Shown here: piece by piece, positions 1 through 64,000 of the stretch
Numbering within the stretch: the first letter of the stretch is position 1
How the letters are laid out: each line of letters opens with the position of its first letter
NCBI RefSeq assembly: GCF_035628975.1
Contig: NZ_DASPIS010000032.1
Coordinates: forward strand, 12,987 to 76,986
Direction of reading: 5' to 3'
From: Azospirillum sp.
GTDB lineage: Bacteria > Pseudomonadota > Alphaproteobacteria > Azospirillales > Azospirillaceae
DNA length: 64,000 nucleotides
Position numbers and translations under genes: made by a program
Notes under the pieces: generated by a model
What the model saw: only the letters and a program-made list of their open reading frames with translations
The model's database searches: none
Told to the model about the DNA's origin: nothing

Positions 1-2
1 CG

Positions 3-503
3 AAGCCCGACGTGCTGGTCCTGCACCTGCATTCCGGCCCGACCGCGCTGCTGTTGCGGCAGGCGGCGTCCAGCGGGGTGGCCGTGCCCATCGTCGCCGG
101 CTCCGCCATGCATCAGCCGAGCACGGCGGCCCTGCTGGAACCGGCGGAGTTGAAGGGCGTTTGTGCCGAGACCGCGGCCTCGCCCATCTCCGGCGACACG
201 CCGGAGGTCAAGGCCTTCACCGAGGCCTATCGCGCCGCCTTCGGCAAGGAGCCGGACGCCTTCGCGCTCGGCCAGTATGACGGCATGACCATGGTGCTGG
301 AGGCGGTGAAGGCCGGCGCCCGCAGCCCCGACGCCATCCGCAAGGCTCTGTCGTCGGAGAGCTTCAAGGGTCTCGCCATGACCTACAAGTCCGACGGCAA
401 GGGCAACATGGCCCATTCCGCCGTCATCGTCTGCTATGACGGGGCCAACCGCGTGCCGGTGCTGGTGAAGCGGTACGACAACCCCGCGCTTGCGGCGAAG
501 TGA
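3..503 (+). CDS. ABC transporter substrate-binding protein, branched-chain amino acid (LivJ/K) family; 5' partial, begins before the window
   Basis: C-terminal periplasmic-binding-protein sequence (FTEAYRAAFGKEPDAFALGQYDG...FKGLAMTYKSDGKGN); directly upstream of a LivH-type permease. Confidence 0.85.
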   Translation, partial: KPDVLVLHLHSGPTALLLRQAASSGVAVPIVAGSAMHQPSTAALLEPAELKGVCAETAASPISGDTPEVKAFTEAYRAAFGKEPDAFALGQYDGMTMVLEAVKAGARSPDAIRKALSSESFKGLAMTYKSDGKGNMAHSAVIVCYDGANRVPVLVKRYDNPALAAK

Positions 504-507
504 GCGG

Positions 508-1380
508 ATGGCGGCGCTTCAACTGCTGGTCAACGGCGTGGCGCTGGGGGCGGCTTATGCGCTGGTGGCGCTGGGATTCGTGCTGGTGCTGAACGCCACC
601 TCGGCGGTGAATTTCGCCCAGGGCGATCTTGTCATGGCCGGCGGGCTGCTGGCGGTGGCGCTGGCGCCGCTGATCCCGCTGCCGGGCATCGCCCTGCTGC
701 CGGTGGTGTTGGCGCTGATGGCGGGGCTGGGGCTGCTGCTGGCGCTGGCGGCCTATCTGCCGCTGCGCCGCCGGCCGCCGGTATCTGTCTTCATCAGCAC
801 CATCGCCATCGGCATCATCCTGCAGAACGGCGCCGCCATCCTGTTCGGGCCGGAGCCGCGCGCCGCGCCGCCGCTGTTCGGCGATGACACGCTCTACATC
901 GGCGGGCTGGCGGTTCCCGAGCAGTCGCTCGCCATCGTCGCGGTGGCGGCGCTGCTGATCGGCGCGCAGCAATGGGTGTTCGCCCGCACCCAGCTGGGCC
1001 GCCGTCTGCGCGCCACGGCGCAGGACCCGAAGATGGCGCGGGCCTGCGGCGTGCCGGTCACCGCGATGATCCTGGTGACCTTCGCCATCGGGGCCGCCTG
1101 CGCCGGGGCGGCGGGGCTGCTGCTCGCCAACCGCTATTTCGTCGCACCGACCACGGGCGGGGACCTGATTTTGAAGGCCTACATCGCCGTGACCATCGGC
1201 GGCTGGGGCTCCGTGCCGGGCGCCGTGGTGGGGGCGCTGCTGATCGCGCTGTTCGAGGTGGGGGTGTCGTCGGTGCTGTCGTACCCGGTGGCATTGGGAG
1301 CGCTGTATCTGACGCTGCTGGCGATCCTGGTGCTGCGGCCGCAAGGCCTGTTCGGCGAAGCGGTGCGGCGCCGTGGCTGA
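508..1380 (+). CDS. livH: Branched-chain amino acid ABC transporter permease (LivH type)
   Basis: LQLLVNGVALGAAYALVALGFVLV...VNFAQGD; TQLGRRLRATAQDPKMARACGV; GGWGSVPGAVVGALL; ATG at 508. Confidence 0.9.
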   Translation: MAALQLLVNGVALGAAYALVALGFVLVLNATSAVNFAQGDLVMAGGLLAVALAPLIPLPGIALLPVVLALMAGLGLLLALAAYLPLRRRPPVSVFISTIAIGIILQNGAAILFGPEPRAAPPLFGDDTLYIGGLAVPEQSLAIVAVAALLIGAQQWVFARTQLGRRLRATAQDPKMARACGVPVTAMILVTFAIGAACAGAAGLLLANRYFVAPTTGGDLILKAYIAVTIGGWGSVPGAVVGALLIALFEVGVSSVLSYPVALGALYLTLLAILVLRPQGLFGEAVRRRG

Positions 1381-3283
1381 TCCGCTCTCCCCGGTAAATA
1401 TCCCCTCTCCCCCCCGGGGAGAGGGTCAGGGTGAGGGGGTTCCGCTTGCCGGACGATCCTCGCCGTGCGTCCCCCTCACCCCAACCCTCTCCCCGCTTTC
1501 GGCGGACCTATGGTTCGCCTGTCGCGTCAGCGCAAACTTCGTTTGCGCGAGAGCGGGGGGGAGAAGGGGCTATGTCGGGGTGGAGAATGTCGCGCTGTTT
1601 GCCGGCGCCCTCGCCCTCCTCGTCTACGCGCTCGCCTTCGCCTCTCCCTACGGCCTGCGCGTCCTGACCGTTGCCGGCGTCTATGCGCTGGCGACTTTCG
1701 GCTTCCAGATCGTTTTCGGCCTCGGCGGTGCGCTGTCGCTGGCGCAGGGCGCCTTCTTCGGTGTCGGCGCCTATGTGACGGGCATCCTCGGCAGCCGCTA
1801 CGGCCTTGGCTTCGAGGCGACCTTCCCGCTGTCGATGCTGGTGCCGCTTCTGCTGGCCCTGCCAGTCGGGCTGGCGGTGCTGCGGCTGGAGTCGCACTAT
1901 TTCGCTTTGGCGACGCTGGGCATCGCGCAGGTGCTGCATCTGCTGGCGGTCAACCTGCCCGAACTGACCGGCGGCTCCAACGGGCTGGCCGGGGTGCCGG
2001 CTGTGGTGCTGTTCGGCTGGGCGGTGCCGCGCGGCCTGCCGATGGCGGGGCTGGTCTGGGGGCTGGTGGCGCTGGGCGGGCTGGTGGGGTGGTGGCTGGC
2101 GCGCGGGCGGCTCGGGCGGTCGTTGACGATGCTGCGCGACGATCCGCTGGCGGCGGGAACGGTGGGGCTCGACGTCGGGCGGCTGCGGCTGACCGCCTTC
2201 GGCATCAGCGCCCTGTTCGCCGGAGCGGCCGGAGCGCTGGCGGTCCACACCCAGCGCGTCGTCTCGCCGGAGGTGCTGGAGTTCCCGGTCATGGTCTCCA
2301 TCCTCACCATCGCCATCGTCGGTGGGCGGGGGCGGATGGCCGGTGCGGTGCTGGGCGCGGTGCTGCTGCTGCATCTGCCGGAATGGTTCCGCTTCCTGGA
2401 GCGCGGCTATCTGGTCGTCTACGGAATGGCCCTGCTGCTGACCGTTCTGCTGGCGCCCGACGGTCTGACCGGGCTGCTCGACCGCGCGGCCGGGCGTCTG
2501 TTCGGCCGCCCCGCCCGTGCCCTGCCGGAGGCGCGCGAACCACCGCCGCCGGTTTCCGTGGACGGGCTGACGGTGGAGGGGCTGGCCAAGTCCTTCGGCG
2601 GCGTGCGGGCGGTGGACGGCGTATCGCTGGACCTGCGGCCCGGCGGCATCACCGGGCTGATCGGCCCCAATGGGTCGGGCAAGACCACGGTCATCAACCT
2701 GCTGTCGGGGCTGGAGCGCCCGGATGCTGGGCGGGTGCGGCTCGGCGGCCGGGACGTGACCGGCGCCCGCGCCGACCGTCTGGCCCGTGCCGGGCTGGCC
2801 CGCAGCTTCCAGGCGGCGATCCTGCCGGAAGGGGCCGGCGTGCTGGAGGCGGTGGCTGCCGCCCGCCTGGCTTTCGATCCCGACGCGGAAAAGGCGGAGG
2901 CGCATGCCCGCTGGGCGCTCGACCGGCTGGGCGTCGGCGGGCTTGCCGGGCAGGGCTGCGACGGGTTGCCGGCGGCTTTGCGGCGGCGGGTGGAACTGGC
3001 GCGCGCCCTAGTCCGCCGTCCGGCCGTCCTGTTGCTGGACGAGCCCGCCGCCGGGCTGACCGACGGCGAGAAGGCGGAACTGGCCGCGCTGCTGCGCGAC
3101 CTGGCGGGGGAGGGGATGGCGATCCTGCTGGTGGAGCATGACATGGGTTTCCTGCTGCCGCTGGCCGGGCGGGTGTTGTGCCTCGACCGCGGGCGGGTGA
3201 TCTATGACGGCCCGGCCGATGGGGTGCGCCGGGATGCGACGGTGGCGGCGGCCTATCTCGGCCGGGCGGGGGAGGCCCGATGA
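1373..3283 (+). CDS. Fused LivM-type permease / LivG-type ABC ATPase; start is 1373 (with the repeat read in frame) or GTG 1580
   Basis: Permease motifs (LSLAQGAFFGVGAY, GGSNGL, IVGGRG) followed by Walker A GPNGSGKT and Walker B/H-loop LLLDEPAAGL...LVEHDM. Confidence 0.85.
   Translation: MADPLSPVNIPSPPRGEGQGEGVPLAGRSSPCVPLTPTLSPLSADLWFACRVSANFVCARAGGRRGYVGVENVALFAGALALLVYALAFASPYGLRVLTVAGVYALATFGFQIVFGLGGALSLAQGAFFGVGAYVTGILGSRYGLGFEATFPLSMLVPLLLALPVGLAVLRLESHYFALATLGIAQVLHLLAVNLPELTGGSNGLAGVPAVVLFGWAVPRGLPMAGLVWGLVALGGLVGWWLARGRLGRSLTMLRDDPLAAGTVGLDVGRLRLTAFGISALFAGAAGALAVHTQRVVSPEVLEFPVMVSILTIAIVGGRGRMAGAVLGAVLLLHLPEWFRFLERGYLVVYGMALLLTVLLAPDGLTGLLDRAAGRLFGRPARALPEAREPPPPVSVDGLTVEGLAKSFGGVRAVDGVSLDLRPGGITGLIGPNGSGKTTVINLLSGLERPDAGRVRLGGRDVTGARADRLARAGLARSFQAAILPEGAGVLEAVAAARLAFDPDAEKAEAHARWALDRLGVGGLAGQGCDGLPAALRRRVELARALVRRPAVLLLDEPAAGLTDGEKAELAALLRDLAGEGMAILLVEHDMGFLLPLAGRVLCLDRGRVIYDGPADGVRRDATVAAAYLGRAGEAR
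1402..1569 (+). repeat. Alphaproteobacterial palindromic repeat (CCCCTCACCCCAACCCTCTCCC...GGGAGAGGG family), copy 1
   Basis: Nested inverted repeats including gcgcaaac-ttc-gtttgcgc (1530-1548); a similar reverse-oriented copy lies at ~24886-25081. Confidence 0.85.
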
Positions 3284-3996
3284 GTGGATGTCATAATGGG
3301 GCGCTGCTGTCCGTCCGCGGCCTGACCGCCGGCTATGGTGGGGCGACGGCGCTTGACGGCGTATCGCTTAGCGTCGGGGCGGGCGAGACGGTGGCGCTGC
3401 TCGGAGCCAACGGGGCAGGGAAATCGACGCTGCTGAAGGCGCTGCTCGGCCTCGTGCCGGCGCGGGGCGAGTTGAGCTTCGACGGTGCCGATCTCGCGCC
3501 GCTGGCGACGGAGGCGCGGGTCCGGCGCGGCATTGGCTATGTTCCGGAGGGGCGGCGGGTCTTCCCCGGCATGAGCGTGCGCGACAATCTGGAGGTCGCC
3601 GGCCTGCCCGCCGCCCGCGACCGCGCCCAGGACGTCGAGCGTGTCTTCGCCCTGTTTCCCGATCTCGCGACCAAGAGCCGGGAAAGCGCCTGGCGCCTGT
3701 CCGGCGGCCAGCAGCAGATGCTGAGCCTCGGCCGCGCGCTGATGGGCCGGCCGCGCCTGCTGCTGCTGGACGAACCCTCGCTCGGCCTGTCGCCCAAGCT
3801 GGCCGACGAGGTCTTCGCCGCGGTGGGCCGCATATCCTCCGCCGGCACCGCCGTGTTGCTGGCGGAGCAGAGTGCGGCGCGCGCCCTGACGGTCGCCCCG
3901 CGCGCCATCCTGCTGCGTTTGGGCCGCGTGGTGGGCGACGGGCCGGTGGCGTCTCTGTCGGAAGAAGTGCTGCGCGAGGCCTTCTTCGGCGTTTAG
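3280..3996 (+). CDS. livF: Branched-chain amino acid ABC ATP-binding protein (LivF type)
   Basis: GANGAGKS, VPEGRRVFPGMSVRDNL, LSGGQQQML, LLLDEPSLGLSP. Confidence 0.9.
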   Translation: MSGCHNGALLSVRGLTAGYGGATALDGVSLSVGAGETVALLGANGAGKSTLLKALLGLVPARGELSFDGADLAPLATEARVRRGIGYVPEGRRVFPGMSVRDNLEVAGLPAARDRAQDVERVFALFPDLATKSRESAWRLSGGQQQMLSLGRALMGRPRLLLLDEPSLGLSPKLADEVFAAVGRISSAGTAVLLAEQSAARALTVAPRAILLRLGRVVGDGPVASLSEEVLREAFFGV

Positions 3997-4122
3997 CACA
4001 AATCCGCTGCGTGTCCTGTGCAACAGGTGTCGGCCTCCTGCAACAGGATGGGCGGTTGGGCTTGCGGATGGGGGCGGGCGCGGATAGCTTCGCCGCCACA
4101 ACCATCTATGGATTACCTCGTC

Positions 4123-5478
4123 ATGACCGCCCGTTCCGCCGCTTCGCTGTCCGCGCTTCTCCTGCTGGGTGTGGCGTCGGCGCCGGCGATGGCCGAACTG
4201 GTGCCGGTCGAGCCGAGCATTCCTCCCGCGGTTTATTACGGGCTGCCGGTGCCGGAGGCCGAAGTCGTGGTACCGGGTGCGCCGGCGCAGGATGCCAAGC
4301 CGGCCCAGGGGCCGAACCAGGGGCCGGGCGATAAGCCGGCCGAGAAGCAGGGTGCCGCGGCGCCGGCCAAGCCCGATGGGCCGGGCGAACTGATCGAGAG
4401 CTGGGACGGCGGCGCCGCCAAGAAGAAGGACGGCAGCTTCGCCTATTGCGTGGCGGAGGGGGAATTCACCTCCGGCCATGTGCTGATGTTCGCCCGCAGC
4501 CCCAAGGGGGAGACCAACATCGGCATCGGCATCCCCGGCGCCGACCTGCCCAAGGGCGGCGAATGGCCGGTCACCATCGAGGTGGACAAGAAGCTGAAGC
4601 GCGAACGGGTGGCCATCGCTTCGCAGCCGGACATGCTGGTGGTCTCCAACGGCAAGGACGAGGAACTGGTCAACGCCCTGATGGGCGGCAGCGAACTGGT
4701 GGTATCGTCGGCCACGGACCGCATCGCCTTCAAGCTGTCCGGCACCAAGAAGGTGCTGGGCGACCTGAAGACCTGCGTCGACAAGGGAGGCAACGTTCCG
4801 CCGATCAAGGTCGCCGCCGGCCGCCCGGCTGAGAAGAAGAACCGCCTGCCGGAAGGGCTGGACAGCCTGCTGAGCGCGGCAGGCGTGCATGACGCCGAAC
4901 TGGTCCCGATGGACAAGATCCCGCAGGAGCGCCGCCCGGCCGACGTCGCCTGGCGCTTCGGCCCCATCGTCGGCGGCATTCGCGAGCGTGCGGTGGGTGA
5001 GGACGCCAGGATCGACGAGCTGTCGGACGGTTTCGCCGACGCCATGAAGCAGCGGTGCGAAGGCACCCCGACCGTCAGCCTGAGCCCGTCCGAACAGGCC
5101 GGTTCGGTCTGGCTGCGCACCGGTTCGGTCGATTGCGCCATGCCCCAGGGCAAGCTGCACGTCACGCTGAACTTCCTGCTGTCGCAACGCCGCCTGTTCA
5201 CCGTGATCTTCCACGAGGCGGCCGAACCGGACGTGGCGTTGGCCGACAAGGTGCGCGACAACCTCACCCATGTTCTGCGCCGTGCCGGCACAACTCCGTC
5301 CGCAGCGCCGGCTACAGCGCCGACTGATGCCGCTCCCGCCGCTCCGCCGGCAGCCTCCCCGGTAGCACCTCCTGCAACCGAGCCTGCTCCCTCCGCTGCT
5401 GCACCCACCGCACCGCAGGCGGGGGCCGTTCCGCCGACGGTGAAACCGCAGGCGAAACCGCAGCCGGGCAAGTCCTGA
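4123..5478 (+). CDS. Secreted hypothetical protein with two globular regions and Pro/Ala-rich linkers; alternative start 4108
   Basis: Signal-peptide-like N-terminus (LSALLLLGVASAPAMA); natural composition; no recognised catalytic motif. Confidence 0.75.
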   Translation: MTARSAASLSALLLLGVASAPAMAELVPVEPSIPPAVYYGLPVPEAEVVVPGAPAQDAKPAQGPNQGPGDKPAEKQGAAAPAKPDGPGELIESWDGGAAKKKDGSFAYCVAEGEFTSGHVLMFARSPKGETNIGIGIPGADLPKGGEWPVTIEVDKKLKRERVAIASQPDMLVVSNGKDEELVNALMGGSELVVSSATDRIAFKLSGTKKVLGDLKTCVDKGGNVPPIKVAAGRPAEKKNRLPEGLDSLLSAAGVHDAELVPMDKIPQERRPADVAWRFGPIVGGIRERAVGEDARIDELSDGFADAMKQRCEGTPTVSLSPSEQAGSVWLRTGSVDCAMPQGKLHVTLNFLLSQRRLFTVIFHEAAEPDVALADKVRDNLTHVLRRAGTTPSAAPATAPTDAAPAAPPAASPVAPPATEPAPSAAAPTAPQAGAVPPTVKPQAKPQPGKS

Positions 5479-5533
5479 CGGAACACACGCCTGTCCGGCC
5501 CATTGTCCAAGGACGGATGGGCCATCAGTCAGC

Positions 5534-7381
5534 GTGATCATGCCGGACAATTCCGCTTCCATCGACGGCGTGGGCGAAAACGCCCGCGCCGGCAGCGACC
5601 CTTACGCGGCGCTCGACGCGTCGGCCGCGACCACGGTGTCCGACCGTTGGAGCGTGCGCAACAGTGCGCTGGCCGTGGTGGTGCTGGCCGGTCTGGTCGG
5701 CGGGGCGGTCGGGCTGGCGGTCGGGGCGCTGCACGAGGCGGTGCTGCTTCTGCAGGCGCTGGCCTTCGACCTGCCGGAGGGGGAGAAGCTGGGGCAGGGC
5801 GTGCCCGACCTGCTGCGGACGCTGGGCGTGCCGGTGGCGGGCGGGCTGCTGCTGGGGATCCTGTCCACGCTGGTGCGGCGCTGGCGGCCCAACGACATCG
5901 TCGACGCGGTTGAGGCGAACGCCCTCTACGGCGGCAAGATGTCGTTGATCGACAGCCTGCGCCTGACGGTGACGACCGCGCTGTCCAATGCCTCGGGCGC
6001 GTCGGTGGGCATGGAGGCGGCCTATACCCAGGCGGGCGCCGGTCTCGCCTCCTCCCTCGGGCAGCGGCTGCGGCTGCGCCGCGCCGATCTGCGCACGATG
6101 GTCGGCTGCGGGGCGGCGGCGGCCATCGCCGCCGCCTACCACGCGCCGCTGGCCGGCGCCTTCTATGCCTTCGAACTGGTGCTGGGGGGTTATACGTTGG
6201 CGGTGCTGGCCCCGGTCGGCGCAGCGGCGGCGCTGGGGGTGGCGGCATCGGCCCTGCTGACCGGCGGTGAGGCGCCGCTGGCGCTCGGCCGGCCGGTGGA
6301 GATCGCCGGCTGGGATTACGCCGCCTGCGGCGTGGTCGGCTTCCTGGCCGGCTGGCTCAGCATCCTCGCCATGCAGGCGGTGACGGTGGCGGAGCGCGGG
6401 TTCAAGCGCCTGCCGGTCCCGCGCTGGATGCGCCCGGCGGTGGGCGGGCTGATGGTCGGCGGGCTGGCGCTGGCGGTGCCGGCGGTGATGGGCAGCGGTC
6501 CGGGCGCCGTGCCGCCGGAACTGGCGGGCGGTGCGCTGGCGCTGGCCCTGACGCTGGTGGCGAAGATCCTGGCGTCGGCCGTGTCGCTGGGCTCGGGGTT
6601 CCGCGGCGGCCTGTTCAGCGCCTCCCTGTTCATCGGCGGGCTGTTCGGCGGCCTGTTGAGCATCGCCACGGCAAGTTTCCTGCCGGGGCTGGGCATCGAC
6701 GGCGGGCTTCTGCTGCTGGTCGGGATGGGGTCGGTCGCCGCCGGCGTCGTCGGCGCGCCGGTCACCATGGTGCTGCTGGTGCTGGAGACGACGCAGGATT
6801 TATGGGCAGCCTCGGGCGTGCTGATCGGGGTGGTGCTGTCCACCACCGTGGTGCGGCAGGCTTTCGGCTACTCCTTTGCAACATGGCGCTTCCACCTGCG
6901 CGGTGTGCCGATCCGCGGCGCCTACGACATCGGCTGGCTGTCGGAACTCACGGCCTTCCGGCTGATGCGGCGCGACGCCAAGACGGTGCCCGCCACCCTG
7001 TCGGTGGAGGCGCTGCGCCGCCTTTACCCGCTGGGTTCCACCAAGACGGTGTTCGCGGTCGACGAATCCGGCAGATATGCCGGACTGATCGACATGTCGC
7101 AGATCCATGACCCCGACCAGGATGCGGAGGCCACCGAAACCCGCGTCGGCACGCTCGCCAGCAAGGCGGACGCCGTTCTGATGCCCGGCGACGACGCCCG
7201 CACCGTGCTGAACCGCTTCGGCAGCGCGGAGGTGGAGGCGCTGCCGGTGCTGTCGTCTCCCACCGACCGGCGCATCATCGGCTATGTGACGGAGTCCTTC
7301 GCATTGCGCCGGTATTCCCAGGCGTTGGAGCGCCAGCGCGGCGAGGATCTGGGCGAACGCGGGCTGTGGGGGCGCGATTAG
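5534..7381 (+). CDS. ClC-family chloride channel/antiporter with C-terminal CBS domains
   Basis: GASVGMEA, GFRGGLFSASLFIG, YHAPLAGAFYAFE, GAPVTMVLLVLETT; CBS-like C-terminus. Confidence 0.88.
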   Translation: MIMPDNSASIDGVGENARAGSDPYAALDASAATTVSDRWSVRNSALAVVVLAGLVGGAVGLAVGALHEAVLLLQALAFDLPEGEKLGQGVPDLLRTLGVPVAGGLLLGILSTLVRRWRPNDIVDAVEANALYGGKMSLIDSLRLTVTTALSNASGASVGMEAAYTQAGAGLASSLGQRLRLRRADLRTMVGCGAAAAIAAAYHAPLAGAFYAFELVLGGYTLAVLAPVGAAAALGVAASALLTGGEAPLALGRPVEIAGWDYAACGVVGFLAGWLSILAMQAVTVAERGFKRLPVPRWMRPAVGGLMVGGLALAVPAVMGSGPGAVPPELAGGALALALTLVAKILASAVSLGSGFRGGLFSASLFIGGLFGGLLSIATASFLPGLGIDGGLLLLVGMGSVAAGVVGAPVTMVLLVLETTQDLWAASGVLIGVVLSTTVVRQAFGYSFATWRFHLRGVPIRGAYDIGWLSELTAFRLMRRDAKTVPATLSVEALRRLYPLGSTKTVFAVDESGRYAGLIDMSQIHDPDQDAEATETRVGTLASKADAVLMPGDDARTVLNRFGSAEVEALPVLSSPTDRRIIGYVTESFALRRYSQALERQRGEDLGERGLWGRD

Positions 7382-7554
7382 GGGCGGCGGGAGAATGATT
7401 GCCTGTTGCCATTGGTGGTGTGTCGATCATCCGGCATACGTCGCTTGGTTTCTCGCGCGTGCCATGTCACCTGCTATCGTGCTCGCCGATGGTTGGATGA
7501 TCGTCAGGGAGCGTGGTGTGACGAATTGGTTGCCTTCTTCGGTTGCAGCTGTCC

Positions 7555-8307
7555 ATGACGCCTGAGGAACAGCTCAGGGCCCGCGTCGAGGAATTGGAGG
7601 AGGCCGTGCGTGCACGCGACGCCTTCCTGGCCATTGCCGCTCACGAACTTCGCAACCCGATGTATGCGCTGAGCCTGCTGTTGGATTCGGCGCACCGGAT
7701 GGCGAAGCCCACCGGCAACGAAGAACTGGTGCGGGCGCTGAAGCGCGCCACGCTTGCACTGCAGCGCTATGTCGAGCGTGCGACGACGCTGCTCGACGTG
7801 TCGCGCCTCAATGCCGGCCAGATCGACCTCCACATCGAGCCGGTCGATCTGAGCGCGCTGGTCCGGCAGGCCGCCGACGGCTACGCCGCGGAAGCCGCCC
7901 ATACCAAGGCGATGCTCCGCCTTGCCCTGCCGGACCGCCTGCAGGGATGGTGGGACCGGCTGGCGATGGAGCAGATTGTCGGCAACCTGCTGTCCAACGG
8001 GATCAAGTACGGGGCGGGCGGCCCGGTCGACGTCACCCTTGCGCAGGACAACGGCGAGGTGCGCCTGAGCGTGCGTGACCGTGGGCCCGGCATCCCGATC
8101 GAGGCGCAGGAGCGCATCTTCGGGCAGTTCGAACAGGTCGTCTCCGGACAGAAGCGGGCCGGCTTCGGCGTCGGGCTGTGGCTGGTTCGGTCGTTGCTCC
8201 AGGCCCATGGTGGTAGTATCGACGTCGACAGCACACCGGGCGAGGGCTCCACCTTCACGGTCCGGCTGCCACTGGACGCAACACCGAAAGAACCGCGGAC
8301 CTCATGA
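7555..8307 (+). CDS. Minimal cytoplasmic histidine kinase (HisKA + HATPase, no sensor domain)
   Basis: H-box AAHELRNP, N-box NLLSNGIKY, G1 DRGPGI, G2 GFGVGLW. Confidence 0.9.
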   Translation: MTPEEQLRARVEELEEAVRARDAFLAIAAHELRNPMYALSLLLDSAHRMAKPTGNEELVRALKRATLALQRYVERATTLLDVSRLNAGQIDLHIEPVDLSALVRQAADGYAAEAAHTKAMLRLALPDRLQGWWDRLAMEQIVGNLLSNGIKYGAGGPVDVTLAQDNGEVRLSVRDRGPGIPIEAQERIFGQFEQVVSGQKRAGFGVGLWLVRSLLQAHGGSIDVDSTPGEGSTFTVRLPLDATPKEPRTS

Positions 8308-9803
8308 TGGACGATCGGCAGGGCTTGGAACTCGAACGGGTGCCGAGCGGAATCGCAGGGCTGGACACCGTGCTGAAGGGCGGCTTTCTCAAAGGCGGCG
8401 TCTACATCATCCAGGGTGTGCCCGGCGCCGGGAAAACCATCCTGGCCAACCAGATGTGCTTCAACCATGTCGCCGACGGCGGCCGTGCAGCCTATGTCAC
8501 GCTTCTGGCGGAATCGCACAGCCGGATGCTGCAGCACCTGCGCCCGATGCGCTTCTTCGACGAGACGGTCATCCCCGACCGTCTCTACTACATCAGCGCC
8601 TTCAACACGCTGGAGGATGACGGGCTGAAGGGGCTGCGCGATCTGCTGCAACGGGAGATCCGCAAGCACCGCGCGAGCCTGCTGATCCTCGACGGTCTCG
8701 TCGCGGCGGAGGAGACGGCCACGTCCGACCGCGAGTTCAAGAAGTTCGTTCACGAAGTGCAGATGTACGCGGCGATGAACGAGTGCACGGTGCTGCTGCT
8801 GACGAGCGGAAGCCCCGGACCCGTTCGCGCCGAGCACACCATGGTCGACGGACTGATCGATCTGGACGACCGGGTGTACGAGGTGCGGACCGAACGCAGC
8901 CTTCAGGTCCGCAAATTCCGCGGCAGCGGTTCCCTTCGCGGCCGCCACCCCTTCCGCATCACCGGTGACGGGCTGGTGGTCTACCCGCGCATCGAGGCAC
9001 AATTCGCGGTGCCGTCCCGGCCCGAGCAACCGGTGGGCGCACGGATCACCACCGGCGTGGAGGCGTTGGACCGGATCATCGGCGGCGGCACCTTCGCGGG
9101 CACGACCACCGTCCTGATGGGGCCGACGGGGATCGGCAAGACGACGATCGGCCTTCATTTCCTGTCCCAGTCCAGCGCGGCGGAACCCGGCCTGCATTTC
9201 GGCTTCTACGAAACGCCGGCACGCCTCCGGTTCAAGGCGGCGACGCTCGGCATGGATCTGGAAGGGCTGGAGGCGCAGGGCGCCCTGGAAATGATCTGGC
9301 AGGCGCAGGGCGAGAATGTCCTGGACGAGCTTGCGCACACCATGCTGGACGCCATCCGGCGGCGGGGCGTCCGGCGCCTGTTCGTGGACGGGCTGGACGG
9401 CTTCATGGAATCCTCCGTCCATCCGGAGCGGATGAGCCGCTTCTTCTCGACCCTGTCGAACGAGTTGCGGGGGCTGGGGGTTACCGCCGTCTTCACCTGG
9501 GAGACGCGCGACTTGATCGGATCGCCGATCGAGGCGCCGGTCTATGGCGTCTCCTCGCTGGTCGAGAACATGATCGTTCTGCGCTATGTCGAGGTGGAGG
9601 CCCGCACCCGGCGTCTGCTGACCATCGCCAAGCTGCGCGACAGCGGGTTCGATCCTGCATTGCAGGAATTTCGCATCACTGACAAGGGTATTGAAATCAT
9701 TGGCCCCTTCAACGGTTATGAAGGGATGCTCAAGGGGTATGCGCACTCTCCCGACAATCCCGGATCGCCAGGGACATTGTCGCCGAAACGTCCGTCGCGG
9801 TAG
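8304..9803 (+). CDS. KaiC-like (RecA/RAD55 family) double-domain ATPase
   Basis: Two tandem domains: SGIAGLDTVLKGG...GVPGAGKT and TGVEALDRIIGGG...GPTGIGKT; RKFRGS and KLRDS motifs. Confidence 0.88.
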   Translation: MMDDRQGLELERVPSGIAGLDTVLKGGFLKGGVYIIQGVPGAGKTILANQMCFNHVADGGRAAYVTLLAESHSRMLQHLRPMRFFDETVIPDRLYYISAFNTLEDDGLKGLRDLLQREIRKHRASLLILDGLVAAEETATSDREFKKFVHEVQMYAAMNECTVLLLTSGSPGPVRAEHTMVDGLIDLDDRVYEVRTERSLQVRKFRGSGSLRGRHPFRITGDGLVVYPRIEAQFAVPSRPEQPVGARITTGVEALDRIIGGGTFAGTTTVLMGPTGIGKTTIGLHFLSQSSAAEPGLHFGFYETPARLRFKAATLGMDLEGLEAQGALEMIWQAQGENVLDELAHTMLDAIRRRGVRRLFVDGLDGFMESSVHPERMSRFFSTLSNELRGLGVTAVFTWETRDLIGSPIEAPVYGVSSLVENMIVLRYVEVEARTRRLLTIAKLRDSGFDPALQEFRITDKGIEIIGPFNGYEGMLKGYAHSPDNPGSPGTLSPKRPSR

Positions 9804-9812
9804 GGGGGATGC

Positions 9813-10220
9813 GTGAAAACCATCCTGCTGGTCGAAGACGAGTTTGGAATCGCCACCGTGCTGGGCTCCATCCTGGAGGAGGAGGGCTATCACGTCCTGG
9901 TGGCGGCCAACGGCCAGCAGGCGCTGAGCCGTCTGGCCGAGGCGCCGGCCGTCCCGGATCTCGTCGTCACGGATTACATGATGCCGCTGCTGGACGGCGT
10001 CGGCCTTGCCCGCGCCTTGCGGGCCGAGGCCGCTTGGCAGAACATCCCCATCATCATGATGAGCGCCGTGCCGGAGGCGGCGGTGAGGCGGGAGTTCGAC
10101 GACTACCGAGCCTTCCTGCGCAAGCCCTTCTCGATCCCGGTCTTCCTCTATCGCGTCACCACCATCCTGGAGGAAGAGCAGGCGGACGCCCCCGCCGCTC
10201 CCTCCGTCCCGGAAACCTAG
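9813..10220 (+). CDS. Single-domain response regulator (receiver only)
   Basis: ILLVEDE, DLVVTDYMMPLLDG, FLRKPF; GTG start. Confidence 0.9.
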   Translation: MKTILLVEDEFGIATVLGSILEEEGYHVLVAANGQQALSRLAEAPAVPDLVVTDYMMPLLDGVGLARALRAEAAWQNIPIIMMSAVPEAAVRREFDDYRAFLRKPFSIPVFLYRVTTILEEEQADAPAAPSVPET

Positions 10221-10323
10221 AGTCCATCAGATGCTTATTGAAGCATCTGATGGACTCTAGGCTTTTGATTTTCCGTGCGATTCACGCTTCAGACGATTCC
10301 GTCTGAACCGATCGCACTCCAAG
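10216..10323. repeat. RIME/REP-like two-hairpin intergenic element overlapping the response-regulator stop codon
   Basis: Perfect 21-bp inverted repeat cctagagtccatcagatgctt-attg-aagcatctgatggactctagg (10216-10261), then a second hairpin gtgcgat..ttcagacg-attc-cgtctgaa..atcgcac. Confidence 0.75.
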
Positions 10324-10341
10324 CCTTCCTTCGGCGGCCGG

Positions 10342-10761
10342 TCAGCCGCCGTGGAAGCCCTTCAGCCGTTCCTCGCCGCGGCCGATGTCGGATTTGAAGT
10401 GTCCCTTGCTGGCGGCTTCCAGGACATCGTCGATGAAGCTCCGGTATTCGTCGGCGGCTTCCCCCGGACTGGTCCCCACCGGCGCGGCCGAGCCGGCATA
10501 GGTGTTGCCGTCGGCGGCGGTGGAGTCGTGAAGGCTGAAGGCGGGGACGAAGATGGTGTCCCCTTCGGGGTTCCCTTCCGCCACATGGTGCGAAGCGCGG
10601 GAGATCTCGACCTGCCCGTCGGCATCGGGGGCGGAGAGGATCTTCACGCCGTGGACGACTGTGGCCTTGCTGCGTGCGTTCGACGCCGCGTCCTGTTCGA
10701 AGGTATGGCGGTCGTAGATGCGTTCGATGCTCGACCGGTCGTTGATGTTGGCTTTGGCCAT
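10342..10761 (-). CDS. Hypothetical acidic protein (139 aa)
   Basis: ATG at 10761 preceded by the purine-rich RBS agggagac; natural composition. Confidence 0.7.
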   Translation of the reverse strand: MAKANINDRSSIERIYDRHTFEQDAASNARSKATVVHGVKILSAPDADGQVEISRASHHVAEGNPEGDTIFVPAFSLHDSTAADGNTYAGSAAPVGTSPGEAADEYRSFIDDVLEAASKGHFKSDIGRGEERLKGFHGG

Positions 10762-10946
10762 GTCTGTCTCCCTGTGGTCGGACTGGGTAACAGCCATGGT
10801 CGCATCCGGTCCCCTGCAATGCCGCATGCCGGAGCGAAAAGTTCGTGGTGCGGAATTTTTGGTATTTCAACTTCAGCCCGCCGCCCGAACGGAAAGCCGC
10901 CTGTGCTGTTGACGGTCCATCGACGGAATTCGAGTGGGAGAGCGAA

Positions 10947-11789
10947 ATGGCCGATCTGCAACGTATCCTCGGGACCATGCTGGCGACCGGGATGGGAGGC
11001 CGCAGCCACGGCGGCATGAACGCCATGGGGTCGGTGCTCGGCAACAGCGGCTTCGGGGCCGGTGCGCCGGGTGGCGCCCTCGGTGCCGCATCGGGGAACC
11101 GCGGCATGGGCGTCGGGTCGGTCGCCGGGCTGGGGGCGCTGGGCTACCTCGCCTTCAAGGCCTTCCAGGAGCGCCAGCGGAACCAGACGGGTGCTGCGGG
11201 CCAAGGCGCGCAACCCGCCGCCCGGCCGGAAGGCAGCCCGTGGGGCGATGCCGGCGGTATCCTGGGCGGCCTGTTCGGCGGCGGTGCCGCCGGTTCCACG
11301 GGGTCTTCCGGAAGCACTCAGGCGAGTGGACAGGGCAGCGGCCAGGGGAGTGGATCGCTGTCCGACCGCCTGTCGCAGGTGTTCCAGACCCGCAGTGCGC
11401 CGCAGGCCGAAGACCGTGACGACGGTGCCTATCCGGCCGTCGCCATGGAGGACCAGCAGGCGCTTCTGCTGATCCGTGCGATGATCGCCGCGGCCAATGC
11501 CGACGGGGAGATCACGCCGGACGAGCGCCGGCACATCCTGGGCACCCTGGACGAGGCCGGGGCCGGAGCGGAGGAACGGCGCATCGTCGAACAGGAACTC
11601 GACCGGCCCCAGCCGCTCGACTCGCTGCTCCAGTCGGTGCGGGATCAGCAGACGGCGGAGCAGGTCTATCTGGCCTCGCGGATGGCGGTGAACGAGCAGT
11701 CGGAAGCGGAGCGCTCCTACCTGCAATACCTCGCGTCCCGGCTGAAGCTCGACCCGCAGCGCGTCCAGCAGATGAATCAGGCGGCTTGA
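10947..11789 (+). CDS. DUF533 / TerB-like family protein
   Basis: Gly-rich N-terminus, LGALGYLAFKAFQ, LLIRAMIAAANADGEI, AEQVYLASRMAV, YLQYLASRLKL. Confidence 0.8.
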   Translation: MADLQRILGTMLATGMGGRSHGGMNAMGSVLGNSGFGAGAPGGALGAASGNRGMGVGSVAGLGALGYLAFKAFQERQRNQTGAAGQGAQPAARPEGSPWGDAGGILGGLFGGGAAGSTGSSGSTQASGQGSGQGSGSLSDRLSQVFQTRSAPQAEDRDDGAYPAVAMEDQQALLLIRAMIAAANADGEITPDERRHILGTLDEAGAGAEERRIVEQELDRPQPLDSLLQSVRDQQTAEQVYLASRMAVNEQSEAERSYLQYLASRLKLDPQRVQQMNQAA

Positions 11790-11826
11790 GGGCAAGCGGC
11801 CTGAAGCACGGTTCCTGTCCCTTCCC

Positions 11827-12294
11827 TCACCTGCGTGGGGGAGGGGGCGGCGCTGCCGCCAGTGCTCCCAACAGCGTCACGGTCGCATCGTCCATCCGGC
11901 CGTCGCACCAGCGGTCCAGCGCCTCATGGTACGGCGAATCCGCCCGTCCGGCGGCCAGCGCGAAGAGCGTCATGGAGGACCGGAACTTCATGTCGTCGGG
12001 CGAGCCGAAGATCTCGTGCAGCGTTCGTCCCTGCACCCCCAGCACCGCGCGTGTCGCCTGTTCCAGCCGGGGTCCAAGCGTTGACTGGGCCAGATATGCC
12101 TGCGCCTCCTCGAGGGAAGCGATGCCGTAGAACTCGGCGGTGGCGGAGCGGCCGAGCCCGCGCAACTGCGGGAAGACGAACCACATCCAATGACTGCGCT
12201 TGCGCCCATTCCGCAACTCGTCAAGCACGGTTGCGAAGACAGGCTCCTGTGCGCTCAGAAATCGCTGGAGGTCGAATGGGTCGTCGGTCCGCAT
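11827..12294 (-). CDS. DUF1810 family protein
   Basis: FDLQRFLSAQ, ELRNGRKRSHWMWFVFPQLRGLGRS, IFGSPDDMKFRSSMTLF. Confidence 0.88.
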   Translation of the reverse strand: MRTDDPFDLQRFLSAQEPVFATVLDELRNGRKRSHWMWFVFPQLRGLGRSATAEFYGIASLEEAQAYLAQSTLGPRLEQATRAVLGVQGRTLHEIFGSPDDMKFRSSMTLFALAAGRADSPYHEALDRWCDGRMDDATVTLLGALAAAPPPPPRR

Positions 12295-12331
12295 GTCGCC
12301 GGTCCTTCTTCCAGGGGCAAGGCAGCGCAGG

Positions 12332-13414
12332 TCAGGCTTGCTCCGCCGCGGGCATGATGTGGCCGGTCAGCAGGGCGCCCAATTCGCCGACATAGCCGTC
12401 CGACCGGGCCGGCCGGGCGGGATCGGAGGTGACGACGACGGTCAGCCCCAGCGACGGCACCAGATACAGCATCTGTCCGCCATAGCCGCGGGCATAGGCG
12501 ATGCGATGGCCATTCGATTCCGCCAGGAACCAGCCATAGCCGTAGGCGTCGCCGGAATAGGGCGACCGGGTCCGCGGCACCCAGGATGCCTGCGCCCAGG
12601 CCGCGCTGACCACGGGACGTCCGTCCCAGACACCGCCCCGGCTCCACATTTCCCCGAAGCGGAACAGGTCCAGCGGCGACAGCACCATGTTGTTGCCGCC
12701 CAGATAGAAGCCCTGCGGATCGCGCGTCCAGCCCGCCAGCTCAATGCCGAGCGGCCGGCCCAGCCACTCCCGCGCCAGAGCCAGCAGGCTGCGTCCGGAG
12801 ACGCGGGCCAGCACCGCGCCCAGGACGTGATAGCTGCCGGTCGAATAGATCATCCGCTCGCCCGGCCCGGCGACGAAGGGGCGGCCGAGCGCATCGGCGA
12901 CCCAATTCCGGCTTTCGATCCAGCGGCCGTAGCCCGGCCCGGAGGTCGGCTCCAGCCCGGCTTGCATGGTGAGAAGCTGCGCGATGGTGATCCCGCCCAC
13001 CCGCGGATCCGCGCCCTTGGGGATCAGCCCCGGCGCCACGTCGCCCAGCGTCGCTTCGACGCCAAGCGGCAGCTTGCGGTCGAGCGCGATGCCGGCCAGG
13101 GAGGCGACGATCGTCTTGGACACCGATTTGACGTTCACGGCGCGCCCGACCGGCGGCCCCCGGAAGGCCTCCGCGGCCAGCACGGTGCCGTGCCGTCCGA
13201 TCACCAGCGCGTGGAGCTGATCAAGGCTCGCTGCCCGGTCGAGCGCGCGGGTCAGCAGCACCGGATCCAGCGTCGGACTTGGGGACTTGCCGGCAGCGGG
13301 AGGCCCGCCAACCGCAGCGGACAGGGAGCGCGGCAGCAGGGAGCCGACGGAAGCGGCAGCGGCGGCGGCGAGGATGGTCCGCCGGTCGATCGTGGATCGG
13401 GGTGTTGGCTCCAT
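12332..13414 (-). CDS. Serine hydrolase (beta-lactamase class C / esterase family) with probable Tat signal
   Basis: RRTILAAAAA twin-arginine leader; SxxK (SVSK), YS motif (MIYSTG), LLTMQAGL, GYGGQ. Confidence 0.85.
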   Translation of the reverse strand: MEPTPRSTIDRRTILAAAAAASVGSLLPRSLSAAVGGPPAAGKSPSPTLDPVLLTRALDRAASLDQLHALVIGRHGTVLAAEAFRGPPVGRAVNVKSVSKTIVASLAGIALDRKLPLGVEATLGDVAPGLIPKGADPRVGGITIAQLLTMQAGLEPTSGPGYGRWIESRNWVADALGRPFVAGPGERMIYSTGSYHVLGAVLARVSGRSLLALAREWLGRPLGIELAGWTRDPQGFYLGGNNMVLSPLDLFRFGEMWSRGGVWDGRPVVSAAWAQASWVPRTRSPYSGDAYGYGWFLAESNGHRIAYARGYGGQMLYLVPSLGLTVVVTSDPARPARSDGYVGELGALLTGHIMPAAEQA

Positions 13415-13990
13415 GCCCAGCCATATGGTCGTGACCTGCTGCAATCCAAGCCTTTGCGGATCGGCACCTGATGGGGCGCAAGGCTTCGATCCCTCTTCGG
13501 ACCCGGTGGCGCTTCGGCAGAATCGTTTAAGGCGGGTAAAGATATTTCCAGGATGAAATAAACAATATCCTTCATGAAATCGAATTCATGCTTGCCATTC
13601 TCCAACAGTGGTAAGTAATAAAAATAATGTGCGGAAGTCCTTCGATTAGGGGCCCCTAATGCCGTGTCGGGTGCAAGAACGACCATGAACGACATTGTTG
13701 CAAAACGGGCGGACTGCCGGCACCGGCAGTGTGGGACTCGAACCGTACGCATTCTCATCGATCGGATAACCAGCCTCGGCAAGGTGGACCCGCGCATGGG
13801 CGCCTGACCCTCGCACCGGACCGGCGCATGCGGCGATGCAATGCCCAATTGCGCATGCACAGTCCGGCTCGGCCGTTCGACCGCGCTCCCTTCGGTGGTC
13901 GTCGGCCCCCTTGTCGGATCTCCCGTCCCGGGGGATGGCTGTAGGCAATATTCGGGTGTCGATGTGGACATGAATTACCGGGAGACGGCA

Positions 13991-15571
13991 ATGTCGCCGC
14001 TGATGCAGGCGACGGCAGGCTTCGATCCGTCTCTGATTCTGGAAATGGCCCAGAAAATTCGCGAGCCACTTTACATCGTCAGGAACCGTGAAGGCCGTCT
14101 GGGAGCTTCGACCCGGCCGCCGGATTTCGCGGCGGAGCGGCTGGAGCCCGTCGCGACCCTGCCGCCGCTTTATCCCGAATGGCTGGGTGATCGCAGTTTC
14201 CAGGAAGCTCACGGCTGCCGCTTTGCCTATGTGGCGGGGGAGATGGCGCGGGGCATCGCCACGCCGGCGATGGCGGTCGCCGCCGCCCGTGCCGGGCTGC
14301 TCGGCTTCTACGGCAGTGCCGGGCTTTCGCCGCAGCGGGTGCAGGAGGGCATCGCCGAAATCCGCGCGGCGCTTTGTCCGCAGGCGCCGGGCTGGGGCGC
14401 CAACCTGATCCACAGTCCCAACGATCCCGCCCTGGAAACCGCGGTCTGCCGCCTGTTCCAGCAGCAGGGGGTGCGGCGCGTCTCGGCATCGGCCTTCATG
14501 GCGCTGACCCCGTCGGTGGTGGAACTGTCCGCCAAGGGGCTGCGCCGCGATCCGGCCACCGGTGCGGTCCGCCGTCTGACCCACATCTTCGCCAAAGTGT
14601 CGCGCGCCGAGGTGGCCCGCCAGTTCATGGCGCCGGCCCCGCAGCGCATGCTGGCCGATCTGGTGGCGCAGGGCATCCTCACCGCCGAAGAAGCCGAACT
14701 TGCCGCCGCCATCCCGGTGGCGGAGGACATCACGGTGGAGGCGGATTCCGGCGGCCACACCGACAATCGTCCGCTGACCGTCCTGTTTCCGATCATCCAG
14801 CGCCTGCGCGACGAGATGGTCGCCGCCCATGGCTATGACCGCAACATCCGCGTCGGTGCCGCCGGCGGGCTGGGGACACCCGCAGCGCTGGCCGGCGCCT
14901 TCGCCATGGGGGCGGCCTATGTCGTCGTCGGATCGGTGAACCAGTCGGCGGCGGAGGCTGGGCAGCCGCTGTCGGTCCGCCGCATGCTGGCCGACCTGTC
15001 CAGCACCGACGTGACGATGGCGCCCGCCGCCGACATGTTCGAGATGGGCGTGAGGGTCCAGGTGATGAAGCGGGGCACCATGTTCCCCTTCCGCGCCCAA
15101 CGCCTGTACGAGCTGTACTGCCGCCATTCCGGCCTGGACGACCTTCCCGCCGCCGAGCGCGCGACCCTCGAAAAGGATGTCTTCCAGGCGCCGCTGGAGG
15201 AGATCTGGCGCCAGACCCGTGAGCATTTCGCCGTCCGCGACCCGGCGGAACTGGCGCGTGCCGAGGCCGATCCCCGCCACCGCATGGCCCTGGTCTTCCG
15301 CTGGTACCTGTTCAACGCCGCCCGCTGGCCGACGCAGGACGACGGCGCGCGCCGCCATGACTTCCAGGTCTGGTGCGGCCCGGCGATGGGCGCCTTCAAC
15401 GACTGGGTGAAGGGCAGCTTCCTGGAAGCGGCGGACAAACGCACGGTCGAACAGATCGCCCGCAACCTGCTGGAAGGGGCCGCCGTGGTGACCCGCGCCC
15501 AGCAGATGCGCACGGCGGGCTTGGCCGTACCGGCCGCGGCCTTCACCTGGGTGCCGCGCCGGCTCGCCTGA
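13991..15571 (+). CDS. pfaD: PfaD/Pfa1-type enoyl-ACP reductase of PUFA-synthase-like PKS
   Basis: LPPLYPEWLGDRSF, AGEMARGIA, EADSGGHTDNRP, RVGAAGGLGTP, GSVNQ, APAADMFEMGV, FQVWCGPAMGAFN; RBS ggag before ATG 13991 (alternative 13970). Confidence 0.92.
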   Translation: MSPLMQATAGFDPSLILEMAQKIREPLYIVRNREGRLGASTRPPDFAAERLEPVATLPPLYPEWLGDRSFQEAHGCRFAYVAGEMARGIATPAMAVAAARAGLLGFYGSAGLSPQRVQEGIAEIRAALCPQAPGWGANLIHSPNDPALETAVCRLFQQQGVRRVSASAFMALTPSVVELSAKGLRRDPATGAVRRLTHIFAKVSRAEVARQFMAPAPQRMLADLVAQGILTAEEAELAAAIPVAEDITVEADSGGHTDNRPLTVLFPIIQRLRDEMVAAHGYDRNIRVGAAGGLGTPAALAGAFAMGAAYVVVGSVNQSAAEAGQPLSVRRMLADLSSTDVTMAPAADMFEMGVRVQVMKRGTMFPFRAQRLYELYCRHSGLDDLPAAERATLEKDVFQAPLEEIWRQTREHFAVRDPAELARAEADPRHRMALVFRWYLFNAARWPTQDDGARRHDFQVWCGPAMGAFNDWVKGSFLEAADKRTVEQIARNLLEGAAVVTRAQQMRTAGLAVPAAAFTWVPRRLA

Positions 15572-15627
15572 TCCAGCCTGACAAGCGCGCTTCCGCCCCA
15601 ATCCCCCTCCGAACATCCGAGACCGCC

Positions 15628-18600
15628 TTGAAGAACCGCCACCCCATCGCGATCGTCGGCATCGGCGCCATGTTTCCGGGTTCCGGCACCACGCACGGCT
15701 TCTGGCGCGACATCCTCGCCGGCCGGGATTGCATCGGCGACGTGCCCGCCACCCATTGGCTGGTTGAGGATTTCTACGACCCCGATCCCTCGGCGCGGGA
15801 CAAGACCTATTGCCGCCGCGGCGCCTTCCTGCCCCCGGCCACGCTGGACCCGCTGGAGTTCGGCATCCCGCCCCAGGCGCTGAGCGCCACCGACACCGCG
15901 CAGCTGTTGGCGCTGATCGTCGCCAAGGAGACGCTGGACGAGGCCTGCCGCACGCAGTTCCGCGACATCGACCGCAGCCGGACCAGCATCGTGCTGGGCG
16001 TGGCGTCCGCCACCGAACTGGTGGGGACCATGGGGGCGCGGCTGCAGCGGCCGGTCTGGGTCAAGGCGCTCCGCGAGGCCGGCCTGCCGGAGGACGAGGT
16101 GACGGCCATCTGCGACCGCATCTCGTCGCAGTATGTGGAATGGCAGGAAAGCAGCTTCCCCGGCGTGCTGGGCAATGTGGTGGCGGGGCGCATCGCCAAC
16201 CGGCTCGACCTGGGCGGCACCAACTGCGTGGTGGATGCCGCCTGCGCCAGTTCGCTGTCGGCTCTGCTGATGGCGATGAACGAGTTGGAGCTGGGCCATT
16301 CCGACATGGTCATCAGCGGCGGTGTCGATGCCCTGAACGACATCTTCATGTACATGTGCTTCAGCAAGACGCCGGCCCTGTCCAAGAGCGGCGATTGCCG
16401 TCCCTTCTCCGATGCGTCGGACGGCACGATCGTCGGCGAGGGGCTGGGCCTGTTCGCCCTGCGCCGGCTGGAGGATGCCGAGCGCGACGGCAACCGCATC
16501 TATGCCGTCATCCGGGGGATCGGGTCCTCGTCCGACGGCCGCGCCACCAGCGTCTATGCCCCGCGGCCGGAGGGGCAGGCGGTGGCCTTGCGCCGGGCCT
16601 ATGCCGATGCCGGCCATGACCCGCGCAGCGTCGAACTGGTCGAGGCCCACGGCACCGGCACCCGCGCCGGCGACCTCGCCGAATTCACCGCGCTGACCCA
16701 GGTGTTCCGGGAAGCCGATGCGGAGGCCGGGGCCTGGTGCGCCATCGGATCGATCAAGTCGCAGATCGGCCACACCAAGGCCGCAGCCGGCTCCGCCGGG
16801 CTGCTGAAGGCGGCGCTGTCGTTGCATCAGAAGGTCCTGCCGCCCACCATCAAGGTCGACCGGCCCGACAGCCGCCTGAAGCTGGAGAGCAGCCCCTTCT
16901 ACCTGAACACCCGTGCCCGGCCCTGGGTGAAGGCGGACGGCCCCCGCCGCGCCTCCGTCAGTTCCTTCGGCTTCGGCGGCAGCAACTATCACGTGGCGCT
17001 GGAGGAGTATACCGGACCGCAAGCCGCGTCCCGCCTGTGGGCGGGCGGCGCGCTGCTGCTGCTGGGGGCCGCCGATGCGCGGTCCCTGGCCGAGGCGGCG
17101 CGTGCCCTTGGTGCCCGCGTGGAGAAGGATGGGCTGGAGGCGGTCGCCCGCGACAGCCAGATCGCCTTCGATCCGCGGTCGCGCCACCGCCTCGCCATCG
17201 TCGCCGCCGATGCCCGGCAGTTCGAGGCGCGCTTGGCGACCGCGCTCAAGCAGACGGGCGCCTTCAGCGCTCCCGGAATCCATCTGGCAGTGGGCGAGGG
17301 TAAGGGCAAGGGTGGGGGCGGCAAAACCGCCTTCCTGTTCCCCGGCCAAGGCAGCCAGTATGTGAGCATGGGCGCCGATCTGGCCGTGGCCTTCGACGAG
17401 GCCCGCGTGGTCTGGGACGGGCAAGCCGCTCTGCCGACCGTGCCGGGCCAGTCGCCGCTGCATCGCGTGGTCTTCCCGCCGCCCGCCTTCACCGGCGAGG
17501 AGGGGGAGGCGCAGGAAGCGGTCCTCACCCGCATGATCCACGCCCAGCCCAGCATCGGCACGGCGAGCCTCGCCCTGCTGGCGGTGCTGGAGCGTGCCGG
17601 AATCCGCGCCGATGCCGTCGCCGGCCACTCCTTCGGCGAGATCACGGCGCTGTGTGCCGCCGGTGTCCTCGACCGCGACACCGCGCTGTCCCTGGCCGCC
17701 GAACGTGCCCGCTGCATGGAAGAGGCCGCATCCGGCAGCGACGGCGCCATGATCGCGGTGGCCGCCGGGCGCGAGCGGGTGGAGCCGCTTCTGCAGGGTC
17801 TGGACGTGGTGCTGGCCAACGACAACGGGCCGGAACAGGTGGTCCTGTCCGGCGCCCGCGCTGCTGTAGAGAATGCCGCGACCCGGCTGGAGGCCGAGGG
17901 GCTGCGGGTGGTCCGGCTGAAGGTCGCCAGCGCCTTCCATTCGCCGGTGGTCGCGCAGGCCGCCGAAACCTTCCGCAGCGTCCTCGACGGCACGGCGTTC
18001 GGGTCCTTCGCGATCCCGGTCTACGCCAACCTCACCGCCGCACCCTACGCCGATGCCGAGGTCCGCGACCTGCTGGCCGGGCAGATCGCCGGCACGGTCC
18101 GCTTCCGCGAGACGGTCGAGGCGCTTTATGCCGACGGTGTCCGGACCTTCGTGGAGGTCGGGCCGGGTTCGGTGCTGAACGGTCTGGTGGCGCAATGCCT
18201 GGGTGGCCGTCCGCATCTGGCGGTTGCCCTGGACCGGCGCGGGGCCCACGGCGTCGCCTCCCTGCTGGACGGCTTGGGCGCGCTGGCGGTCCATGGCGTG
18301 CCCGTCGATTTCCAAGCGCTGTGGACCGGCTTCGCCGAAGAGCGCAAGCCCAAGCCCGCATCGCCCGCCGCCGTCCGCGTCAGCGGCGCCAATTTCGGCA
18401 AGATCTACCCGCCGCCGGGCGGTGCTGCCGCGCTGCCGAAGCCCAATCCGCCCCGCCCCGCCATTGCGCCGCCCGCGCCGACTCCCCTGGCACCGGCTCA
18501 ATCCGCCCCGGTTTACTCCCCGTCCATTGAAGAAGCTCCGATCATGGTCACGAACTCTCCCGCTCCGCAGCCGGCGCCCATCCCCGTCGCGACCGCGCCG

Positions 18601-21012
18601 GTTGAGACGATCTATCACCATGTCGCCGACGCCCATGCCGCCTTCCAGCGCGCCATCGCCGAAAGCCATCAGGCTTTCCTGGCGGTCGCCGGTCAGGCGA
18701 TCCAGAGCCTGAGCGGCGTGCCGGCATGGCCGGCGGCAGCACCCGCCGTCCCGGTGGCGCCGACCATGGCGCCGAGCATGCCGGCCCCCGCTCCCATGCC
18801 GGCCTTGGCGCCGGTGCCGCCGGCTGCGCCGGTCATGCCGGTGCAGAGCCAGACGTCCGTTGCCGCAGCGCCGCAGCATGTCGCTCCGGCCAGGGTGGAA
18901 CCTGTTCAGGCCAAGCCCCATCCGGTGACGGCACCCGCCGCCCCCGTTGCCGCTCCGCCCAAGGTCAACGCCCGGGACATCGTGCTGGCGGTGATCGCCG
19001 ACAAGACCGGCTACCCGGTGGACATGCTGACGGCGGACATGGAACTGGAAGCCGGTCTCGGCATCGACTCCATCAAGCAGGTGGAGATTTTCTCGACCTT
19101 GCAGGACCGCATTCCGGCGCTGGGCAATGCCGACATGCGCGAACTGAACGCGCTGAAGACCATCGGTCAGATCCTCGCCATGGCCGACAGCCGCAGCGGC
19201 GGCGCCGCCGCCCCCACGGCTGCCCCGGCGCCCGTGGTGGCGGCAGCGGTTCCGGCGGCCAAGCCGACGGCTCCGTCCGTCGATGTCGGCGCGCTGTTCA
19301 TGGGGCTGGTGGCGGAGAAGACCGGCTATCCCGTCGAGATGCTGAGCCCGGAGATGGAGCTTGAGGCTGGTCTCGGCATCGATTCCATCAAGCAGGTCGA
19401 GATCTTCTCGGCCCTGGTCGACCGCCTGCCGGAACTGGCCTCGGTCGAGATGCGCGAATTGACCGCGCTCAAGACCGTCGGCGCGGTGATCGACCGCATC
19501 AAGGGCGACGCCCCGGCTGCCCAGCAAACGCCGGCCCAGATCCAGACCCAGGCCCAGACCCAGGCTCTGCCCGCGTTATCGGCAGGCACCATCCGCACCT
19601 GCTCCGTCTTGGAAGAGCGGAAAGCGGGCGGTGCCGACATGTTGCGCGGCCTGACCAGCATCGCCGTCGTGCCGGATTCGTCCGGTGTCGCCGCCGAACT
19701 GGTGGCTCTGCTGTCGGCCAAGGGCATCGCCGCCCGGATCGCCGAGCTGCCGGGCGGGCAGGACGACGCGGTGCTGTTCCTGGCCGGGCTCGACGGGGCC
19801 GATGCCGCCTCGGCCGCCGATCTGCACTGGCGCGCGCTTGCCGCCGCCAAGGCCGCCGACGCCCGCTTCGGCAAGACCGGCGGCGCCTTTGTCACTGTCG
19901 AGAAGGGTGGTGAGGCTTGGCTGGGGCTTGGCGGTCTCGTCCTGACCGCGGCGCATGAATGGCCGGCGGCGCGGGTCAAGGCCATCGAACTGGAGCCGGG
20001 AAGCCGCTCCGCCGCCGACCTCGCCCGTGCTCTCGCCGCGGAGATTGCCACCGGCGACGGCGATGCGGAGGTCCGCCTTGCCGCAGACGGCAAGCGTCTG
20101 GTGCGGACCCTGCGCGAGGGAGAGGCGGCCGACGGCCCGCTGCCGCTGGAGCAGGGCGCGGTGATCGTCGTCTCCGGCGGTGCCCGCGGCGTGACCGCCG
20201 TCGCGTTGGAGCAGCTGTCCCGCCGCATCCGCCCGACCCTGGTCATCCTGGGCCGCAGCGATCCCGGCGCGGCGCCGGTCCTGCCGGGCATCGCCGAGGA
20301 TGCCGACGAAACCGCGGTCCGCCGGGCGGTGATCGCCGGTCCCGGCGCCGGCAGGCAGCCGCGCGAGATCGAGGCGATGGTCAAGGCCATCCTGTCCGCC
20401 AACGAGGCGCGCGCCACGTTGCGCCGGTTGGAAGCGGCCGGTGCCCGCGTCCGCTACTGCCGCGCCGACGTGCGCGACGCGGCGTCGGTCGCGCAGGCGC
20501 TGGCGGCGGTCCGTGCCGAGGCCGGGCCGATTTCCGGCATCGTGCATGGGGCCGGCGTGCTGGCCGACAAGCGCATCGGCGACAAGACGCGCGACCAGTT
20601 CGACGCCGTCTTCGGCACCAAGGTGGAGGGAATCGCCAATCTGCTGGCCGCCACCCGCGAGGATCCGTTGCGCGTCATCTGCCTGTTCTCTTCCATCGCC
20701 TCGCTGCACGGCAATGCCGGGCAGTGCGACTACGCCATGGCCAACGGCGTGCTGAACGCCGTGGCGCGGGCCGAGGCGGCACGCCGGCCGGACTGCACGG
20801 TCAAGGCCATCGCCTGGGGGCCGTGGGACGGCGGCATGGTCGGACCTGCGTTGAAACAGCATTTCCGCCGCATGTCCGTCGATCTGATCGCGCCGGCGGA
20901 CGGCGCCGACTTCATGCTGCGCGAACTGGCGCAGCCGCCGGCCGGCGACGCGGTCGTCTCCTGCATCGGGCGTTCGGCCGCCGCGGGTACCGCCATCGGA
21001 CGGGCGGCATGA
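15628..21012 (+). CDS. pfaA: PfaA/Pfa2-type iterative PKS: KS-MAT-ACP-ACP-KR
   Basis: KS DAACASS / EAHGTGT / GHTKAAAG; MAT GHSFGE and AFHS; two ACPs with KTGYP..LEAGLGIDSIK; KR SGGARGV...DYAMAN; probable TTG start. Confidence 0.92.
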   Translation: MKNRHPIAIVGIGAMFPGSGTTHGFWRDILAGRDCIGDVPATHWLVEDFYDPDPSARDKTYCRRGAFLPPATLDPLEFGIPPQALSATDTAQLLALIVAKETLDEACRTQFRDIDRSRTSIVLGVASATELVGTMGARLQRPVWVKALREAGLPEDEVTAICDRISSQYVEWQESSFPGVLGNVVAGRIANRLDLGGTNCVVDAACASSLSALLMAMNELELGHSDMVISGGVDALNDIFMYMCFSKTPALSKSGDCRPFSDASDGTIVGEGLGLFALRRLEDAERDGNRIYAVIRGIGSSSDGRATSVYAPRPEGQAVALRRAYADAGHDPRSVELVEAHGTGTRAGDLAEFTALTQVFREADAEAGAWCAIGSIKSQIGHTKAAAGSAGLLKAALSLHQKVLPPTIKVDRPDSRLKLESSPFYLNTRARPWVKADGPRRASVSSFGFGGSNYHVALEEYTGPQAASRLWAGGALLLLGAADARSLAEAARALGARVEKDGLEAVARDSQIAFDPRSRHRLAIVAADARQFEARLATALKQTGAFSAPGIHLAVGEGKGKGGGGKTAFLFPGQGSQYVSMGADLAVAFDEARVVWDGQAALPTVPGQSPLHRVVFPPPAFTGEEGEAQEAVLTRMIHAQPSIGTASLALLAVLERAGIRADAVAGHSFGEITALCAAGVLDRDTALSLAAERARCMEEAASGSDGAMIAVAAGRERVEPLLQGLDVVLANDNGPEQVVLSGARAAVENAATRLEAEGLRVVRLKVASAFHSPVVAQAAETFRSVLDGTAFGSFAIPVYANLTAAPYADAEVRDLLAGQIAGTVRFRETVEALYADGVRTFVEVGPGSVLNGLVAQCLGGRPHLAVALDRRGAHGVASLLDGLGALAVHGVPVDFQALWTGFAEERKPKPASPAAVRVSGANFGKIYPPPGGAAALPKPNPPRPAIAPPAPTPLAPAQSAPVYSPSIEEAPIMVTNSPAPQPAPIPVATAPVETIYHHVADAHAAFQRAIAESHQAFLAVAGQAIQSLSGVPAWPAAAPAVPVAPTMAPSMPAPAPMPALAPVPPAAPVMPVQSQTSVAAAPQHVAPARVEPVQAKPHPVTAPAAPVAAPPKVNARDIVLAVIADKTGYPVDMLTADMELEAGLGIDSIKQVEIFSTLQDRIPALGNADMRELNALKTIGQILAMADSRSGGAAAPTAAPAPVVAAAVPAAKPTAPSVDVGALFMGLVAEKTGYPVEMLSPEMELEAGLGIDSIKQVEIFSALVDRLPELASVEMRELTALKTVGAVIDRIKGDAPAAQQTPAQIQTQAQTQALPALSAGTIRTCSVLEERKAGGADMLRGLTSIAVVPDSSGVAAELVALLSAKGIAARIAELPGGQDDAVLFLAGLDGADAASAADLHWRALAAAKAADARFGKTGGAFVTVEKGGEAWLGLGGLVLTAAHEWPAARVKAIELEPGSRSAADLARALAAEIATGDGDAEVRLAADGKRLVRTLREGEAADGPLPLEQGAVIVVSGGARGVTAVALEQLSRRIRPTLVILGRSDPGAAPVLPGIAEDADETAVRRAVIAGPGAGRQPREIEAMVKAILSANEARATLRRLEAAGARVRYCRADVRDAASVAQALAAVRAEAGPISGIVHGAGVLADKRIGDKTRDQFDAVFGTKVEGIANLLAATREDPLRVICLFSSIASLHGNAGQCDYAMANGVLNAVARAEAARRPDCTVKAIAWGPWDGGMVGPALKQHFRRMSVDLIAPADGADFMLRELAQPPAGDAVVSCIGRSAAAGTAIGRAA

Positions 21013-24000
21013 GCCGGTTCCCGCCCATCGCCGTCATCGGCCACGGCTGCGTGCTGCCGGGCGCCCTCAGCCCGGCGGAGCTCTGGCAGGCCGTCGTCGA
21101 GGGGCGGGATCTGCTGCGCCCGGTGCCGCCGGGCGTCTGGCGCGTCGATACCGCAAAGGCGCTGTCGCCCGAGGCGCCCGAGCGTTCCGCGACCGACAAG
21201 GGCGGCTATGTGCAGGGCTTCGACGCCATCTTCGATCCCAACGGCTTCGCCTGCCCGGCGGAGGAACTGGCCGGGCTCGATCCGCTGGTGCTCTGGCTGG
21301 TCCATAGCGGGCGCGAGGCGCTGCGCGAGGCGGGGCTGAACATCGCGCCGGGCGGGCGCTGCGGTTTGATCGCCGGCAACCTGTCCTATCCCACCGCCAG
21401 CCTCAGCGCCTTTGCCGAATCGGTCTGGCTGGACCGGGAGGGGCCGAAGCCCGCCAACCGCTTCTCGTCGGGCCTGCCGGCGCAGCTGGCCGCCCGTGCC
21501 CTCGGCCTGCAGGGGCCGGCCTTCTGCCTGGATGCCGCCTGTGCCTCCTCGCTCTATGCCGTCAAGCTGGCCTGCGACCAGCTGCATGACGGGACCGCCG
21601 ACCTGATGATCGCGGCGGGCGTCAACCGCGGCGACGACCTGTTCCTTCATATGGGCTTCACCGCGCTGAACGCCCTCAGCCCCACCGGCCGCAGCCGGCC
21701 GTTCCACCGCGAAGCCGATGGGCTGATCCCGGCCGAGGGGGCTGCCTGTGTGGTGCTGAAGCGGATGGACGACGCGGTGCGCGACGGAGACCGCATCCTC
21801 GGCGTCATCCGCGGCATCGGCCTGTCGAACGACGGGCGCAGCCGAGGCTTCCTTGTTCCCGACGCCGGAGGCCAGGAGCGCGCCATGGCCGACGCCTATG
21901 CCCAGGCGGGTTTCGCGCCGGAAGCGGTATCGCTGGTGGAATGCCACGCCACCGGAACGGCGCTTGGCGACGCCACCGAGATCGCCAGCATGGGCCGCAT
22001 CTTCGCCGGCTTGCGGGATGTGCCGATCGGGTCGCTGAAGTCCAACCTGGGCCACCTGATCGCCGCCGCCGGTCTGGCCGGCATGGTCAAGGTGATCCAG
22101 GCGATGGCGGCCGGCATCCGCCCGCCGACCCTGCATGCCGACGCCGCACCGCTGGACGGCATCGGCGCCTCGCCCTTCCGCCTGCTGGACCGGGCGGAGC
22201 CGTGGGAGGTGGATGGGCCGCGCCGCGCCGGAATCAGCGCCTTCGGCTTCGGCGGCAACAACGCGCATCTGGTGCTGGAGGAGTGGCACCCCGCCACCGT
22301 GTCCGTTCCGGTTGTCGCTCCCCCGCCGCCGTTGCGTGTGGCGGTCGTCGGCCTTTCCGTCGCCACCGCCGCCGATGACTTCGCCGCGGCCTTGGCCGCA
22401 CCTCCTTCGGGAGACGGCCCGCGCGTCCTGGACAGCATCACGCTGGACCTCGCCACTATCCGCGTCCCGCCTGCCGACCTGCAGCATGCCCTGCCGCAGC
22501 AGCTTCTGGCGATGAAGGCGGTGGCCCGCGCCGTCGCCGACGCCCCGGCCTTGCCGGCAGCCACCACCGGCGTGCTGATGGGCATGGGCTGCGACGCCCA
22601 GGTGGCGCGGCGCGGCCTGGGCGTGCGGCTTGCCGACCTGTGCGGCCCGGATGCCAGTGTCGATCTCGGTCCCCCGCTGAACGCGGCCGGCGTCATCGGC
22701 ACCATGCCCAACATCGTCGCCAACCGCTTCAACGCCCAGTTCGACTGGCGCGGCCCCAGCTATTCGGTATCGGCGGAGGAGTTGTCGGGGCTTGCCGGGT
22801 TGCGCATCGCCGCCCGCGCCCTGGTGACGGGCGAGCTGGACGCGGCGGTCGTCGGCGCGGTCGATCTGTCCTGCGAGCCGGTGCACCGCAGCGCGCTCGC
22901 CGCCCTGCGCCCCGACCTCGCTACCCCCGGTGACGCCGCCGTCGTTCTGGTGCTGCGCCGGGTGGAGTGCGCCGAGGCCGCCGGCGAACCGATCCACGCC
23001 ATCCTCGACCTGTCCTCCGCCACCGATTCCGCCGAAGCGGAGTTCACCATCGCCGGACCGCAAGGGGCGAGTCCCGTCACCAGCCGCTTCGGCCATGCCC
23101 ATGCCGCGTCCGGCCTGCTGCATGTGGCCGCCGCCGTGGTCGCCTGCAGTGGCCGCATGAAGCCCGGAGACGGCGCTGCCCAACCCTGGCTGGATGCCGG
23201 TCGCCTGCGCGCCCGCGTGAGCGTCGTGGCTCTGGGCGGGGCGACCGACGGGCTTCTGGTCGAAAGCGGCGATGTCTCGGAGCCGGCCGTACCGCCGCCG
23301 GACACGCGCCTGCATTGGTTCGCCGCCGCCAGCCGGGCGGAGCTGTGCGCGCGCATCCGGCGCGGCGAGGATGGCGGGCAGGGGCCGGTGCGGCTGGCCT
23401 TCGCCTGTCCGGCCGGCAAGGAGGCCGACACCCTGGCGCGCGCGCTGGCCCTTGCCGAGGGGCGCGAGGCCACCGCCGACGGTATCCAGTTCCGCGAGCG
23501 ACCGCTCGGCGGCCGGCTGGCCCTGGTCTTCACCGGGGCGGCGGCGGCTTACGAGGGAATGGGGCGCGAGCTTTTCCTGTCCATCCCCGATGTCGGCCGG
23601 AGCGTGACCGCGCGCTTCCCTATCCTCGCCCATGCGGCGGAGCGGCTGTACGGATCGGCGGAACCGCTCGACGCGATGGCGCAGCTGCAGACCTGCGCCC
23701 TGATCTGCCAGACCCATGCGGAGGTCAGCCGCAGCGTGCTCGGCCTGCGGCCTGCGGCTGTGATGGGCCTGTCCTCCGGCGAGACCAACGCGCTGTTCGC
23801 CGCGGGCATCTGGTCGGACATGGGCGCCATGTTCGCGGAAATCGACGCATCGGGCATCTATGGCCGCCATCTGACCGGCGACTGCCTTGCAGCCGCGCGA
23901 GTCTGGGGGCAGGCGGATGCCGCCGACTGGCGCAACTGGCGCCTCCTGGCCCCGATCGAGGAGGTGGAGGCGGCGCTGGCCGGCCTGCCCCGCGTGTCGA

Positions 24001-27000
24001 TCACCATCGTCAATGCGCCGCAGGACTGCGTGATCGGTGGCGACGCCGATTCCTGCCGTCAGGCGATCGCGCGCATCGGGGCGCACCGCGCCTTGCCGCT
24101 CGGCCAGGACATGGTGGTGCATTGCGCAGAGATGGCGCCCTGCGCCCCGGTCTGGCGCCGGATTCACAGCCGCGAGACGACACCGCCCGAGTGCATCGCC
24201 GTCTATGCCAATGCCTTCGGCGAAGCCTACCGGCCGTCGGAGGAGCTGTGCGCCGAGGCGCTGACCCGTCAGGCGATGGAAAAGGTGGACTTTCCCCGCA
24301 CGATCCGCCGCGCCCATGACGATGGGGTGCGGATCTTCGTCGAGCATGGTCCGCGCAATGCCCTGACCCGCTCCATCGCCGCCACGCTGGCCGACCGCGA
24401 GCATCTGGCGGTCAGCCTGGACCATCCCGGCCGTGCGCCGCTGGAACAGCTGGCCCATGTGGCGGCCGAGCTGTTCGCCGCCGGTCAGGAGCCCGCCATG
24501 GCCGAGGTCGCCCGCCGCCTGGAGCGCCGGACCGCCCCGCCGCCGGCCCAGCCCCTGACCTTCGCCGCCCATGCCGCGCCCGTCGCGGTCGCTCTCGGAC
24601 AGCCGATGCCCCCCGCACCGCCCCTGCCGCCGGTCGCCGACCTGCCGCCGCCCGATCTGGCCGCCCGCCGCCCGCTGGACGAGGCGCCGGAGCCTGAGCC
24701 TGTGATCGCCGATGTGCATCGTCCGGCCGCGCCCGGCGTTTCCACACGGGCGCCGGTTCCGCCGTCCGACAGCCCGATCGCCCGCATCCTCGCCCGTACG
24801 GCGGAGCTTCACACCGGCTATCTGAAAACCGCGTCGGACCTGCACCGGAGCTATCTGCAAGGTTTCGGGGTGGCGACAGTGACCGCTCTCCCTCTCCCCC
24901 CCGCTCCCCCTCTCCCCCCCGCTCACGCGCAAACTTCGTTTGCGCTGACGCGACAGGCGGACCTTTGGTCCGCTGAAAGCGGGGAGAGGGTCGGGGTGAG
25001 GGGGATGCATGGGGTGGATTCTCGGGATACGGCCGCCGCGCTTCCCCCTCACCCTAACCCTCTCCCCGGGGGGGAGAGGGCATCGTCACCCCCGGGCCGT
25101 CCGCTCTGGGACCGCGCCCAGCTGGAAATCCTGGCGTCGGGCAAGGTATCCGACATCTTTGGTCCGCTCTTCGCGCAGCAGGACGGCTACGCGCGTCAGG
25201 TCCGTATGCCGGAGCCGCCGCTGCTGCTGGTGGACCGCGTCATTTCCATCACCGGCGAACCCGGCAGCATGGGGCTTGGCTCCATCGTCACCGAGACGGA
25301 TGTCACGGCCGACAGCTGGTATCTGCACAACGACCGCATGCCGGTGGGGCTCGCCATCGAATCCGGACAGGCCGACCTGCTGCTGATCTCCTGGCTGGGC
25401 GCCGATTTCCGCAACAGGGGCGAGCGCGTCTACCGCCTGCTGGGCTGCGAGATGACCTACCATGAGGGTGGCCTGCCGCGGGTGGGCGACACGCTGCGCT
25501 ACGACATCCACATCGACGGCCATGCCCGCATGGGCGAGGTCGGGCTGTTCTTCTTCCATTACGATTGCCGCATCGGTGATCGGCTGGTGCTGTCGGTCCG
25601 CAACGGGCAGGCCGGATTCTTCACCGACCAGGAATTGGCCAACTCCGGCGGCGTGCTGTGGAGCGCCGAGGAGGACCGGCCCAGGGACGGCGCGCGCCTG
25701 GACCCGCTGCCCTGTCCGTCGCGCCACCGCGCCTTCACCGCCGAACAGCTCGACCTCTGGACCGCCGGCCGGGCCTTCGCCTGTTTCGGCGAGGGGTTCG
25801 AACTGGCCGGCAGTCACCAGCGCACCCCGGCGATCCCGCAGGGGCGCATGCGCCTGATCGACAGCGTGACCGCCTTCCAACCGCAGGGCGGCCCCTGGGG
25901 ACGGGGGTATCTGCGGGCGGAAAGCCATGTCCCGGCCGACGCCTGGTTCTATGCCGGCCACTTCAAGAACGATCCCTGCATGCCCGGCACGCTGATGGCC
26001 GAGGGGGCGGTGCAGGCGGTCGCAACCTTCATGGCAGCCGGCGGCTTCACCATCGGACGCGATTCCTGGCGGTTCGAGCCGGTGCCGGACGAGCCCGCCC
26101 GCTTCGTCTGCCGCGGACAGGTGGTCCCGGACGCCGCCCATCATCTTGTCTACGAAGTCTTCGTCGAGGAGATCGAGGACGGCCCGACGCCCATCGTCCG
26201 CGCCGCCCTGCTGTGCAGCGCCGATGGCTTCAAGGTCTTCCATTGCCGCGCCTTCGCCGTGCGGATGGTGCCCGACTGGCCGCTCGGCCATGGGCGTCAT
26301 GCCCTGCCGGCGCTGGCGGAGGCGCCGCGCATCGTCGGCACCCGCGGCGACGTGCGCGGCGATTACGAGGCGCTGCTGGCCTGCGCCTGGGGGGCACCGT
26401 CCCTGGCCTTCGGCAGCATGTATGCCCGCTTCGATGCCGGGCGGGTGCCGCGCCTGCCGGGGCTGCCCTATCACTTCATGTCCAGCGTGGTCTCGGTGAA
26501 CTGCCCGGCCGGGGAGCCGACCGTGGGCGGCACGCTCCTCGTCGATTACGAGGTGAAACCGGAGGCGTGGTACTTCGCCCGGAACGCGGCGCCGGTGATG
26601 CCCTTCTGCGTGCTGATGGAGGTGCTGCTGCAGCCCTGCGGCTGGCTGGCCTCCTACATGGGCTTCGCGCTCGCCTCCACCGAGGATCTGGCGATCCGCA
26701 ACTTGGACGGCGACGCCGCCCGCGTGCTGGCCGAAGTGACGCCCGCCGACGCCCGCGTCCGTACCGAGGCGACGCTGACCCGCTTCTCCCGCGCCGGCGG
26801 CATCACCCTGATCGCCTTCAAGGTCCGGGCCTGGGTCGACGACCGGCCGCTGATGGAGCTGGAAACCTCCTTCGGCTTCTTCGCGTCCGCCGCGCTGGCG
26901 AAGCAGAACGGCCTGCCGCCCTTGCCGGCCGATGATGCGCGGGGGATTCCGCCCGCCATGCCCGTCGTGGAGCCGCGCGGCGCGAAACTGGCGGACGGAA

Positions 27001-29477
27001 TGCTGAGCATGGTGGACGAGGTCACCGGCTGGTGGCCTGAGGGCGGCGCCAGCGGCCTGGGACTGGTGCGCGGCCGGCAGGTGGTCGATCCGGAATCCTG
27101 GTACTTCAAGGCCCATTTCTTCCAGGATCCGGTTCAGCCCGGTTCGCTGGGGGTCGAGGCGCTGCTGCAATTGCTGGAGCGCGCCATGATCCTGGCGGGG
27201 CTGGACAGCGAATTGGACTCGCCGCGCTTCGAAGGGGCCGCTCTGGACCAGACGCTACGCTGGAAGTATCGCGGTCAGGTGGTCCCCACCAACCGGACCG
27301 TCACCACGGAAATCGAGATTGTGCGGATCGAGCGCGACGAGCGCGGCATTCTGGCGGTTGCCCGCGGCAGCCTGTGGGCCGACGATCTGCGCATCTACGA
27401 GGTTGACGGGCTGGCGGCGCGTCTGGTGCCCGGCGGTGGCGGCAATGGCGGCATCCGCCTGGATTTGGACAACGCCCCCTGGCTTGGCGACCATCGCCCG
27501 ACCCATACGGCCCCCGCGGTTCCCCTGACCTGTCTTGCCGACATCATGGCGGCGGCGGTTTCGGGCGAATGCGTCGTCTCCCTTGAGGATGTCCGGGTTC
27601 AGCGCTGGGCGACGGTGCCGGTCACGCTGGTTCCGGAGGTGGAGCCTGACGGCCGCGTGACCTTGCGGGATGGCGGCAACATGCTGGCGACCGGCCGGGT
27701 GATCCGGGCGGACGAGTGGCCGGCGCCGCCGCGGCCGTTCGATCCGCTGGAGGATGCCCGGCCGTCGCCATGCCCCTATGCCGCCGCGGAGCTGTTCCAC
27801 GGCCCGGCCTTCCAGATCCTGAGCGGGCTGCGCACCGGCTCCGGCGGCGCGTCCGCCGATCTGGACGCGGTCAAGGCTGCGCGGGTGCCGGGGCTGATCG
27901 GTCCTGCGCTGCTGGATGCCGGTCTCCATGCCACCCCCCGCCATGCCCCCGAACTCTGGTGGGGGGAACAGGCGGGGGGGATGCTCGCCTATCCCAGCGC
28001 CATCGAGCGGCTGAGCCTTTTCGGCCCGACGCCCTGCGACGGCATGGTCCGCATCGAGGTGCGTGCGCTTCCCCTGGACGCCCAAGGGCGCGCCCGGTCG
28101 CGCCTGCAGTGGATTGCCGAGGGCAGGGTCTGGGCCGAGATGGACCTCGCCGACGTGCTGTTCCCCAAGGGCGCGCTCGGCAAGGCTCCCGCCCTGGCGC
28201 GGCAGGCGTTCCTGCGCGACCGCAAGGCGGCGCCCGGCGTGCGCCTGTCGCGGGCGGAGAGCGGTACGAGCCGCCTCAGCGCCCGCGAGGTCGCGGCGAG
28301 CAACTGGCTGCCCGGAACCCTGGAAAGCCTCTATGGCGTGTCGGGCAACCCCTCCGACATGGCCCACTCCATCGCGGCGAAGGAGCATGCGGCGGCACAG
28401 CTCGGCGTCCATCCGGGGGTGGTGGCGGTCGAGGGCGATGTCGCCCGCTGCCCCGGCGCGCCGCTCAACCCGGTTCCGCTGTCGGTCACGCGCGACGGTG
28501 CCGACTGGGTGGTGACGGGCACGCTCCCCGCCGCTCCCGACATCTTGCCGCTGCGGACCTTCTGGCGCGCCCATCTGGGGACCGGCGACTGGCCGGTGGA
28601 GGACCTGTTCCTGGCGCTGGCCGCCGAATTCGTCGGTCAGGTGCGCGTGGCGGAGCCGAACGGGCTCGCCCGCATCCGCGACCGCGGCGCGCTGTTCCTC
28701 GGAAACCATCAGGTGGCGGTGGAATCGCTGACCTTCACGCTGGCGGCCGCCGCCCTGACCGGCAGGCCGATCCTGACCGTCGCCAAGGCGGAGCATCGCA
28801 ACACGTGGCTTGGCAGCCTGCTGGCCTTGTCCGGCAGCGATTCTGGGCTTCGCCTGCCGCAGATGATGCTGCTGTTCGACCGCGAAGATCCGGCGGCCAT
28901 GCTGGGGCTGATGGAACAGGCGCGCGACGCGGTGAGGCGCGATGGCGTGTCGATCATGGTGCATGCGGAGGGCACGCGGTCGCTGTCCTGCCGGACCCCG
29001 GTGTCCCGGCTGTCCGGGGTGTTCCTGGATCTGGCGGCGAGGCTGGAGGTTCCCATCGTGCCGGTCCGCTTCGCCGGCGCCCTGCCGGTCGATCCCGCGC
29101 CGGAGCGGCTGGAGTTCCCGCTGGGCTTCGCTCGTCAGGACATCCATATCGGTCGCCCGCTGTGGCCGGAGGAGTTGGCGAGCCTGCCCCTGGCGGAGCG
29201 CAAGAGGGCCGTCCTCGACGCCATCAACGGGACTGGCCCATCGCTGGCCGGCGAGGGTCCCAACGAGCCGCGCCCGGACTTCGAAGCGGCGGCGATGGCC
29301 ATGGCGGCAACGCGCGGACTCAGCCTGCCCCGCGCGGCGACGCTCCAGGCGGTGTTGAACGCGATCCCAAGCGATCGTCCGCTCGCCCGTCTCGCCCGCA
29401 GCATCGCGGCGGGGGAGGGAGCGGAGGAGGTCGACCCGTGGCTGTCCGCCCTGGCCGGCTGGTTTCGAACTCAGTAG
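21009..29477 (+). CDS. pfaC: Pfa3 (PfaB/C-like) PKS: KS-CLF-AT-(DH'-DH)x2-PKS-type DH-acyltransferase (AGPAT-like)
   Basis: KS DAACASS / ECHATGT / KSNLGH; CLF lacking Cys (SAEELS); AT GLSSG; FabA-type HFKNDPCMPG and HFFQDPVQPG; PKS-DH WLGDH..P, LFHGPAFQ, LLDAGLH; LPLAT NHQVAVES and EGTRS; ATGA overlap with the pfaA stop. Confidence 0.92.
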   Translation: MSRFPPIAVIGHGCVLPGALSPAELWQAVVEGRDLLRPVPPGVWRVDTAKALSPEAPERSATDKGGYVQGFDAIFDPNGFACPAEELAGLDPLVLWLVHSGREALREAGLNIAPGGRCGLIAGNLSYPTASLSAFAESVWLDREGPKPANRFSSGLPAQLAARALGLQGPAFCLDAACASSLYAVKLACDQLHDGTADLMIAAGVNRGDDLFLHMGFTALNALSPTGRSRPFHREADGLIPAEGAACVVLKRMDDAVRDGDRILGVIRGIGLSNDGRSRGFLVPDAGGQERAMADAYAQAGFAPEAVSLVECHATGTALGDATEIASMGRIFAGLRDVPIGSLKSNLGHLIAAAGLAGMVKVIQAMAAGIRPPTLHADAAPLDGIGASPFRLLDRAEPWEVDGPRRAGISAFGFGGNNAHLVLEEWHPATVSVPVVAPPPPLRVAVVGLSVATAADDFAAALAAPPSGDGPRVLDSITLDLATIRVPPADLQHALPQQLLAMKAVARAVADAPALPAATTGVLMGMGCDAQVARRGLGVRLADLCGPDASVDLGPPLNAAGVIGTMPNIVANRFNAQFDWRGPSYSVSAEELSGLAGLRIAARALVTGELDAAVVGAVDLSCEPVHRSALAALRPDLATPGDAAVVLVLRRVECAEAAGEPIHAILDLSSATDSAEAEFTIAGPQGASPVTSRFGHAHAASGLLHVAAAVVACSGRMKPGDGAAQPWLDAGRLRARVSVVALGGATDGLLVESGDVSEPAVPPPDTRLHWFAAASRAELCARIRRGEDGGQGPVRLAFACPAGKEADTLARALALAEGREATADGIQFRERPLGGRLALVFTGAAAAYEGMGRELFLSIPDVGRSVTARFPILAHAAERLYGSAEPLDAMAQLQTCALICQTHAEVSRSVLGLRPAAVMGLSSGETNALFAAGIWSDMGAMFAEIDASGIYGRHLTGDCLAAARVWGQADAADWRNWRLLAPIEEVEAALAGLPRVSITIVNAPQDCVIGGDADSCRQAIARIGAHRALPLGQDMVVHCAEMAPCAPVWRRIHSRETTPPECIAVYANAFGEAYRPSEELCAEALTRQAMEKVDFPRTIRRAHDDGVRIFVEHGPRNALTRSIAATLADREHLAVSLDHPGRAPLEQLAHVAAELFAAGQEPAMAEVARRLERRTAPPPAQPLTFAAHAAPVAVALGQPMPPAPPLPPVADLPPPDLAARRPLDEAPEPEPVIADVHRPAAPGVSTRAPVPPSDSPIARILARTAELHTGYLKTASDLHRSYLQGFGVATVTALPLPPAPPLPPAHAQTSFALTRQADLWSAESGERVGVRGMHGVDSRDTAAALPPHPNPLPGGERASSPPGRPLWDRAQLEILASGKVSDIFGPLFAQQDGYARQVRMPEPPLLLVDRVISITGEPGSMGLGSIVTETDVTADSWYLHNDRMPVGLAIESGQADLLLISWLGADFRNRGERVYRLLGCEMTYHEGGLPRVGDTLRYDIHIDGHARMGEVGLFFFHYDCRIGDRLVLSVRNGQAGFFTDQELANSGGVLWSAEEDRPRDGARLDPLPCPSRHRAFTAEQLDLWTAGRAFACFGEGFELAGSHQRTPAIPQGRMRLIDSVTAFQPQGGPWGRGYLRAESHVPADAWFYAGHFKNDPCMPGTLMAEGAVQAVATFMAAGGFTIGRDSWRFEPVPDEPARFVCRGQVVPDAAHHLVYEVFVEEIEDGPTPIVRAALLCSADGFKVFHCRAFAVRMVPDWPLGHGRHALPALAEAPRIVGTRGDVRGDYEALLACAWGAPSLAFGSMYARFDAGRVPRLPGLPYHFMSSVVSVNCPAGEPTVGGTLLVDYEVKPEAWYFARNAAPVMPFCVLMEVLLQPCGWLASYMGFALASTEDLAIRNLDGDAARVLAEVTPADARVRTEATLTRFSRAGGITLIAFKVRAWVDDRPLMELETSFGFFASAALAKQNGLPPLPADDARGIPPAMPVVEPRGAKLADGMLSMVDEVTGWWPEGGASGLGLVRGRQVVDPESWYFKAHFFQDPVQPGSLGVEALLQLLERAMILAGLDSELDSPRFEGAALDQTLRWKYRGQVVPTNRTVTTEIEIVRIERDERGILAVARGSLWADDLRIYEVDGLAARLVPGGGGNGGIRLDLDNAPWLGDHRPTHTAPAVPLTCLADIMAAAVSGECVVSLEDVRVQRWATVPVTLVPEVEPDGRVTLRDGGNMLATGRVIRADEWPAPPRPFDPLEDARPSPCPYAAAELFHGPAFQILSGLRTGSGGASADLDAVKAARVPGLIGPALLDAGLHATPRHAPELWWGEQAGGMLAYPSAIERLSLFGPTPCDGMVRIEVRALPLDAQGRARSRLQWIAEGRVWAEMDLADVLFPKGALGKAPALARQAFLRDRKAAPGVRLSRAESGTSRLSAREVAASNWLPGTLESLYGVSGNPSDMAHSIAAKEHAAAQLGVHPGVVAVEGDVARCPGAPLNPVPLSVTRDGADWVVTGTLPAAPDILPLRTFWRAHLGTGDWPVEDLFLALAAEFVGQVRVAEPNGLARIRDRGALFLGNHQVAVESLTFTLAAAALTGRPILTVAKAEHRNTWLGSLLALSGSDSGLRLPQMMLLFDREDPAAMLGLMEQARDAVRRDGVSIMVHAEGTRSLSCRTPVSRLSGVFLDLAARLEVPIVPVRFAGALPVDPAPERLEFPLGFARQDIHIGRPLWPEELASLPLAERKRAVLDAINGTGPSLAGEGPNEPRPDFEAAAMAMAATRGLSLPRAATLQAVLNAIPSDRPLARLARSIAAGEGAEEVDPWLSALAGWFRTQ
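24886..25081 (-). repeat. Palindromic repeat copy 2, in frame inside pfa3
   Basis: Reverse complement aligns with 1402-1569; contains gcgcaaacttcgtttgcgc (24927-24945) and cccctcaccctaaccctctcccc..gggagaggg. Confidence 0.85.
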
Positions 29478-30658
29478 ATGGGGATGCCCACGATCATCAG
29501 GCCGAAGACGCCGAGGATGGCGTGGGACACGCTGCTGCCGACCAGCGATCCCTGGCGGGCGAAGATCCAGCCCCAATAGAGGCCGATGGGGAACACCGCC
29601 AGGGCAAGGCCGATCGACACATGCAGGTGGGTGGCGCTGAACAGCATGTTCGACAGGACGATGGCTTCCGCCGTCTTGTATTTGCTGGTCAGGAAAAGCT
29701 GAAAGGATGCCTGGGTGCCGCGGGCGATGGTTTCCTGGATCGGCGTGAAGGCGCAATAGGCGCTGCCGTAGAGAAGGATTTCGCCCAGCGACAGCCCGGT
29801 GGACCGCGCGAAGTCGAACACCGGCTGCCCTTGCAGGGACGGGATCATCGTCACGCCGATCCATTTGAGCGTGACGATCAGCAGGGCGATGGGGATGGAC
29901 AGCACCACGCCTTCCAGCGCGTTGCGCCGCCAGTTCTTCAGGGTGAAGCCATAGGCGCTGGGCGGCCAGGGGCTGGTCTTGACGGTGCGGTACACGCCGA
30001 AGGCGAAGGCGGTCAGAATGGGCAGGCTGATGAGGGAGGTGTCTGGAACCACCTTGCTGAGCGCCGTGGTGACGCCCAACGCGAACATGTAGAAGCAGAG
30101 GCCGACCAGCAGGCGAAAGATGAACTTGCTCATCTCCACGCGGTTCTCGGCCTCGTTCAGCTGACGGCGCAGGGTCTGGACCGTCACCTCGTTGGTGCGG
30201 CGCAGGCGCGCGGCCAGCTCATAGGCCAGATTGATCTTGAGACGCCCATCCACGCCGAGTTGGCGGTCGGGATGCTCCTGCAGGCGGGAGAGCGGGACGG
30301 CGATGACCTCGCTGTCCTCGGCGGCGCGGACGGCGCCGGAGCGCGGGCCGCTGTCGAGCAGCGACACCTCGCCGATGGACTGGCCCGCCGTCAGCAGGGC
30401 GAGGCGATGGCGGACGTCGCTGCCCTCCTCGCGCTTCAGGACCTCGAAGCTGCCGGAGAGAATGAAGAAGAGCGCGTCGCCGGGATCGCCCTCTTCGAAC
30501 AGAAGCTGGCCCTGGGGGATCTTGCGGGGGCCGTCCACGACGGCGGCCAGCTGCCGGATGTTCTCGTCCGAGAAGCCATTCAGAAGAGGCGCGCTCCTCA
30601 GACGCTCGTCGATTTCCAGATGCCGCGCATCCGACGGCGCGCCACCGACAACGTCCAT
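29471..30658 (-). CDS. Cyclic-nucleotide-binding domain fused to a CPBP (CAAX protease/Abi)-family membrane domain
   Basis: LFEEGDPGDALFFILSG...IGEVSLLDSGPRSG; multiple TM segments; QETIARG, FSATH, HAILG. Confidence 0.82.
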   Translation of the reverse strand: MDVVGGAPSDARHLEIDERLRSAPLLNGFSDENIRQLAAVVDGPRKIPQGQLLFEEGDPGDALFFILSGSFEVLKREEGSDVRHRLALLTAGQSIGEVSLLDSGPRSGAVRAAEDSEVIAVPLSRLQEHPDRQLGVDGRLKINLAYELAARLRRTNEVTVQTLRRQLNEAENRVEMSKFIFRLLVGLCFYMFALGVTTALSKVVPDTSLISLPILTAFAFGVYRTVKTSPWPPSAYGFTLKNWRRNALEGVVLSIPIALLIVTLKWIGVTMIPSLQGQPVFDFARSTGLSLGEILLYGSAYCAFTPIQETIARGTQASFQLFLTSKYKTAEAIVLSNMLFSATHLHVSIGLALAVFPIGLYWGWIFARQGSLVGSSVSHAILGVFGLMIVGIPIY

Positions 30659-30745
30659 CTCATCCCCCTCGCCAGAAAAGCGCGGGCACCTTAGCGCAAG
30701 GGAGAAAGGGTTAGAAGTGACATGAGAAATCGGGACGCGCCCGGC

Positions 30746-31780
30746 TCACACGACGCAGAGGCAGGCACCCTCCTGGTCCATGGCGATGGAATCGACGGCG
30801 ACCGGCAGTTTCTGCGCCTTCTCCGGCATCTTGGGCCGGTGGGCCTCGCCGCGGCAGGCATCGATCGGCACATCCTCCCCCTGCATCAGCGGGCAGCGTT
30901 CGAAGATTTCCGCCACCCAGTCGACGAAGACCCGCACTTTGGGCGAGAGGTGGCGGTTCTGCGGATAGAGGGCGGAGATCGGCATCAGGGCCGGGCGCCA
31001 ATCCGGCAGGATTTCCACCAGGGCGCCACTGCGCAGGTGGGGCAGGGCCATGAAGCGGGCGGGCTGGATGATGCCCAGCCCTTCCACCCCGCAGGTTACG
31101 TAGGCGTCGGCGTCGTTGACGGAGACGGTGCCGGACATCTTCACCTCGCGCTCCACCCCGTCGCGCTCGAAGCTGGGCTCGTGGACCTTGCCGGTCCGGG
31201 TGAAATACTTGACGGCGACGTGGCATTGCAGCTCGTCCAGCGTCTTCGGCGTGCCATGGGCGGCGAGATAGGACGGGCTGGCGCAGGTCACGGAGCGGAA
31301 GGCGCCGACCCGCCGGGCGATCAGGCTGGAATCCTGAAGCTCGCCGACGCGCAGGACGCAGTCCACTCCCTCCTGGATCAGGTCGATGGGCCGGTCGCTG
31401 AGGCCCAGCATCAGTTCGATGTCGGGATAGGCGCTGTGGAACTCGTGGATCGCCGGGATGATGACCAGCCGGCCGATGGAGCCCGGCATGTCCACGCGCA
31501 GCCGGCCGCGCGGCGTCTTGCGCGCGCTGGTGAAGGAGGATTCGACCTCCTCCAACTCCTGCAGAATGCGGGTGGCGCCCTCCAGATAGGCGGCGCCGTC
31601 CAGCGTCAGGTTCAGCTTGCGCGTCGTCCGCTGCAGAAGCCGGACGCCCAGCGACGCCTCCAGGTTCTGGATGGTGGTGGTGACGGAGGCGCGCGGCAGG
31701 CCCAGCGTGTCGGCCGCCTTGGTGAAGCTGTTGGCCTCCACAACCCGAACGAAGACGCGCATCGCGTGAAGCTTGTCCAT
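30746..31780 (-). CDS. LysR-family transcriptional regulator
   Basis: MDKLHAMRVFVRVVEANSFTKAA, LLQRTTRKLNLT, DLIQEGVDCVLRVG. Confidence 0.92.
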   Translation of the reverse strand: MDKLHAMRVFVRVVEANSFTKAADTLGLPRASVTTTIQNLEASLGVRLLQRTTRKLNLTLDGAAYLEGATRILQELEEVESSFTSARKTPRGRLRVDMPGSIGRLVIIPAIHEFHSAYPDIELMLGLSDRPIDLIQEGVDCVLRVGELQDSSLIARRVGAFRSVTCASPSYLAAHGTPKTLDELQCHVAVKYFTRTGKVHEPSFERDGVEREVKMSGTVSVNDADAYVTCGVEGLGIIQPARFMALPHLRSGALVEILPDWRPALMPISALYPQNRHLSPKVRVFVDWVAEIFERCPLMQGEDVPIDACRGEAHRPKMPEKAQKLPVAVDSIAMDQEGACLCVV

Positions 31781-31835
31781 GGCCGTCCTGTCCCGCCCTG
31801 CGTCGGCACCGCTCCCGGGCATGGGTGGTGCCGTT

Positions 31836-31858
31836 GGTTGAATAGGCGCTATTTAACC
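31836..31858. promoter_or_regulatory. Candidate operator upstream of lysR
   Basis: ggttgaatag-gcg-ctatttaacc: 10-bp arms with one mismatch, contains T-N11-A. Confidence 0.4.
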
Positions 31859-31923
31859 ACGACGCGCGCCGCTGTCGATCATTCGGACGGACATGGCTGG
31901 ACCGATGGGACCGGCAGGGACCG

Positions 31924-32415
31924 CTACGGTTCGCTGTAGCTGGTGGGGATGATGCGCAGATCGAAACGGGCTGGGTCCTGCTGGAAGATCAGGCCGCCGA
32001 AGCGTTCGGAGTAGGGCGGGAGATAGTCGAACTCGGCCTCCACCGCTTCGACCACGCGGTCGCCGGACCGCAGCTCGCCACGCACACGCAGGGTGGCGGC
32101 GGTGGCGGTGGTGCGGTTGCGGATCTGGAAACGGACGGTGTGGCCATGGCCGCCGGCCTGGGTCTCCACCACGGTGATGTCGATCCGGCCGGGCACTTCA
32201 CCTTCCTCCCGAAGGCCGTACTGCACCATGTAGGCGATCATGGCGGCGATCAGCAGGGCGCCGATTCCCGCCGCCACCCATTCCAGGGGGGAGGTCGGCG
32301 CTGCACGCTCCGCCTCGGTACTGTTCTTGTCCCGGTCCGCCTTTTGCGGTGAAGGCCGGGTCTGCTCCGTCACGGCGTCCTTGCGCAGGGGTGCCGGTCC
32401 GACTTGCGGGGTCAT
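31924..32415 (-). CDS. TIGR02588 family protein
   Basis: LEWVAAGIGALL TM segment, VRNR-like IRNR..ATA, FDYLP, GGLIFQQDP; follows TIGR02587. Confidence 0.75.
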   Translation of the reverse strand: MTPQVGPAPLRKDAVTEQTRPSPQKADRDKNSTEAERAAPTSPLEWVAAGIGALLIAAMIAYMVQYGLREEGEVPGRIDITVVETQAGGHGHTVRFQIRNRTTATAATLRVRGELRSGDRVVEAVEAEFDYLPPYSERFGGLIFQQDPARFDLRIIPTSYSEP

Positions 32416-32435
32416 GGTGGTGCCCTTCCTTCCGG

Positions 32436-33302
32436 TCACAGGATCAGCCGGGCGGACGCCGCGCCGATGGCGCAGGGGAAGCCCAGGACGACGGTGGCGC
32501 TGATGATCTCGGCCAGTCCCGTGCCGTCGGTCCGGCCGAAGGTCCACAGCAGGTAGAGGCAGATCGACAGCACGATGACGTAGCCGACGACGGTGAAGCG
32601 CAGGAACAAACTCCAGAACCCCACGCCGCCGGGCGGCTTCGACCCGCCGGGCAGCTCCACCGCATAGACGAAGGCGTGCATCAGGACGAGCGACAGCAGC
32701 AGAAGCGCGATCTCCCGCCACGGGTCCATCATGTAGGACAGCAGGACCATCTCCTCCGTCGGGGCGACGTTGAGGCCGAGGAAGAGCGCGCCGACGCCCA
32801 TCAGGAACAGTTCCTGCCCGTATGTCATGGAATCCTGGCGTTGCGTGCTCTCGGCCGTCTTCTCGCCCAGCTGGTCGCGGGCCAGCATGGCGCCGATGGC
32901 GGCGGGGAAGCTCTGCAGCGCGATCTTGCCGATCAGCTCGCGCGCGGGCATGTCGAAGGTCAGGACCTTGAAAATGCCGAGGATGACAGCCGACATCGTC
33001 ACCGCCACCGCGATGGCGACGAAGGCATCGGCGATGTCGTCGCGCAGGCTGGCGTTGGTCTTGAAGCCGCTGACCACCGACAGGCCGATCAGCAGCGGGA
33101 TCAGCAGGACCAGAAGCAGCACCAGCCGCCAGGGCGTCATGGTGAAGCCGATCCACCACATCTCCATCGTCATCAGCATCGGCAGCGAGAAGATCAGCGC
33201 CCCGGCGAACGCGCGCGCCAGCCCGACCAGGAAGGAGCGGTTGTCCTCGTAAGTGGGCCTTTCCGGTGTGGCGGCGTCCGGCCGGCCGGCATCGGCTGTC
33301 AT
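32436..33302 (-). CDS. TIGR02587 family integral membrane protein
   Basis: GLARAFAGALIFSLPMLMTMEMWW, APTEEM, LGFPCAIGAASARLIL. Confidence 0.85.
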   Translation of the reverse strand: MTADAGRPDAATPERPTYEDNRSFLVGLARAFAGALIFSLPMLMTMEMWWIGFTMTPWRLVLLLVLLIPLLIGLSVVSGFKTNASLRDDIADAFVAIAVAVTMSAVILGIFKVLTFDMPARELIGKIALQSFPAAIGAMLARDQLGEKTAESTQRQDSMTYGQELFLMGVGALFLGLNVAPTEEMVLLSYMMDPWREIALLLLSLVLMHAFVYAVELPGGSKPPGGVGFWSLFLRFTVVGYVIVLSICLYLLWTFGRTDGTGLAEIISATVVLGFPCAIGAASARLIL

Positions 33303-33347
33303 GCATCGTCTCCCCAACCCCGCCGCACGGTCGTCGCGGCCCGCATT

Positions 33348-33445
33348 CCAGGGTCAACGCTTACGGCCACGCACAGGTTTCCGCGCCGCCCAAAGGAAGA
33401 TGAGGTGCCGAGGAAACCGCCGAGCCTCTGCTGTGTTGACCCTGG
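33348..33445. promoter_or_regulatory. Back-to-back mirror motifs GGAAACC-N16/17-GTTGACCCTGG; candidate divergent ECF-sigma promoters
   Basis: Minus strand 33382-33348 and plus strand 33412-33445 share both boxes exactly. Confidence 0.55.
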
Positions 33446-33506
33446 TGGGAACCTGGGGGTGGGAACCTGGGGGTGGGGAAATCGGGGTGGGAAATGGGGC
33501 GAGGGG
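33446..33506 (+). repeat. G-rich 14-bp tandem repeat (tgggaacctggggg x2 plus degenerate copies)
   Basis: Exact copies at 33446-33459 and 33460-33473, then tggggaaatcgggg and tgggaaatgggg. Confidence 0.75.
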
Positions 33507-33540
33507 CGATGAGCCTCCCCCGTTGACGGGAGGAGGTGGC

Positions 33541-34545
33541 ATGGACGGGCCGAGCCGGCGAACAGCGCGAAATCCTCTGCGGCCGGGCTTGCCGGCGGTG
33601 GTTCTGGCGCTTGCCGGGTGCGAGGGGAGGCAGTCGGCGCTGGATGCGGCCGGCGTCAGCGCGCAGGAGATCCTGGTCACCAGCTGGATCCTGTTCATCG
33701 GCGGCGCCGCGATCTTCCTGGCGGTGATGGCGCTGGCGCTCTATGCCGCCTTCGTCCGGCCGGAGCGGTTTCCCGGCCGCAAGGCCTGGGTGATCGGCGG
33801 CGGCATCCTGTTCCCGGTCGTCACGCTGACCGCACTCCAGCTGCATGAATTCGCCCTGGCCCGCCGACTGGCGACGCTGGCGCCGGAACCCGCCTTCGTG
33901 GTGGAGGTCACCGGGCTGATGTGGTGGTGGGACGTCCGCTACCTCGTGCCGGGGCAGGAGCCACTGCGCGCCGCCAACGAGATCGTGCTGCCGGCCGGCC
34001 GGCCGGTGGAGCTGCGGGTCGCCAGCGCCGACGTCATCCACAGCTTCTGGGTGCCCAGCCTCGCCGGCAAGATCGACATGATCCCCGGCCATGTGAACCG
34101 CCTGCCGGTGGTGGCGCAGCGGCCAGGGCTCTACCGCGGCCAATGCGCCGAATATTGCGGGGCGCAGCATGCCCTGATGGCCTTCGACGTCCGTGTCCTG
34201 CCTCCGGACGAGTTCGACGCCTGGATGGCGGCACAGCGCCGCCCGGTGCCGGAACCGCCGACGCCGGAGCTGGTGCGCGGCCGCGATGCCTTCTTCGCGC
34301 TCGGTTGCCAATCCTGCCATGCGGTGCGCGGCACGGAGGCGGACGGGCTGGTCGGGCCGGACCTCAGCCGCATCGGCGCGCGCGCCTCGCTCGCCGCCGG
34401 GACGCTGCCGACGCGGGTGGAGACCATCGCCGCCTGGATCCAGGGCGCCCAGCACATCAAGCCCGAGAACCGCATGCCGTCCTTCGACGTGACCGACGGC
34501 GAGACCCTGCATGCCATGGCCGCCTGGCTGGAGAGCCTGAAATGA
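33541..34545 (+). CDS. ctaC: Cytochrome c oxidase subunit II with C-terminal cytochrome c (caa3 type)
   Basis: CuA ligands DVIHSFW and CAEYCGAQHALM; heme motif CQSCH...MPS; lipobox-like LAGC; strong RBS. Confidence 0.92.
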   Translation: MDGPSRRTARNPLRPGLPAVVLALAGCEGRQSALDAAGVSAQEILVTSWILFIGGAAIFLAVMALALYAAFVRPERFPGRKAWVIGGGILFPVVTLTALQLHEFALARRLATLAPEPAFVVEVTGLMWWWDVRYLVPGQEPLRAANEIVLPAGRPVELRVASADVIHSFWVPSLAGKIDMIPGHVNRLPVVAQRPGLYRGQCAEYCGAQHALMAFDVRVLPPDEFDAWMAAQRRPVPEPPTPELVRGRDAFFALGCQSCHAVRGTEADGLVGPDLSRIGARASLAAGTLPTRVETIAAWIQGAQHIKPENRMPSFDVTDGETLHAMAAWLESLK

Positions 34546-37097
34546 CGCTGCGCACCGACGAGCCCCGCGACGAGTTCACCGGCGGCCGGCCCACACCCAG
34601 CCCCATGCCCCGACCGCCGGGGGAGGAGGAGGAGCTGCGCCGCCTCTGGCGTCTGCCGCAGGGGATCGCGCGCGTCACCGCGGTGAACAACACCAAGGTC
34701 GGCGTCTGGTACATCGGTACGGCGCTGCTGTTCTTCCTGATCTCCGGGGTGCTGGCGCTGGTGATGCGGCTGCAGCTGGCGATGCCTGGAAACGACCTGC
34801 TCGACCATGGCACCTACAACCAGTTCTTCACGGTCCACGGCACCGGAATGATGTTCCTGTTCGCCGTGCCGATCGTCGAGGCCATCGGCGTCTTCCTGCT
34901 GCCGTCCATGCTGGCGGCGCGCGACCTGCCCTTTCCCCGGCTGTCCGCCTTCGCCTTCTGGGCCTATTTCTTCGGCGGCATCTCCTTCTTCTGCTCGCTG
35001 ATCTTCGACGCGGCTCCCGACGGCGGCTGGTTCATGTATCCGCCGCTGACCAGCTACGAGCATTCGCCCGGCATCAACGCCGATTTCTGGCTGCTCGGCA
35101 TCGGTTTCATCGAAATCTCGGCCATCGCCGGCGCCATCGAGATCGTGGTCGGCATCCTGCGCACCCGTCCGCCCGGCATGACGCTGGACAAGCTGCCGAT
35201 CTATGCCTGGTCGATGCTGGTGATGGCGGGGATGATCATCTTCGCCTTTCCCGCCGTCATCGTCGCCACCGCCCTGCTGGAGATCGAGCGCGCCTTCCAC
35301 TGGCCGTTCTTCATCGCGGAGCGGGGCGGCGACCCGCTGCTTTGGCAGCATCTGTTCTGGTTCTTCGGCCATCCGGAGGTCTACATCATCTTCCTGCCGG
35401 CGGCCGGTCTGGTGTCGATGATGGTGCCGACGCTGGCCCGCCGGCCGCTGGTGGGGCATGACTGGGTGGTGCTGGCGCTGGTCGGCACCGGGTTCTTCAG
35501 CTTCGGCCTGTGGGTCCACCACATGTTCGCCACCGGCATCCCGTCGCTGTCGCTCAGCTTCTTTTCCGCCGCCAGCATGGCGGTGGCGGTGCCAAGCGGC
35601 ATACAGGTGTTCGCCTGGATCGCCACGCTGGGGGCGGGGCGGGTGCAGTGGACGGTCGCCACCCATTTCCTGTTCGGCTTCCTGTTCATCTTCGTGCTGG
35701 GCGGGCTGACCGGCGTAATGGTGGCGGTGGTGCCCTTCGACTGGCAGGCCCATGACAGCTACTTCATCGTCGCGCACCTGCATTACGTGCTGATCGGCGG
35801 CATGGTGTTCCCGGTCTTCGCCGGGCTTTACCACTGGTGGCCGACGCTGAACGGCCGGCTGCTGTCGGAGCGGCTGGGGCGCTGGGCCTTCTGGCTGATG
35901 TTCATCGGTTTCAACGTCGCCTTCTTCCCCATGCACATCAGCGGCCTGCTGGGCATGCCGCGGCGGGTCTACACCTATCCCGGCGATCTCGGCTGGAACC
36001 TGCTGAACATGATCTCCACGGTGGGTTCCTTCGTGCTGGCCTTGGGCGTGCTGCTGGTGCTGATCGACATGGCGCGCAGCGCCTTCGGGGGCGGGGAAAA
36101 GGCATCCGACAACCCGTGGAATTCCGGGACGCTGGAATGGCTGCCGAATGAGCTTTACGCCACCCGCAGCATCCCGCACGTCACCAGCCTCTATCCCCTG
36201 TGGGACAAGCCCGACCTGCCGCGCGAGGTGCGCGAGGGCGCCCATTTCCTGCCCGGCGCCCCGACCGGCCGGCGCGAGACCATCGTCACCAGTCCGATCG
36301 AGGCCAAGCCGCAATATCTGATGCCGCTGCCGGGTCCGCATTGGGGGCCGTTCCTGGCCGGGCTGTTCACCGCGGCGCATTTCCTGTGCCTGACCGTGCA
36401 GTGGTATTATCCCTCGCTGGTCCCGGCGGTGCTGGCCATCGCCATGGTGTTCTGGTGGGTCTGGGGCCTCGACACCGGCGCCGACCACCCGCCGCAGGAT
36501 GTCGGCGGCGGCTGGCGCGTGCCGGTCTACATCCAGGGGCCGAAGAACCATTCCTGGTGGGGCGTGGTCGTCCTGCTGCTGGTGGACGGCACCGCCTTCG
36601 CCTGCCTGATCTTCACCTATCTGTTCCTGTGGACGGTCAGCCCGGACGTCTGGCCCGCGGGTGGAGACGGGTTGCCGGGACTACCCTGGCTGGCGGGCGG
36701 GCTGGCGCTGTGGGGGCTGTCGGCACTGGCCATCGGATGGGCGCGCAAGTCCGTCGACCGCAACCGGCACGGCCGCGTCCGCATCGGCCTGATCGTCGCC
36801 TGGTCGGCGATGGTCGGCGGCATCCTGCTGGACGCCAATGCCCAGATCGGGACCGGCCTCGTCGGCGCGGCCAGCGCCTATGGCGCCATCACCTACATGC
36901 TGGTGGCGTGGCAGGCCTTCCATGTGGCGGTGATGACGCTGATGCTGGGCTATACGCTGGCCCGATCGGCCGCCGGGCTTCTGCATGCCGAGCGGCGGGT
37001 GACCTTCGACAACACCCTGCTGATGGGCTGGTACAGCGCGGCGCAGGGGACGATCGCCCTGCTGCTTCTCCACCTGTTCCCACGTCTGGCGATTTGA
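34542..37097 (+). CDS. ctaD: Cytochrome c oxidase subunit I fused to a subunit-III-like C-terminal domain
   Basis: VHGTGMMF, WFFGHPEVY, WVHHMF, AHLHYV; about 250 extra C-terminal residues with TM helices (SWWGVVVLLLVDGTAF, FHVAV). Confidence 0.92.
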   Translation: MTLRTDEPRDEFTGGRPTPSPMPRPPGEEEELRRLWRLPQGIARVTAVNNTKVGVWYIGTALLFFLISGVLALVMRLQLAMPGNDLLDHGTYNQFFTVHGTGMMFLFAVPIVEAIGVFLLPSMLAARDLPFPRLSAFAFWAYFFGGISFFCSLIFDAAPDGGWFMYPPLTSYEHSPGINADFWLLGIGFIEISAIAGAIEIVVGILRTRPPGMTLDKLPIYAWSMLVMAGMIIFAFPAVIVATALLEIERAFHWPFFIAERGGDPLLWQHLFWFFGHPEVYIIFLPAAGLVSMMVPTLARRPLVGHDWVVLALVGTGFFSFGLWVHHMFATGIPSLSLSFFSAASMAVAVPSGIQVFAWIATLGAGRVQWTVATHFLFGFLFIFVLGGLTGVMVAVVPFDWQAHDSYFIVAHLHYVLIGGMVFPVFAGLYHWWPTLNGRLLSERLGRWAFWLMFIGFNVAFFPMHISGLLGMPRRVYTYPGDLGWNLLNMISTVGSFVLALGVLLVLIDMARSAFGGGEKASDNPWNSGTLEWLPNELYATRSIPHVTSLYPLWDKPDLPREVREGAHFLPGAPTGRRETIVTSPIEAKPQYLMPLPGPHWGPFLAGLFTAAHFLCLTVQWYYPSLVPAVLAIAMVFWWVWGLDTGADHPPQDVGGGWRVPVYIQGPKNHSWWGVVVLLLVDGTAFACLIFTYLFLWTVSPDVWPAGGDGLPGLPWLAGGLALWGLSALAIGWARKSVDRNRHGRVRIGLIVAWSAMVGGILLDANAQIGTGLVGAASAYGAITYMLVAWQAFHVAVMTLMLGYTLARSAAGLLHAERRVTFDNTLLMGWYSAAQGTIALLLLHLFPRLAI

Positions 37098-37108
37098 AAG
37101 GGGGCATC

Positions 37109-37471
37109 ATGTCGGGCCGCAGCTTTCCCGTTACCTTCGGCGCGATGCTGGCGCCCTTCCTGATCTGGGCCGGGCATTTCGGCCTGGTCTATGCCATCAA
37201 CGGTGCGGTCTGCGCGCGGGCACCGGACGGGGCGATGCTGTTCGGCTATCCGATGTCGGCGGCACTGGTCATCGCCGCGACGGTCCTCGCGATGGCCTGG
37301 GTCGCGATCCTGCTGGTGATGGCGCTGCGCGGAAGCGGTCCGGCCGGGCATGTCGCCTCCGCCGATCCGCGCCGCTTCGCCCGCTGGTTCGTGGTTACCG
37401 GGGCGGGCTCGGCACTGGTCGCCATCCTGTGGGTCGGACTGCCGGCCCTGCTGGTGCCGGCCTGCGGGTGA
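37109..37471 (+). CDS. Small three-TM membrane protein, probable oxidase accessory subunit
   Basis: PFLIWAGHFGLVYAINGAVC; immediately downstream of ctaD. Confidence 0.7.
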   Translation: MSGRSFPVTFGAMLAPFLIWAGHFGLVYAINGAVCARAPDGAMLFGYPMSAALVIAATVLAMAWVAILLVMALRGSGPAGHVASADPRRFARWFVVTGAGSALVAILWVGLPALLVPACG

Positions 37472-37587
37472 TGCCGAAACCCTGAAAAATGGCTTCGCCG
37501 GCTTCGAGGCACCGGCGGCGGCCGGAGGGGCCGCCGCGGATGTCTCGAAACCGGCGTTGCGGTTTCAGAAGACCCTGGCTGCTGGAG

Positions 37588-38271
37588 TTACTGCTGGGTG
37601 CCGGTCTGGCCCATGGAGCCCTGCGGGGTGCTCTGGTTCTGCGGGGTGTCGCTCGGCACGGTGCCGGTGGTGCCCGTCGTACCCGTGGTCCCCGTCGTGC
37701 CGGTGCCCGTGTTGCCGGTCGTGCCCGTGCCGCCGGCCGTGCCGGTGTTGCTGGTGCTGCCGCTCAGGTTCAGCGCGGCCATGGTCTGCTCGTCGGCGCG
37801 GCCGGTGGCGCGCAGGCCGTTCTCGCGCTGGAACTGCATCAGGGCGCGGCGGGTGTTCGCGCCCCAGACGCCGTCGACGGCGACGTCGCGGCCATCGGTG
37901 CGGTCGTTCAGCGCCTGCTGGATTTCGCGCACCTGTTCGCTGCTGAGGTTGCTGGAGGCCATGCTGCCGGAGCGGCGGGTCGACGAACGGTCGGAGCCGC
38001 TGCCCGACGTCTCTTCCCGGACCTCCTTGGTCGCACGGTCGGTCACGCGGTCGGTCTTCTTGCTCAGGCTTTCGTCCATGCTGTTGCCGGCAACGGCGCC
38101 GCCGACGCCACCGACCACCGCACCGACCGGGCCACCGACGACGGCACCGGCCACGGCACCGCTGCCCGCGCCGGTCGCCGTCCGCGAGGTCTCCGTGCTG
38201 CCGCAGGCGCTGAGCGCGAACAGGGCGCCGGCTGCCGTGGCGGTCATGACGATCTTCGAAATCCCACGCAT
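37588..38271 (-). CDS. Lipoprotein with glycine zipper and peptidoglycan-binding domain
   Basis: Lipobox LSAC; GAVAGAVVGGPVGAVVGG; VREIQQALN..VDGVWGANTRRALMQFQRENGLRATGRAD; Thr/Gly repeat tail. Confidence 0.85.
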   Translation of the reverse strand: MRGISKIVMTATAAGALFALSACGSTETSRTATGAGSGAVAGAVVGGPVGAVVGGVGGAVAGNSMDESLSKKTDRVTDRATKEVREETSGSGSDRSSTRRSGSMASSNLSSEQVREIQQALNDRTDGRDVAVDGVWGANTRRALMQFQRENGLRATGRADEQTMAALNLSGSTSNTGTAGGTGTTGNTGTGTTGTTGTTGTTGTVPSDTPQNQSTPQGSMGQTGTQQ

Positions 38272-38412
38272 GGTTGCCATCCTTCTCGATTACGCTTCGA
38301 TGTTGGCGACCCGCCGCCCGGTGCGGCCTGTACTGTCCTGCCGCACGGCAAGCGACAGCTGGGTCATGTGATGAACAATCAACAGCGGGCCTTCTTGTTC
38401 CCTGGCGTCGTC

Positions 38413-39579
38413 TCAGGATTTTCCGTCATCCCCGTTCACCATGGCGTCACCGTGAGCGCGGCGGGAGTAATACTCGGCGACGGCGTCGATCTGTTCGTCG
38501 GTCATGCGGCGGACGGCGGCCTCCATGATGCGGGACAGCGCCGTGTTGCCGCGCGCCTCGTCGCGCCACAGCCGCAGCTGGCCGGCGATGTAGGAGGCAT
38601 GCAGGCCGTCCAGCGTGGGATAGCGCGGGTCGCGGGCATGGCGGCTGTCGCCCGCCCCTTCGTGACAGCCGGAGCAGGCGGCGACGCCCCGTCCCGGATC
38701 GCCGGACTCCGCGATCCGGCGGCCCAGCTCCAGCAGCTTCGGATCGGGAACCGCGGCTGCAAAGCTTGGCATTGCAGGCTTTTGGGCGGCGTAATGGTCG
38801 GCCAGTGCGCGGATGGCCTCCTCGTCCAGGCCGGCGGCGACGGGCTGCATGATGCCGCTGAAGCGGTTGCCCTGGGCGTAGGCGCGCAGTGTCTCGAACA
38901 GGTAGTCCGCCGACTGCCCGGCGAGCCGCGGGAAGGCGCCGTCGGCCCCGCCATTGCCGTCGCGCCCGTGGCAGCGGGCGCAGTCCTGCAGCGTCTCGCC
39001 CAGCCGGCCGGTTTCCGGGCCGCTGACGGGGCCGGTCAGATCGGCCACGCGGGCACGCCCATCCGGCTGGGTGCCGCCGAAAGCGAGGCCGCGATATTCT
39101 TCCGCGCTCATCCCTTTTAGCCGCAGGAGAAAGGCGGTAACCGCCCAGGGCTCGTCCTTGCGCTGCTGCGCCGGCCAAGCCGGCATGCCGGCGTATTTGA
39201 TGCCGTTCAGGGTGATCCAGTACAGCTCCCGCGGCTTCCAGTCCGCCACCTGGTTCGGCAGATAGGGCGGCTCCGGCATCATGTGGCGGGAGATCGGGTT
39301 GCGCGGCGCGTCGGGCGCGCCGTGGCAGGGGGCGCAGCCGTCCTCGTAATGGCCGGCGCCGCGGCGGATCAGCGCCGGGTCGTTCAGGTCGGGCGGCTCT
39401 TCGACGAAGGCGGCATGCGTCTCGACCGAACTGCGCATCGCCATCTCGAAGAACATCTCGACGGGCGTCCAGTGCTCCTTGGTCGCCGCGACGCTGTAGA
39501 GGCCGGACCACGCGAACAGCAGCCCGCCGATGCCGGCTGCCACCGCCGCCAGGGCGAGGGTCGTCAGGGTGCGCCGCAT
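38413..39579 (-). CDS. Membrane-anchored triheme c-type cytochrome (c4/c553-like domains)
   Basis: Three CxxCH motifs (CAPCH, CARCH, CSGCH); FPRLAGQSADY. Confidence 0.88.
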   Translation of the reverse strand: MRRTLTTLALAAVAAGIGGLLFAWSGLYSVAATKEHWTPVEMFFEMAMRSSVETHAAFVEEPPDLNDPALIRRGAGHYEDGCAPCHGAPDAPRNPISRHMMPEPPYLPNQVADWKPRELYWITLNGIKYAGMPAWPAQQRKDEPWAVTAFLLRLKGMSAEEYRGLAFGGTQPDGRARVADLTGPVSGPETGRLGETLQDCARCHGRDGNGGADGAFPRLAGQSADYLFETLRAYAQGNRFSGIMQPVAAGLDEEAIRALADHYAAQKPAMPSFAAAVPDPKLLELGRRIAESGDPGRGVAACSGCHEGAGDSRHARDPRYPTLDGLHASYIAGQLRLWRDEARGNTALSRIMEAAVRRMTDEQIDAVAEYYSRRAHGDAMVNGDDGKS

Positions 39580-39583
39580 GCCC

Positions 39584-40438
39584 TCACCCGGCCTTTCCGC
39601 CGGAGAGCCGGCCGTCTTTGATCCGATCGTCCCAAATCCGATCATCGGCGCTCTGCCGCAGCCAGCGCGCCGCACCGGCCAGCACCAGCGCCACATAGGC
39701 CAGCGACCCGACCACCCCCATGATCAGCCCGCCGAGCTGCTGGTCGGCCAGCGGCGACAGGCCCCAGGCGGCGGTGGTGGTCAGGTGGTAGGGGAACAGC
39801 GGCGTCCCGGCGAAGATCAGCAGGCCGGCCAGCATCGCCAGATGGACCGAGGTGCCGAAGGCCGCCAGCAGCCCGCGCAGGCGCATGGCGTTTCCGGTCG
39901 GCGCCAGCACGCTCCGCCACGCCGCCACCGCTCCGGCGAGCAGGGTGCCGTGCATCAGCCACAGCACCGCGTCGTTCGCCAGCGCCGCCATGTAGGGCCC
40001 CGGCAGATGCCAGACCCACAGCGTGATGCCGAACAAGCCCCAGGCCAGCTCCGGCCGTTCCAGCGGCCTGACCACGGTCCGGAGCCAGTCCGGCCAGCGC
40101 ACCGCCCCGGCCGGCCAGCCGAGCACGAACAGCGGGGCCGCGACCTGCACGGTCAGCAGATGCTGGGCGACGCGGGCGGAGAATAGGGCGGAGGTGAGAT
40201 TGCACAGGGGAGAGACGAAGGCGATGCCCAGCACCAGCCAGCCGGCGGCGAGGCACCAGGGCCGGTGCCCGGAAGCGCCGCCTGCCGCCTGCATCCGGCG
40301 CGTAACCGTCGCCAGCCCGGCCGCCGCCAGGACGAAGACGGCCAACAGCCATGGATCGGTGTTCCAGGCCGTCGGCAAGTCACCCGGCACCGGCGGGACG
40401 CCGCAGTAGGGGACGAAGGGAAGGGCGTCTGTCGGCAT
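39584..40438 (-). CDS. ctaG: Caa3-type cytochrome c oxidase assembly factor (CtaG family)
   Basis: PYCG, FVSPLCNLTSALFSARVAQH, WVWHLP, ADQQLGGLIM. Confidence 0.82.
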   Translation of the reverse strand: MPTDALPFVPYCGVPPVPGDLPTAWNTDPWLLAVFVLAAAGLATVTRRMQAAGGASGHRPWCLAAGWLVLGIAFVSPLCNLTSALFSARVAQHLLTVQVAAPLFVLGWPAGAVRWPDWLRTVVRPLERPELAWGLFGITLWVWHLPGPYMAALANDAVLWLMHGTLLAGAVAAWRSVLAPTGNAMRLRGLLAAFGTSVHLAMLAGLLIFAGTPLFPYHLTTTAAWGLSPLADQQLGGLIMGVVGSLAYVALVLAGAARWLRQSADDRIWDDRIKDGRLSGGKAG

Positions 40439-40636
40439 GGCGTGGCCTCGCGGAATCCGGGATCTCTCCGCCCTGTCCAATGACCGGGGCCGCGGGATGT
40501 TCCCGGTAAGGCGACGTTTCAGCCCGATTGACCGTAAGGGGAGGGAGCAGAACGCCGGCTGGGGTGTTGTTCCGCGCATGGCCGATCGGACATCCAGCCG
40601 GTTATGGGCCAGTCGGAACTGTTGCCGGAGACCGTG

Positions 40637-41899
40637 ATGCCCGCCGCCCATCCCTGCCGCGCCCGCGTCCTTCCCACCCTCTGCGCGGTCGTGCTGGCGG
40701 GGCTGTCCGTCTCCGGAACCGCCATGGGGCAGGGGCAGCCGGGCGCCGGCCAGACTGCTCCGCCGCCTGCGGTGACAACCGTTCCGGTGCAGAACCGCGA
40801 CGTGGCCCCGGCGACGGAGTTCATCGGCCGGATCGAGGCGATCCGCTCCTTCGATGCAAGGCCGCGGATCGAAGGCACCGTGGAGCAGGTCGCCTTCCAG
40901 GAGGGGCAGGACGTCCATGAGGGCGACCTGCTCTATGTGATCGAGCCGGCGCCCTATCAGGCGGCGCTCGACAGCGCCAAGGCGCAGCTCGCCAGTGCAG
41001 AGGCCAAGCTGCGCGAGGCGGAGCGGGCCTATGCCCGCGCCGACGAACTGCGGCAGCGCGGCAACGTCTCGCAGGCGCAGCTGGATCAGGCGCTGGCCGA
41101 CCGCGACGCCGCCCAGGCGGACGTGATGATGAACCAGGCGCAGGTCCGCACGGCGGAGATCAATCTCGGCTACACCCGCATCGCCAGTCCGGTGGACGGC
41201 CGCATCGGCGCCACGGCGGTGACCCAGGGCAACCTCGTCAACCCGTCCACCGGCGTGCTGGCGACGGTGGTGCAGCTCGATCCCATCCGCGTCGTCTTCT
41301 CGGTCGCCGACCGCGACATGCTGGCCTTCCAGCGCCGGTTCGACGTGCGCCAGCCGGCCCAGGCGGCGGCGGAGAAATACGTGCCGACTCTGGTCCTGCC
41401 CGACGGCAGCGACTATGCCGAACAGGGCCAGATCGAGTTCGCCAACAACCGCGTCGATCCGCAGACCGGCACCGTCAGCATCCGCGCCACCTTCGCCAAC
41501 CCGCAGCGCCTTCTGCTGCCCGGCCAGTATGTGACCGTGCAACTCCGCCGCGACCAGCCGGAGCAGCGCCCGGTGGTGCCCGTCGCCTCCATCCAGCAGG
41601 ACCAGCAGGGCAGCTACGTCCTGGTGCTCGACGACCAGAACAGGGTGCAGCGCCGCCCGGTGCAGACCGGGGCGCAGGTCGACCAGTCGCTGGTGGTGGA
41701 AAAGGGCCTGACCGCCGGCGAAACCGTGGTGGTCGGCGGCGTGCAGAAGGTCCGTCCGGGCATGGTCGTGCAGCCCACCCCGGCGGAGCAGATGGCCGAC
41801 CACGCGCAGGCGGGTGCTTCCCCGTCTCCCGCGGGTTCGGCCGGCAGCAGCGGTGCCGCTCCGGCGAACGGTGCCGGCTCGGGTGCGGCGAAGGAGTGA
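40637..41899 (+). CDS. RND efflux periplasmic adaptor subunit
   Basis: Biotinyl-lipoyl/coiled-coil pattern ([28 protein letters not shown]), VDPQTGT, LLPGQYV. Confidence 0.92.
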
Positions 41900-41903
41900 G
41901 GCG

Positions 41904-44900
41904 ATGTTCTCCGCGCTCTTCATCCGCCGCCCGAATCTGGCGATCGTCATCGCTGTCGTCACCCTGATCGCCGGATTCCTGGCGCTGACCGCCATCCCGG
42001 TCGCGCAATATCCGTCGATCACCCCGCCCACCGTCCAGGTCTCGGCGACATATCCCGGCGCCAATGCCCAGGTGGTGGCCGACAGCGTCGCCGCCCCCAT
42101 CGAATCGCAGGTGAACGGCGTGGAGGGCATGCTCTACATGTCCTCCACCAGCACCGACACCGGCAGCTATTCGCTGACCATCACCTTCGCCCCCGGCACC
42201 GATCCCGACATCGCCGCGGTGAACGTGCAGAACCGCATGTCGCTCGCGACCGCGAGCTTGCCATCGGAAGTGACGCGCCAGGGCGTCACCGTGCGCCGGC
42301 AGTCGTCCAACATGCTGATGGCGGTGAACGTCCATTCCCCCGGCGGGAAATTCGATCCGATCTTCATCTCCAACTATGCCAGTCTGAACCTGCGCGATTC
42401 CATCGCCCGCGTTCCCGGTGTCGGCGAGGCGCAGGTGCTGGGCGCGCTGGACTACAGCATGCGCATCTGGATGAACCCGGACCGCATGACGGCGCTGGGC
42501 ATCACCGCGACGGACGTGGTCGGCGCCATCCAGAAGCAGAATGTCCAGGCGCCCGCCGGCCAGATCGGCGCGCCGCCCATCGGCGGCGACCAGCAGCAGC
42601 AGTTGACCATCATCGCCCGCGGTCGCCTTAACGATCCGCAGGAATTCGCCAACATCATCATCCGCAGCAACGAGAATGGCGGCATCGTCCGCGTCGGCGA
42701 CGTGGCGCGGGTGGAATTGGGGGCGCAGTCCTACACCTCCTCGTCCAAGCTGAACGGCGCGCCGGCGGCGACGCTGGTCGTCTACCAGTCGCCGGGCGCC
42801 AACGCCTTGGATGTCGCCAACTCCGTCCAGGCGGAACTGCAGCGCCTGTCGCAGCGCTTCCCCGAGGGGCTGGAATACGCGGTCGTCTTCAACACCACCA
42901 ATTTCGTCACCGCGACCATCGAAGAGATCGTGCTGACGCTCGGCATCACCTTCCTGCTGGTGGTGGTGGTCATCTACGTCTTCCTGCAGGACTGGCGGGC
43001 GACGCTGATCCCGACGCTGGCGATCCCGGTGTCGATCATCGGCGTCTTCGCCGTGCTGCTGGTTCTGGGCTACAGCGCCAACACCATCACGCTGTTCGCG
43101 CTGATCCTCGCCATCGGCCTCGTCGTCGACGACGCCATCGTGGTGGTGGAGAATGTCCGCCGCGTGATGGAGGAGCATCCCGAGCTTTCCGCAAGGGAGG
43201 CGTCGGCCAGGGCGATGGGGCAGGTCAGCGGCGCCATCGTCGCCTCCACCCTGGTGCTGGCGGCGGTGTTCGTGCCGGTGGCCTTCCTGCCGGGCATCAC
43301 CGGGCAGCTCTACCGCCAGTTCGCCGTCACCATCGCGGCGTCCTTCATCATTTCCGGCATCAATTCGCTGACGCTCAGCCCGGCGCTGTGCGGCCTGCTG
43401 CTGCGTCCGCCGACGGCACCCTGGCGGCCGCTGGCGGCCTTCAACCGTGGGCTGGACCGGGTGCGCGACGGCTATGGCCGGCTGGTCCATGGGCTGGGGC
43501 GGCGGCTGATCGTCGGGCTGCTGCTGTTCGTGGCGATCACCGCCGGCGCCTTCGCCCTGCTGCGGGCATTGCCCACCGCCTTCCTGCCGGCGGAAGACCA
43601 GGGCTATTTCTTCGTGAACGTCCAGCTTCCCAGCGCCGCGTCGGTCACCCGGACCCAGACCGTGATGGACCGCGTCAGCGAAACCATCAAGCAGGAACCG
43701 GGGGTCGCCGACGTCATCGCCATCTCGGGCTTCAGCATCCTCAGCGGCCAGGGATCCAACGTCGGTCTCGTGATCGTGTCGCTGAAGCCCTGGGCGGAGC
43801 GGGGGAGCGATCAGACCGTTGACGCCATCCTCGGCAGTCTGCGCCCGCGCTTCGGCGCGATGCCGCAGGCGACGGTGACCGCCTTCAACCCACCTTCCAT
43901 TCCCGGGCTGGGGGCCACCGGCGGGTTCGATCTGCGCGTGCTCGCCACCGGCGGCCAGACCCCGCAGGAGTTGGGTGCCGTGCTGCGCGGCCTGCTGGTC
44001 GCCGCCAATCAGGACGCGAACCTGCAGGCGGTGTTCAGCACCTACAGCGCGGAGGTGCCACACCTGTACCTGGACGTGGACCGCACCCGCGCCTCGCTGC
44101 TCGGGGTGTCGCCGGCCGACATCTTCACCACGTTGCAGGCCCATCTCGGCGCCAGCTACGTCAATGATTTCAACCTATATGGCCGTGTCTTTCAGGTGAA
44201 GGTGCAGGACGCCGCCGGCTATCGCGATCAGGTGAAGGAGATCGACCAGCTCTATGTCCGCAGCCAGACCGGCGACATGGTGCCGCTGCGCAGCCTCGTC
44301 ACGGTCCGCACCACGCTCGCGCCCGACAGCATCACCCGCTACAACCAGTTCATGTCCGCCTCGGTCAACGGGCAGCCGGCGGCCGCCATCAGCACCGGTC
44401 AGGCGCTGACCGGGATGCAGGCAGTGGCAAAGAACACCCTGCCGCAGGGCTATGCCACCGAGTGGACCGGCCTGTCCTATCAGGAGAGCCAGGTCGGCAA
44501 CCAGGGCCTGATGGTGTTCGGGCTGGCCCTGCTGTTCGGCTACCTGTTCCTCGTGGCGCAGTACGAGGACTGGCTGGTGCCGCTGGCGGTGCTGCTGTCG
44601 GTGGCGGTCGCCGTGCTGGGGGCCGGCGTCGGGCTGTGGGTTGCCGGGATCCCGAACGACATCTATGCGCAGATCGGACTGGTTCTGCTGGTCGGTCTGG
44701 CGGCGAAGAACGCCATCCTGATCGTGGAGTTCGCGCGGGAACAGCGGGCGGACGGCCGATCCATCGTCGATGCCGCGGTGGCCGGCGCCCGCCAGCGCTT
44801 CCGCGCCGTTCTGATGACGGCGCTGGCCTTCATCCTGGGTACGGTGCCTCTGCTGGTCGCCACCGGCGCCGGAGCGGCCAGCCGGCGGTCGATCGGCACC

Positions 44901-45041
44901 ACCGTCTTCGGCGGCATGGTGGCGGCGACGGTAATCGGCATCATCTTCGTGCCGGTGCTGTTCGTCGCCTTCCAGCGCCTGACCGAACGGCTGCGGCGCC
45001 GCCCGGCCGAGGCCCGCGTCCGGCCCGCAACGGAGGGGTAG
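41904..45041 (+). CDS. RND efflux permease (HAE1/AcrB family)
   Basis: [50 protein letters not shown]. Confidence 0.95.
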
Positions 45042-45066
45042 AGGGCTGTCGAAGGCCTGCTGGGGC

Positions 45067-45094
45067 CTTGATTCGTCTGCATAAGAACCCACAT
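45067..45094 (+). promoter_or_regulatory. Candidate sigma32-type promoter upstream of rpoH
   Basis: CTTGAT-N15-CCCACAT resembles the CTTGAA..CCCCAT consensus. Confidence 0.35.
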
Positions 45095-45278
45095 CAGCGT
45101 GGTCCCCGACATCCTTGAAATTGGCGTCCTTTGTGCGACGCTTCCCCGCGCATCGGCGCGACGGCGGCCGGCTCCGGGCCAGACGCCGACCGACCCCAAC
45201 CCTGCCCGGTCTGCGGCTGACCGGGAGGGCGGGCGGCGGCCTTGCAGAGCGATGGGCGGTCGGGGCAGGGAGTTTTCC

Positions 45279-46244
45279 ATGCCGAACAGGAACCAACCGC
45301 TTCCCCAAACCCCGTCGGCCGAACCGCTGACCCTATTCCTGAAGGACATGCGCCGCTACGACATCCTCACTGCCGAGGAGGAGCGGGAACTTGCCCGCCG
45401 CTGGCGCGACCATGACGATGCCGAGGCGCTGGACCGGCTGATCGGCGGGCACCTGCGTCTGGTCGTCGGCGTCGCCAAGCGCTTCCGGCGCTATGGGCTG
45501 CCGCTGGCGGACCTGGTGGCGGAGGGCAACATCGGGCTGATGCGTGCCGCGCGGAAGTTCGACCCCGACAAGGGCTTCCGCTTCTCCACCTATGCCCACT
45601 GGTGGATCCGCGCGGCGATTCAGGACCATGTCCTGCAGAACTGGTCGCTGGTGAAGATCGGCTCCACCACTGCACACCGCACCCTGTTCTTCGGCCTGCG
45701 CCACCTGAAGGCCAAGCTGAAGGAACTGGACAGCGGCGACCTGTCGCCAGAGGCGGCGGCGGCCATCGCCACCGAGTTGGACCTTCCGGAACGTGACGTG
45801 GTGGAGATGAACCGCCGCCTCACCGCCGACCGCTCGCTGAACGCCACGGTGGGCGATGAGGGCGAGATGGAGTGGCAGGACCTGCTGGCCGACGACCGGG
45901 CCGACCAGGAAACCGCGCTGGCGGAGACGGAGGAGCGTCTTCAGCACAAGCGCCTGATCGCCCTGGGACTGGAGAAGCTGACCGAACGCGACCGTCAGAT
46001 CCTGATCGCGCGCCGCCTGCTGGACGAACCGGTGACCGCCGACGAACTCAGCCGGCGGTTCAATCTGTCGCGCCAGCGCATCGGCCAGATCGAGGCGGCG
46101 GCGATGCAGACCGTCCGCAAGGCGGTGCTGGCCGGACGGGCCGCCCAGGCGACGCAGCGGCCTGCCATCCGGCCCGCCGCCCGGCCCACCCCTAGGAAGC
46201 CGGTCAAAGCGCGGTCGAGCCGGACGGGCGAGGTGCCGGCCTGA
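45279..46244 (+). CDS. rpoH: RNA polymerase sigma factor, RpoH (sigma32) family
   Basis: DLVAEGNIGLMRAARKFDPDKGFRFSTYAHWWIRA; RpoH-box-like HRTLFFGLR; region 4 LSRQRIGQIE. Confidence 0.88.
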   Translation: MPNRNQPLPQTPSAEPLTLFLKDMRRYDILTAEEERELARRWRDHDDAEALDRLIGGHLRLVVGVAKRFRRYGLPLADLVAEGNIGLMRAARKFDPDKGFRFSTYAHWWIRAAIQDHVLQNWSLVKIGSTTAHRTLFFGLRHLKAKLKELDSGDLSPEAAAAIATELDLPERDVVEMNRRLTADRSLNATVGDEGEMEWQDLLADDRADQETALAETEERLQHKRLIALGLEKLTERDRQILIARRLLDEPVTADELSRRFNLSRQRIGQIEAAAMQTVRKAVLAGRAAQATQRPAIRPAARPTPRKPVKARSSRTGEVPA

Positions 46245-47067
46245 ACCAGTCCAGGCACCCGGCGGGCACCACGCCGTTGCTGACCAGCAGCGCGCCCTTG
46301 CCGTAAAGGCCGAGCGCGCTGCCGCCCTCCGGCAGGTCGATGGCCCACAGCCGCCCGCTGGGGTCGCTCCACACCGTGCGGCCATCCACGGCGGCCAGGG
46401 CGGCGAGCGCCTCGGACGGTGCGGTGCCGGGGCGGAACAGCACCAGCGTGGCGGTGCCCCCCGGCGGCGGCAGGGCGGCGACCGCCCCGGCGATGCCGGC
46501 CGCCAGCGCCAGCAGAAGCGGTGCGGCCGCGCGCCGCATGCCTCCGCCGCTGCGATGACCGGCCTCGGACCGCGTCAGCCACCAGCCGGCGGCCACCGCG
46601 GCGACGCCGAAGGCGAAGAACCACAGCAGGTCCCAGAACAGCTTGTCGTCCACGTCCATGCGGATGCGGTGCAGCCCCAGAAGCCAGTGCGACATCAGCC
46701 CGTCCACCATGTGCCAGACCCCGAAACCGACCAGTGCCCAGCCCATCAGCCGGCGCCCGCCCACCTCGGCAAGCCCCCGGCGGCCGCGCCACAGCAGCCA
46801 CAGCCCCACCGCGGCGATCACATACATCAGCGCATGGAACAGCCCATCCGCGAGGATCTGGACCCCGATATCGGCGAAGGCCGGGTCGGCGAGGCCGGAG
46901 AGCAGATGGTGCCATTGCAGGATCTGGTGCAGCAGGATGCCATCGAAGAAGCCGCCCAGTGCGAACCCCAGGCCGAACCCGCCCAGCAGCAGGCTCCGGC
47001 CGGGGCTGCGCCTGACGTCTGACATCGGCATGGGGTGCGGCAGCGGATCGTTCGGATCTGCGGTCAT
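46204..47067 (-). CDS. DUF2243 membrane protein with C-terminal extension
   Basis: GFALGGFFDGILLHQILQWHH, ADGLFH, WHMVDGLMSHWLLGLHRIR. Confidence 0.85.
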   Translation of the reverse strand: MTADPNDPLPHPMPMSDVRRSPGRSLLLGGFGLGFALGGFFDGILLHQILQWHHLLSGLADPAFADIGVQILADGLFHALMYVIAAVGLWLLWRGRRGLAEVGGRRLMGWALVGFGVWHMVDGLMSHWLLGLHRIRMDVDDKLFWDLLWFFAFGVAAVAAGWWLTRSEAGHRSGGGMRRAAAPLLLALAAGIAGAVAALPPPGGTATLVLFRPGTAPSEALAALAAVDGRTVWSDPSGRLWAIDLPEGGSALGLYGKGALLVSNGVVPAGCLDWFRPAPRPSGSTAL

Positions 47068-47423
47068 GGTCTGATGTTCCCGGCTTTTTGGTTGGATTTG
47101 CCCGCGCATTCCCAACAAGGCGGCTATGGGCGGGTTCCTCTCCAATCGGATCGGCCCGATTTCGGGTTGGTTGCCACAGCTCTCATGAGAAGGGCGTAAT
47201 GCTTTTCCCCTCGTGCGCTGCGATGGAAGGATCCCCCCATCGCGTTGGACACCCGGCCGGTGAAAATGGCCATGGTGGGCTACGTCCCCCGCGGCGATGC
47301 CGGACCGGCAGTGGTCCCGCACCGTCGCGATTCGTGCGCCCTTGCCGAAGGTGGTGAGCGGCCAGTCCTGCCCGACCGATTTCCCGGCAGGAAGCCCCGC
47401 GACAGCAGGAGAGGCACCGCTGC

Positions 47424-48614
47424 ATGCAGCAACGTCAGGCTCGCGACGTCCGGCTCGATCTGTTCAAGGGCATGGCCCTTCTGATCATCTTCATCAACCA
47501 TGTGGGCGGAAACCCGCTGGCGAAGGTGACGCCCGGCCGGTTCGGTCCGTCCGATTCGGCGGAGATCTTCGTCTTCATTTCCGGCTACGCCATCGCGCTG
47601 GCCTATGGCCCGGTCCTGGCGGAGCGCGGGTTCGCCGCCTGCCAGCGCAAGGCGCTCGGCCGCGGCCGCCAGCTGTGGGCGGCCAACATCGCCACCATGC
47701 TGGTCAGCGCGCTGGTGGTGGCGCTGGCGGTCTATGTCGGCGATCTGCCGATGGAAGCCTCCAACCGGCTGCAAAGCTTCGCGCCGCTGTTCGACAGCCC
47801 GGCCATGGCGATGGCGTGGCATCTGGTGCTGATGTATCTGCCCTTCGCCCTCGACATCCTGGCGCTCTACATCCTGCTGGTGGCGGCGGCGCCGCTGTTC
47901 CTGTGGTCCTACGCCCGCTTCGGCATGGCAGCGGTGGCGGGGTCGGTGGCGCTCTATCTGCTTGCCCAGGCGGCGCCCGGCCTGATGCCGCCCAACCTGT
48001 GGGAGGGGAGCTGGAACTTCAGCCCGCTGGCCTGGCAGTGCGTGTTCTTCCTGGGCACCAGCCTGGCGCTGGTGGTGCGCAGCGGCCGGATCGCGCTTCC
48101 GCGCTCCCCCTGGCTGCTGACGGCGGCGCTGGCGGTGGTGGTCGGCATGGCGTTGTGGAAGGGGGCGGCCTCCGACCTCGGCCGGGCGCTGGTTCCGGCC
48201 GGGCTGCATGGCTGGCTGCCGGAGCAGACGATCCCCTGGGCCGACAAGGACACGCTGGGCCCGATGCGGCTCCTGCATTTCCTGGCGCTCGCCTGTGCGG
48301 CGGCGCTGCTGGTGCCGCGGGATGCGGCATGGCTGCGCTCGGCGCCCGCGCGGCTTCTGACCGCCTGCGGGCGGCACTCTCTGCCGGTCTTCTGTGTCGG
48401 GGTCGTGCTGTCCATCACCGGAACCGCGCTGTTGATGGCGGGGAAGGGGGCGGCGATGGTGCTGGCGGTCAATCTGGGCGGCATCGTCCTGCTGCTGCTG
48501 CTGGCGCTGGTGCTGGAACGGCGGCGGACCCGGCGGCTGCCGGCGAAGGCGACCGCGGTTCCGGCATCGCCATCACCATCATCGTCAGCCGCGGCGGTTC
48601 CCGAAACGCCCTGA
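47424..48614 (+). CDS. opgC: OpgC-family membrane acyltransferase (periplasmic glucan succinylation)
   Basis: RDVRLDLFKG...INH, SDSAEIFVFISG, DILALYI, FSPLAWQ, GRHSLPVF. Confidence 0.82.
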   Translation: MQQRQARDVRLDLFKGMALLIIFINHVGGNPLAKVTPGRFGPSDSAEIFVFISGYAIALAYGPVLAERGFAACQRKALGRGRQLWAANIATMLVSALVVALAVYVGDLPMEASNRLQSFAPLFDSPAMAMAWHLVLMYLPFALDILALYILLVAAAPLFLWSYARFGMAAVAGSVALYLLAQAAPGLMPPNLWEGSWNFSPLAWQCVFFLGTSLALVVRSGRIALPRSPWLLTAALAVVVGMALWKGAASDLGRALVPAGLHGWLPEQTIPWADKDTLGPMRLLHFLALACAAALLVPRDAAWLRSAPARLLTACGRHSLPVFCVGVVLSITGTALLMAGKGAAMVLAVNLGGIVLLLLLALVLERRRTRRLPAKATAVPASPSPSSSAAAVPETP

Positions 48615-48676
48615 GGCCGGGGAAAGCTACGGCTGGGCTTCTTGAATCCTGCGCGGGGTGAGCGCATATTTCTTAT

Positions 48677-48970
48677 ATGCAACTCAACCCGGCCATACCG
48701 TCTTTCCAGACGCTGAAGCCAAACCCGCAGACGCCCGCGGTGCAGATCGCGATGTCTCCGGCGGTGCAGGCGGCGCAGCAGACGGCGCCGCCGGTCCGTA
48801 CCCAGACCATTGCCGCTCCCCAGGCGGCCGGCAAGGCCGACCAGACGCGCGAGACCCGCACCGCGACCCAGGGCAACCAGTCGGTGGACACCGTCGCCAA
48901 TGCCCTGACCGCCCAGGTGAACGGGCAAGGGTATCGCAAGCGAGGATCGCTGCTGGACGTTTCGGTCTGA
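48677..48970 (+). CDS. Small Pro/Gln/Ala/Thr-rich protein ending in RGSLLDVSV
   Basis: 97-aa ORF with biased but natural composition; C-terminal motif type seen in alphaproteobacterial small proteins. Confidence 0.6.
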   Translation: MQLNPAIPSFQTLKPNPQTPAVQIAMSPAVQAAQQTAPPVRTQTIAAPQAAGKADQTRETRTATQGNQSVDTVANALTAQVNGQGYRKRGSLLDVSV

Positions 48971-49019
48971 GGGGGTATCCCCATGACTTGGTAAATCTCC
49001 GAAATCACAAGAACTCTGC

Positions 49020-49102
49020 GTCATCCCCGCGAAGGCGGGGATCCAGAAAGCGCCGCGGCTCAGATGTCGAACCGGCTGGATTCCCGCCTTCGCGGGAATG
49101 AC
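49020..49102. repeat. REP-like palindromic element (GTCATCCCCGCGAAGGCGGGGATCCAG...CTGGATTCCCGCCTTCGCGGGAATGAC)
   Basis: Two inverted 27-bp units, each internally palindromic, in a convergent intergenic region. Confidence 0.85.
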
Positions 49103-49139
49103 GGCCGAATGAATTGTTCATTCTGGCATGTTTCACAAA

Positions 49140-49179
49140 GAAAAAGGGGCTTTCCTCCAGCCGGAGGAAAGCCCCTTTT
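49140..49179. terminator. Rho-independent terminator downstream of clpP, possibly bidirectional
   Basis: aaaaggggctttcctcc-agcc-ggaggaaagcccctttt with A and T tracts on both sides. Confidence 0.85.
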
Positions 49180-49201
49180 CAATGCCCGCCGGAACGAACG
49201 G

Positions 49202-49828
49202 TTACTTCAACTCGTCCATCGTGTCGATGACGTGGCTGACGATGCCGTATTCCTTGGCCTCGTCGGCTTGCATCCAGTAGTTCCGATCCGTGTCCTTGGC
49301 GACCTTTTCGAACGGCTGCCCGGTCTCGCGCGCGATGATCTTGTTCAGACGCTCGCGCATCCGGATGATTTCCTTCGCCTCGATGGCGATGTCCGTCGCC
49401 CGGCCGCCCGTTCCGCCCAGGGGCTGGTGGATCAGGAAGCGGGTGTTCGGCAGGCAGAACCGGTCTTCCTTCTTCGCCGCCAGATAGATGTGGCAGCCGG
49501 CGCTGGCGACCCAGCCCGTGCCCAGCATCTTCACCCGCGGCTTGATGAAGCGGATCATGTCGTGGATGGTGTCGCCCGCCTCGACGTGGCCGCCCGGCGA
49601 GTTGACCACGACGGTGATGTCGTCGTCGTTCTCATGGGCGAGCGCCAGCAGCTGGGCCGAGACGACCTGCGCCAGCTTCATGTCGATCTGACCGAAGATC
49701 AGGACCGTGCGCGCCTTGAACAGGCTCTGCTGCACGGCGGCGAACTGCGGCTGGGCGCTTTCCTTCGACTTCTCGTCCGGTTCCTTTTCAGGTTCGTCGT
49801 CGAACCGGGTGTATCCGACCTGCGCCAT
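49202..49828 (-). CDS. clpP: ATP-dependent Clp protease proteolytic subunit
   Basis: NSPGG, VASAG (Ser), LIHQP (His), TGQP..KDTDRNYWM. Confidence 0.92.
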   Translation of the reverse strand: MAQVGYTRFDDEPEKEPDEKSKESAQPQFAAVQQSLFKARTVLIFGQIDMKLAQVVSAQLLALAHENDDDITVVVNSPGGHVEAGDTIHDMIRFIKPRVKMLGTGWVASAGCHIYLAAKKEDRFCLPNTRFLIHQPLGGTGGRATDIAIEAKEIIRMRERLNKIIARETGQPFEKVAKDTDRNYWMQADEAKEYGIVSHVIDTMDELK

Positions 49829-50247
49829 TGATGTTCTTCTCCCTGGTATCGGAAGCGGGGTATCGGGACCGGGATGCGCTGCCGGAGGGGTGCCCCGACT
49901 GCTGTCCCGCTGCCGCATGCGCCTTGCCTGCTTCACCACATAGCCCGTCCGGGCTTCATGTTCAACGTCCGGCAGGGCAAAATCGATGGGCGGAGCCGCG
50001 GCCGGCTGGAACGTTTGAAACACCGTGCAACGGTTTTCCGGCCCTGTTCCACTGTTCAACTCGCCGAACACGAGGGTGTCCTCCAAGGCCGCAGGCACGA
50101 CGCCCATTCCTACCACGCAGCGGTGGAGCAGGTAAGAGGCGGTTCGAAATCCTGGCCGGGCCACGGGAACGACACGGCTCTGCCCCATTGACGCCGTTCG
50201 CCGCCCGCAGCCAAACTACTCGCCCGAGTAGGCGTGGGGGCGGCGGA

Positions 50248-51156
50248 ATGCACGGGAATGGAACGGGGCAGGGCGCGCCAGGCGAGACTCCCGGCGAGAC
50301 GCCCGACGATACAGTGACGGGCGTTTCGGTGATCATCGCCGCCCACCGCGCCCACGACACCATCGTCCGGGCGGTGCAAAGCCTGCTGGACCAGGATTGG
50401 ACAGCCTGGGAGGCGGTGATCGTCAGCGACGACGGTACCGACTACCGCCCGACCCTGCAGGCCGCCGGGATCGACAACCCGCGGCTGGTCTTCACCGCTA
50501 CCGGCCGGGTGGGCGCCGGGGCGCCCGCCGCCCGCAATGCCGGGCTGGCGGCGGCGCGGCTGGCGCTGGTGGCGCCGCTGGATGCCGACGACCGCTTCCG
50601 CCCCGGACGCCTGTCCGCCCTGGCGCCGCTGGCGCTGGCCCACGGGGCGGCCTTCGACAATGTCGCCGTGGTGCGCGACGAGGACGAGTCGCCGCTGCTG
50701 TGCCTGTACGAGGAGGGCCAAGCCCCGGCACGGCTGGACGGCCAAGGGTTCCTGGCGACCTCCGTGCCGATGTTCCCGGTGGTGCGGCGCGATCTGGTGC
50801 CGGGTTGGGACGAGGACGTGAATTTCTGCGACGACGTGGTGTTCAATGTCCGGGTGCTCGACTCCGCCGGTCCGGTGCCGCTGGTGTCCACGCCATTCTA
50901 CGAATACCGCCAGCGCGCCGGCTCCATCACCTTCTCCGCCGACAGCGGGGAGCGGGCGGAGCGCTGCTACCGCCATGTGCTGGACCGGCTGGCCGGCGAC
51001 GGGTTGGGCATCCGGGACGAGGTGCTGCGCCATCGATTCACGCAGGCCATCGCCGCCAAGCGCGCCCGCAACGCCGCATACGAGGCCGCCTTCAGGGCCG
51101 GACGCTGCGCCAATTTCCAGGAGTTCCTGGCGCTGGGGGAGGGGGTAAACCCTTAA
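50248..51156 (+). CDS. Glycosyltransferase family 2 protein
   Basis: VSVIIAAH, IVSDDG, ARNAGL, LDADD (DxD). Confidence 0.85.
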   Translation: MHGNGTGQGAPGETPGETPDDTVTGVSVIIAAHRAHDTIVRAVQSLLDQDWTAWEAVIVSDDGTDYRPTLQAAGIDNPRLVFTATGRVGAGAPAARNAGLAAARLALVAPLDADDRFRPGRLSALAPLALAHGAAFDNVAVVRDEDESPLLCLYEEGQAPARLDGQGFLATSVPMFPVVRRDLVPGWDEDVNFCDDVVFNVRVLDSAGPVPLVSTPFYEYRQRAGSITFSADSGERAERCYRHVLDRLAGDGLGIRDEVLRHRFTQAIAAKRARNAAYEAAFRAGRCANFQEFLALGEGVNP

Positions 51157-51243
51157 TCGCCAAGCTCCCGCTGGTTTTGCTTTACCATTTTGTGTCAGCC
51201 TTGATGCGTCGCACACCGCCGGACCGGACAAGGGGTAAACCCC

Positions 51244-51591
51244 ATGAGCGCCCCGACCTGCTGCCTCGCCCGCATTCCCGCCAGTGGCAAATTCTGGCTG
51301 AAGAACGCGTTGGTTCATGACGGCCTGCGCGACATCAGGATCGAGGATGGACGGGTGCGGGCGCTGGTTCCGGCCGGCGAGTCGCCCTGCTGCGCGCCGG
51401 GACTGGACCTTGAGGGCGGCGAGGTCCGCCGGATCGGCGATGGCGGGCCGGTGGCGGCCGGCGATCCCGCCGACCTGTGGGTGACGCTGTGCGGCGGACG
51501 GACGGTCGCGATGCGGGCGGGCAAGCTTGAGAATGCCGGCCGTCGGGAGGTGGCGGCCATAAACGGTCCGGCGGACGGTTCGGATCGTTGA
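51244..51591 (+). CDS. Hypothetical protein resembling only the beta-sandwich shell of a metal-dependent amidohydrolase
   Basis: WLKNA..LRDIRIEDGRV..LDLEGG joined directly to VAAGDPADLWV. Confidence 0.55.
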   Translation: MSAPTCCLARIPASGKFWLKNALVHDGLRDIRIEDGRVRALVPAGESPCCAPGLDLEGGEVRRIGDGGPVAAGDPADLWVTLCGGRTVAMRAGKLENAGRREVAAINGPADGSDR

Positions 51592-51694
51592 ACCTTCTCG
51601 ACATCGGATGTGAACTGAACGATATAGTTCAGTTTGCCTCGCGCGCTTCTCGGTTGCGCTGCGGCAAGGTGAAACTCGTCCGGGTCCCGGTCCC

Positions 51695-52864
51695 ATGCGC
51701 CACACGCTTCGCATCGCTGCTCTCCTCGTCCTGGCGGCTCTCGCCGGTGGGGCCTACTGGTATTTCGTGAAGCAGGGCGGCAGCGTCGGCGGGCTGACCG
51801 CGATGCTGAGCGGCGCTGTTTCCGGCGGTGCTCCGGCTGCCGGCGGCGCATCGGGCGGCGCGCCCGGGGGTGCCAAGCCGCCGGGCGGCGCCCCGCCGAT
51901 GCCGGTGGAGGCCGTGCCCGTGCGCGTCGGCACGGTGGAGCGGACCGTCACCGCGGTCGGATCGCTGCTGTCCAACGAATCGGTGGTGATCCGGCCGGAG
52001 ATCGCCGGCCGCATCAGCGAGATCGCCTTCAAGGAGGGGCAGCGGGTCGCCAAGGGCAGCGTGCTGGTCCGGCTGGACGACGCCATCGCCCGCGCCACCT
52101 TGGCCCAGGCCCAGGCGAGCATCGCCTTCTCCCGCGCCGAACTGTCGCGTGCCGACCAGCTGGTCCGCCAGAACACCGGCCCCCTGCGCAACCGCGAACA
52201 GGCCTCGGCCAAGCTGCTGGCCGACGAGGCGGCGGTGCAACTGGCCAAGGCGCAGCTCGACAAGCAGGTGATCACTGCGCCCTTCGACGGGGTTCTGGGC
52301 CTGCGCAAGGTGTCGGTCGGCGACTTCGTCCAGGCCGGCAAGGACATCGTGAACTTGGAGGACATCGATACGCTGAAGCTCGACTTCCGCGTGCCGGAGA
52401 TGTTCCTGCCGGCGGTGAAGGTCGGCCAGACGGTGAAGGTGGCGGTGGATGCCTTCGGCGGGCGCGGCTTCGACGGCACGGTCTATGCCATCGACCCGCT
52501 GGTGGACGTGAACGGCCGCGCGCTGGCGATCCGCGCCCGCGTGCCGAACCCCGACGGCTCGCTGCGTCCCGGCCTGTTCGCCCGCGTGTCGCTGACGCTG
52601 ACCACGGTGCCGGACGCGGTGCTGGTGCCGGAACAGGCCATCGTCGCCTTCGGCAAGGACCAGTTCGTCTTCAAGGTGGTGGACGGCAAGGTGGCGCAGA
52701 CCAGGGTCGTGCTGGGCGAGCGCCGCAATGCGGAGGTGGAGATTTCCAAGGGTCTCGCCCCCGGCGACATGGTGGTGACCGCCGGCCAGCTGAAGATCCG
52801 CGACGGCGCGGCCGTCGCCGTGGTGCCGAACAAGCCGGCCGCCAACAAGTCGACGGGGAGCTGA
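51695..52864 (+). CDS. RND efflux periplasmic adaptor subunit
   Basis: IRPEIAGRISEIAFKEGQRVAKG, ITAPFDGVLG, LRPGLFARV. Confidence 0.92.
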   Translation: MRHTLRIAALLVLAALAGGAYWYFVKQGGSVGGLTAMLSGAVSGGAPAAGGASGGAPGGAKPPGGAPPMPVEAVPVRVGTVERTVTAVGSLLSNESVVIRPEIAGRISEIAFKEGQRVAKGSVLVRLDDAIARATLAQAQASIAFSRAELSRADQLVRQNTGPLRNREQASAKLLADEAAVQLAKAQLDKQVITAPFDGVLGLRKVSVGDFVQAGKDIVNLEDIDTLKLDFRVPEMFLPAVKVGQTVKVAVDAFGGRGFDGTVYAIDPLVDVNGRALAIRARVPNPDGSLRPGLFARVSLTLTTVPDAVLVPEQAIVAFGKDQFVFKVVDGKVAQTRVVLGERRNAEVEISKGLAPGDMVVTAGQLKIRDGAAVAVVPNKPAANKSTGS

Positions 52865-52868
52865 GGCG

Positions 52869-55800
52869 ATGGTCCTCTCAGACATCTCGATCCGCCGGCC
52901 GGTGCTGGCGACGGTGATGAGCCTCGCCCTGATGCTGATCGGCATCGTGTCGTACCAGCGCCTGTCGGTGCGCGAGTATCCGAAGATCGACGAGCCGGTC
53001 GTCACGGTGGAGACGACCTACAAGGGCGCCTCGGCCCAGATCATCGAAAGCCAGGTGACCCAGACGCTGGAGGACAGCCTCGCCGGGATCGAGGGCATCG
53101 ACGTGATGTCCTCCATCAGCCGGGCGGAGAAGTCGCAGATCACCCTGCGCTTCCGGCTGGACCGCAATGTCGACGTCGCCGCCAGCGACGTGCGCGACCG
53201 GGTGGGCCGCGTCCGCGCCGCGCTGCCGTCGGAGATCGACGAGCCGGTGATCGCCAAGGTGGAGGCCGACGCACAGCCGATCATCTATCTGGCCTTCTCC
53301 TCCGACCGGCATTCGCCGCTGGAGGTGACGGATTTCGCCGACCGCTACGTCAAGGACCGGCTGCAGAACCTGCCCGGCGTCGCCCAGGTCCGCATCTTCG
53401 GCGAACGGCGCTTCGCCATGCGCCTGTGGCTGGACCCGCAGCGGATGGCCGCCTACCGGGTGACGCCGCAGGATGTCGAGAACGCGTTGCGCAAGCAGAA
53501 TGTCGAGATTCCGGCAGGGCGCGTCGAAAGCGTGGCGCGCGAGTTCACCGTGGTGTCGGAGACCGACCTGCGCAGCCCGGCCGAGTTCGAGAACATCATC
53601 CTGCGCGACGATTCCGGCTATCTGGTCCGCTTGCGCGATGTCGGCCGGGCGGAGTTGGGCGCGCTGGACGAGCGGGTCAGCGCCCGCTTCAACGGCCGCG
53701 GCGCCGTCGCCATCGGCGTGGTGAAGCAATCCACCGCCAACCCGCTGGACGTGTCGAAGGCGGTCAACGACGCGCTGCCGAAGATCCGCGCGGCGGTGCC
53801 CGACGGCATGGGGGTGGATGTCGGTTACGACAGCTCCGTCTTCATCGCCAAGTCGATCGACGCGGTGTTCCACACCATCTTCGAAGCGATCATCCTGGTC
53901 GTTCTGGTCATCTTCTTCTTCCTGCGCTCGCTGCGGGCGACGCTGGTCCCGCTGGTGACCATCCCGGTGTCGCTGATCGGCGGCTTCGCCCTGATGTACG
54001 CCTTCGGCTTCTCCATCAACACGCTGACGCTTCTGTCGATGGTGCTGGCCATCGGTCTCGTGGTCGACGACGCCATCGTCATGCTGGAGAACATCTTCCG
54101 CTATGTGGAGGAGGGGATGCACCCCTTCCAGGCGGCGCTGAAGGGATCGCGCGAGATCGGCTTCGCCGTCATCGCCATGACCATCACGCTGGCGGCGGTC
54201 TATGCCCCCATCGGCTTCATGACCGGCCGCACCGGACGGCTGTTCACGGAGTTCGCGCTGACGCTGGCAGGCGCTGTCATCGTGTCGGGCTTCGTGGCGC
54301 TGACGCTGTCGCCGATGATGTGCTCCAAGCTGCTGAAGCACGAGACCAAGCACGGCATCCTCTACCGCGCCATCGAGCGTTTCCTGGAGGGGATGACCAA
54401 CGGCTATCGCAGCCTGCTGCGGCTGTCGCTGCGGGCGCGGCCGCTGGTGCTGCTGATCGGCTTCGGCGTCGCGGCGGCGAGCTATGGCCTGTTCACCGGG
54501 CTGAAGTCGGAACTGGCGCCGGTGGAGGACCGCGGCACCATCGTCGGCATCGCCATCGCGCCGGAAGGCTCCACGCTGGACTACACCATGGGCTATGCCC
54601 AGCAGATGGAGGCGCTGTTCCGTCAGATCCCGGTGCTGGAGAAGTTCTTCGTCGTCGTCGGCTTCCCCGTGGTCAACCAGGGCATCGCCTTCGTCCGCCT
54701 GATCGACTGGGACCTGCGCGACGTGAAGCAGCAGGCGATCACCGCACAGCTGTTCCCGAAGATGTTCGGCATCCCCGGCATCATGGGCTTCGTCACCAAC
54801 CCGCCGTCGCTGGGCCAGAGCCCGACCGAAAAGCCGGTGAACTTCGTCATCCAGACCTCCCTGCCGTTCGAGGAATTGCAGGCGATGGTCAACGCCATGA
54901 TGGCGGAGGCCCGCAACTTCCCCGGCCTGGTCAACCTCGACACCGACCTGAAGCTGAACAAGCCGGAATTGAAGGTGTCGCTGGACCGCGACAAGGCGGC
55001 CGACCTGGGGGTGGACGTCGACACCGTCGGCCGGACGCTGGAAACCCTGCTGGGTGGGCGACAGGTGACGCGGTTCAAGAAGGACGGCAAGCAGTATGAC
55101 GTGATCGTCCAGGTCGCCAACATCGACCGCCGCAACCCGGATGACATCGCCGGCATCTATGTGCGCGGCGGCACCAGCGCCACCGGCGGAGCGGGGCAGA
55201 TGATCTCTCTCGCCAATTTGGTCAAGGTCGAGGAGCGGGTCGCGCCGAAGGAGCTGAACCACTTCAACAAGCTGCGCTCCGCCACCATCACCGCGACGCT
55301 GGCGCCGGGAACCTCGCTGGGCGAGGCCCTGGGGGTCATGCAGGCGGCGGCGAACAAGGTGCTGCCGGCCACCGCCCAGACCGACTATGCCGGGCAGAGC
55401 CGCGAGTTCCGCGAATCCGCCACCGGGCTCTATTTCGTCTTCGTGCTGGCGCTGGCCTTTATCTATCTGGTGCTGGCCGCGCAGTTCGAGAGCTTCATCG
55501 ATCCCTTCGTCATCATGCTGACGGTGCCGCTGTCGATGACCGGCGCGCTGGCGGCGTTGCAGATGAGCGGCGGGACGATGAACGTCTACAGCCAGATCGG
55601 CCTCGTCACCCTGGTCGGGCTGATCACCAAGCACGGCATCCTGATCGTGGAGTTCGCCAACCAGCTCCAACGCGCCGGCACCGACATCCGCAAGGCGGTG
55701 GAGGAGGCGGCCGTGCTGCGCCTGCGTCCGATTCTGATGACCACCGGCGCCATGGTGCTGGGGGCCCTGCCGCTGGCCTACGCCGAGGGGGCCGGTGCGG

Positions 55801-55982
55801 AAAGCCGGCAGGCGATCGGTGCCGTGATCGTCGGCGGGATGACCCTGGGGACGCTGCTGACCCTGTTCGTGGTGCCGACGGTCTACAGCTATCTTGCCCG
55901 CAAGAAGCCGATGCAGGATGAGGGGGAAGGGGTGGGCGTAGCGCATGGCGCGGCCCATCCGCCCGCCCATCCGGCCGAGTAA
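52869..55982 (+). CDS. RND efflux permease (AcrB/AcrD/AcrF family)
   Basis: [54 protein letters not shown]. Confidence 0.95.
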   Translation: MVLSDISIRRPVLATVMSLALMLIGIVSYQRLSVREYPKIDEPVVTVETTYKGASAQIIESQVTQTLEDSLAGIEGIDVMSSISRAEKSQITLRFRLDRNVDVAASDVRDRVGRVRAALPSEIDEPVIAKVEADAQPIIYLAFSSDRHSPLEVTDFADRYVKDRLQNLPGVAQVRIFGERRFAMRLWLDPQRMAAYRVTPQDVENALRKQNVEIPAGRVESVAREFTVVSETDLRSPAEFENIILRDDSGYLVRLRDVGRAELGALDERVSARFNGRGAVAIGVVKQSTANPLDVSKAVNDALPKIRAAVPDGMGVDVGYDSSVFIAKSIDAVFHTIFEAIILVVLVIFFFLRSLRATLVPLVTIPVSLIGGFALMYAFGFSINTLTLLSMVLAIGLVVDDAIVMLENIFRYVEEGMHPFQAALKGSREIGFAVIAMTITLAAVYAPIGFMTGRTGRLFTEFALTLAGAVIVSGFVALTLSPMMCSKLLKHETKHGILYRAIERFLEGMTNGYRSLLRLSLRARPLVLLIGFGVAAASYGLFTGLKSELAPVEDRGTIVGIAIAPEGSTLDYTMGYAQQMEALFRQIPVLEKFFVVVGFPVVNQGIAFVRLIDWDLRDVKQQAITAQLFPKMFGIPGIMGFVTNPPSLGQSPTEKPVNFVIQTSLPFEELQAMVNAMMAEARNFPGLVNLDTDLKLNKPELKVSLDRDKAADLGVDVDTVGRTLETLLGGRQVTRFKKDGKQYDVIVQVANIDRRNPDDIAGIYVRGGTSATGGAGQMISLANLVKVEERVAPKELNHFNKLRSATITATLAPGTSLGEALGVMQAAANKVLPATAQTDYAGQSREFRESATGLYFVFVLALAFIYLVLAAQFESFIDPFVIMLTVPLSMTGALAALQMSGGTMNVYSQIGLVTLVGLITKHGILIVEFANQLQRAGTDIRKAVEEAAVLRLRPILMTTGAMVLGALPLAYAEGAGAESRQAIGAVIVGGMTLGTLLTLFVVPTVYSYLARKKPMQDEGEGVGVAHGAAHPPAHPAE

Positions 55983-56304
55983 GGGCTGAGGGAAGCGATC
56001 CGATCCGCTCCCCTCCCCTTCCATCCAGAACGCACAAGCGCAAACACCGCCGTTCCGGACATCAAGCCGGTTCGGCGGTGCTTTGCGTTTCGGGTGATCC
56101 CCGCTTGGGAAGGAGCTGTCGGATGGCCGAGTTTTTAGGAAAGGGATCCAGCCGACATGTTCTGGCCGGGCGGCCAGTGACCGGTTCCATCCGACGGGGT
56201 GGCCGACGGGCGGGAAGGCCGCCTTGCTCTTCGCCTGCTTGCCCTGCGCCTGCCTGGCCTTCGCCTGCGTGATCGTCAGGCGGTTGAGTCAGGAGGCGGC
56301 AGGG

Positions 56305-56463
56305 TCAGGCGGCGAGCCGTCGCTCCTGTACTCGTCGGCTCCGGCGAAGGCGTTCGAACAGCTGCTGGATGCTGTCGGGGCTGATCCCATCGCGCGCCAT
56401 GACGGCGATCACGATCGGATCGGCGAGCAATTCGGAAAGGGTCGGCGTCGTGTTCCGGTCCAT
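56305..56463 (-). CDS. Small conserved-type hypothetical protein (52 aa)
   Basis: TLSELLADPIVIAVMARDGI; RBS agggaggg upstream of ATG. Confidence 0.65.
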   Translation of the reverse strand: MDRNTTPTLSELLADPIVIAVMARDGISPDSIQQLFERLRRSRRVQERRLAA

Positions 56464-56772
56464 GCGTCCCTCCCTTTTGGTCCGGCTTCCGATCACCGTG
56501 GCCGTCCCGGAAGGGGGATCGGCGGACGGTCGAAGCCGGCAATGGCGATTGGCCTAATCCCTGCTGCGCGCTCGTCTCGGCTTTCGGCATCCGGATGGCC
56601 GCCGGGGATATAGCCCCTTTGATCCGGATTGTGCGTTGAAAATACAATATGGCGACCATACCGCAGCCGGAGTGGTATTGTCACCAGTCCTTTTGTCAAC
56701 AAGCGCTATATCTTTCCGTGATCCAGTAATGGCCGGCGCCGCTACCGGTCGGTGGACCATCGGCGTTACTGT

Positions 56773-57150
56773 TCACCCCTGTCCCGGACGGGCCCGCGTC
56801 AGGCTGGCCCCGGAGGAGGGACCGCCGGAGTCGGGTGCGGGAATCGTAACGTCCGCCTGGACCCGGCGGACTTTCGCATGGGACAGGCAAAGCTCCGCGG
56901 CGCGGTCGGCCAGATAGTCGGGACCGGGTACATCGGATTCGGCACAAAGACGGCGCAAGTCTTCGACGATGTCCTCGTAAGACATCACGGCGGCGATGTC
57001 GTCGGGAAAGCCTGGGCCGGGATGGGTGACGGTCAGCGTCAGGTCGAAGGACACCAGCGGCCGGTCGGCGCGGCCGGCGATGGCGACCGGCGCGGCGAAG
57101 CCGCGCACCAGGATGGTGTAGGTGAGCGGCGCGCCGCCCGGCTGGACCAT
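56773..57150 (-). CDS. folB: Divergent dihydroneopterin aldolase (FolB)-like protein
   Basis: T-fold pattern (VSFDLTL, DDIAAVMSYEDIV, LADRAAELCL); downstream of folK. Confidence 0.55.
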   Translation of the reverse strand: MVQPGGAPLTYTILVRGFAAPVAIAGRADRPLVSFDLTLTVTHPGPGFPDDIAAVMSYEDIVEDLRRLCAESDVPGPDYLADRAAELCLSHAKVRRVQADVTIPAPDSGGPSSGASLTRARPGQG

Positions 57151-57282
57151 GACGGCCCGTTTTGCGCTATCGTCCGACAACACATTCTCCCGGCCGGCGG
57201 CCCGCCACCGGCATTGCATTCAGGCCGGCACTATAAGCGGTGCCGCCGCCGCTTGCCACCGCACTGGGCCGGTTGTGGGCGC

Positions 57283-57804
57283 TCAGAGCCCTTTGGCGAT
57301 CCGCAGCACGGTCTCCCGCCCCGGCACCTCGTCGTGCAGCGCGCCGATGCGGCGGTTCAGCACCGGATGCAGGACATCGGCGGCGATATCCGCCAGCGGG
57401 CAGAGAACGAACGCGCGCTCCGCCATGCGAGGGTGGGGGATTTCCAGGTCCGGTTCCGCCAGCACCCGGTCGGCATAGAGCAGGATGTCGATGTCGATGG
57501 GACGCGGGCCGAAGCGAAGCCCGCCCAGATCGCGGCCCAGCGTCGATTCGATCTCCTTGAGGAAGCGCAGCAGCGCCTGAGGGTCCAGATGCGTGGTGCC
57601 GCGCACCGCCATGTTGAGGAAGGCCGGCTGGTCCGTCACGTACATCGGCGCCGTCTCGTAGAGCGCCGACTGCGCGTCGATCTCCACCGCCTCGCCCAGC
57701 CGACGGATCGCCTCGGCCAGGTTGGCGGCGCGGTCGCCCATGTTGCCGCCCAGCGCCAGATGGACGGTGACGGGAGAGGAGGGGGTAGGCGTAAGCTCGG
57801 CCAT
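57283..57804 (-). CDS. folK: 2-amino-4-hydroxy-6-hydroxymethyldihydropteridine diphosphokinase
   Basis: LALGGNMGDR, YETAP, FLNMAV, GPRPIDIDILLY, IPHPRMAERAFVLCPL. Confidence 0.93.
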   Translation of the reverse strand: MAELTPTPSSPVTVHLALGGNMGDRAANLAEAIRRLGEAVEIDAQSALYETAPMYVTDQPAFLNMAVRGTTHLDPQALLRFLKEIESTLGRDLGGLRFGPRPIDIDILLYADRVLAEPDLEIPHPRMAERAFVLCPLADIAADVLHPVLNRRIGALHDEVPGRETVLRIAKGL

Positions 57805-58002
57805 GGCGTCGGCGGTCCTGATGTGCTGGGATGGGCGGGTGGCGGAACTCCTAGCAAATCTCCGCCCGCCCGTCATGTCGCCAGTCATGCGGGGGGCGTC
57901 CGCTCCTTCGGGGAACGGACGGGCGGCAGCGGGGTTTCAGCATTATATCAACCGGTTGAGATGAACCCGGAAATGACACGATATCCTGGTGGAGGACGAG
58001 AC

Positions 58003-58461
58003 ATGGGCCGCGTACGGAGCATGGGCGCTGCGGTGATCCTTCTCGGCGGCACGGCCGCCATCCTTGCGGGCTGCGCCACCGGCCCCGATCCCGAGGTGGC
58101 GCGGCGCGCCCAGACCGCCATGGTCGGCATGCCGAAGGCCGACCTGCTGGCCTGTGCCGGGGTGCCGGACCGTCAGGCGATGGCGTCGGGCCGGGAATAC
58201 TACACCTATGTGGCGCGCCCGACGGCCGCCTACAGCCCCGGCAGCAGCATCGGCATCGGTGCCGGCAGCTTCGGCGGCAGCGGCGGGGTGGGGCTCGGCC
58301 TCGGCTTCGGCGTGCCGGTCGGCGGCAGCACCACGTCCGGATGCGAGGCGACGGTGGTGGTCGGCCCGCGCGGCACGGTGGAGCAGGTCAGCTACCCCGC
58401 GGGCGCCTCGCTGTCGGCCTGCACACCGATCGTCAGCAACTGCATGGCGCCGCGCGGCTGA
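58003..58461 (+). CDS. Hypothetical lipoprotein
   Basis: Lipobox LAGC; RBS ggagga; DLLACAGVP; Gly-rich central segment; C-terminal cysteines. Confidence 0.8.
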   Translation: MGRVRSMGAAVILLGGTAAILAGCATGPDPEVARRAQTAMVGMPKADLLACAGVPDRQAMASGREYYTYVARPTAAYSPGSSIGIGAGSFGGSGGVGLGLGFGVPVGGSTTSGCEATVVVGPRGTVEQVSYPAGASLSACTPIVSNCMAPRG

Positions 58462-58648
58462 CGGCATGTCGCGGCGGGGCCTCGCGCCCATAAGACTTAG
58501 AGATGAGGCGGTCGGGGCTGTCACGGCACCGGCCGATCCCGTATTCTCGAACTGAACCCCGGCCCCGGAAATTCCGGCCACGGCCGGGGGACCGACGGCC
58601 GCAAAGGGCCGCATCAGGGTTGGCATAGGGTTGGAGGAACCACGAACC

Positions 58649-59473
58649 ATGGATATGAGCGGAAGCCACCGGATCGAGGCCAGCCGCGAGGCGGTGTGGG
58701 CGGCGCTGAACGATCCGGACATCCTGCGCCAGTGCATCCCCGGCTGCGAGGAGGTGGTCCGGCAATCCGATACCGAGATGACCGCCAAGGTCGTCGCCAA
58801 GGTCGGCCCGGTCAGCGCCAAATTCGCCGGCAAGGTTACGCTGTCGGACCTCGACCCGCCCAACGGCTACACCATCACCGGCGAGGGATCGGGCGGAGCC
58901 GCCGGATTCGGCAAGGGCGGGGCCACCGTGGCGCTGTCCGACGATGGCGGGGCAACCCTGCTGACCTACACCGCCAAGGCCCAGGTCGGCGGCAAGCTGG
59001 CGCAGATCGGATCGCGGCTGGTCGACGCCACCGCCCGCAAGATGGCGGAGGAGTTCTTCGCCCGCTTCACCCAGATCGTCGGACCGGCGCCGGCCGAAGT
59101 GGCGCCCGATCAGGTGGCGCCCGATCAGGTGGCGGTGGATGCGGGGGCTTCCGATGTCGAAGCGGCTCCGGTGGTGACTCCCACGGTCGCAGCCGAACCG
59201 GTTGGCGCCAAACCGGCCGTCCGGCCGGCCGTCTACTCCGACACCACGACGGCCGCGGCCGCCACCCCTGCACCGAAGCCCGCCACCCGCATGGCGGAAC
59301 CGCCGCCGGAGATCCCGTTGCCTCTGCCGGCCGGGCTCGGCGGTGGGCTGGGCAGTGGGCTCGGCAGCCGGATCGGGGGTGCGATCGGCGGCGGAAGCGG
59401 CGGTTTCTACGTTCCGTGGGCTGCGCTACTGCTGGTTGTTGTTCTGCTCGCGTCGCTTGCTTTGATTCACTAG
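58649..59473 (+). CDS. coxG: CoxG / SRPBCC family protein with Pro/Ala-rich linker and C-terminal TM anchor
   Basis: VWAALNDPDILRQCIPGCE, KVGPVSAKF, AQVGGKLAQIGSRLVD. Confidence 0.85.
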   Translation: MDMSGSHRIEASREAVWAALNDPDILRQCIPGCEEVVRQSDTEMTAKVVAKVGPVSAKFAGKVTLSDLDPPNGYTITGEGSGGAAGFGKGGATVALSDDGGATLLTYTAKAQVGGKLAQIGSRLVDATARKMAEEFFARFTQIVGPAPAEVAPDQVAPDQVAVDAGASDVEAAPVVTPTVAAEPVGAKPAVRPAVYSDTTTAAAATPAPKPATRMAEPPPEIPLPLPAGLGGGLGSGLGSRIGGAIGGGSGGFYVPWAALLLVVVLLASLALIH

Positions 59474-59602
59474 TGTGACAGATTGTTCATTGGTCGTACG
59501 GCCATATCAAAGGGGTTTGACGTACCCCTGGATTGTGTATGCTGCCGCGCGATTCCGGTCGGCGCCGTCGGCCGGTCGATCCATCGGAAGGGAAGCCGAA
59601 GT

Positions 59603-59983
59603 ATGAAGAAGCTGTTGATGGGCGTAGCCACCCTGGCCGCGATCGTGACGGGTGCCGGTGCCGCGCAGGCCGCCGATGCCGCCGCCGGCAAGGATGTCTT
59701 CAAGGTTTGCATGGCCTGCCACACCACCGAGCAGGGCAAGAACAAGGTCGGTCCGTCGCTGCACGGCGTCGTCGGCCGCCCGGCCGCTGCGGTCGATGGC
59801 TTCAAGTATTCGGGCCCGATGAAGGAAAAGGCCGCCGGCGGCCTGACCTGGACCGCTGAGAACCTGGACGCCTACATCAAGGCCCCGAAGGAAATCGTCC
59901 CGGGCGGCACCATGGCCTTCGCCGGCCTGAAGGACGACGCCAAGCGTGCCGACCTGATCGCCTTCCTGGCCGAGCAGAAGTAA
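59603..59983 (+). CDS. cycA: Cytochrome c2 (class I c-type cytochrome)
   Basis: Signal peptide; CMACH; KVGPSLHGVVGR; PGGTMAFAGLK. Confidence 0.92.
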   Translation: MKKLLMGVATLAAIVTGAGAAQAADAAAGKDVFKVCMACHTTEQGKNKVGPSLHGVVGRPAAAVDGFKYSGPMKEKAAGGLTWTAENLDAYIKAPKEIVPGGTMAFAGLKDDAKRADLIAFLAEQK

Positions 59984-60022
59984 GACCACGCATCCCGGCC
60001 TAGCCGGGAGCCGCGGACGGCG

Positions 60023-60055
60023 AAAAGGGCCGGAGGCATAGCCTCCGGCCCTTTG
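60023..60055. terminator. Rho-independent terminator between the convergent cycA and pepN
   Basis: aaagggccggaggc-ata-gcctccggcccttt. Confidence 0.85.
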
Positions 60056-60087
60056 TGTATATGCGTCCGGTCCTTTGGTGCCGAGTC

Positions 60088-62745
60088 TCAGCCGGCAGCG
60101 GCCAGACTCTTGCTCGCCACCTCGTAGACGTCCGGCGAGAGCCCCGCAGTGGCGACGATCCGCTCCAGTTCGGCCTTCATCACGGCCTGACGGGCCGCGT
60201 CATAGCGCCGCAGGCGGGAGAAGGGACCCATCAAGCGGGCCGCAACTTGCGGATTCATCGGGTCCAGGCGGAGCACCTGATCGGCGAGGAAGCGGTATCC
60301 GGCTCCACTCCGGTCGTGGAAGCGGACCGGGTTGCCGTTGGCGAAACCGCCGATCAGGGCATAGACCTTGTTGGGGTTCCGGATCTCGAAGGCCGGGTGG
60401 CCGAGCAGGGCCGTCACCCGGTCCAGAGTGTCGGCGCGGTGCGACATCGCCTGAACGCCGAACCACTTGTCGACCACCAGCGCCTCGCCCTTCCAGCGCT
60501 CGTAGAAGTCGGCCAGCGCCTTGTCGCCTTCCGGCGAGGTGGCGTTGGACAGGAACTGCAGCGCCGCGATCTCGTCGGTCATGCCCTTGGCGCTGCGGTA
60601 CTGGGTCAGGCACAGTTCCAGCGCCTCCGGATCCTCCAGCGCCATCAGGTAGGCGAGGCAGAGGTTCTTCAGCGCCCGCTTGCCGATGGCGTCGGCATCG
60701 ACGGAGAAGGGCTCCTGGCTGCTGTTGCGGCGGTAGAGGTCGAGGAACTGCGCCCGCAGGCGGCCGGCCAGCGTCTTGCGCGCGAACTCCCGCACCGTGT
60801 GGATGGCGTCGGGATCGACCACCGCCATCTGGGTGCCCAGATAAGCCTCCGTCGGCAGAACCAGAGCCTGCGCGGCAAAGGCCGGGTCGCGGTCGGCATC
60901 GGCCAGGATCCGGGCGAAGGCGTCGGCATAGCCCTCCGGCAGCACCAATTCGCGGCCAGCCTGCCGATCAGCGACGAGGTTCAGCAGGATGCGGGTGCCC
61001 AGGATCTGCCCGGCTTCCCACCGGTTGAAGGCGTCGCTGTCATGCGCCATCAGGAAGGTGAGGTCGGCATCGGTCAGGTCGGTCTTCAACTTGACCGGGG
61101 CGGAGAAGCCGCGCAGCAGCGACGGGACCGGCCGGGTCGGGATGTCGCGGAAGGTGAAGCTCTGGCTTTCCGCCGTCACATGCAGGATGCGGCTGGTGCC
61201 GTCTGCGCTCTCCTCACCATCAAGACGCAGCGGCAGGTCCTGCCCGTCGGGGCCGAGCAGGCCGACCACCAGCGGGATGTGCATCGGCTGCTTGGTCGGC
61301 TGGCCCGGCGTCGGCGGGACCGTCTGCTTGACCGTCAGGGTGAAGGTCTTCGCCGTCGCGTCATGGCTGCCGGCGATGTCCAGCTCCGGCGTGCCGGCCT
61401 GCCGGTACCACAGCTGGAACTGCGTCAGGTCGACGCCGCTGGCATCCGCCATGGCCGCGACGAAATCGTCGCAGGTGACCGCCTGCCCGTCATGACGCTG
61501 GAAATAGAGATCGGTGCCCTTGCGGTACTTCTCCGGCCCCAGCAGGGTGTGGATCATGCGGATGACTTCCGCACCCTTGTTGTAGACGGTGGGGGTGTAG
61601 AAGTTGTTGATCTCGACATAGCTGTCCGGGCGCACCGGATGGGCCATGGCGCCGGCATCCTCCTGGAACTGCACGGTGCGCAGTCCCTGGACGTCGGCGA
61701 TCCGCTTCACCGCGCGGGAGTGCATGTCGGACGAGAATTCCTGGTCGCGGAAAACCGTCAGCCCTTCCTTCAGCGACAGCTGGAACCAGTCGCGGCAGGT
61801 GACGCGGTTGCCGGTCCAATTGTGGAAATACTCGTGCGCGACCACCGCCTCGATGTTGAGAAAATCGGTGTCAGTCGCGGTTTCCGGCTTCGCCAGAATG
61901 TATTTGGTGTTGAAGACGTTGAGCGACTTGTTTTCCATCGCCCCCATGTTGAAGTCGCCGACCGCGACGATGTTGAAGATGTCCAGGTCGTATTCCAGAC
62001 CATAGACCTCTTCATCCCAGCGCATCGACTTGATCAGCGAGCGCATGGCGTGGTCGATCTTGTCCTCGTTTCCCGGCTCCACATAGATGCGGAGCGTCAC
62101 GTCGCGGCCAGACGCGGTGCGGAACCGGTCCTCGCCATGGACGAGGCTGCCGGCGACCAGCGCGAACAGGTAGCAGGGCTTGGGGAAGGGATCCTCCCAG
62201 CGCGCCCAGTGGCGTCCGCCTTCCATGTCACCGGACGCGGCGAGGTTGCCGTTGGACAGCAGCACCGGATAGCGCGCCTTGTCCGCGGTGATGGTGGTGC
62301 TGTAGCGCGCCATCACGTCCGGCCGGTCGATGAAATAGGTGATCTTGCGGAAGCCTTCGGCCTCGCACTGGGTGCAGAAGTTGCCGGAGGACTTGTAGAG
62401 CCCTTCCAGCGCGGTGTTCTCCTGCGGCTTGATGCGGACGATGGTCTCCAGCGTGTAGCTGTCCGGCACCTCCAGCACGATCAGGTGATCGGGGGTGACG
62501 GTGAACTCGTCCGGCCCCAGCGTCCGCCCGTCCAGCGCCACCGACACCAGGTCCAGCCTCTGCCCGTCGAGCGACAGCGGCTCGTTCGCCGCCTCCGGAC
62601 GGTCGGGGTTGCGGCGGATCGCCAGCACCGTGCGGACGGTGGTGACATCCTCGCCCAGGTCGACGAACAGGTCGACCGTGTCGATCAGATGCGCCGGCGG
62701 GCGATAGTCCTGAAGCCGGATGGCCTTCGGCGTGCCTTTGTCCAT
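60088..62745 (-). CDS. pepN: Aminopeptidase N (M1 family)
   Basis: GAMENK, HEYFH..E zinc motif (AHEYFHNWTGNRV..KEG), NNFYTPTVYNKGAEV. Confidence 0.96.
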   Translation of the reverse strand: MDKGTPKAIRLQDYRPPAHLIDTVDLFVDLGEDVTTVRTVLAIRRNPDRPEAANEPLSLDGQRLDLVSVALDGRTLGPDEFTVTPDHLIVLEVPDSYTLETIVRIKPQENTALEGLYKSSGNFCTQCEAEGFRKITYFIDRPDVMARYSTTITADKARYPVLLSNGNLAASGDMEGGRHWARWEDPFPKPCYLFALVAGSLVHGEDRFRTASGRDVTLRIYVEPGNEDKIDHAMRSLIKSMRWDEEVYGLEYDLDIFNIVAVGDFNMGAMENKSLNVFNTKYILAKPETATDTDFLNIEAVVAHEYFHNWTGNRVTCRDWFQLSLKEGLTVFRDQEFSSDMHSRAVKRIADVQGLRTVQFQEDAGAMAHPVRPDSYVEINNFYTPTVYNKGAEVIRMIHTLLGPEKYRKGTDLYFQRHDGQAVTCDDFVAAMADASGVDLTQFQLWYRQAGTPELDIAGSHDATAKTFTLTVKQTVPPTPGQPTKQPMHIPLVVGLLGPDGQDLPLRLDGEESADGTSRILHVTAESQSFTFRDIPTRPVPSLLRGFSAPVKLKTDLTDADLTFLMAHDSDAFNRWEAGQILGTRILLNLVADRQAGRELVLPEGYADAFARILADADRDPAFAAQALVLPTEAYLGTQMAVVDPDAIHTVREFARKTLAGRLRAQFLDLYRRNSSQEPFSVDADAIGKRALKNLCLAYLMALEDPEALELCLTQYRSAKGMTDEIAALQFLSNATSPEGDKALADFYERWKGEALVVDKWFGVQAMSHRADTLDRVTALLGHPAFEIRNPNKVYALIGGFANGNPVRFHDRSGAGYRFLADQVLRLDPMNPQVAARLMGPFSRLRRYDAARQAVMKAELERIVATAGLSPDVYEVASKSLAAAG

Positions 62746-62902
62746 GTGCCTTGTCTCTGGTTTGGGTCTCTGGTCTGTGTCTGTCTTGCGGAACAAGCCG
62801 TTCGGGACAGGTCCGAGGGACAAGGACTGTAGCAAGGCGGCGGCGGGCTGTCTTGAGTGGGAATGGGGGTGGAGCCGGGGGGGATGCCCGGCGGGGAAGG
62901 CC

Positions 62903-63520
62903 CTACCGCTTCACCTGCGCCACCTTCAGCAGGGAGAAGGCGCCCATCTGGTCGATGTATTGCTGATAGAAGAAGCGCCATTTCTTGCCGTTGCGCACGC
63001 CCACCAGCGTGACCTTCACCGCATCGGTGCCCGGCACGTTCATGTATTGCGACTTGTGCAGGGTGGTAGCGTGCATGCGCATGCCCTGGCGCAGCCCTGC
63101 CTCGTCGATGCGTCCCTGGGCGGTCTGCAGATTGCCGTGCGAGGCGGAGAAGGTGCCACCGCCATGGTCGCTGAAACCGAAGGAGCAGCCGTCCATCGTC
63201 GGCGTGAACATCACGTCGGCCTCGTCCTCCAGCACGACAAGATGCTTGAAATCCTGGTCATAGGGCAGCCAGTAGGCTTTCCAGCTTTCCGGGTCGTTGC
63301 CCTGGTCGCATCGCACCGACCAGACGGCGGCGTTCTTGGTCTTGAACTGGGAAATGACGCCGGTGCCCTTGCGCGTGCAGGTCATGCCGTCGTTGTCGAG
63401 CGTGAAGCTCTTGACGCCGCCGACGCGGTAGTTGGGCTGGTAGGATTGATACTGGATCCAGATCAGGTTGTTCTTGAGGAAGCTTTCCGGATTCGCGACC
63501 AGATCGGCGATGTTCGGCAT
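62903..63520 (-). CDS. Hypothetical protein with CNF1/CheD-like Cys-His motif
   Basis: FTPTMDGCSFG...ASHGN; natural globular composition. Confidence 0.65.
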   Translation of the reverse strand: MPNIADLVANPESFLKNNLIWIQYQSYQPNYRVGGVKSFTLDNDGMTCTRKGTGVISQFKTKNAAVWSVRCDQGNDPESWKAYWLPYDQDFKHLVVLEDEADVMFTPTMDGCSFGFSDHGGGTFSASHGNLQTAQGRIDEAGLRQGMRMHATTLHKSQYMNVPGTDAVKVTLVGVRNGKKWRFFYQQYIDQMGAFSLLKVAQVKR

Positions 63521-63546
63521 GGGGGGTGTGCTCCTTGCGCGGCGGA

Positions 63547-63987
63547 TCAGACGATGCCGAAGACGGGCCGCTTGAACCCGGCCACGGTCTCGTTGCCGGC
63601 CAGGAACCAGTAGGGCTTCATCACCGCGAACTGCTGGTTGTCGTCGCGCAGCAGCACATAGGCGCAATAGACGGTGCCGTCGTCAGGCCGCAGGAAGGCC
63701 GCGATCCACGGATTCTGCCGGGTGCCGATGTGGGCGGCATGGCCCAGCTTTCGGGTGATGTCGTTGCGATAGCCGACCAGCGTCGCCGCATGCGCCTGAC
63801 GGAAGGGCAGTGCGGCAAGTTCCTGATAATTCTGGAGAATGCGCGGGTTGCCGTCGCCTTCCTCGGCATACCATTGCGCCACTTCCATGTAGTCGTTGGC
63901 CCGCGCATTGGCCCGGTCGTACCGCGCCTGCTTCTGGCGGTCGGTATGGCCGGCGGCGGTCTTCTTCAGAAAGCTGATCAGTCCCAC
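63547..63987 (-). CDS. Hypothetical protein
   Basis: GTG start with RBS ggaggag; 146 aa; 26 bp upstream of the Cys-His gene. Confidence 0.7.
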   Translation of the reverse strand: MGLISFLKKTAAGHTDRQKQARYDRANARANDYMEVAQWYAEEGDGNPRILQNYQELAALPFRQAHAATLVGYRNDITRKLGHAAHIGTRQNPWIAAFLRPDDGTVYCAYVLLRDDNQQFAVMKPYWFLAGNETVAGFKRPVFGIV

Positions 63988-64000
63988 GATACGCTCCTCC

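Follow-up and report, generated by a model that had tools for sequence, protein, structure and literature searches.

Three co-directional open reading frames, pfa1, pfa2 and pfa3, occupy positions 13991–29477 of the 64 kb stretch of Azospirillum DNA analysed here (the window) and, judging from their sequence, make up an intact fatty-acid megasynthase that belongs to the "Type L" PUFA-synthase family. We consider it probable that this cluster is a functional, iteratively acting Type L megasynthase of Azospirillum and that its acyl chain ends up in membrane glycerolipid. Membership in the family is supported by PfaD and PfaA model scores that exceed the curated cutoffs and by a complete set of Pfam domains. 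The order given in the original prediction, namely ER, then KS-MAT-ACP2-KR, then KS-CLF-AT-DH-LPLAT, is borne out by Pfam, TIGRFAM and motif analysis, as is the ATGA coupling of the second and third genes, in which the stop of pfa2 and the start of pfa3 overlap at 21009–21012 (read directly from the sequence). The guess of a soil- or plant-associated member of the Rhodospirillales as host was also right, in that the region shows 91.4% identity to plasmid AZO_p1 of A. lipoferum 4B with 96% of its length covered.

The first gene of the operon, pfa1 (13991–15571; this and the other two pfa genes lie on the forward strand), encodes a PfaD-family FMN-type enoyl-ACP reductase of 526 aa (TIGR02814, PF21607 and PF03060) that scores 611 bits against TIGR02814 pfaD_fam (cutoff, 449), and a GGAG lies 6 nt 5' of its ATG at 13991. 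The cluster thus opens with a PfaD-family enoyl reductase gene, as Type L clusters do. The upstream intergenic region (13445–13990), which on direct reading contains an AT-rich island at 13540–13640, is presumed to be a candidate promoter or regulatory region common to pfa1 and a divergent beta-lactamase-family gene; in place of 13674–13913, strain 4B has 28 nt. A promoter and terminator scan of 13300–14100 returned no site and no recognisable sigma-70 consensus, an Rfam search over 12000–32000 gave no match, and a tRNA scan of the whole window found none, despite the tRNA-like GGGACTCGAACC string near 13745. Farther upstream, a block at 7382–10335 that is absent from strain 4B was considered as an IS element and rejected, because its genes are for a histidine kinase, a KaiC-like ATPase and a response regulator.

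The second gene, pfa2 (15628–21012, with a TTG start), encodes a KS1-MAT-ACP-ACP-KR protein of 1794 aa (Pfam and TIGR02813), which scores 1314 bits against TIGR02813 PfaA (cutoff, 1010). Its KS1 (15643–17007) has the motifs DAACASS, HGTGT and GHT, with the active Cys in DAACASS (16234–16254) and the His motifs at 16642 and 16768, and is followed by a MAT (17323–18207) with GHSFGE at 17623–17640. Two tandem ACPs (18986–19482), recognised from PF00550 matches over two stretches and from cross-matching repeat copies, carry the serines of their LGIDS motifs at 19057–19071 and 19372–19386 (residues 1144 and 1249), and the KR (20161–20853; PF08659, E=7e-38) has GGARGVT at 20176 and YAMAN at 20731. 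Pfa2 is therefore the PfaA-like KS-MAT-tandem ACP-KR subunit of Type L, but it stops about 50 aa past the KR and lacks the C-terminal PKS-type dehydratase, DH1, that also belongs to the Type L description. Its residues 7–1794 align with residues 8–1816 of the 2093 of Sorangium Pfa2, leaving Sorangium 1817–2093 unmatched, and a search of the window for DH1 by tblastn and with a 54-sequence DH1 profile HMM found nothing in Pfa2 and only the DH4 of Pfa3. DH1 is present in most relatives; a Pfa2 without it also occurs in relatives L004, L008, L061, L081 and P0014.

The third gene, pfa3 (21009–29477), encodes a KS2-CLF-AT2-DH2-DH3-DH4-AGPAT protein of 2822 aa, as delineated by Pfam and alignments, which is collinear with both Sorangium Pfa3 and a Minicystis rosea-type synthetic Pfa3 and represents the fused pfaB/C subunit (KS-CLF, AT and two FabA-type DH) of Type L. 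KS2, with its Cys in DAACASS (21531–21551), and the subsequent Cys-less KS copy, CLF, together span 21024–23408 (PF00109 in two stretches, PF02801 in one), the KS motifs of the protein being DAACASS, HATGT and NLGH. The PfaB-like acyltransferase AT2 (23517–24401; PF00698, E=3e-9) contains GLSSGE at 23766–23783, and its S922 is invariant in a 14-sequence family alignment, as are H1651 and H2036 of DH2 and DH3, two FabA-type dehydratase/isomerase double hot-dogs (25101–27428; PF07977, E=1e-87, four stretches) with the His motifs HFKNDPCMPG at 25959 and HFFQDPVQPG at 27114. DH4 (27441–28448), a PKS-type dehydratase with weak PF14765 and PF21089 matches, has H2162 in WLGDH, an FHGPAF motif, and D2303 and H2307 in LLDAGLH; it also matches the DH1 profile HMM (E=5e-12) and the CurH DH (PDB 3kg7; E=3e-4), and H2162 is the counterpart, in the alignment, of the active His2270 in the M. 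rosea-type DH4 (synthetic construct P0027).

The catalytic motifs, described as intact-looking in the original prediction, are indeed all present in Pfa2 and Pfa3, most of them invariant across the 14-sequence alignment, and the three reading frames are unbroken over 526, 1794 and 2822 codons. Among Azospirillum orthologues, dN/dS is 0.17–0.22 for pfa1, pfa2 and pfa3 and, domain by domain, 0.08–0.32, that is, around 0.2 in every domain, at dS 0.44–0.62. These findings all argue against an accessory chromid locus that is silent or in decay and has no present function, a reading that we regard as very improbable even though the cluster is patchy in the genus and, in a survey of 72,556 plasmid records (PLSDB), occurs only on A. 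lipoferum 4B p1. Also in favor of such decay are a truncated A. humicireducens entry (P0020), a broken INR13 assembly, and the fact that clear transcription was not seen in four runs from a related organism that were tentatively taken as RNA. When these were compared with 12000–31900, two gave flat 8–15x coverage that included intergenic DNA, and so are probably DNA, and two gave short contigs, at a depth of 2.5–11, on pfa1–3.

A further point that could suggest decay is a dispersed palindromic repeat within pfa3 (24960–25085, forward strand), which was recognised by alignment and folding, lies in the Pro/Ala-rich linker between AT2 and DH2, and is translated in frame. However, this insertion preserves the frame and falls within a variable linker. 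The repeat has a folding energy of -83.9 kcal/mol (z = -6.1), matches 26 Azospirillum plasmid records and has a second copy in the window at 1414–1496; in pfa3 it is present in TSH100, partial in 4B, where the region is shorter by a net 150 nt, and absent from the SRR15204650 contig.

Pfa3 ends in an AGPAT/PlsC-like acyltransferase domain with a C-terminal helical tail (28626–29474), assigned from PF01553, an AF2 model and motifs, namely NHQVAVE at 28704, EGTR at 28968 and PIVPV at 29052. With 32.5 bits against PF01553 (cutoff, 23), the domain belongs to the superfamily. Because a PDB sequence search with this region gave no match, a structure model and a fold search were needed; the AF2 model (pLDDT 88.9) was matched by Foldseek with a probability of 1.0 to squash GPAT (1k30), PatA and GPAT1 and of 0.97 to LpxM, at a TM of about 0.4. 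These best matches include no PlsC structure, the TIGR00530 AGP_acyltrn score of 31.7 bits is far under the cutoff of 103, and NHQVAVE, although invariant together with EGTR in 32 sequences that include the myxobacterial members, is H-x4-E rather than the canonical H-x4-D. All this might suggest that the acceptor is not lysophosphatidic acid but glycerol-3-phosphate, a lyso-aminolipid or another lipid, possibly with export via the neighboring cNMP-CPBP protein described below and RND pumps, and RND/MFS transporters do adjoin related pfa clusters and cNMP-CPBP genes. We nevertheless consider such an acceptor quite unlikely, as this domain and the AGPAT domain of the myxobacterial proteins are orthologues. 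Myxobacterial PUFAs occur in cellular lipids. The role of the myxobacterial AGPAT domain is itself given only with a "presumably" (PMC6731297). In one relative without a fused AGPAT, a stand-alone PlsC-like gene lies directly 5' of pfa1 and ends 4 nt inside it.

On the preferred reading of a functional synthase, the MAT would load malonyl units on the two ACPs of Pfa2, KS1 and the KS2/CLF pair would elongate the chain, and the KR would reduce the beta-keto group in each cycle. In accordance with the division of labor between PKS-type and FabA-type dehydratases (PMC9702510), DH2 and DH3 would catalyse dehydration and isomerisation in some cycles to give cis double bonds, while in other cycles a PKS-type dehydratase would generate a trans-2-enoyl intermediate for saturation by the Pfa1 enoyl reductase. 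Since Pfa2 has no DH1, the PKS-type dehydration is most likely performed by DH4 of Pfa3, a domain known to be functional in M. rosea (PMC6731297). With no thioesterase release, the AGPAT-like domain, possibly with AT2, would transfer the long unsaturated chain to a lysophospholipid and thus into membrane glycerolipids, and the ACPs would rely on a PPTase from elsewhere in the genome; no ACPS/PPTase domain was recognised in any of the ORFs that we scanned across the 64 kb window. We infer that the product is most likely a long unsaturated acyl chain on a lysophospholipid. Several findings count against the main reading: the absence from the searchable literature of any report of Azospirillum PUFAs, the presence of two ACPs only and the missing DH1, the H-x4-E motif and the tentative role assigned to the acyltransferase even in myxobacteria, the low depth of the expression data, and the lack of a recognisable sigma-70 promoter in 13300–14100 and of a PPTase in the window.

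The missing DH1 and the presence of two ACPs only also raise the prospect that an active synthase makes not a classical methylene-interrupted PUFA but a mono- or di-unsaturated, hydroxylated or very-long-chain group, which would go as a minor component into a specialised lipid of the envelope or of cysts. Type L products do vary, linoleic acid being the only PUFA of Sorangium; the presence or inactivation of DH4 shifts product spectra (PMC6731297), and many Pfa-like types yield non-PUFA lipids (Shulse and Allen, 2011). However, DH2 and DH3 keep their catalytic His and, with a dN/dS of 0.11, show the strongest constraint within Pfa3, which argues for cis double-bond formation, and the other DH1-less relatives likewise retain the DH2-DH3-DH4 set, so that we judge such a product to be unlikely. 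As to the cyst lipid, A. brasilense forms cysts, but the plasmids of its group in PLSDB lack the cluster, which is thus unlikely to be needed for encystment.

Among characterised systems, the AA/DTA-type synthase of M. rosea (Gemperlein et al., 2019; PMC6731297) shares with Azospirillum the ER-first three-gene order, the same KS2-CLF-AT2-DH2-DH3-DH4-AGPAT architecture of Pfa3 and a PPTase outside the cluster, and the DH4 active-site His, FHGPxF, LLDAxxH and NHQVAVES of the M. rosea-type protein all align. The synthetic Pfa3 P0027, which carries DH4, is only 48% identical to Azospirillum Pfa3 and falls in a separate tree clade; further differences are the Azospirillum Pfa2 with its two ACPs and no DH1, set against the DH1-bearing Pfa2 of Sorangium, and the cNMP-CPBP neighbor of the Azospirillum cluster. 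The DPA/DHA-type cluster of Aetherobacter fasciculatus and the linoleic-acid-type cluster (Type L) of Sorangium cellulosum So ce56 likewise share the gene order pfa1-pfa2-pfa3 and the AGPAT fusion, with Pfa1, Pfa2 and Pfa3 of S. cellulosum (L002, CP012673) being 57%, 51% and 47% identical to those of Azospirillum. In both, however, Pfa2 ends in DH1, unlike the two-ACP Azospirillum Pfa2 (the comparison of myxobacterial Pfa2 being with that of Sorangium), Aetherobacter Pfa3 has no DH4 (PMC6731297), and the Sorangium locus continues downstream with a stand-alone PlsC-like gene, lipoxygenases and a P450, none of which occurs in Azospirillum.

The marine gammaproteobacterial PfaABCD(E) EPA/DHA synthases (Types A and B) use the same toolkit, that is, a PfaA-like KS-MAT-ACPn-KR, KS-CLF with two FabA-type DH, and a PfaD ER. 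They differ in their A-B-C-D order with a separate PfaB, in a PfaA with DH1 and more ACPs, and in the lack of a fused AGPAT and of DH4, release being by PfaB or a TE. PfaA, PfaC and PfaD homologues are also common to Azospirillum and the zeamine/fabclavine, megapolipeptin (mgp), dioxanopeptin (dxp), Hgl and Azotobacter Ars clusters, but these contain NRPS/PKS modules, aminotransferases, thioester reductases, glycosyltransferases or type III PKS; our scan of ORFs across the 64 kb window turned up none of these, nor a TE or tailoring genes. The dxp family, which has been described from an Azospirillum, belongs to another type of cluster.

The resemblance to characterised myxobacterial Pfa1–3 noticed in the original prediction is thus real, with 48% identity and collinearity to P0027, but the claim that an ER-first, AGPAT-ending layout is the myxobacterial architecture does not hold. 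Type L is a published class that spans multiple phyla (Shulse and Allen, 2011), relatives of Pfa3 are encoded in at least 573 species genomes in a GTDB scan, and the AGPAT fusion is spread over about 10 phyla among the loci fetched, which include Acidobacteriota, Caulobacterales, Rhodocyclaceae, Planctomycetota, Leptospirales, Mycobacterium, Opitutus, Sericytochromatia and others. These data correct the textbook view of this layout as myxobacterial.

A transfer from myxobacteria, which had been suggested as a possibility, is not supported by neighbor-joining (NJ) distance trees of the DH2-DH3 region and of KS-CLF. Azospirillum Pfa3 groups with a Rhodospirillales MAG, Hyphomicrobiales, Rhizobiaceae, Tepidamorphus and Magnetofaba in an alphaproteobacterial and metagenomic clade (95–100 of 100 bootstraps for the DH region and 51 of 100 for KS-CLF), and it joined the myxobacterial core in none of 100 (DH) or 60 (KS-CLF) replicates, nor did it nest beside Sorangium, Aetherobacter or Minicystis. 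The cluster, by this phylogeny, is of alphaproteobacterial and not myxobacterial lineage. The comparison of cluster GC (0.70–0.74) with that of the flanks (0.66–0.70) is uninformative as to a recent foreign origin.

The nearest relatives in both trees, comprising the Rhodospirillales MAG P0116, P0014–P0017, P0024, Magnetofaba, Tepidamorphus and a Rhizobiaceae group, are all uncharacterised, at 45–51% identity. Like Azospirillum, P0014, the Rhizobiaceae group and Tepidamorphus have a Pfa2 without DH1, and P0015 and P0017 have a cNMP-CPBP neighbor; unlike Azospirillum, P0024, P0116, the Rhizobiaceae group and Tepidamorphus lack the fused AGPAT, which elsewhere occurs as a separate gene. In several of these relatives, a PPTase and an RND pump are adjacent. 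The DH1-less variant is a natural experiment on the role of the PKS-type dehydratase in PUFA synthases.

Azospirillum species are among the most widely used plant-growth-promoting bacteria, and to our knowledge standard descriptions of their lipids contain no polyunsaturated or other synthase-made secondary lipids. The sighting of the cluster itself is not new, as a syntenic pfa cluster has been published for Azospirillum melinis (Pal et al., 2021; PMC8436480), but the pathway does appear to be uncharacterised as claimed, no report of Azospirillum PUFAs or of a characterised pfa product having been found in the searchable literature. An intact and selectively maintained Pfa-type synthase implies that part of the genus, comprising the A. 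lipoferum, A. melinis and A. largimobile group, is probably able to produce a lipid of this kind under conditions so far unsampled, with possible consequences for stress tolerance or for the colonisation of roots.

Finally, a convergent gene on the reverse strand (29471–30658) encodes a protein of 395 aa in which a cyclic-nucleotide-binding domain is joined to a CPBP/Rce1-like membrane domain (PF00027 and PF02517). In all Azospirillum loci this cNMP-CPBP gene is adjacent to pfa3, even though the outer flanks vary, orthologues at about 49% identity adjoin pfa clusters in other arrangements, and it is a probable accessory member of the cluster. Its membrane protein probably connects the synthase with signalling by a cyclic nucleotide or with functions of the envelope. 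A more far-reaching reading is that the cluster is a distinct PUFA-synthase variant in which DH1 was lost, DH4 does all PKS-type dehydrations, and synthesis is coupled to a cyclic-nucleotide-gated CPBP protein, perhaps with RND/MFS export, for signal-controlled lipid remodelling with a lipid unreported in the genus; taken as a whole, we regard this as unlikely. A strict linkage between pfa and cNMP-CPBP genes was rejected, as members at 62%, 41% and 34% identity occur elsewhere, two of them beside RND pumps, which more distant members adjoin instead. We claim a recurrent association only, for which two of the supporting cases (P0019 and P0098) are tentative, and this recurrent neighbor provides a new, testable lead on the regulation of the synthase or its connection to the envelope.

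The region 13991-29477 is filled by three co-directional open reading frames, all on the forward strand and without interruption. The first, pfa1 (13991-15571), is preceded by GGAG 6 nt ahead of its ATG and scores 611 bits against TIGR02814 (PfaD family; cutoff, 449), while pfa2, which most plausibly starts at TTG 15628 and runs to 21012, scores 1314 bits against TIGR02813 (the PfaA model; cutoff, 1010) and has the domain order KS-MAT-ACP-ACP-KR. The ATG of pfa3 (21009-29477; 2822 aa) lies within an ATGA at 21009-21012 that overlaps the pfa2 stop. Its product comprises a KS, a second, Cys-less KS (CLF), an AT, four FabA-type stretches, a PKS-type DH that scores weakly in the domain search, and a PF01553 acyltransferase. 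All expected catalytic motifs are present, the majority being invariant in a 14-sequence family alignment. The gene and domain order, intact motifs and ATGA coupling of the original prediction are borne out in every particular. Over 96% of its length the cluster shares 91.4% identity with Azospirillum lipoferum 4B plasmid AZO_p1, and the window (GC, ~70%) is collinear with that plasmid from ~5534 to 41357, a few indels excepted. The host therefore belongs to the lipoferum group of Azospirillum, in agreement with the earlier guess of a soil or plant-associated Rhodospirillales.

An ER-first order combined with a fused pfaB/C gene corresponds to Type L, a class reported from Actinobacteria, Deltaproteobacteria and Gammaproteobacteria (Shulse and Allen, 2011). 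A 2016 review confined the AGPAT domain to myxobacterial Type L clusters, and the same architecture had been called myxobacterial for the present cluster; neither view holds, as a scan in which each GTDB species was represented by a single genome gave at least 573 Pfa3 relatives and the fusion occurs in many non-myxobacterial taxa. Among the fetched loci, Pfa3-fused AGPAT is found in Acidobacteriota, Caulobacteraceae, Phenylobacterium, Rhodocyclaceae, Planctomycetota, Leptospirales, Sericytochromatia, Mycobacterium, Opitutus, Caldilinea and others; those of Streptomyces, Tahibacter and Rhodanobacteraceae have neither DH4, the PKS-type dehydratase of Pfa3, nor AGPAT. The cluster is real and intact, is maintained by selection, and belongs to a widespread known family, the Type L Pfa synthases. 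Azospirillum melinis has already been shown to carry a syntenic pfa cluster (Pal et al., 2021; PMC8436480), so the occurrence of pfa in this genus is in print; literature searches gave no characterised product for Azospirillum.

Pfa3 identity is 76-91% within Azospirillum and then drops directly to 43-50% elsewhere. In a neighbour-joining tree of the FabA-type DH2-DH3 region (93 sequences, 776 columns), Azospirillum is monophyletic (100/100 bootstraps) and groups at 95-100/100 with a Rhodospirillales MAG, a Hyphomicrobiales MAG, a Rhizobiaceae-group genome, Tepidamorphus, Magnetofaba and metagenome sequences; the core of Sorangium and Minicystis rosea type forms a separate clade (100/100). The KS2-CLF tree, likewise distance-based rather than maximum-likelihood, also contains this alphaproteobacterial clade, at a lower bootstrap value (51/100). 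Recent transfer from myxobacteria is not supported by these trees, in which Azospirillum joined the myxobacterial core in none of the replicates (0/100 for DH2-DH3; 0/60 for KS2-CLF), and both point to an alphaproteobacterial lineage of the Pfa family. Distribution within Azospirillum is patchy: of 72,556 records of plasmids and chromids, one, A. lipoferum 4B p1, has the DH4-AGPAT region, and replicons of A. brasilense, A. argentinense, A. oryzae and TSH58 match through a repeat element only.

The dehydratase complement differs from that of Sorangium, whose 2093-aa Pfa2 ends in a PKS-type DH (DH1), whereas the 1794-aa Azospirillum Pfa2 lacks one. Window Pfa2 residues 7-1794 align with 8-1816 of the Sorangium protein, the remainder of which is the DH carrying HPYLADHRVGGHPVVP and LFHGPSFQ. 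In tblastn with Sorangium DH1, this domain lies directly 3' of KR in roughly 50 fetched loci and was not found in the window, 4B, Azospirillum strain INR13 or five other loci; it is also missing from Pfa2 of strain TSH100 (1762 aa) and from the Pfa2 (1844 aa) adjoining the Pfa3-type protein P0014. A DH1 profile built from 54 domains has a sole match in the six-frame translation of the window, at Pfa3 residues 2149-2379 (E=5e-12). There H2162 (WLGDH) aligns with His2270 of P0027, a synthetic Pfa3 construct with M. rosea-type DH4, and FHGPAF and LLDAGLH are conserved; the match to the CurH DH structure is weak. The matched stretch is DH4. Mutation of His2270 has been used to inactivate DH4 of M. 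rosea, which was shown to alter product specificity (Gemperlein et al., PMC6731297). The Azospirillum set is therefore DH2, DH3 and DH4 without DH1. In PUFA synthases, PKS-type DHs yield trans-enoyl intermediates that the ER saturates, and FabA-type DHs yield cis double bonds (PMC9702510); given this division of labour and the absence of DH1, we infer that DH4 takes the PKS-type role. In four loci from Actinomycetes, Ilumatobacter and Acidimicrobiales (L011, L020, L024, L082), a DH1-like match lies at or beyond the pfa3 3' end and not after KR, which suggests more than one relocation of this PKS-type domain during the history of the family.

The acyltransferase motif NHQVAVE (H-x4-E) is invariant in 32/32 aligned family members, myxobacterial ones included. 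An AlphaFold model of Pfa3 residues 2500-2822 (pLDDT 88.9) was matched by Foldseek to squash GPAT, mycobacterial PatA, human GPAT1 and LpxM (probability 0.97-1.0; TM ~0.4), confirming a glycerolipid-type acyltransferase fold, which does not identify the acceptor. In a relative without the fused domain, a stand-alone PlsC-like gene lies immediately 5' of pfa1 and ends 4 nt inside it, which supports tight coupling of synthase and acyltransferase. The most likely mechanism, with moderate confidence, is that Pfa1-3 build a long unsaturated acyl chain iteratively and that the C-terminal acyltransferase hands it directly to a lysophospholipid. In Sorangium cellulosum (L002, 18784-26311), genes for a stand-alone PlsC-like acyltransferase, two lipoxygenases, an esterase and a P450 come after pfa3 and seem to extend the PUFA cluster in an oxylipin-type direction.

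Convergent with pfa3, and overlapping its end by 7 nt, is a gene (29471-30658, minus strand) encoding a cyclic-nucleotide-binding domain fused to a CPBP/Rce1-like membrane domain (cNMP-CPBP). It adjoins pfa3 in all Azospirillum loci, the outer flanks of which vary. On the P0015 contig an orthologue comes after pfa3, on the P0017 contig a 49%-identical gene lies upstream of pfa1 in divergent orientation, and another contig has two tandem copies upstream of pfa1-3. With 70 members at E<=1e-20 this is a small family, and members of 62%, 41% and 34% identity lie away from pfa genes, two of them with RND efflux genes; cNMP-CPBP is therefore regarded as a recurrent, non-obligate partner of pfa clusters. 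No link of such a protein to PUFA synthases was found in the searchable literature, and this neighbour and the DH1-less, DH4-bearing domain set are modest new points worth testing. Family members lie beside pfa clusters or beside RND/MFS efflux genes (window; L087, L089, L091, L092), a PPTase and RND pump follow related pfa clusters (L087, L088), and the window contains two RND systems (40538-45041 and 51614-55982); pfa, cNMP-CPBP and efflux may be connected. DUF5692 genes recur in this context: they flank the DH1-less cluster of P0014 (L086, 638-1429 and 17839-19488), and another is near a distant cNMP-CPBP member (L090, 12929-13678).

Comparison with orthologues from TSH100 and a more distant Azospirillum-like contig gave dN/dS of 0.17 for pfa1, 0.20 for pfa2 and 0.19-0.22 for pfa3. 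Per-domain values are 0.08-0.32 throughout (DH4, 0.23; acyltransferase, 0.21) at dS 0.35-0.77, and the whole synthase, DH4 and acyltransferase included, is therefore under purifying selection. Direct evidence for pfa1-3 expression is weak: of four presumed RNA runs from a related organism, two were DNA-like and two gave only short low-depth contigs on pfa genes. A scan of 13300-14100 for promoters and terminators found neither a sigma-70-like promoter nor a terminator, and an Rfam search of 12000-32000 had no match. Ahead of pfa1, the stretch 13445-13990 has an AT-rich island at 13540-13640 in this 70% GC genome, and a 240-nt segment of it (13674-13913) is replaced by 28 nt in 4B.

The pfa3 coding sequence contains, at 24960-25085, a dispersed and strongly palindromic repeat (arms GGGGAGAGGGTCGGGGTGAGGGGG / CCCCCTCACCCTAACCCTCTCCCC, with a hairpin at the end), and the window has a further copy at 1414-1496. 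The pfa3 copy is translated in frame in the AT2-DH2 linker (...GERVGVRGMHGVDSRDTAAALPPHPNPLPGGERA...) and adds ~150 nt relative to 4B; TSH100 has it, 4B has part of it and a more distant relative lacks it. Azospirillum plasmid records that carry copies number 26. In INR13 (L006), pfa3 and the cNMP-CPBP gene are split into several frames, probably by long-read indel errors, although a real pseudogene could be the cause. The A. humicireducens Pfa3 entry (P0020), only 1659 aa long, could also be a real pseudogene.

Among the ORFs scanned across the 64-kb window, none encodes a PPTase, a thioesterase, an NRPS, an aminotransferase or a type III PKS, and readings of zeamine, dioxanopeptin, Hgl or Ars type were set aside because their NRPS, aminotransferase and type III PKS partners are missing from it. 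A block at 7382-10335, absent from the otherwise collinear 4B plasmid, was considered as an IS element and rejected: its three genes encode a histidine kinase (7543-8307), a KaiC-like double ATPase (8304-9803) and a response regulator (9804-10220), and it is a strain-specific KaiC-type signalling module. Downstream of the cluster, after LysR and DUF2391 genes, a cytochrome c oxidase gene set (33253-42133) encodes COX2 with a cytochrome c domain, COX1, a Caa3_CtaG assembly factor and dihaem cytochromes c, all of them unremarkable neighbours that 4B shares.

Follow-up and report, generated by a model that had tools for sequence, protein, structure and literature searches.

The Pfa3 protein of Azospirillum ends in a lysophospholipid acyltransferase (LPLAT) domain that is real and conserved. 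We identified it in a window of 64,000 nucleotides (the whole stretch of DNA that was analysed) from an Azospirillum species, at the end of the last gene of a type-L, myxobacterial-style Pfa/PUFA-synthase-like operon, pfa1-pfa2-pfa3. Judging from its sequence, the domain is likely to be active, because its motifs are intact, its dN/dS is 0.24-0.35 and the operon carries no thioesterase. We consider it rather probable that the domain off-loads the finished chain from the acyl carrier protein (ACP) to a glycerol-phosphate-type acceptor, most probably 1-acyl-sn-glycerol-3-phosphate, without release of free acid.

The reading frame of pfa3 is contained in a continuous ORF on the forward strand (19959-29477). 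The true start codon, the ATG at 21009, shares bases with the pfa2 stop (ATGA), and the gene (21009..29477, forward strand) encodes a product of 2822 amino acids with the order KS-CLF-AT-(repeat-element linker)-FabA-type DH x2-PKS-type DH-LPLAT, as assigned from the ORF, the start and the Pfam domains. The repeat element in the AT-DH linker is translated. Upstream, pfa2 (15373..21012, forward strand) encodes KS-AT-2xACP-KR and matches TIGR02813 PfaA with 1314 bits; its start codon is uncertain, and the longest pfa2 ORF runs into pfa1. The latter gene (13841..15571, forward strand) encodes an enoyl reductase of the NMO type plus a FabD helical insert. Pfa2 is the presumed source of the acyl-ACP donor, and Pfam finds two ACPs only and no DH in it. 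A domain search of the operon genes revealed no thioesterase and no other release enzyme in pfa1-pfa2-pfa3. The operon is neighboured by genes for an opposite-strand serine hydrolase, a cNMP-binding CPBP protease, a LysR regulator and a DUF2391 protein, and three PPTase genes are located elsewhere in the same genome. We know of no report of PUFAs from Azospirillum.

The proposal made in a preliminary description of this DNA, that LPLAT/PlsC-like blocks are fused to the synthase, is backed by the Pfam match, the profile alignments, the fold and homology. PF01553 (Acyltransferase) matches residues 2556-2688 (28674..29072, forward strand) far above chance level: the whole protein scores 32.5 bits and the excised domain 37.7 bits (E 2.2e-9), where the cut-off is 23. 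Together with this Pfam match, an H-x4-[D/E] dyad (here with Glu), blocks II, III and IV and a PlsC-like fold place the domain in the LPLAT/GPAT superfamily. Against TIGR00530, the NCBIfam model for PlsC, it scores 36.3 bits, under the curated cut-off of 102.95, and the NCBIfam PlsC model NF011593 is missing among the NCBIfam matches of Pfa3. The terminal domain is a divergent LPLAT rather than a canonical PlsC. The span originally assigned to it, 28600-29477, does contain the LPLAT, but its start was placed too late: family alignment and the AlphaFold model delimit a conserved folded terminal acyltransferase module that begins at about 28314 (28314..29474, forward strand; residues 2436-2822). 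These approximately 390 C-terminal residues start with a small helix/beta subdomain, continue with the LPLAT alpha/beta core and end in a helical tail.

Block I of the core, NHQVAVES (28704..28727, forward strand), holds the putative catalytic residues His2567 (28707-28709) and Glu2572 (28722-28724), and in both HMMER and hhalign Glu2572 aligns with the Asp of T. maritima PlsC (VANHQSLMD versus LgNHQvaiE). The block II equivalent is L-L-F-D-R with Arg2625 (28869..28883, forward strand), which aligns with FLDR of the same PlsC and also with VDR of a second LPLAT clade, the KHQSAWET clade, represented in the same genome. In block III, V-H-A-E-G-T-R-S (28959..28982, forward strand), His2652 replaces the Phe of FPEGTR in PlsC; H2652 and G2655 stand at 100% in the family alignment. 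Block IV, P-I-V-P-V-R-F-A-G-A-L-P (29052..29087, forward strand), is defined by the family and PlsC alignments. LLFDR, HAEGTRS and PIVPVRF thus correspond to FLDR, FPEGTRS and VPVLPV of 5KYM, the T. maritima structure, in a sequence match that is weak (E 0.25 for the single sequence, 0.0022 for the profile) and for which a fold search was needed. The motif positions reported earlier, NHQVAVES at 28704 (His codon 28707), VAKAEH at 28779, VHAEGTRS at 28959 and IVPVRF at 29055, are all accurate and in frame; LLFDR was absent from that motif list. VAKAEH, there counted among the LPLAT/PlsC blocks, does belong to a conserved family block, V-A-K-A-E-H-x3-W-x-G (28779..28814, forward strand), in which the family alignment gives A2592 and W2600 at 100%, H2596 at 95% and G2602 at 97.5%. 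It is, however, not canonical block II, an assignment ruled out by HMMER and hhalign, which put that block at LLFDR.

Structure prediction yielded a model of the module with a pLDDT of 91.7 and a pTM of 0.91. The top four Foldseek matches in the PDB, 5KYM PlsC (E 2.5e-5), 8E4Y GPAT1, 5F2Z PatA and 5KN7 LpxM, are all LPLAT/GPAT-superfamily structures, each with a probability of at least 0.99, and TM-scores are modest, at 0.52 when normalised to PlsC. The core is preceded by two helices (model residues 78-88 and 94-106), which may or may not correspond to the N-terminal two-helix membrane-embedding motif of PlsC. A hydrophobic anchor was looked for in the module and none was found (maximum KD19 1.42), so that access to the membrane is at best putative.

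The Glu of block I is a family trait. The pattern NH[QE]x3E[ST] occurs in 121/121 homologues from a word search, Sorangium and Aetherobacter Pfa3 among them, with the N, H and E of the block present in every one. An unbiased profile search added 143 further representatives, and all but one carry H..E; the exception, P0246, has Tyr instead of His and retains the Glu. Asp at the dyad position was found in none of the 121 homologues and none of the 143 representatives, which rules out a local or degenerate variant of the dyad. The preliminary description had presented HX4E as a notable departure from the canonical motif. This does not hold, as Glu is universal in the Pfa3-type family and is also found in LpxM, an active relative (PMC3087551), and in the second LPLAT clade of the same genome. 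A literature search for D-to-E mutagenesis of PlsB gave no citable data. Comparison with seven Azospirillum orthologues indicates purifying selection (the dN/dS of 0.24-0.35 given above), and every motif residue is invariant among them.

We infer the donor, the acceptor, the acylated position and the nature of the product as follows. The acyl chain would be built on the two Pfa2 ACPs and offered as acyl-ACP. Glu2572, which in this family invariably takes the place of the usual Asp, would orient and polarise His2567, which would in turn deprotonate the free hydroxyl of the acceptor, most probably 1-acyl-sn-glycerol-3-phosphate, held by Arg2625 of block II (FDR) and by E-G-T-R2657 of block III. 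Attack of this hydroxyl on the thioester would then give phosphatidic acid and holo-ACP, with no free fatty acid. Such a direct hand-over from ACP to sn-2, which the preliminary description had also suggested, is consistent with intact motifs for catalysis and phosphate binding, with purifying selection and with the thioesterase-free operon.

The same chemistry might be directed at another acceptor, either glycerol-3-phosphate (at sn-1, or at sn-2 as in mycobacterial PlsM) or lyso-PE, lyso-PG or lyso-ornithine lipid, which we regard as unlikely, though worth weighing. The domain scores under the PlsC family cut-off, human GPAT1 ranks second among its fold matches, and the extra N-terminal subdomain, the C-terminal helical tail and the invariant His2652 are all absent from PlsC. 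Reverse-order acylation pathways exist in bacteria (PMC10593935). In addition, some subclades of the Pfa3-type family have lost Arg from block II and Thr-Arg from block III, and the acceptor side can therefore change. Against this, both FDR and EGTR are kept in the Azospirillum protein, as the block II Arg and GTR jointly are in 104/121 homologues, and PlsC is the best match in both sequence and fold. A mainly hydrolytic domain is improbable. It would act as a thioesterase and leave other enzymes to activate the free acid and put it into lipid. The second activity of LpxM is that of a thioesterase. This HX4E enzyme is among the fold matches, the title of its PDB entry (5KN7) refers to a 'dual activity mechanism', and the operon is without a dedicated thioesterase; yet blocks II and III, the ones for acceptor binding, are conserved under selection, and pure hydrolysis would not need them. 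A catalytically dead or purely structural domain, serving for example for docking or membrane tethering with Glu in place of the canonical Asp, is highly improbable. The motif does depart from the textbook HX4D, and homologue P0246 has Tyr for His. Yet the His and the Glu show essentially no variation across more than 260 diverse sequences, all four blocks are retained, and dN/dS is below 0.35. Moreover, HX4E is described as the motif of the LpxM catalytic dyad (PMC3087551), and it prevails in a clade of standalone LPLATs with a PlsC-like annotation.

Transfer from ACP to a glycerol-phosphate-type acceptor remains our preferred reading. A profile search returned relatives in 518 clusters at 50% identity (E<=1e-30). 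Relatives are encoded by at least 529 stretches of species-representative genomes, a few genomes having two; the contig scan for relatives relied on two patterns, one of which includes the Glu, and it serves for taxonomic range only, not for Asp/Glu counts. The best 80 of these at least 529 relatives come from Myxococcota, Alpha-, Beta- and Gammaproteobacteria, Planctomycetota, Acidobacteriota and Cyanobacteria-related MAGs. As a tentative and rather doubtful extension, Pfa3-type terminal acyltransferases may constitute a distinct and very widespread LPLAT family, in which the fixed Glu and the second invariant His (H-x-EGTR) could form a modified catalytic centre specialised for the direct uptake of acyl chains from the megasynthase ACP, and the unusual Azospirillum synthase, with its two ACPs and all dehydratases in Pfa3, might deliver a lipid, perhaps not a PUFA, straight into membrane phospholipid. 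How the products of PUFA synthases exit the enzyme into lipids is still debated, with a thioesterase, a PfaB-type AT and a fused AGPAT all under discussion, and Azospirillum Pfa3 provides one more intact example of a fused AGPAT beyond the myxobacteria. Our analysis also sharpens the definition of the family, with Glu, not Asp, as the fixed partner of the catalytic His in all Pfa3-type domains examined and another invariant His in place of the FPEGTR Phe. Glu2572 and this second His are clear mutagenesis targets for the model of off-loading without free acid. The finding alone does not alter current understanding.

Among other LPLATs, PlsC (T. maritima 5KYM and E. coli PlsC) shares with the Pfa3 domain the PF01553 fold, the four-block layout and the NHQ that opens block I, and its FxDR, EGTR and PxxPV blocks align with those of Pfa3. 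The Pfa3 domain differs in having Glu for Asp and His for the Phe of FPEGTR, in its fusion to a megasynthase, in approximately 75 additional residues at the N-terminus and 110 at the C-terminus, and in its score below the NCBIfam PlsC cut-off. E. coli LpxM, of the same superfamily, is reported to have a conserved HX4E catalytic dyad (PMC3087551) and has a matching fold (5KN7), whereas its acceptor is lipid A rather than a glycerolipid, it has no EGTR-type phosphate block, and identity is only 11%. The second LPLAT of the same genome (G000:C2, locus L002), a standalone protein with KHQSAWET, likewise has Glu at the dyad position. It belongs to the KHQSxWET clade of Azospirillaceae/Rhodospirillales, in which 116 of 120 members carry the Glu and HQx3E[ST], xDR, xGTR and PIVP are in register with the Pfa3 domain (hhalign, E 0.0017); this protein of 260 amino acids, annotated PlsC/LPLAT, is free-standing, with an N-terminal hydrophobic segment and no synthase fusion. 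ElbD of Myxococcus xanthus, an ether-lipid enzyme with the order ACS-ACP-reductase-AGPAT-like, is a carrier-protein megaenzyme that also ends in an AGPAT-like domain with putative acyltransferase activity (PMC9131029). Its upstream part is described as a CoA ligase/reductase and not an iterative PKS-like synthase.

The closest known system is the AGPAT domain of myxobacterial Pfa3 (Aetherobacter, Sorangium and Minicystis; type-L pfa; Gemperlein et al. 2014/2019). Its fusion to the C-terminus of KS-CLF-(AT)-FabA-type DH x2, in an operon with ER, PfaA-like and PfaC-like genes in that order, has been described (PMC4882568, PMC3098273), and direct transfer from ACP to 1-acyl-glycerol-3-phosphate has been proposed for it, worded as 'presumably' or 'speculated' (PMC6731297, PMC4882568, PMC9702510). 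The literature searched, which did not include the primary 2014 paper, contained no report of a biochemical assay on a Pfa3-type AGPAT domain. Azospirillum clusters have previously been noted as syntenic with the myxobacterial ones. The module aligns with Aetherobacter Pfa3 (P0086) at 43% identity over 80% of the query (E 4e-70) and with Sorangium Pfa3 proteins at 43-45% identity over 93-99% of the query. This homology to named Pfa3 proteins, the fusion and operon order, and the signature NH[QE]x3E[ST] ... HxEG ... P-V-P identify the Azospirillum protein as Pfa3-type. In both systems the domain occupies the same C-terminal place after KS-CLF-(AT)-DH-DH(-DH4), the operon order is pfa1(ER)-pfa2-pfa3, the signature NHQx3ES / FDR / HxEGTRS / PIVPVRFxGxLP is identical, and the PPTase gene lies outside the cluster (PMC4882568). 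The Azospirillum system differs in its alphaproteobacterial host, a two-ACP Pfa2 without a C-terminal DH, and the repeat element in the AT-DH linker. The fusion and HX4E are therefore the norm for the known myxobacterial-type family, which makes our finding largely ordinary; the fused domain and its proposed role have already been published for myxobacterial Pfa3, and the Azospirillum protein is a further example.

The C-terminal region of Pfa3, the 2822-aa synthase protein encoded at 21009-29477 on the forward strand, is a real LPLAT domain. Once excised, the region scored 37.7 bits (E 2.2e-9) against PF01553, whose gathering threshold is 23 bits. A profile built from 24 diverse homologues of this terminal module (alignment A1) had a sole significant match among PDB sequences, T. 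maritima PlsC (5KYM), with which it aligned in register at VANHQSLMD/LgNHQvaiE, FLDR/FDR, FPEGTRS/HvEGTRS and VPVLPV/PiVPV. AlphaFold2, run on the same alignment, modeled residues 2436-2822 confidently (mean pLDDT 91.7, pTM 0.91), and the first four Foldseek matches in the PDB were PlsC 5KYM, human GPAT1 8E4Y, mycobacterial PatA 5F2Z and LpxM 5KN7, each with a probability of at least 0.99; lower matches, P-loop and AAA-type ATPases among others, had E >0.02 and probabilities of at most 0.63. TM-scores were modest (0.52 normalised to PlsC), and the module has two additions, a helix/beta subdomain of ~75 residues at its N-terminal end and a helical tail of ~110 residues at its C-terminal end. 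Classification as a canonical PlsC was rejected by the NCBI curated model (TIGR00530, 36 bits vs a cut-off of 103).

These matches bear out the preliminary description in its proposal of a C-terminal LPLAT domain fused to the synthase, and the motifs that it named are in frame: NHQVAVES at 28704 (His codon 28707, Glu codon 28722), VHAEGTRS at 28959, opposite FPEGTRS of PlsC, and IVPVRF at 29055, within the stretch facing VPVLPV. However, its domain start at 28600 lies too far downstream, as both the conserved sequence and the confidently modeled fold set in near residue 2436 (28314), ~290 bases upstream. VAKAEH, also in frame (28779), is not the canonical block II but part of a separate block conserved in the family alignment, AK-x-EH-x3-W-x-G. 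Block II, which had been overlooked, is LLFDR at 28869-28883 (Arg2625), aligned with FLDR of PlsC.

The HX4E motif had been regarded as a variant of the usual HX4D. Its Glu does align opposite the PlsC Asp, but sequence conservation indicates that HX4E is the rule across the Pfa3-type family. Queried with the C-terminal region, a word-indexed search returned 120 full-length relatives, among them Azospirillum proteins of 79-87% identity, the named Aetherobacter Pfa3 (P0086) and many proteins from Sorangium, and under a permissive pattern (D, E, N or Q fifth after His) Glu alone occurred at the homologous site. N2566, H2567 and E2572 are each 100% conserved (121/121 aligned sequences), Q2568 in 98% and S2573 in 97.5%. 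When 1.84 billion representatives were searched exhaustively with a profile, 518 clusters emerged at E<=1e-30; this search uses no word index, and Asp variants could not drop out of it through a change in one column. Among the matches listed, 141 of 143 new sequences showed NH[QE]x3E directly and one more, P0205, reads NHQVGIES. P0246, a full-length relative, reads NYQCRIES, with His replaced by Tyr and the Glu and EGTR retained; this copy may be inactive or altered. Asp was found at the dyad position in none of the 121 aligned and 143 listed sequences. In all listed proteins the match ends near the C-terminus, and the motif stands 204-287 residues before that terminus.

Glu at the dyad position is not exotic among LPLATs. 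A conserved HX4E catalytic dyad motif has been described in E. coli LpxM (PMC3087551), and one of the four other PF01553 genes in this Azospirillum genome, a standalone 263-aa LPLAT on the minus strand (locus L002, G000:C2:77604-77978, ORF 1264-2055), reads KHQSAWET. Its Azospirillaceae/Rhodospirillales clade, annotated at source as 1-acyl-sn-glycerol-3-phosphate acyltransferase or LPLAT family, has Glu in 116/120 homologues and aligns with the Pfa3-type profile with the H, E, DR, GTR and PIVP blocks in register (hhalign, E 0.0017), LLFDR facing VDR. The remaining paralogues read NHSSYLD, NHPSILD and NHPSWWD. The last of these (277 aa; locus L005, G000:C8:70703-71068 region) matched no NCBIfam model; its flanks, by eye, are a CrtI-type desaturase-like ORF and a family-2 glycosyltransferase-like ORF, and the translations give the impression of a possible carotenoid-glycoside ester locus.

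His2652 (28962-28964) is likewise invariant (121/121). It precedes the EGTR Glu by two residues, at the position taken in PlsC by the Phe of FPEGTR, and from strand geometry its side chain should point to the same side as the Glu. The best-supported mechanism is the existing proposal for myxobacterial Pfa3: completed acyl-ACP would serve as donor, the His/Glu dyad would activate 1-acyl-G3P at its sn-2 hydroxyl, with the Arg of block II and the EGTR of block III holding this acceptor, and the product would be phosphatidic acid, without free acid. In domain swaps, exchange of DH4 together with AGPAT alters the product spectrum (PMC6731297, PMC13063552). The literature covered yielded no statement of Glu plus the invariant His two before EGTR as a whole-family signature and no direct assay of a Pfa3 AGPAT domain; because of the latter, donor, acceptor and regiochemistry are inferred. 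Any membrane contact would be peripheral, since the module has no transmembrane-like segment (19-residue Kyte-Doolittle mean peaking at 1.42).

Three rival readings remain. The first is an acceptor other than 1-acyl-G3P. Against it, all four blocks are intact in this Pfa3; 17/121 sequences deviate in block II or block III. A six-member subclade (P0031, P0042, P0060, P0102, P0109, P0112; all NHQ[VI]Q[VIL]ES) keeps His/Glu but lacks both the Arg of block II, reading FDQ or FNQ, and the Thr-Arg of block III, reading EGELxL or EGRLx; it may use a different, non-phosphate acceptor. The second is hydrolytic release by the terminal domain; a scan of the operon and neighbouring genes found no thioesterase encoded in the pfa operon. 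Against the third, an inactive domain, and for a probably functional one, stand the four intact blocks and a dN/dS of 0.24-0.35 across the 387-codon module in seven Azospirillum orthologues (Nei-Gojobori), in which all motif residues are unchanged and 71% of core, 56% of N-terminal subdomain and 48% of tail positions are invariant.

In this 69% G+C window, the ORF listing places pfa3 in a single open frame at 19959-29477 (+), whose leading 350 codons overlap the upstream gene and translate into low-complexity Arg/Gly/Pro sequence. The true start, ATG at 21009, shares the sequence ATGA with the upstream stop and opens a ketosynthase N-terminus, MSRFPPIAVIGHG. Pfam assigns to Pfa3 a KS and a second KS-like (CLF) stretch, an acyltransferase domain, four FabA-type stretches, a PKS-type dehydratase (PS-DH, residues 2258-2359) and, finally, PF01553 'Acyltransferase' (residues 2556-2688). 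The AT-to-DH linker (24886-25081) contains repeat-element-like sequence translated in frame with no stop codon, reading ...SAESGERVGVRGMHGVDSRDTAAALPPHPNPLPGGERASSPP..., with the peptide GERVGVRG at 24981. Since pfa3 is preceded by the PfaA-like pfa2 (KS-AT-ACP-ACP-KR, 15373-21012; TIGR02813 1314 bits, and Pfam) and, before it, by pfa1, an NMO-type enoyl reductase gene (13841-15571), the operon has the pfa1(ER)-pfa2-pfa3 order of the 'type L' layout (PMC3098273, PMC4882568). Pfa2 has just two PP-binding stretches and ends directly after KR, without a dehydratase; the operon's PKS-type dehydratase lies in Pfa3 ahead of the LPLAT module (27400-28200), similar to the extra 'DH4' of Minicystis Pfa3 (PMC6731297). 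The neighbours are an opposite-strand beta-lactamase-family serine hydrolase, a convergent cNMP-binding/CPBP-protease gene, a LysR regulator and DUF2391, followed by cytochrome oxidase subunits. The genome carries three PPTase genes at sites away from the operon, as described for myxobacteria (PMC4882568).

The terminal domain and its cluster are patchily distributed, occurring in 9/121 sampled genomes of the family, all of one genus. Homologues at 79-87% identity with a source name are from Azospirillum species. A scan of species-representative genomes gave at least 529 stretches encoding a relative, a few genomes having two, with the best loci in Azospirillum sp. B21, INR13 and BE72. The best 80 of these include Myxococcota, Planctomycetota, Acidobacteriota, Rhodospirillaceae, Magnetococcales, Methylococcales, Rhodocyclaceae, Dechloromonas, Rhodoferax, and Sericytochromatia- and Cyanobacteria-labelled MAGs. 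In another genome of the family (G089, locus L011) the domain-bearing open frame is only 1493 aa, which may reflect a split or interrupted pfa3. The literature attributes the fused AGPAT to the type-L clusters of myxobacteria (PMC4882568, PMC8436480), and Pal et al. 2021 had already included clusters from Azospirillum melinis, Streptomyces and Tahibacter among the syntenic ones (PMC8436480). The Pfa3 domain studied here thus belongs to an already known kind of protein, whose fusion and proposed role have been described for myxobacteria.
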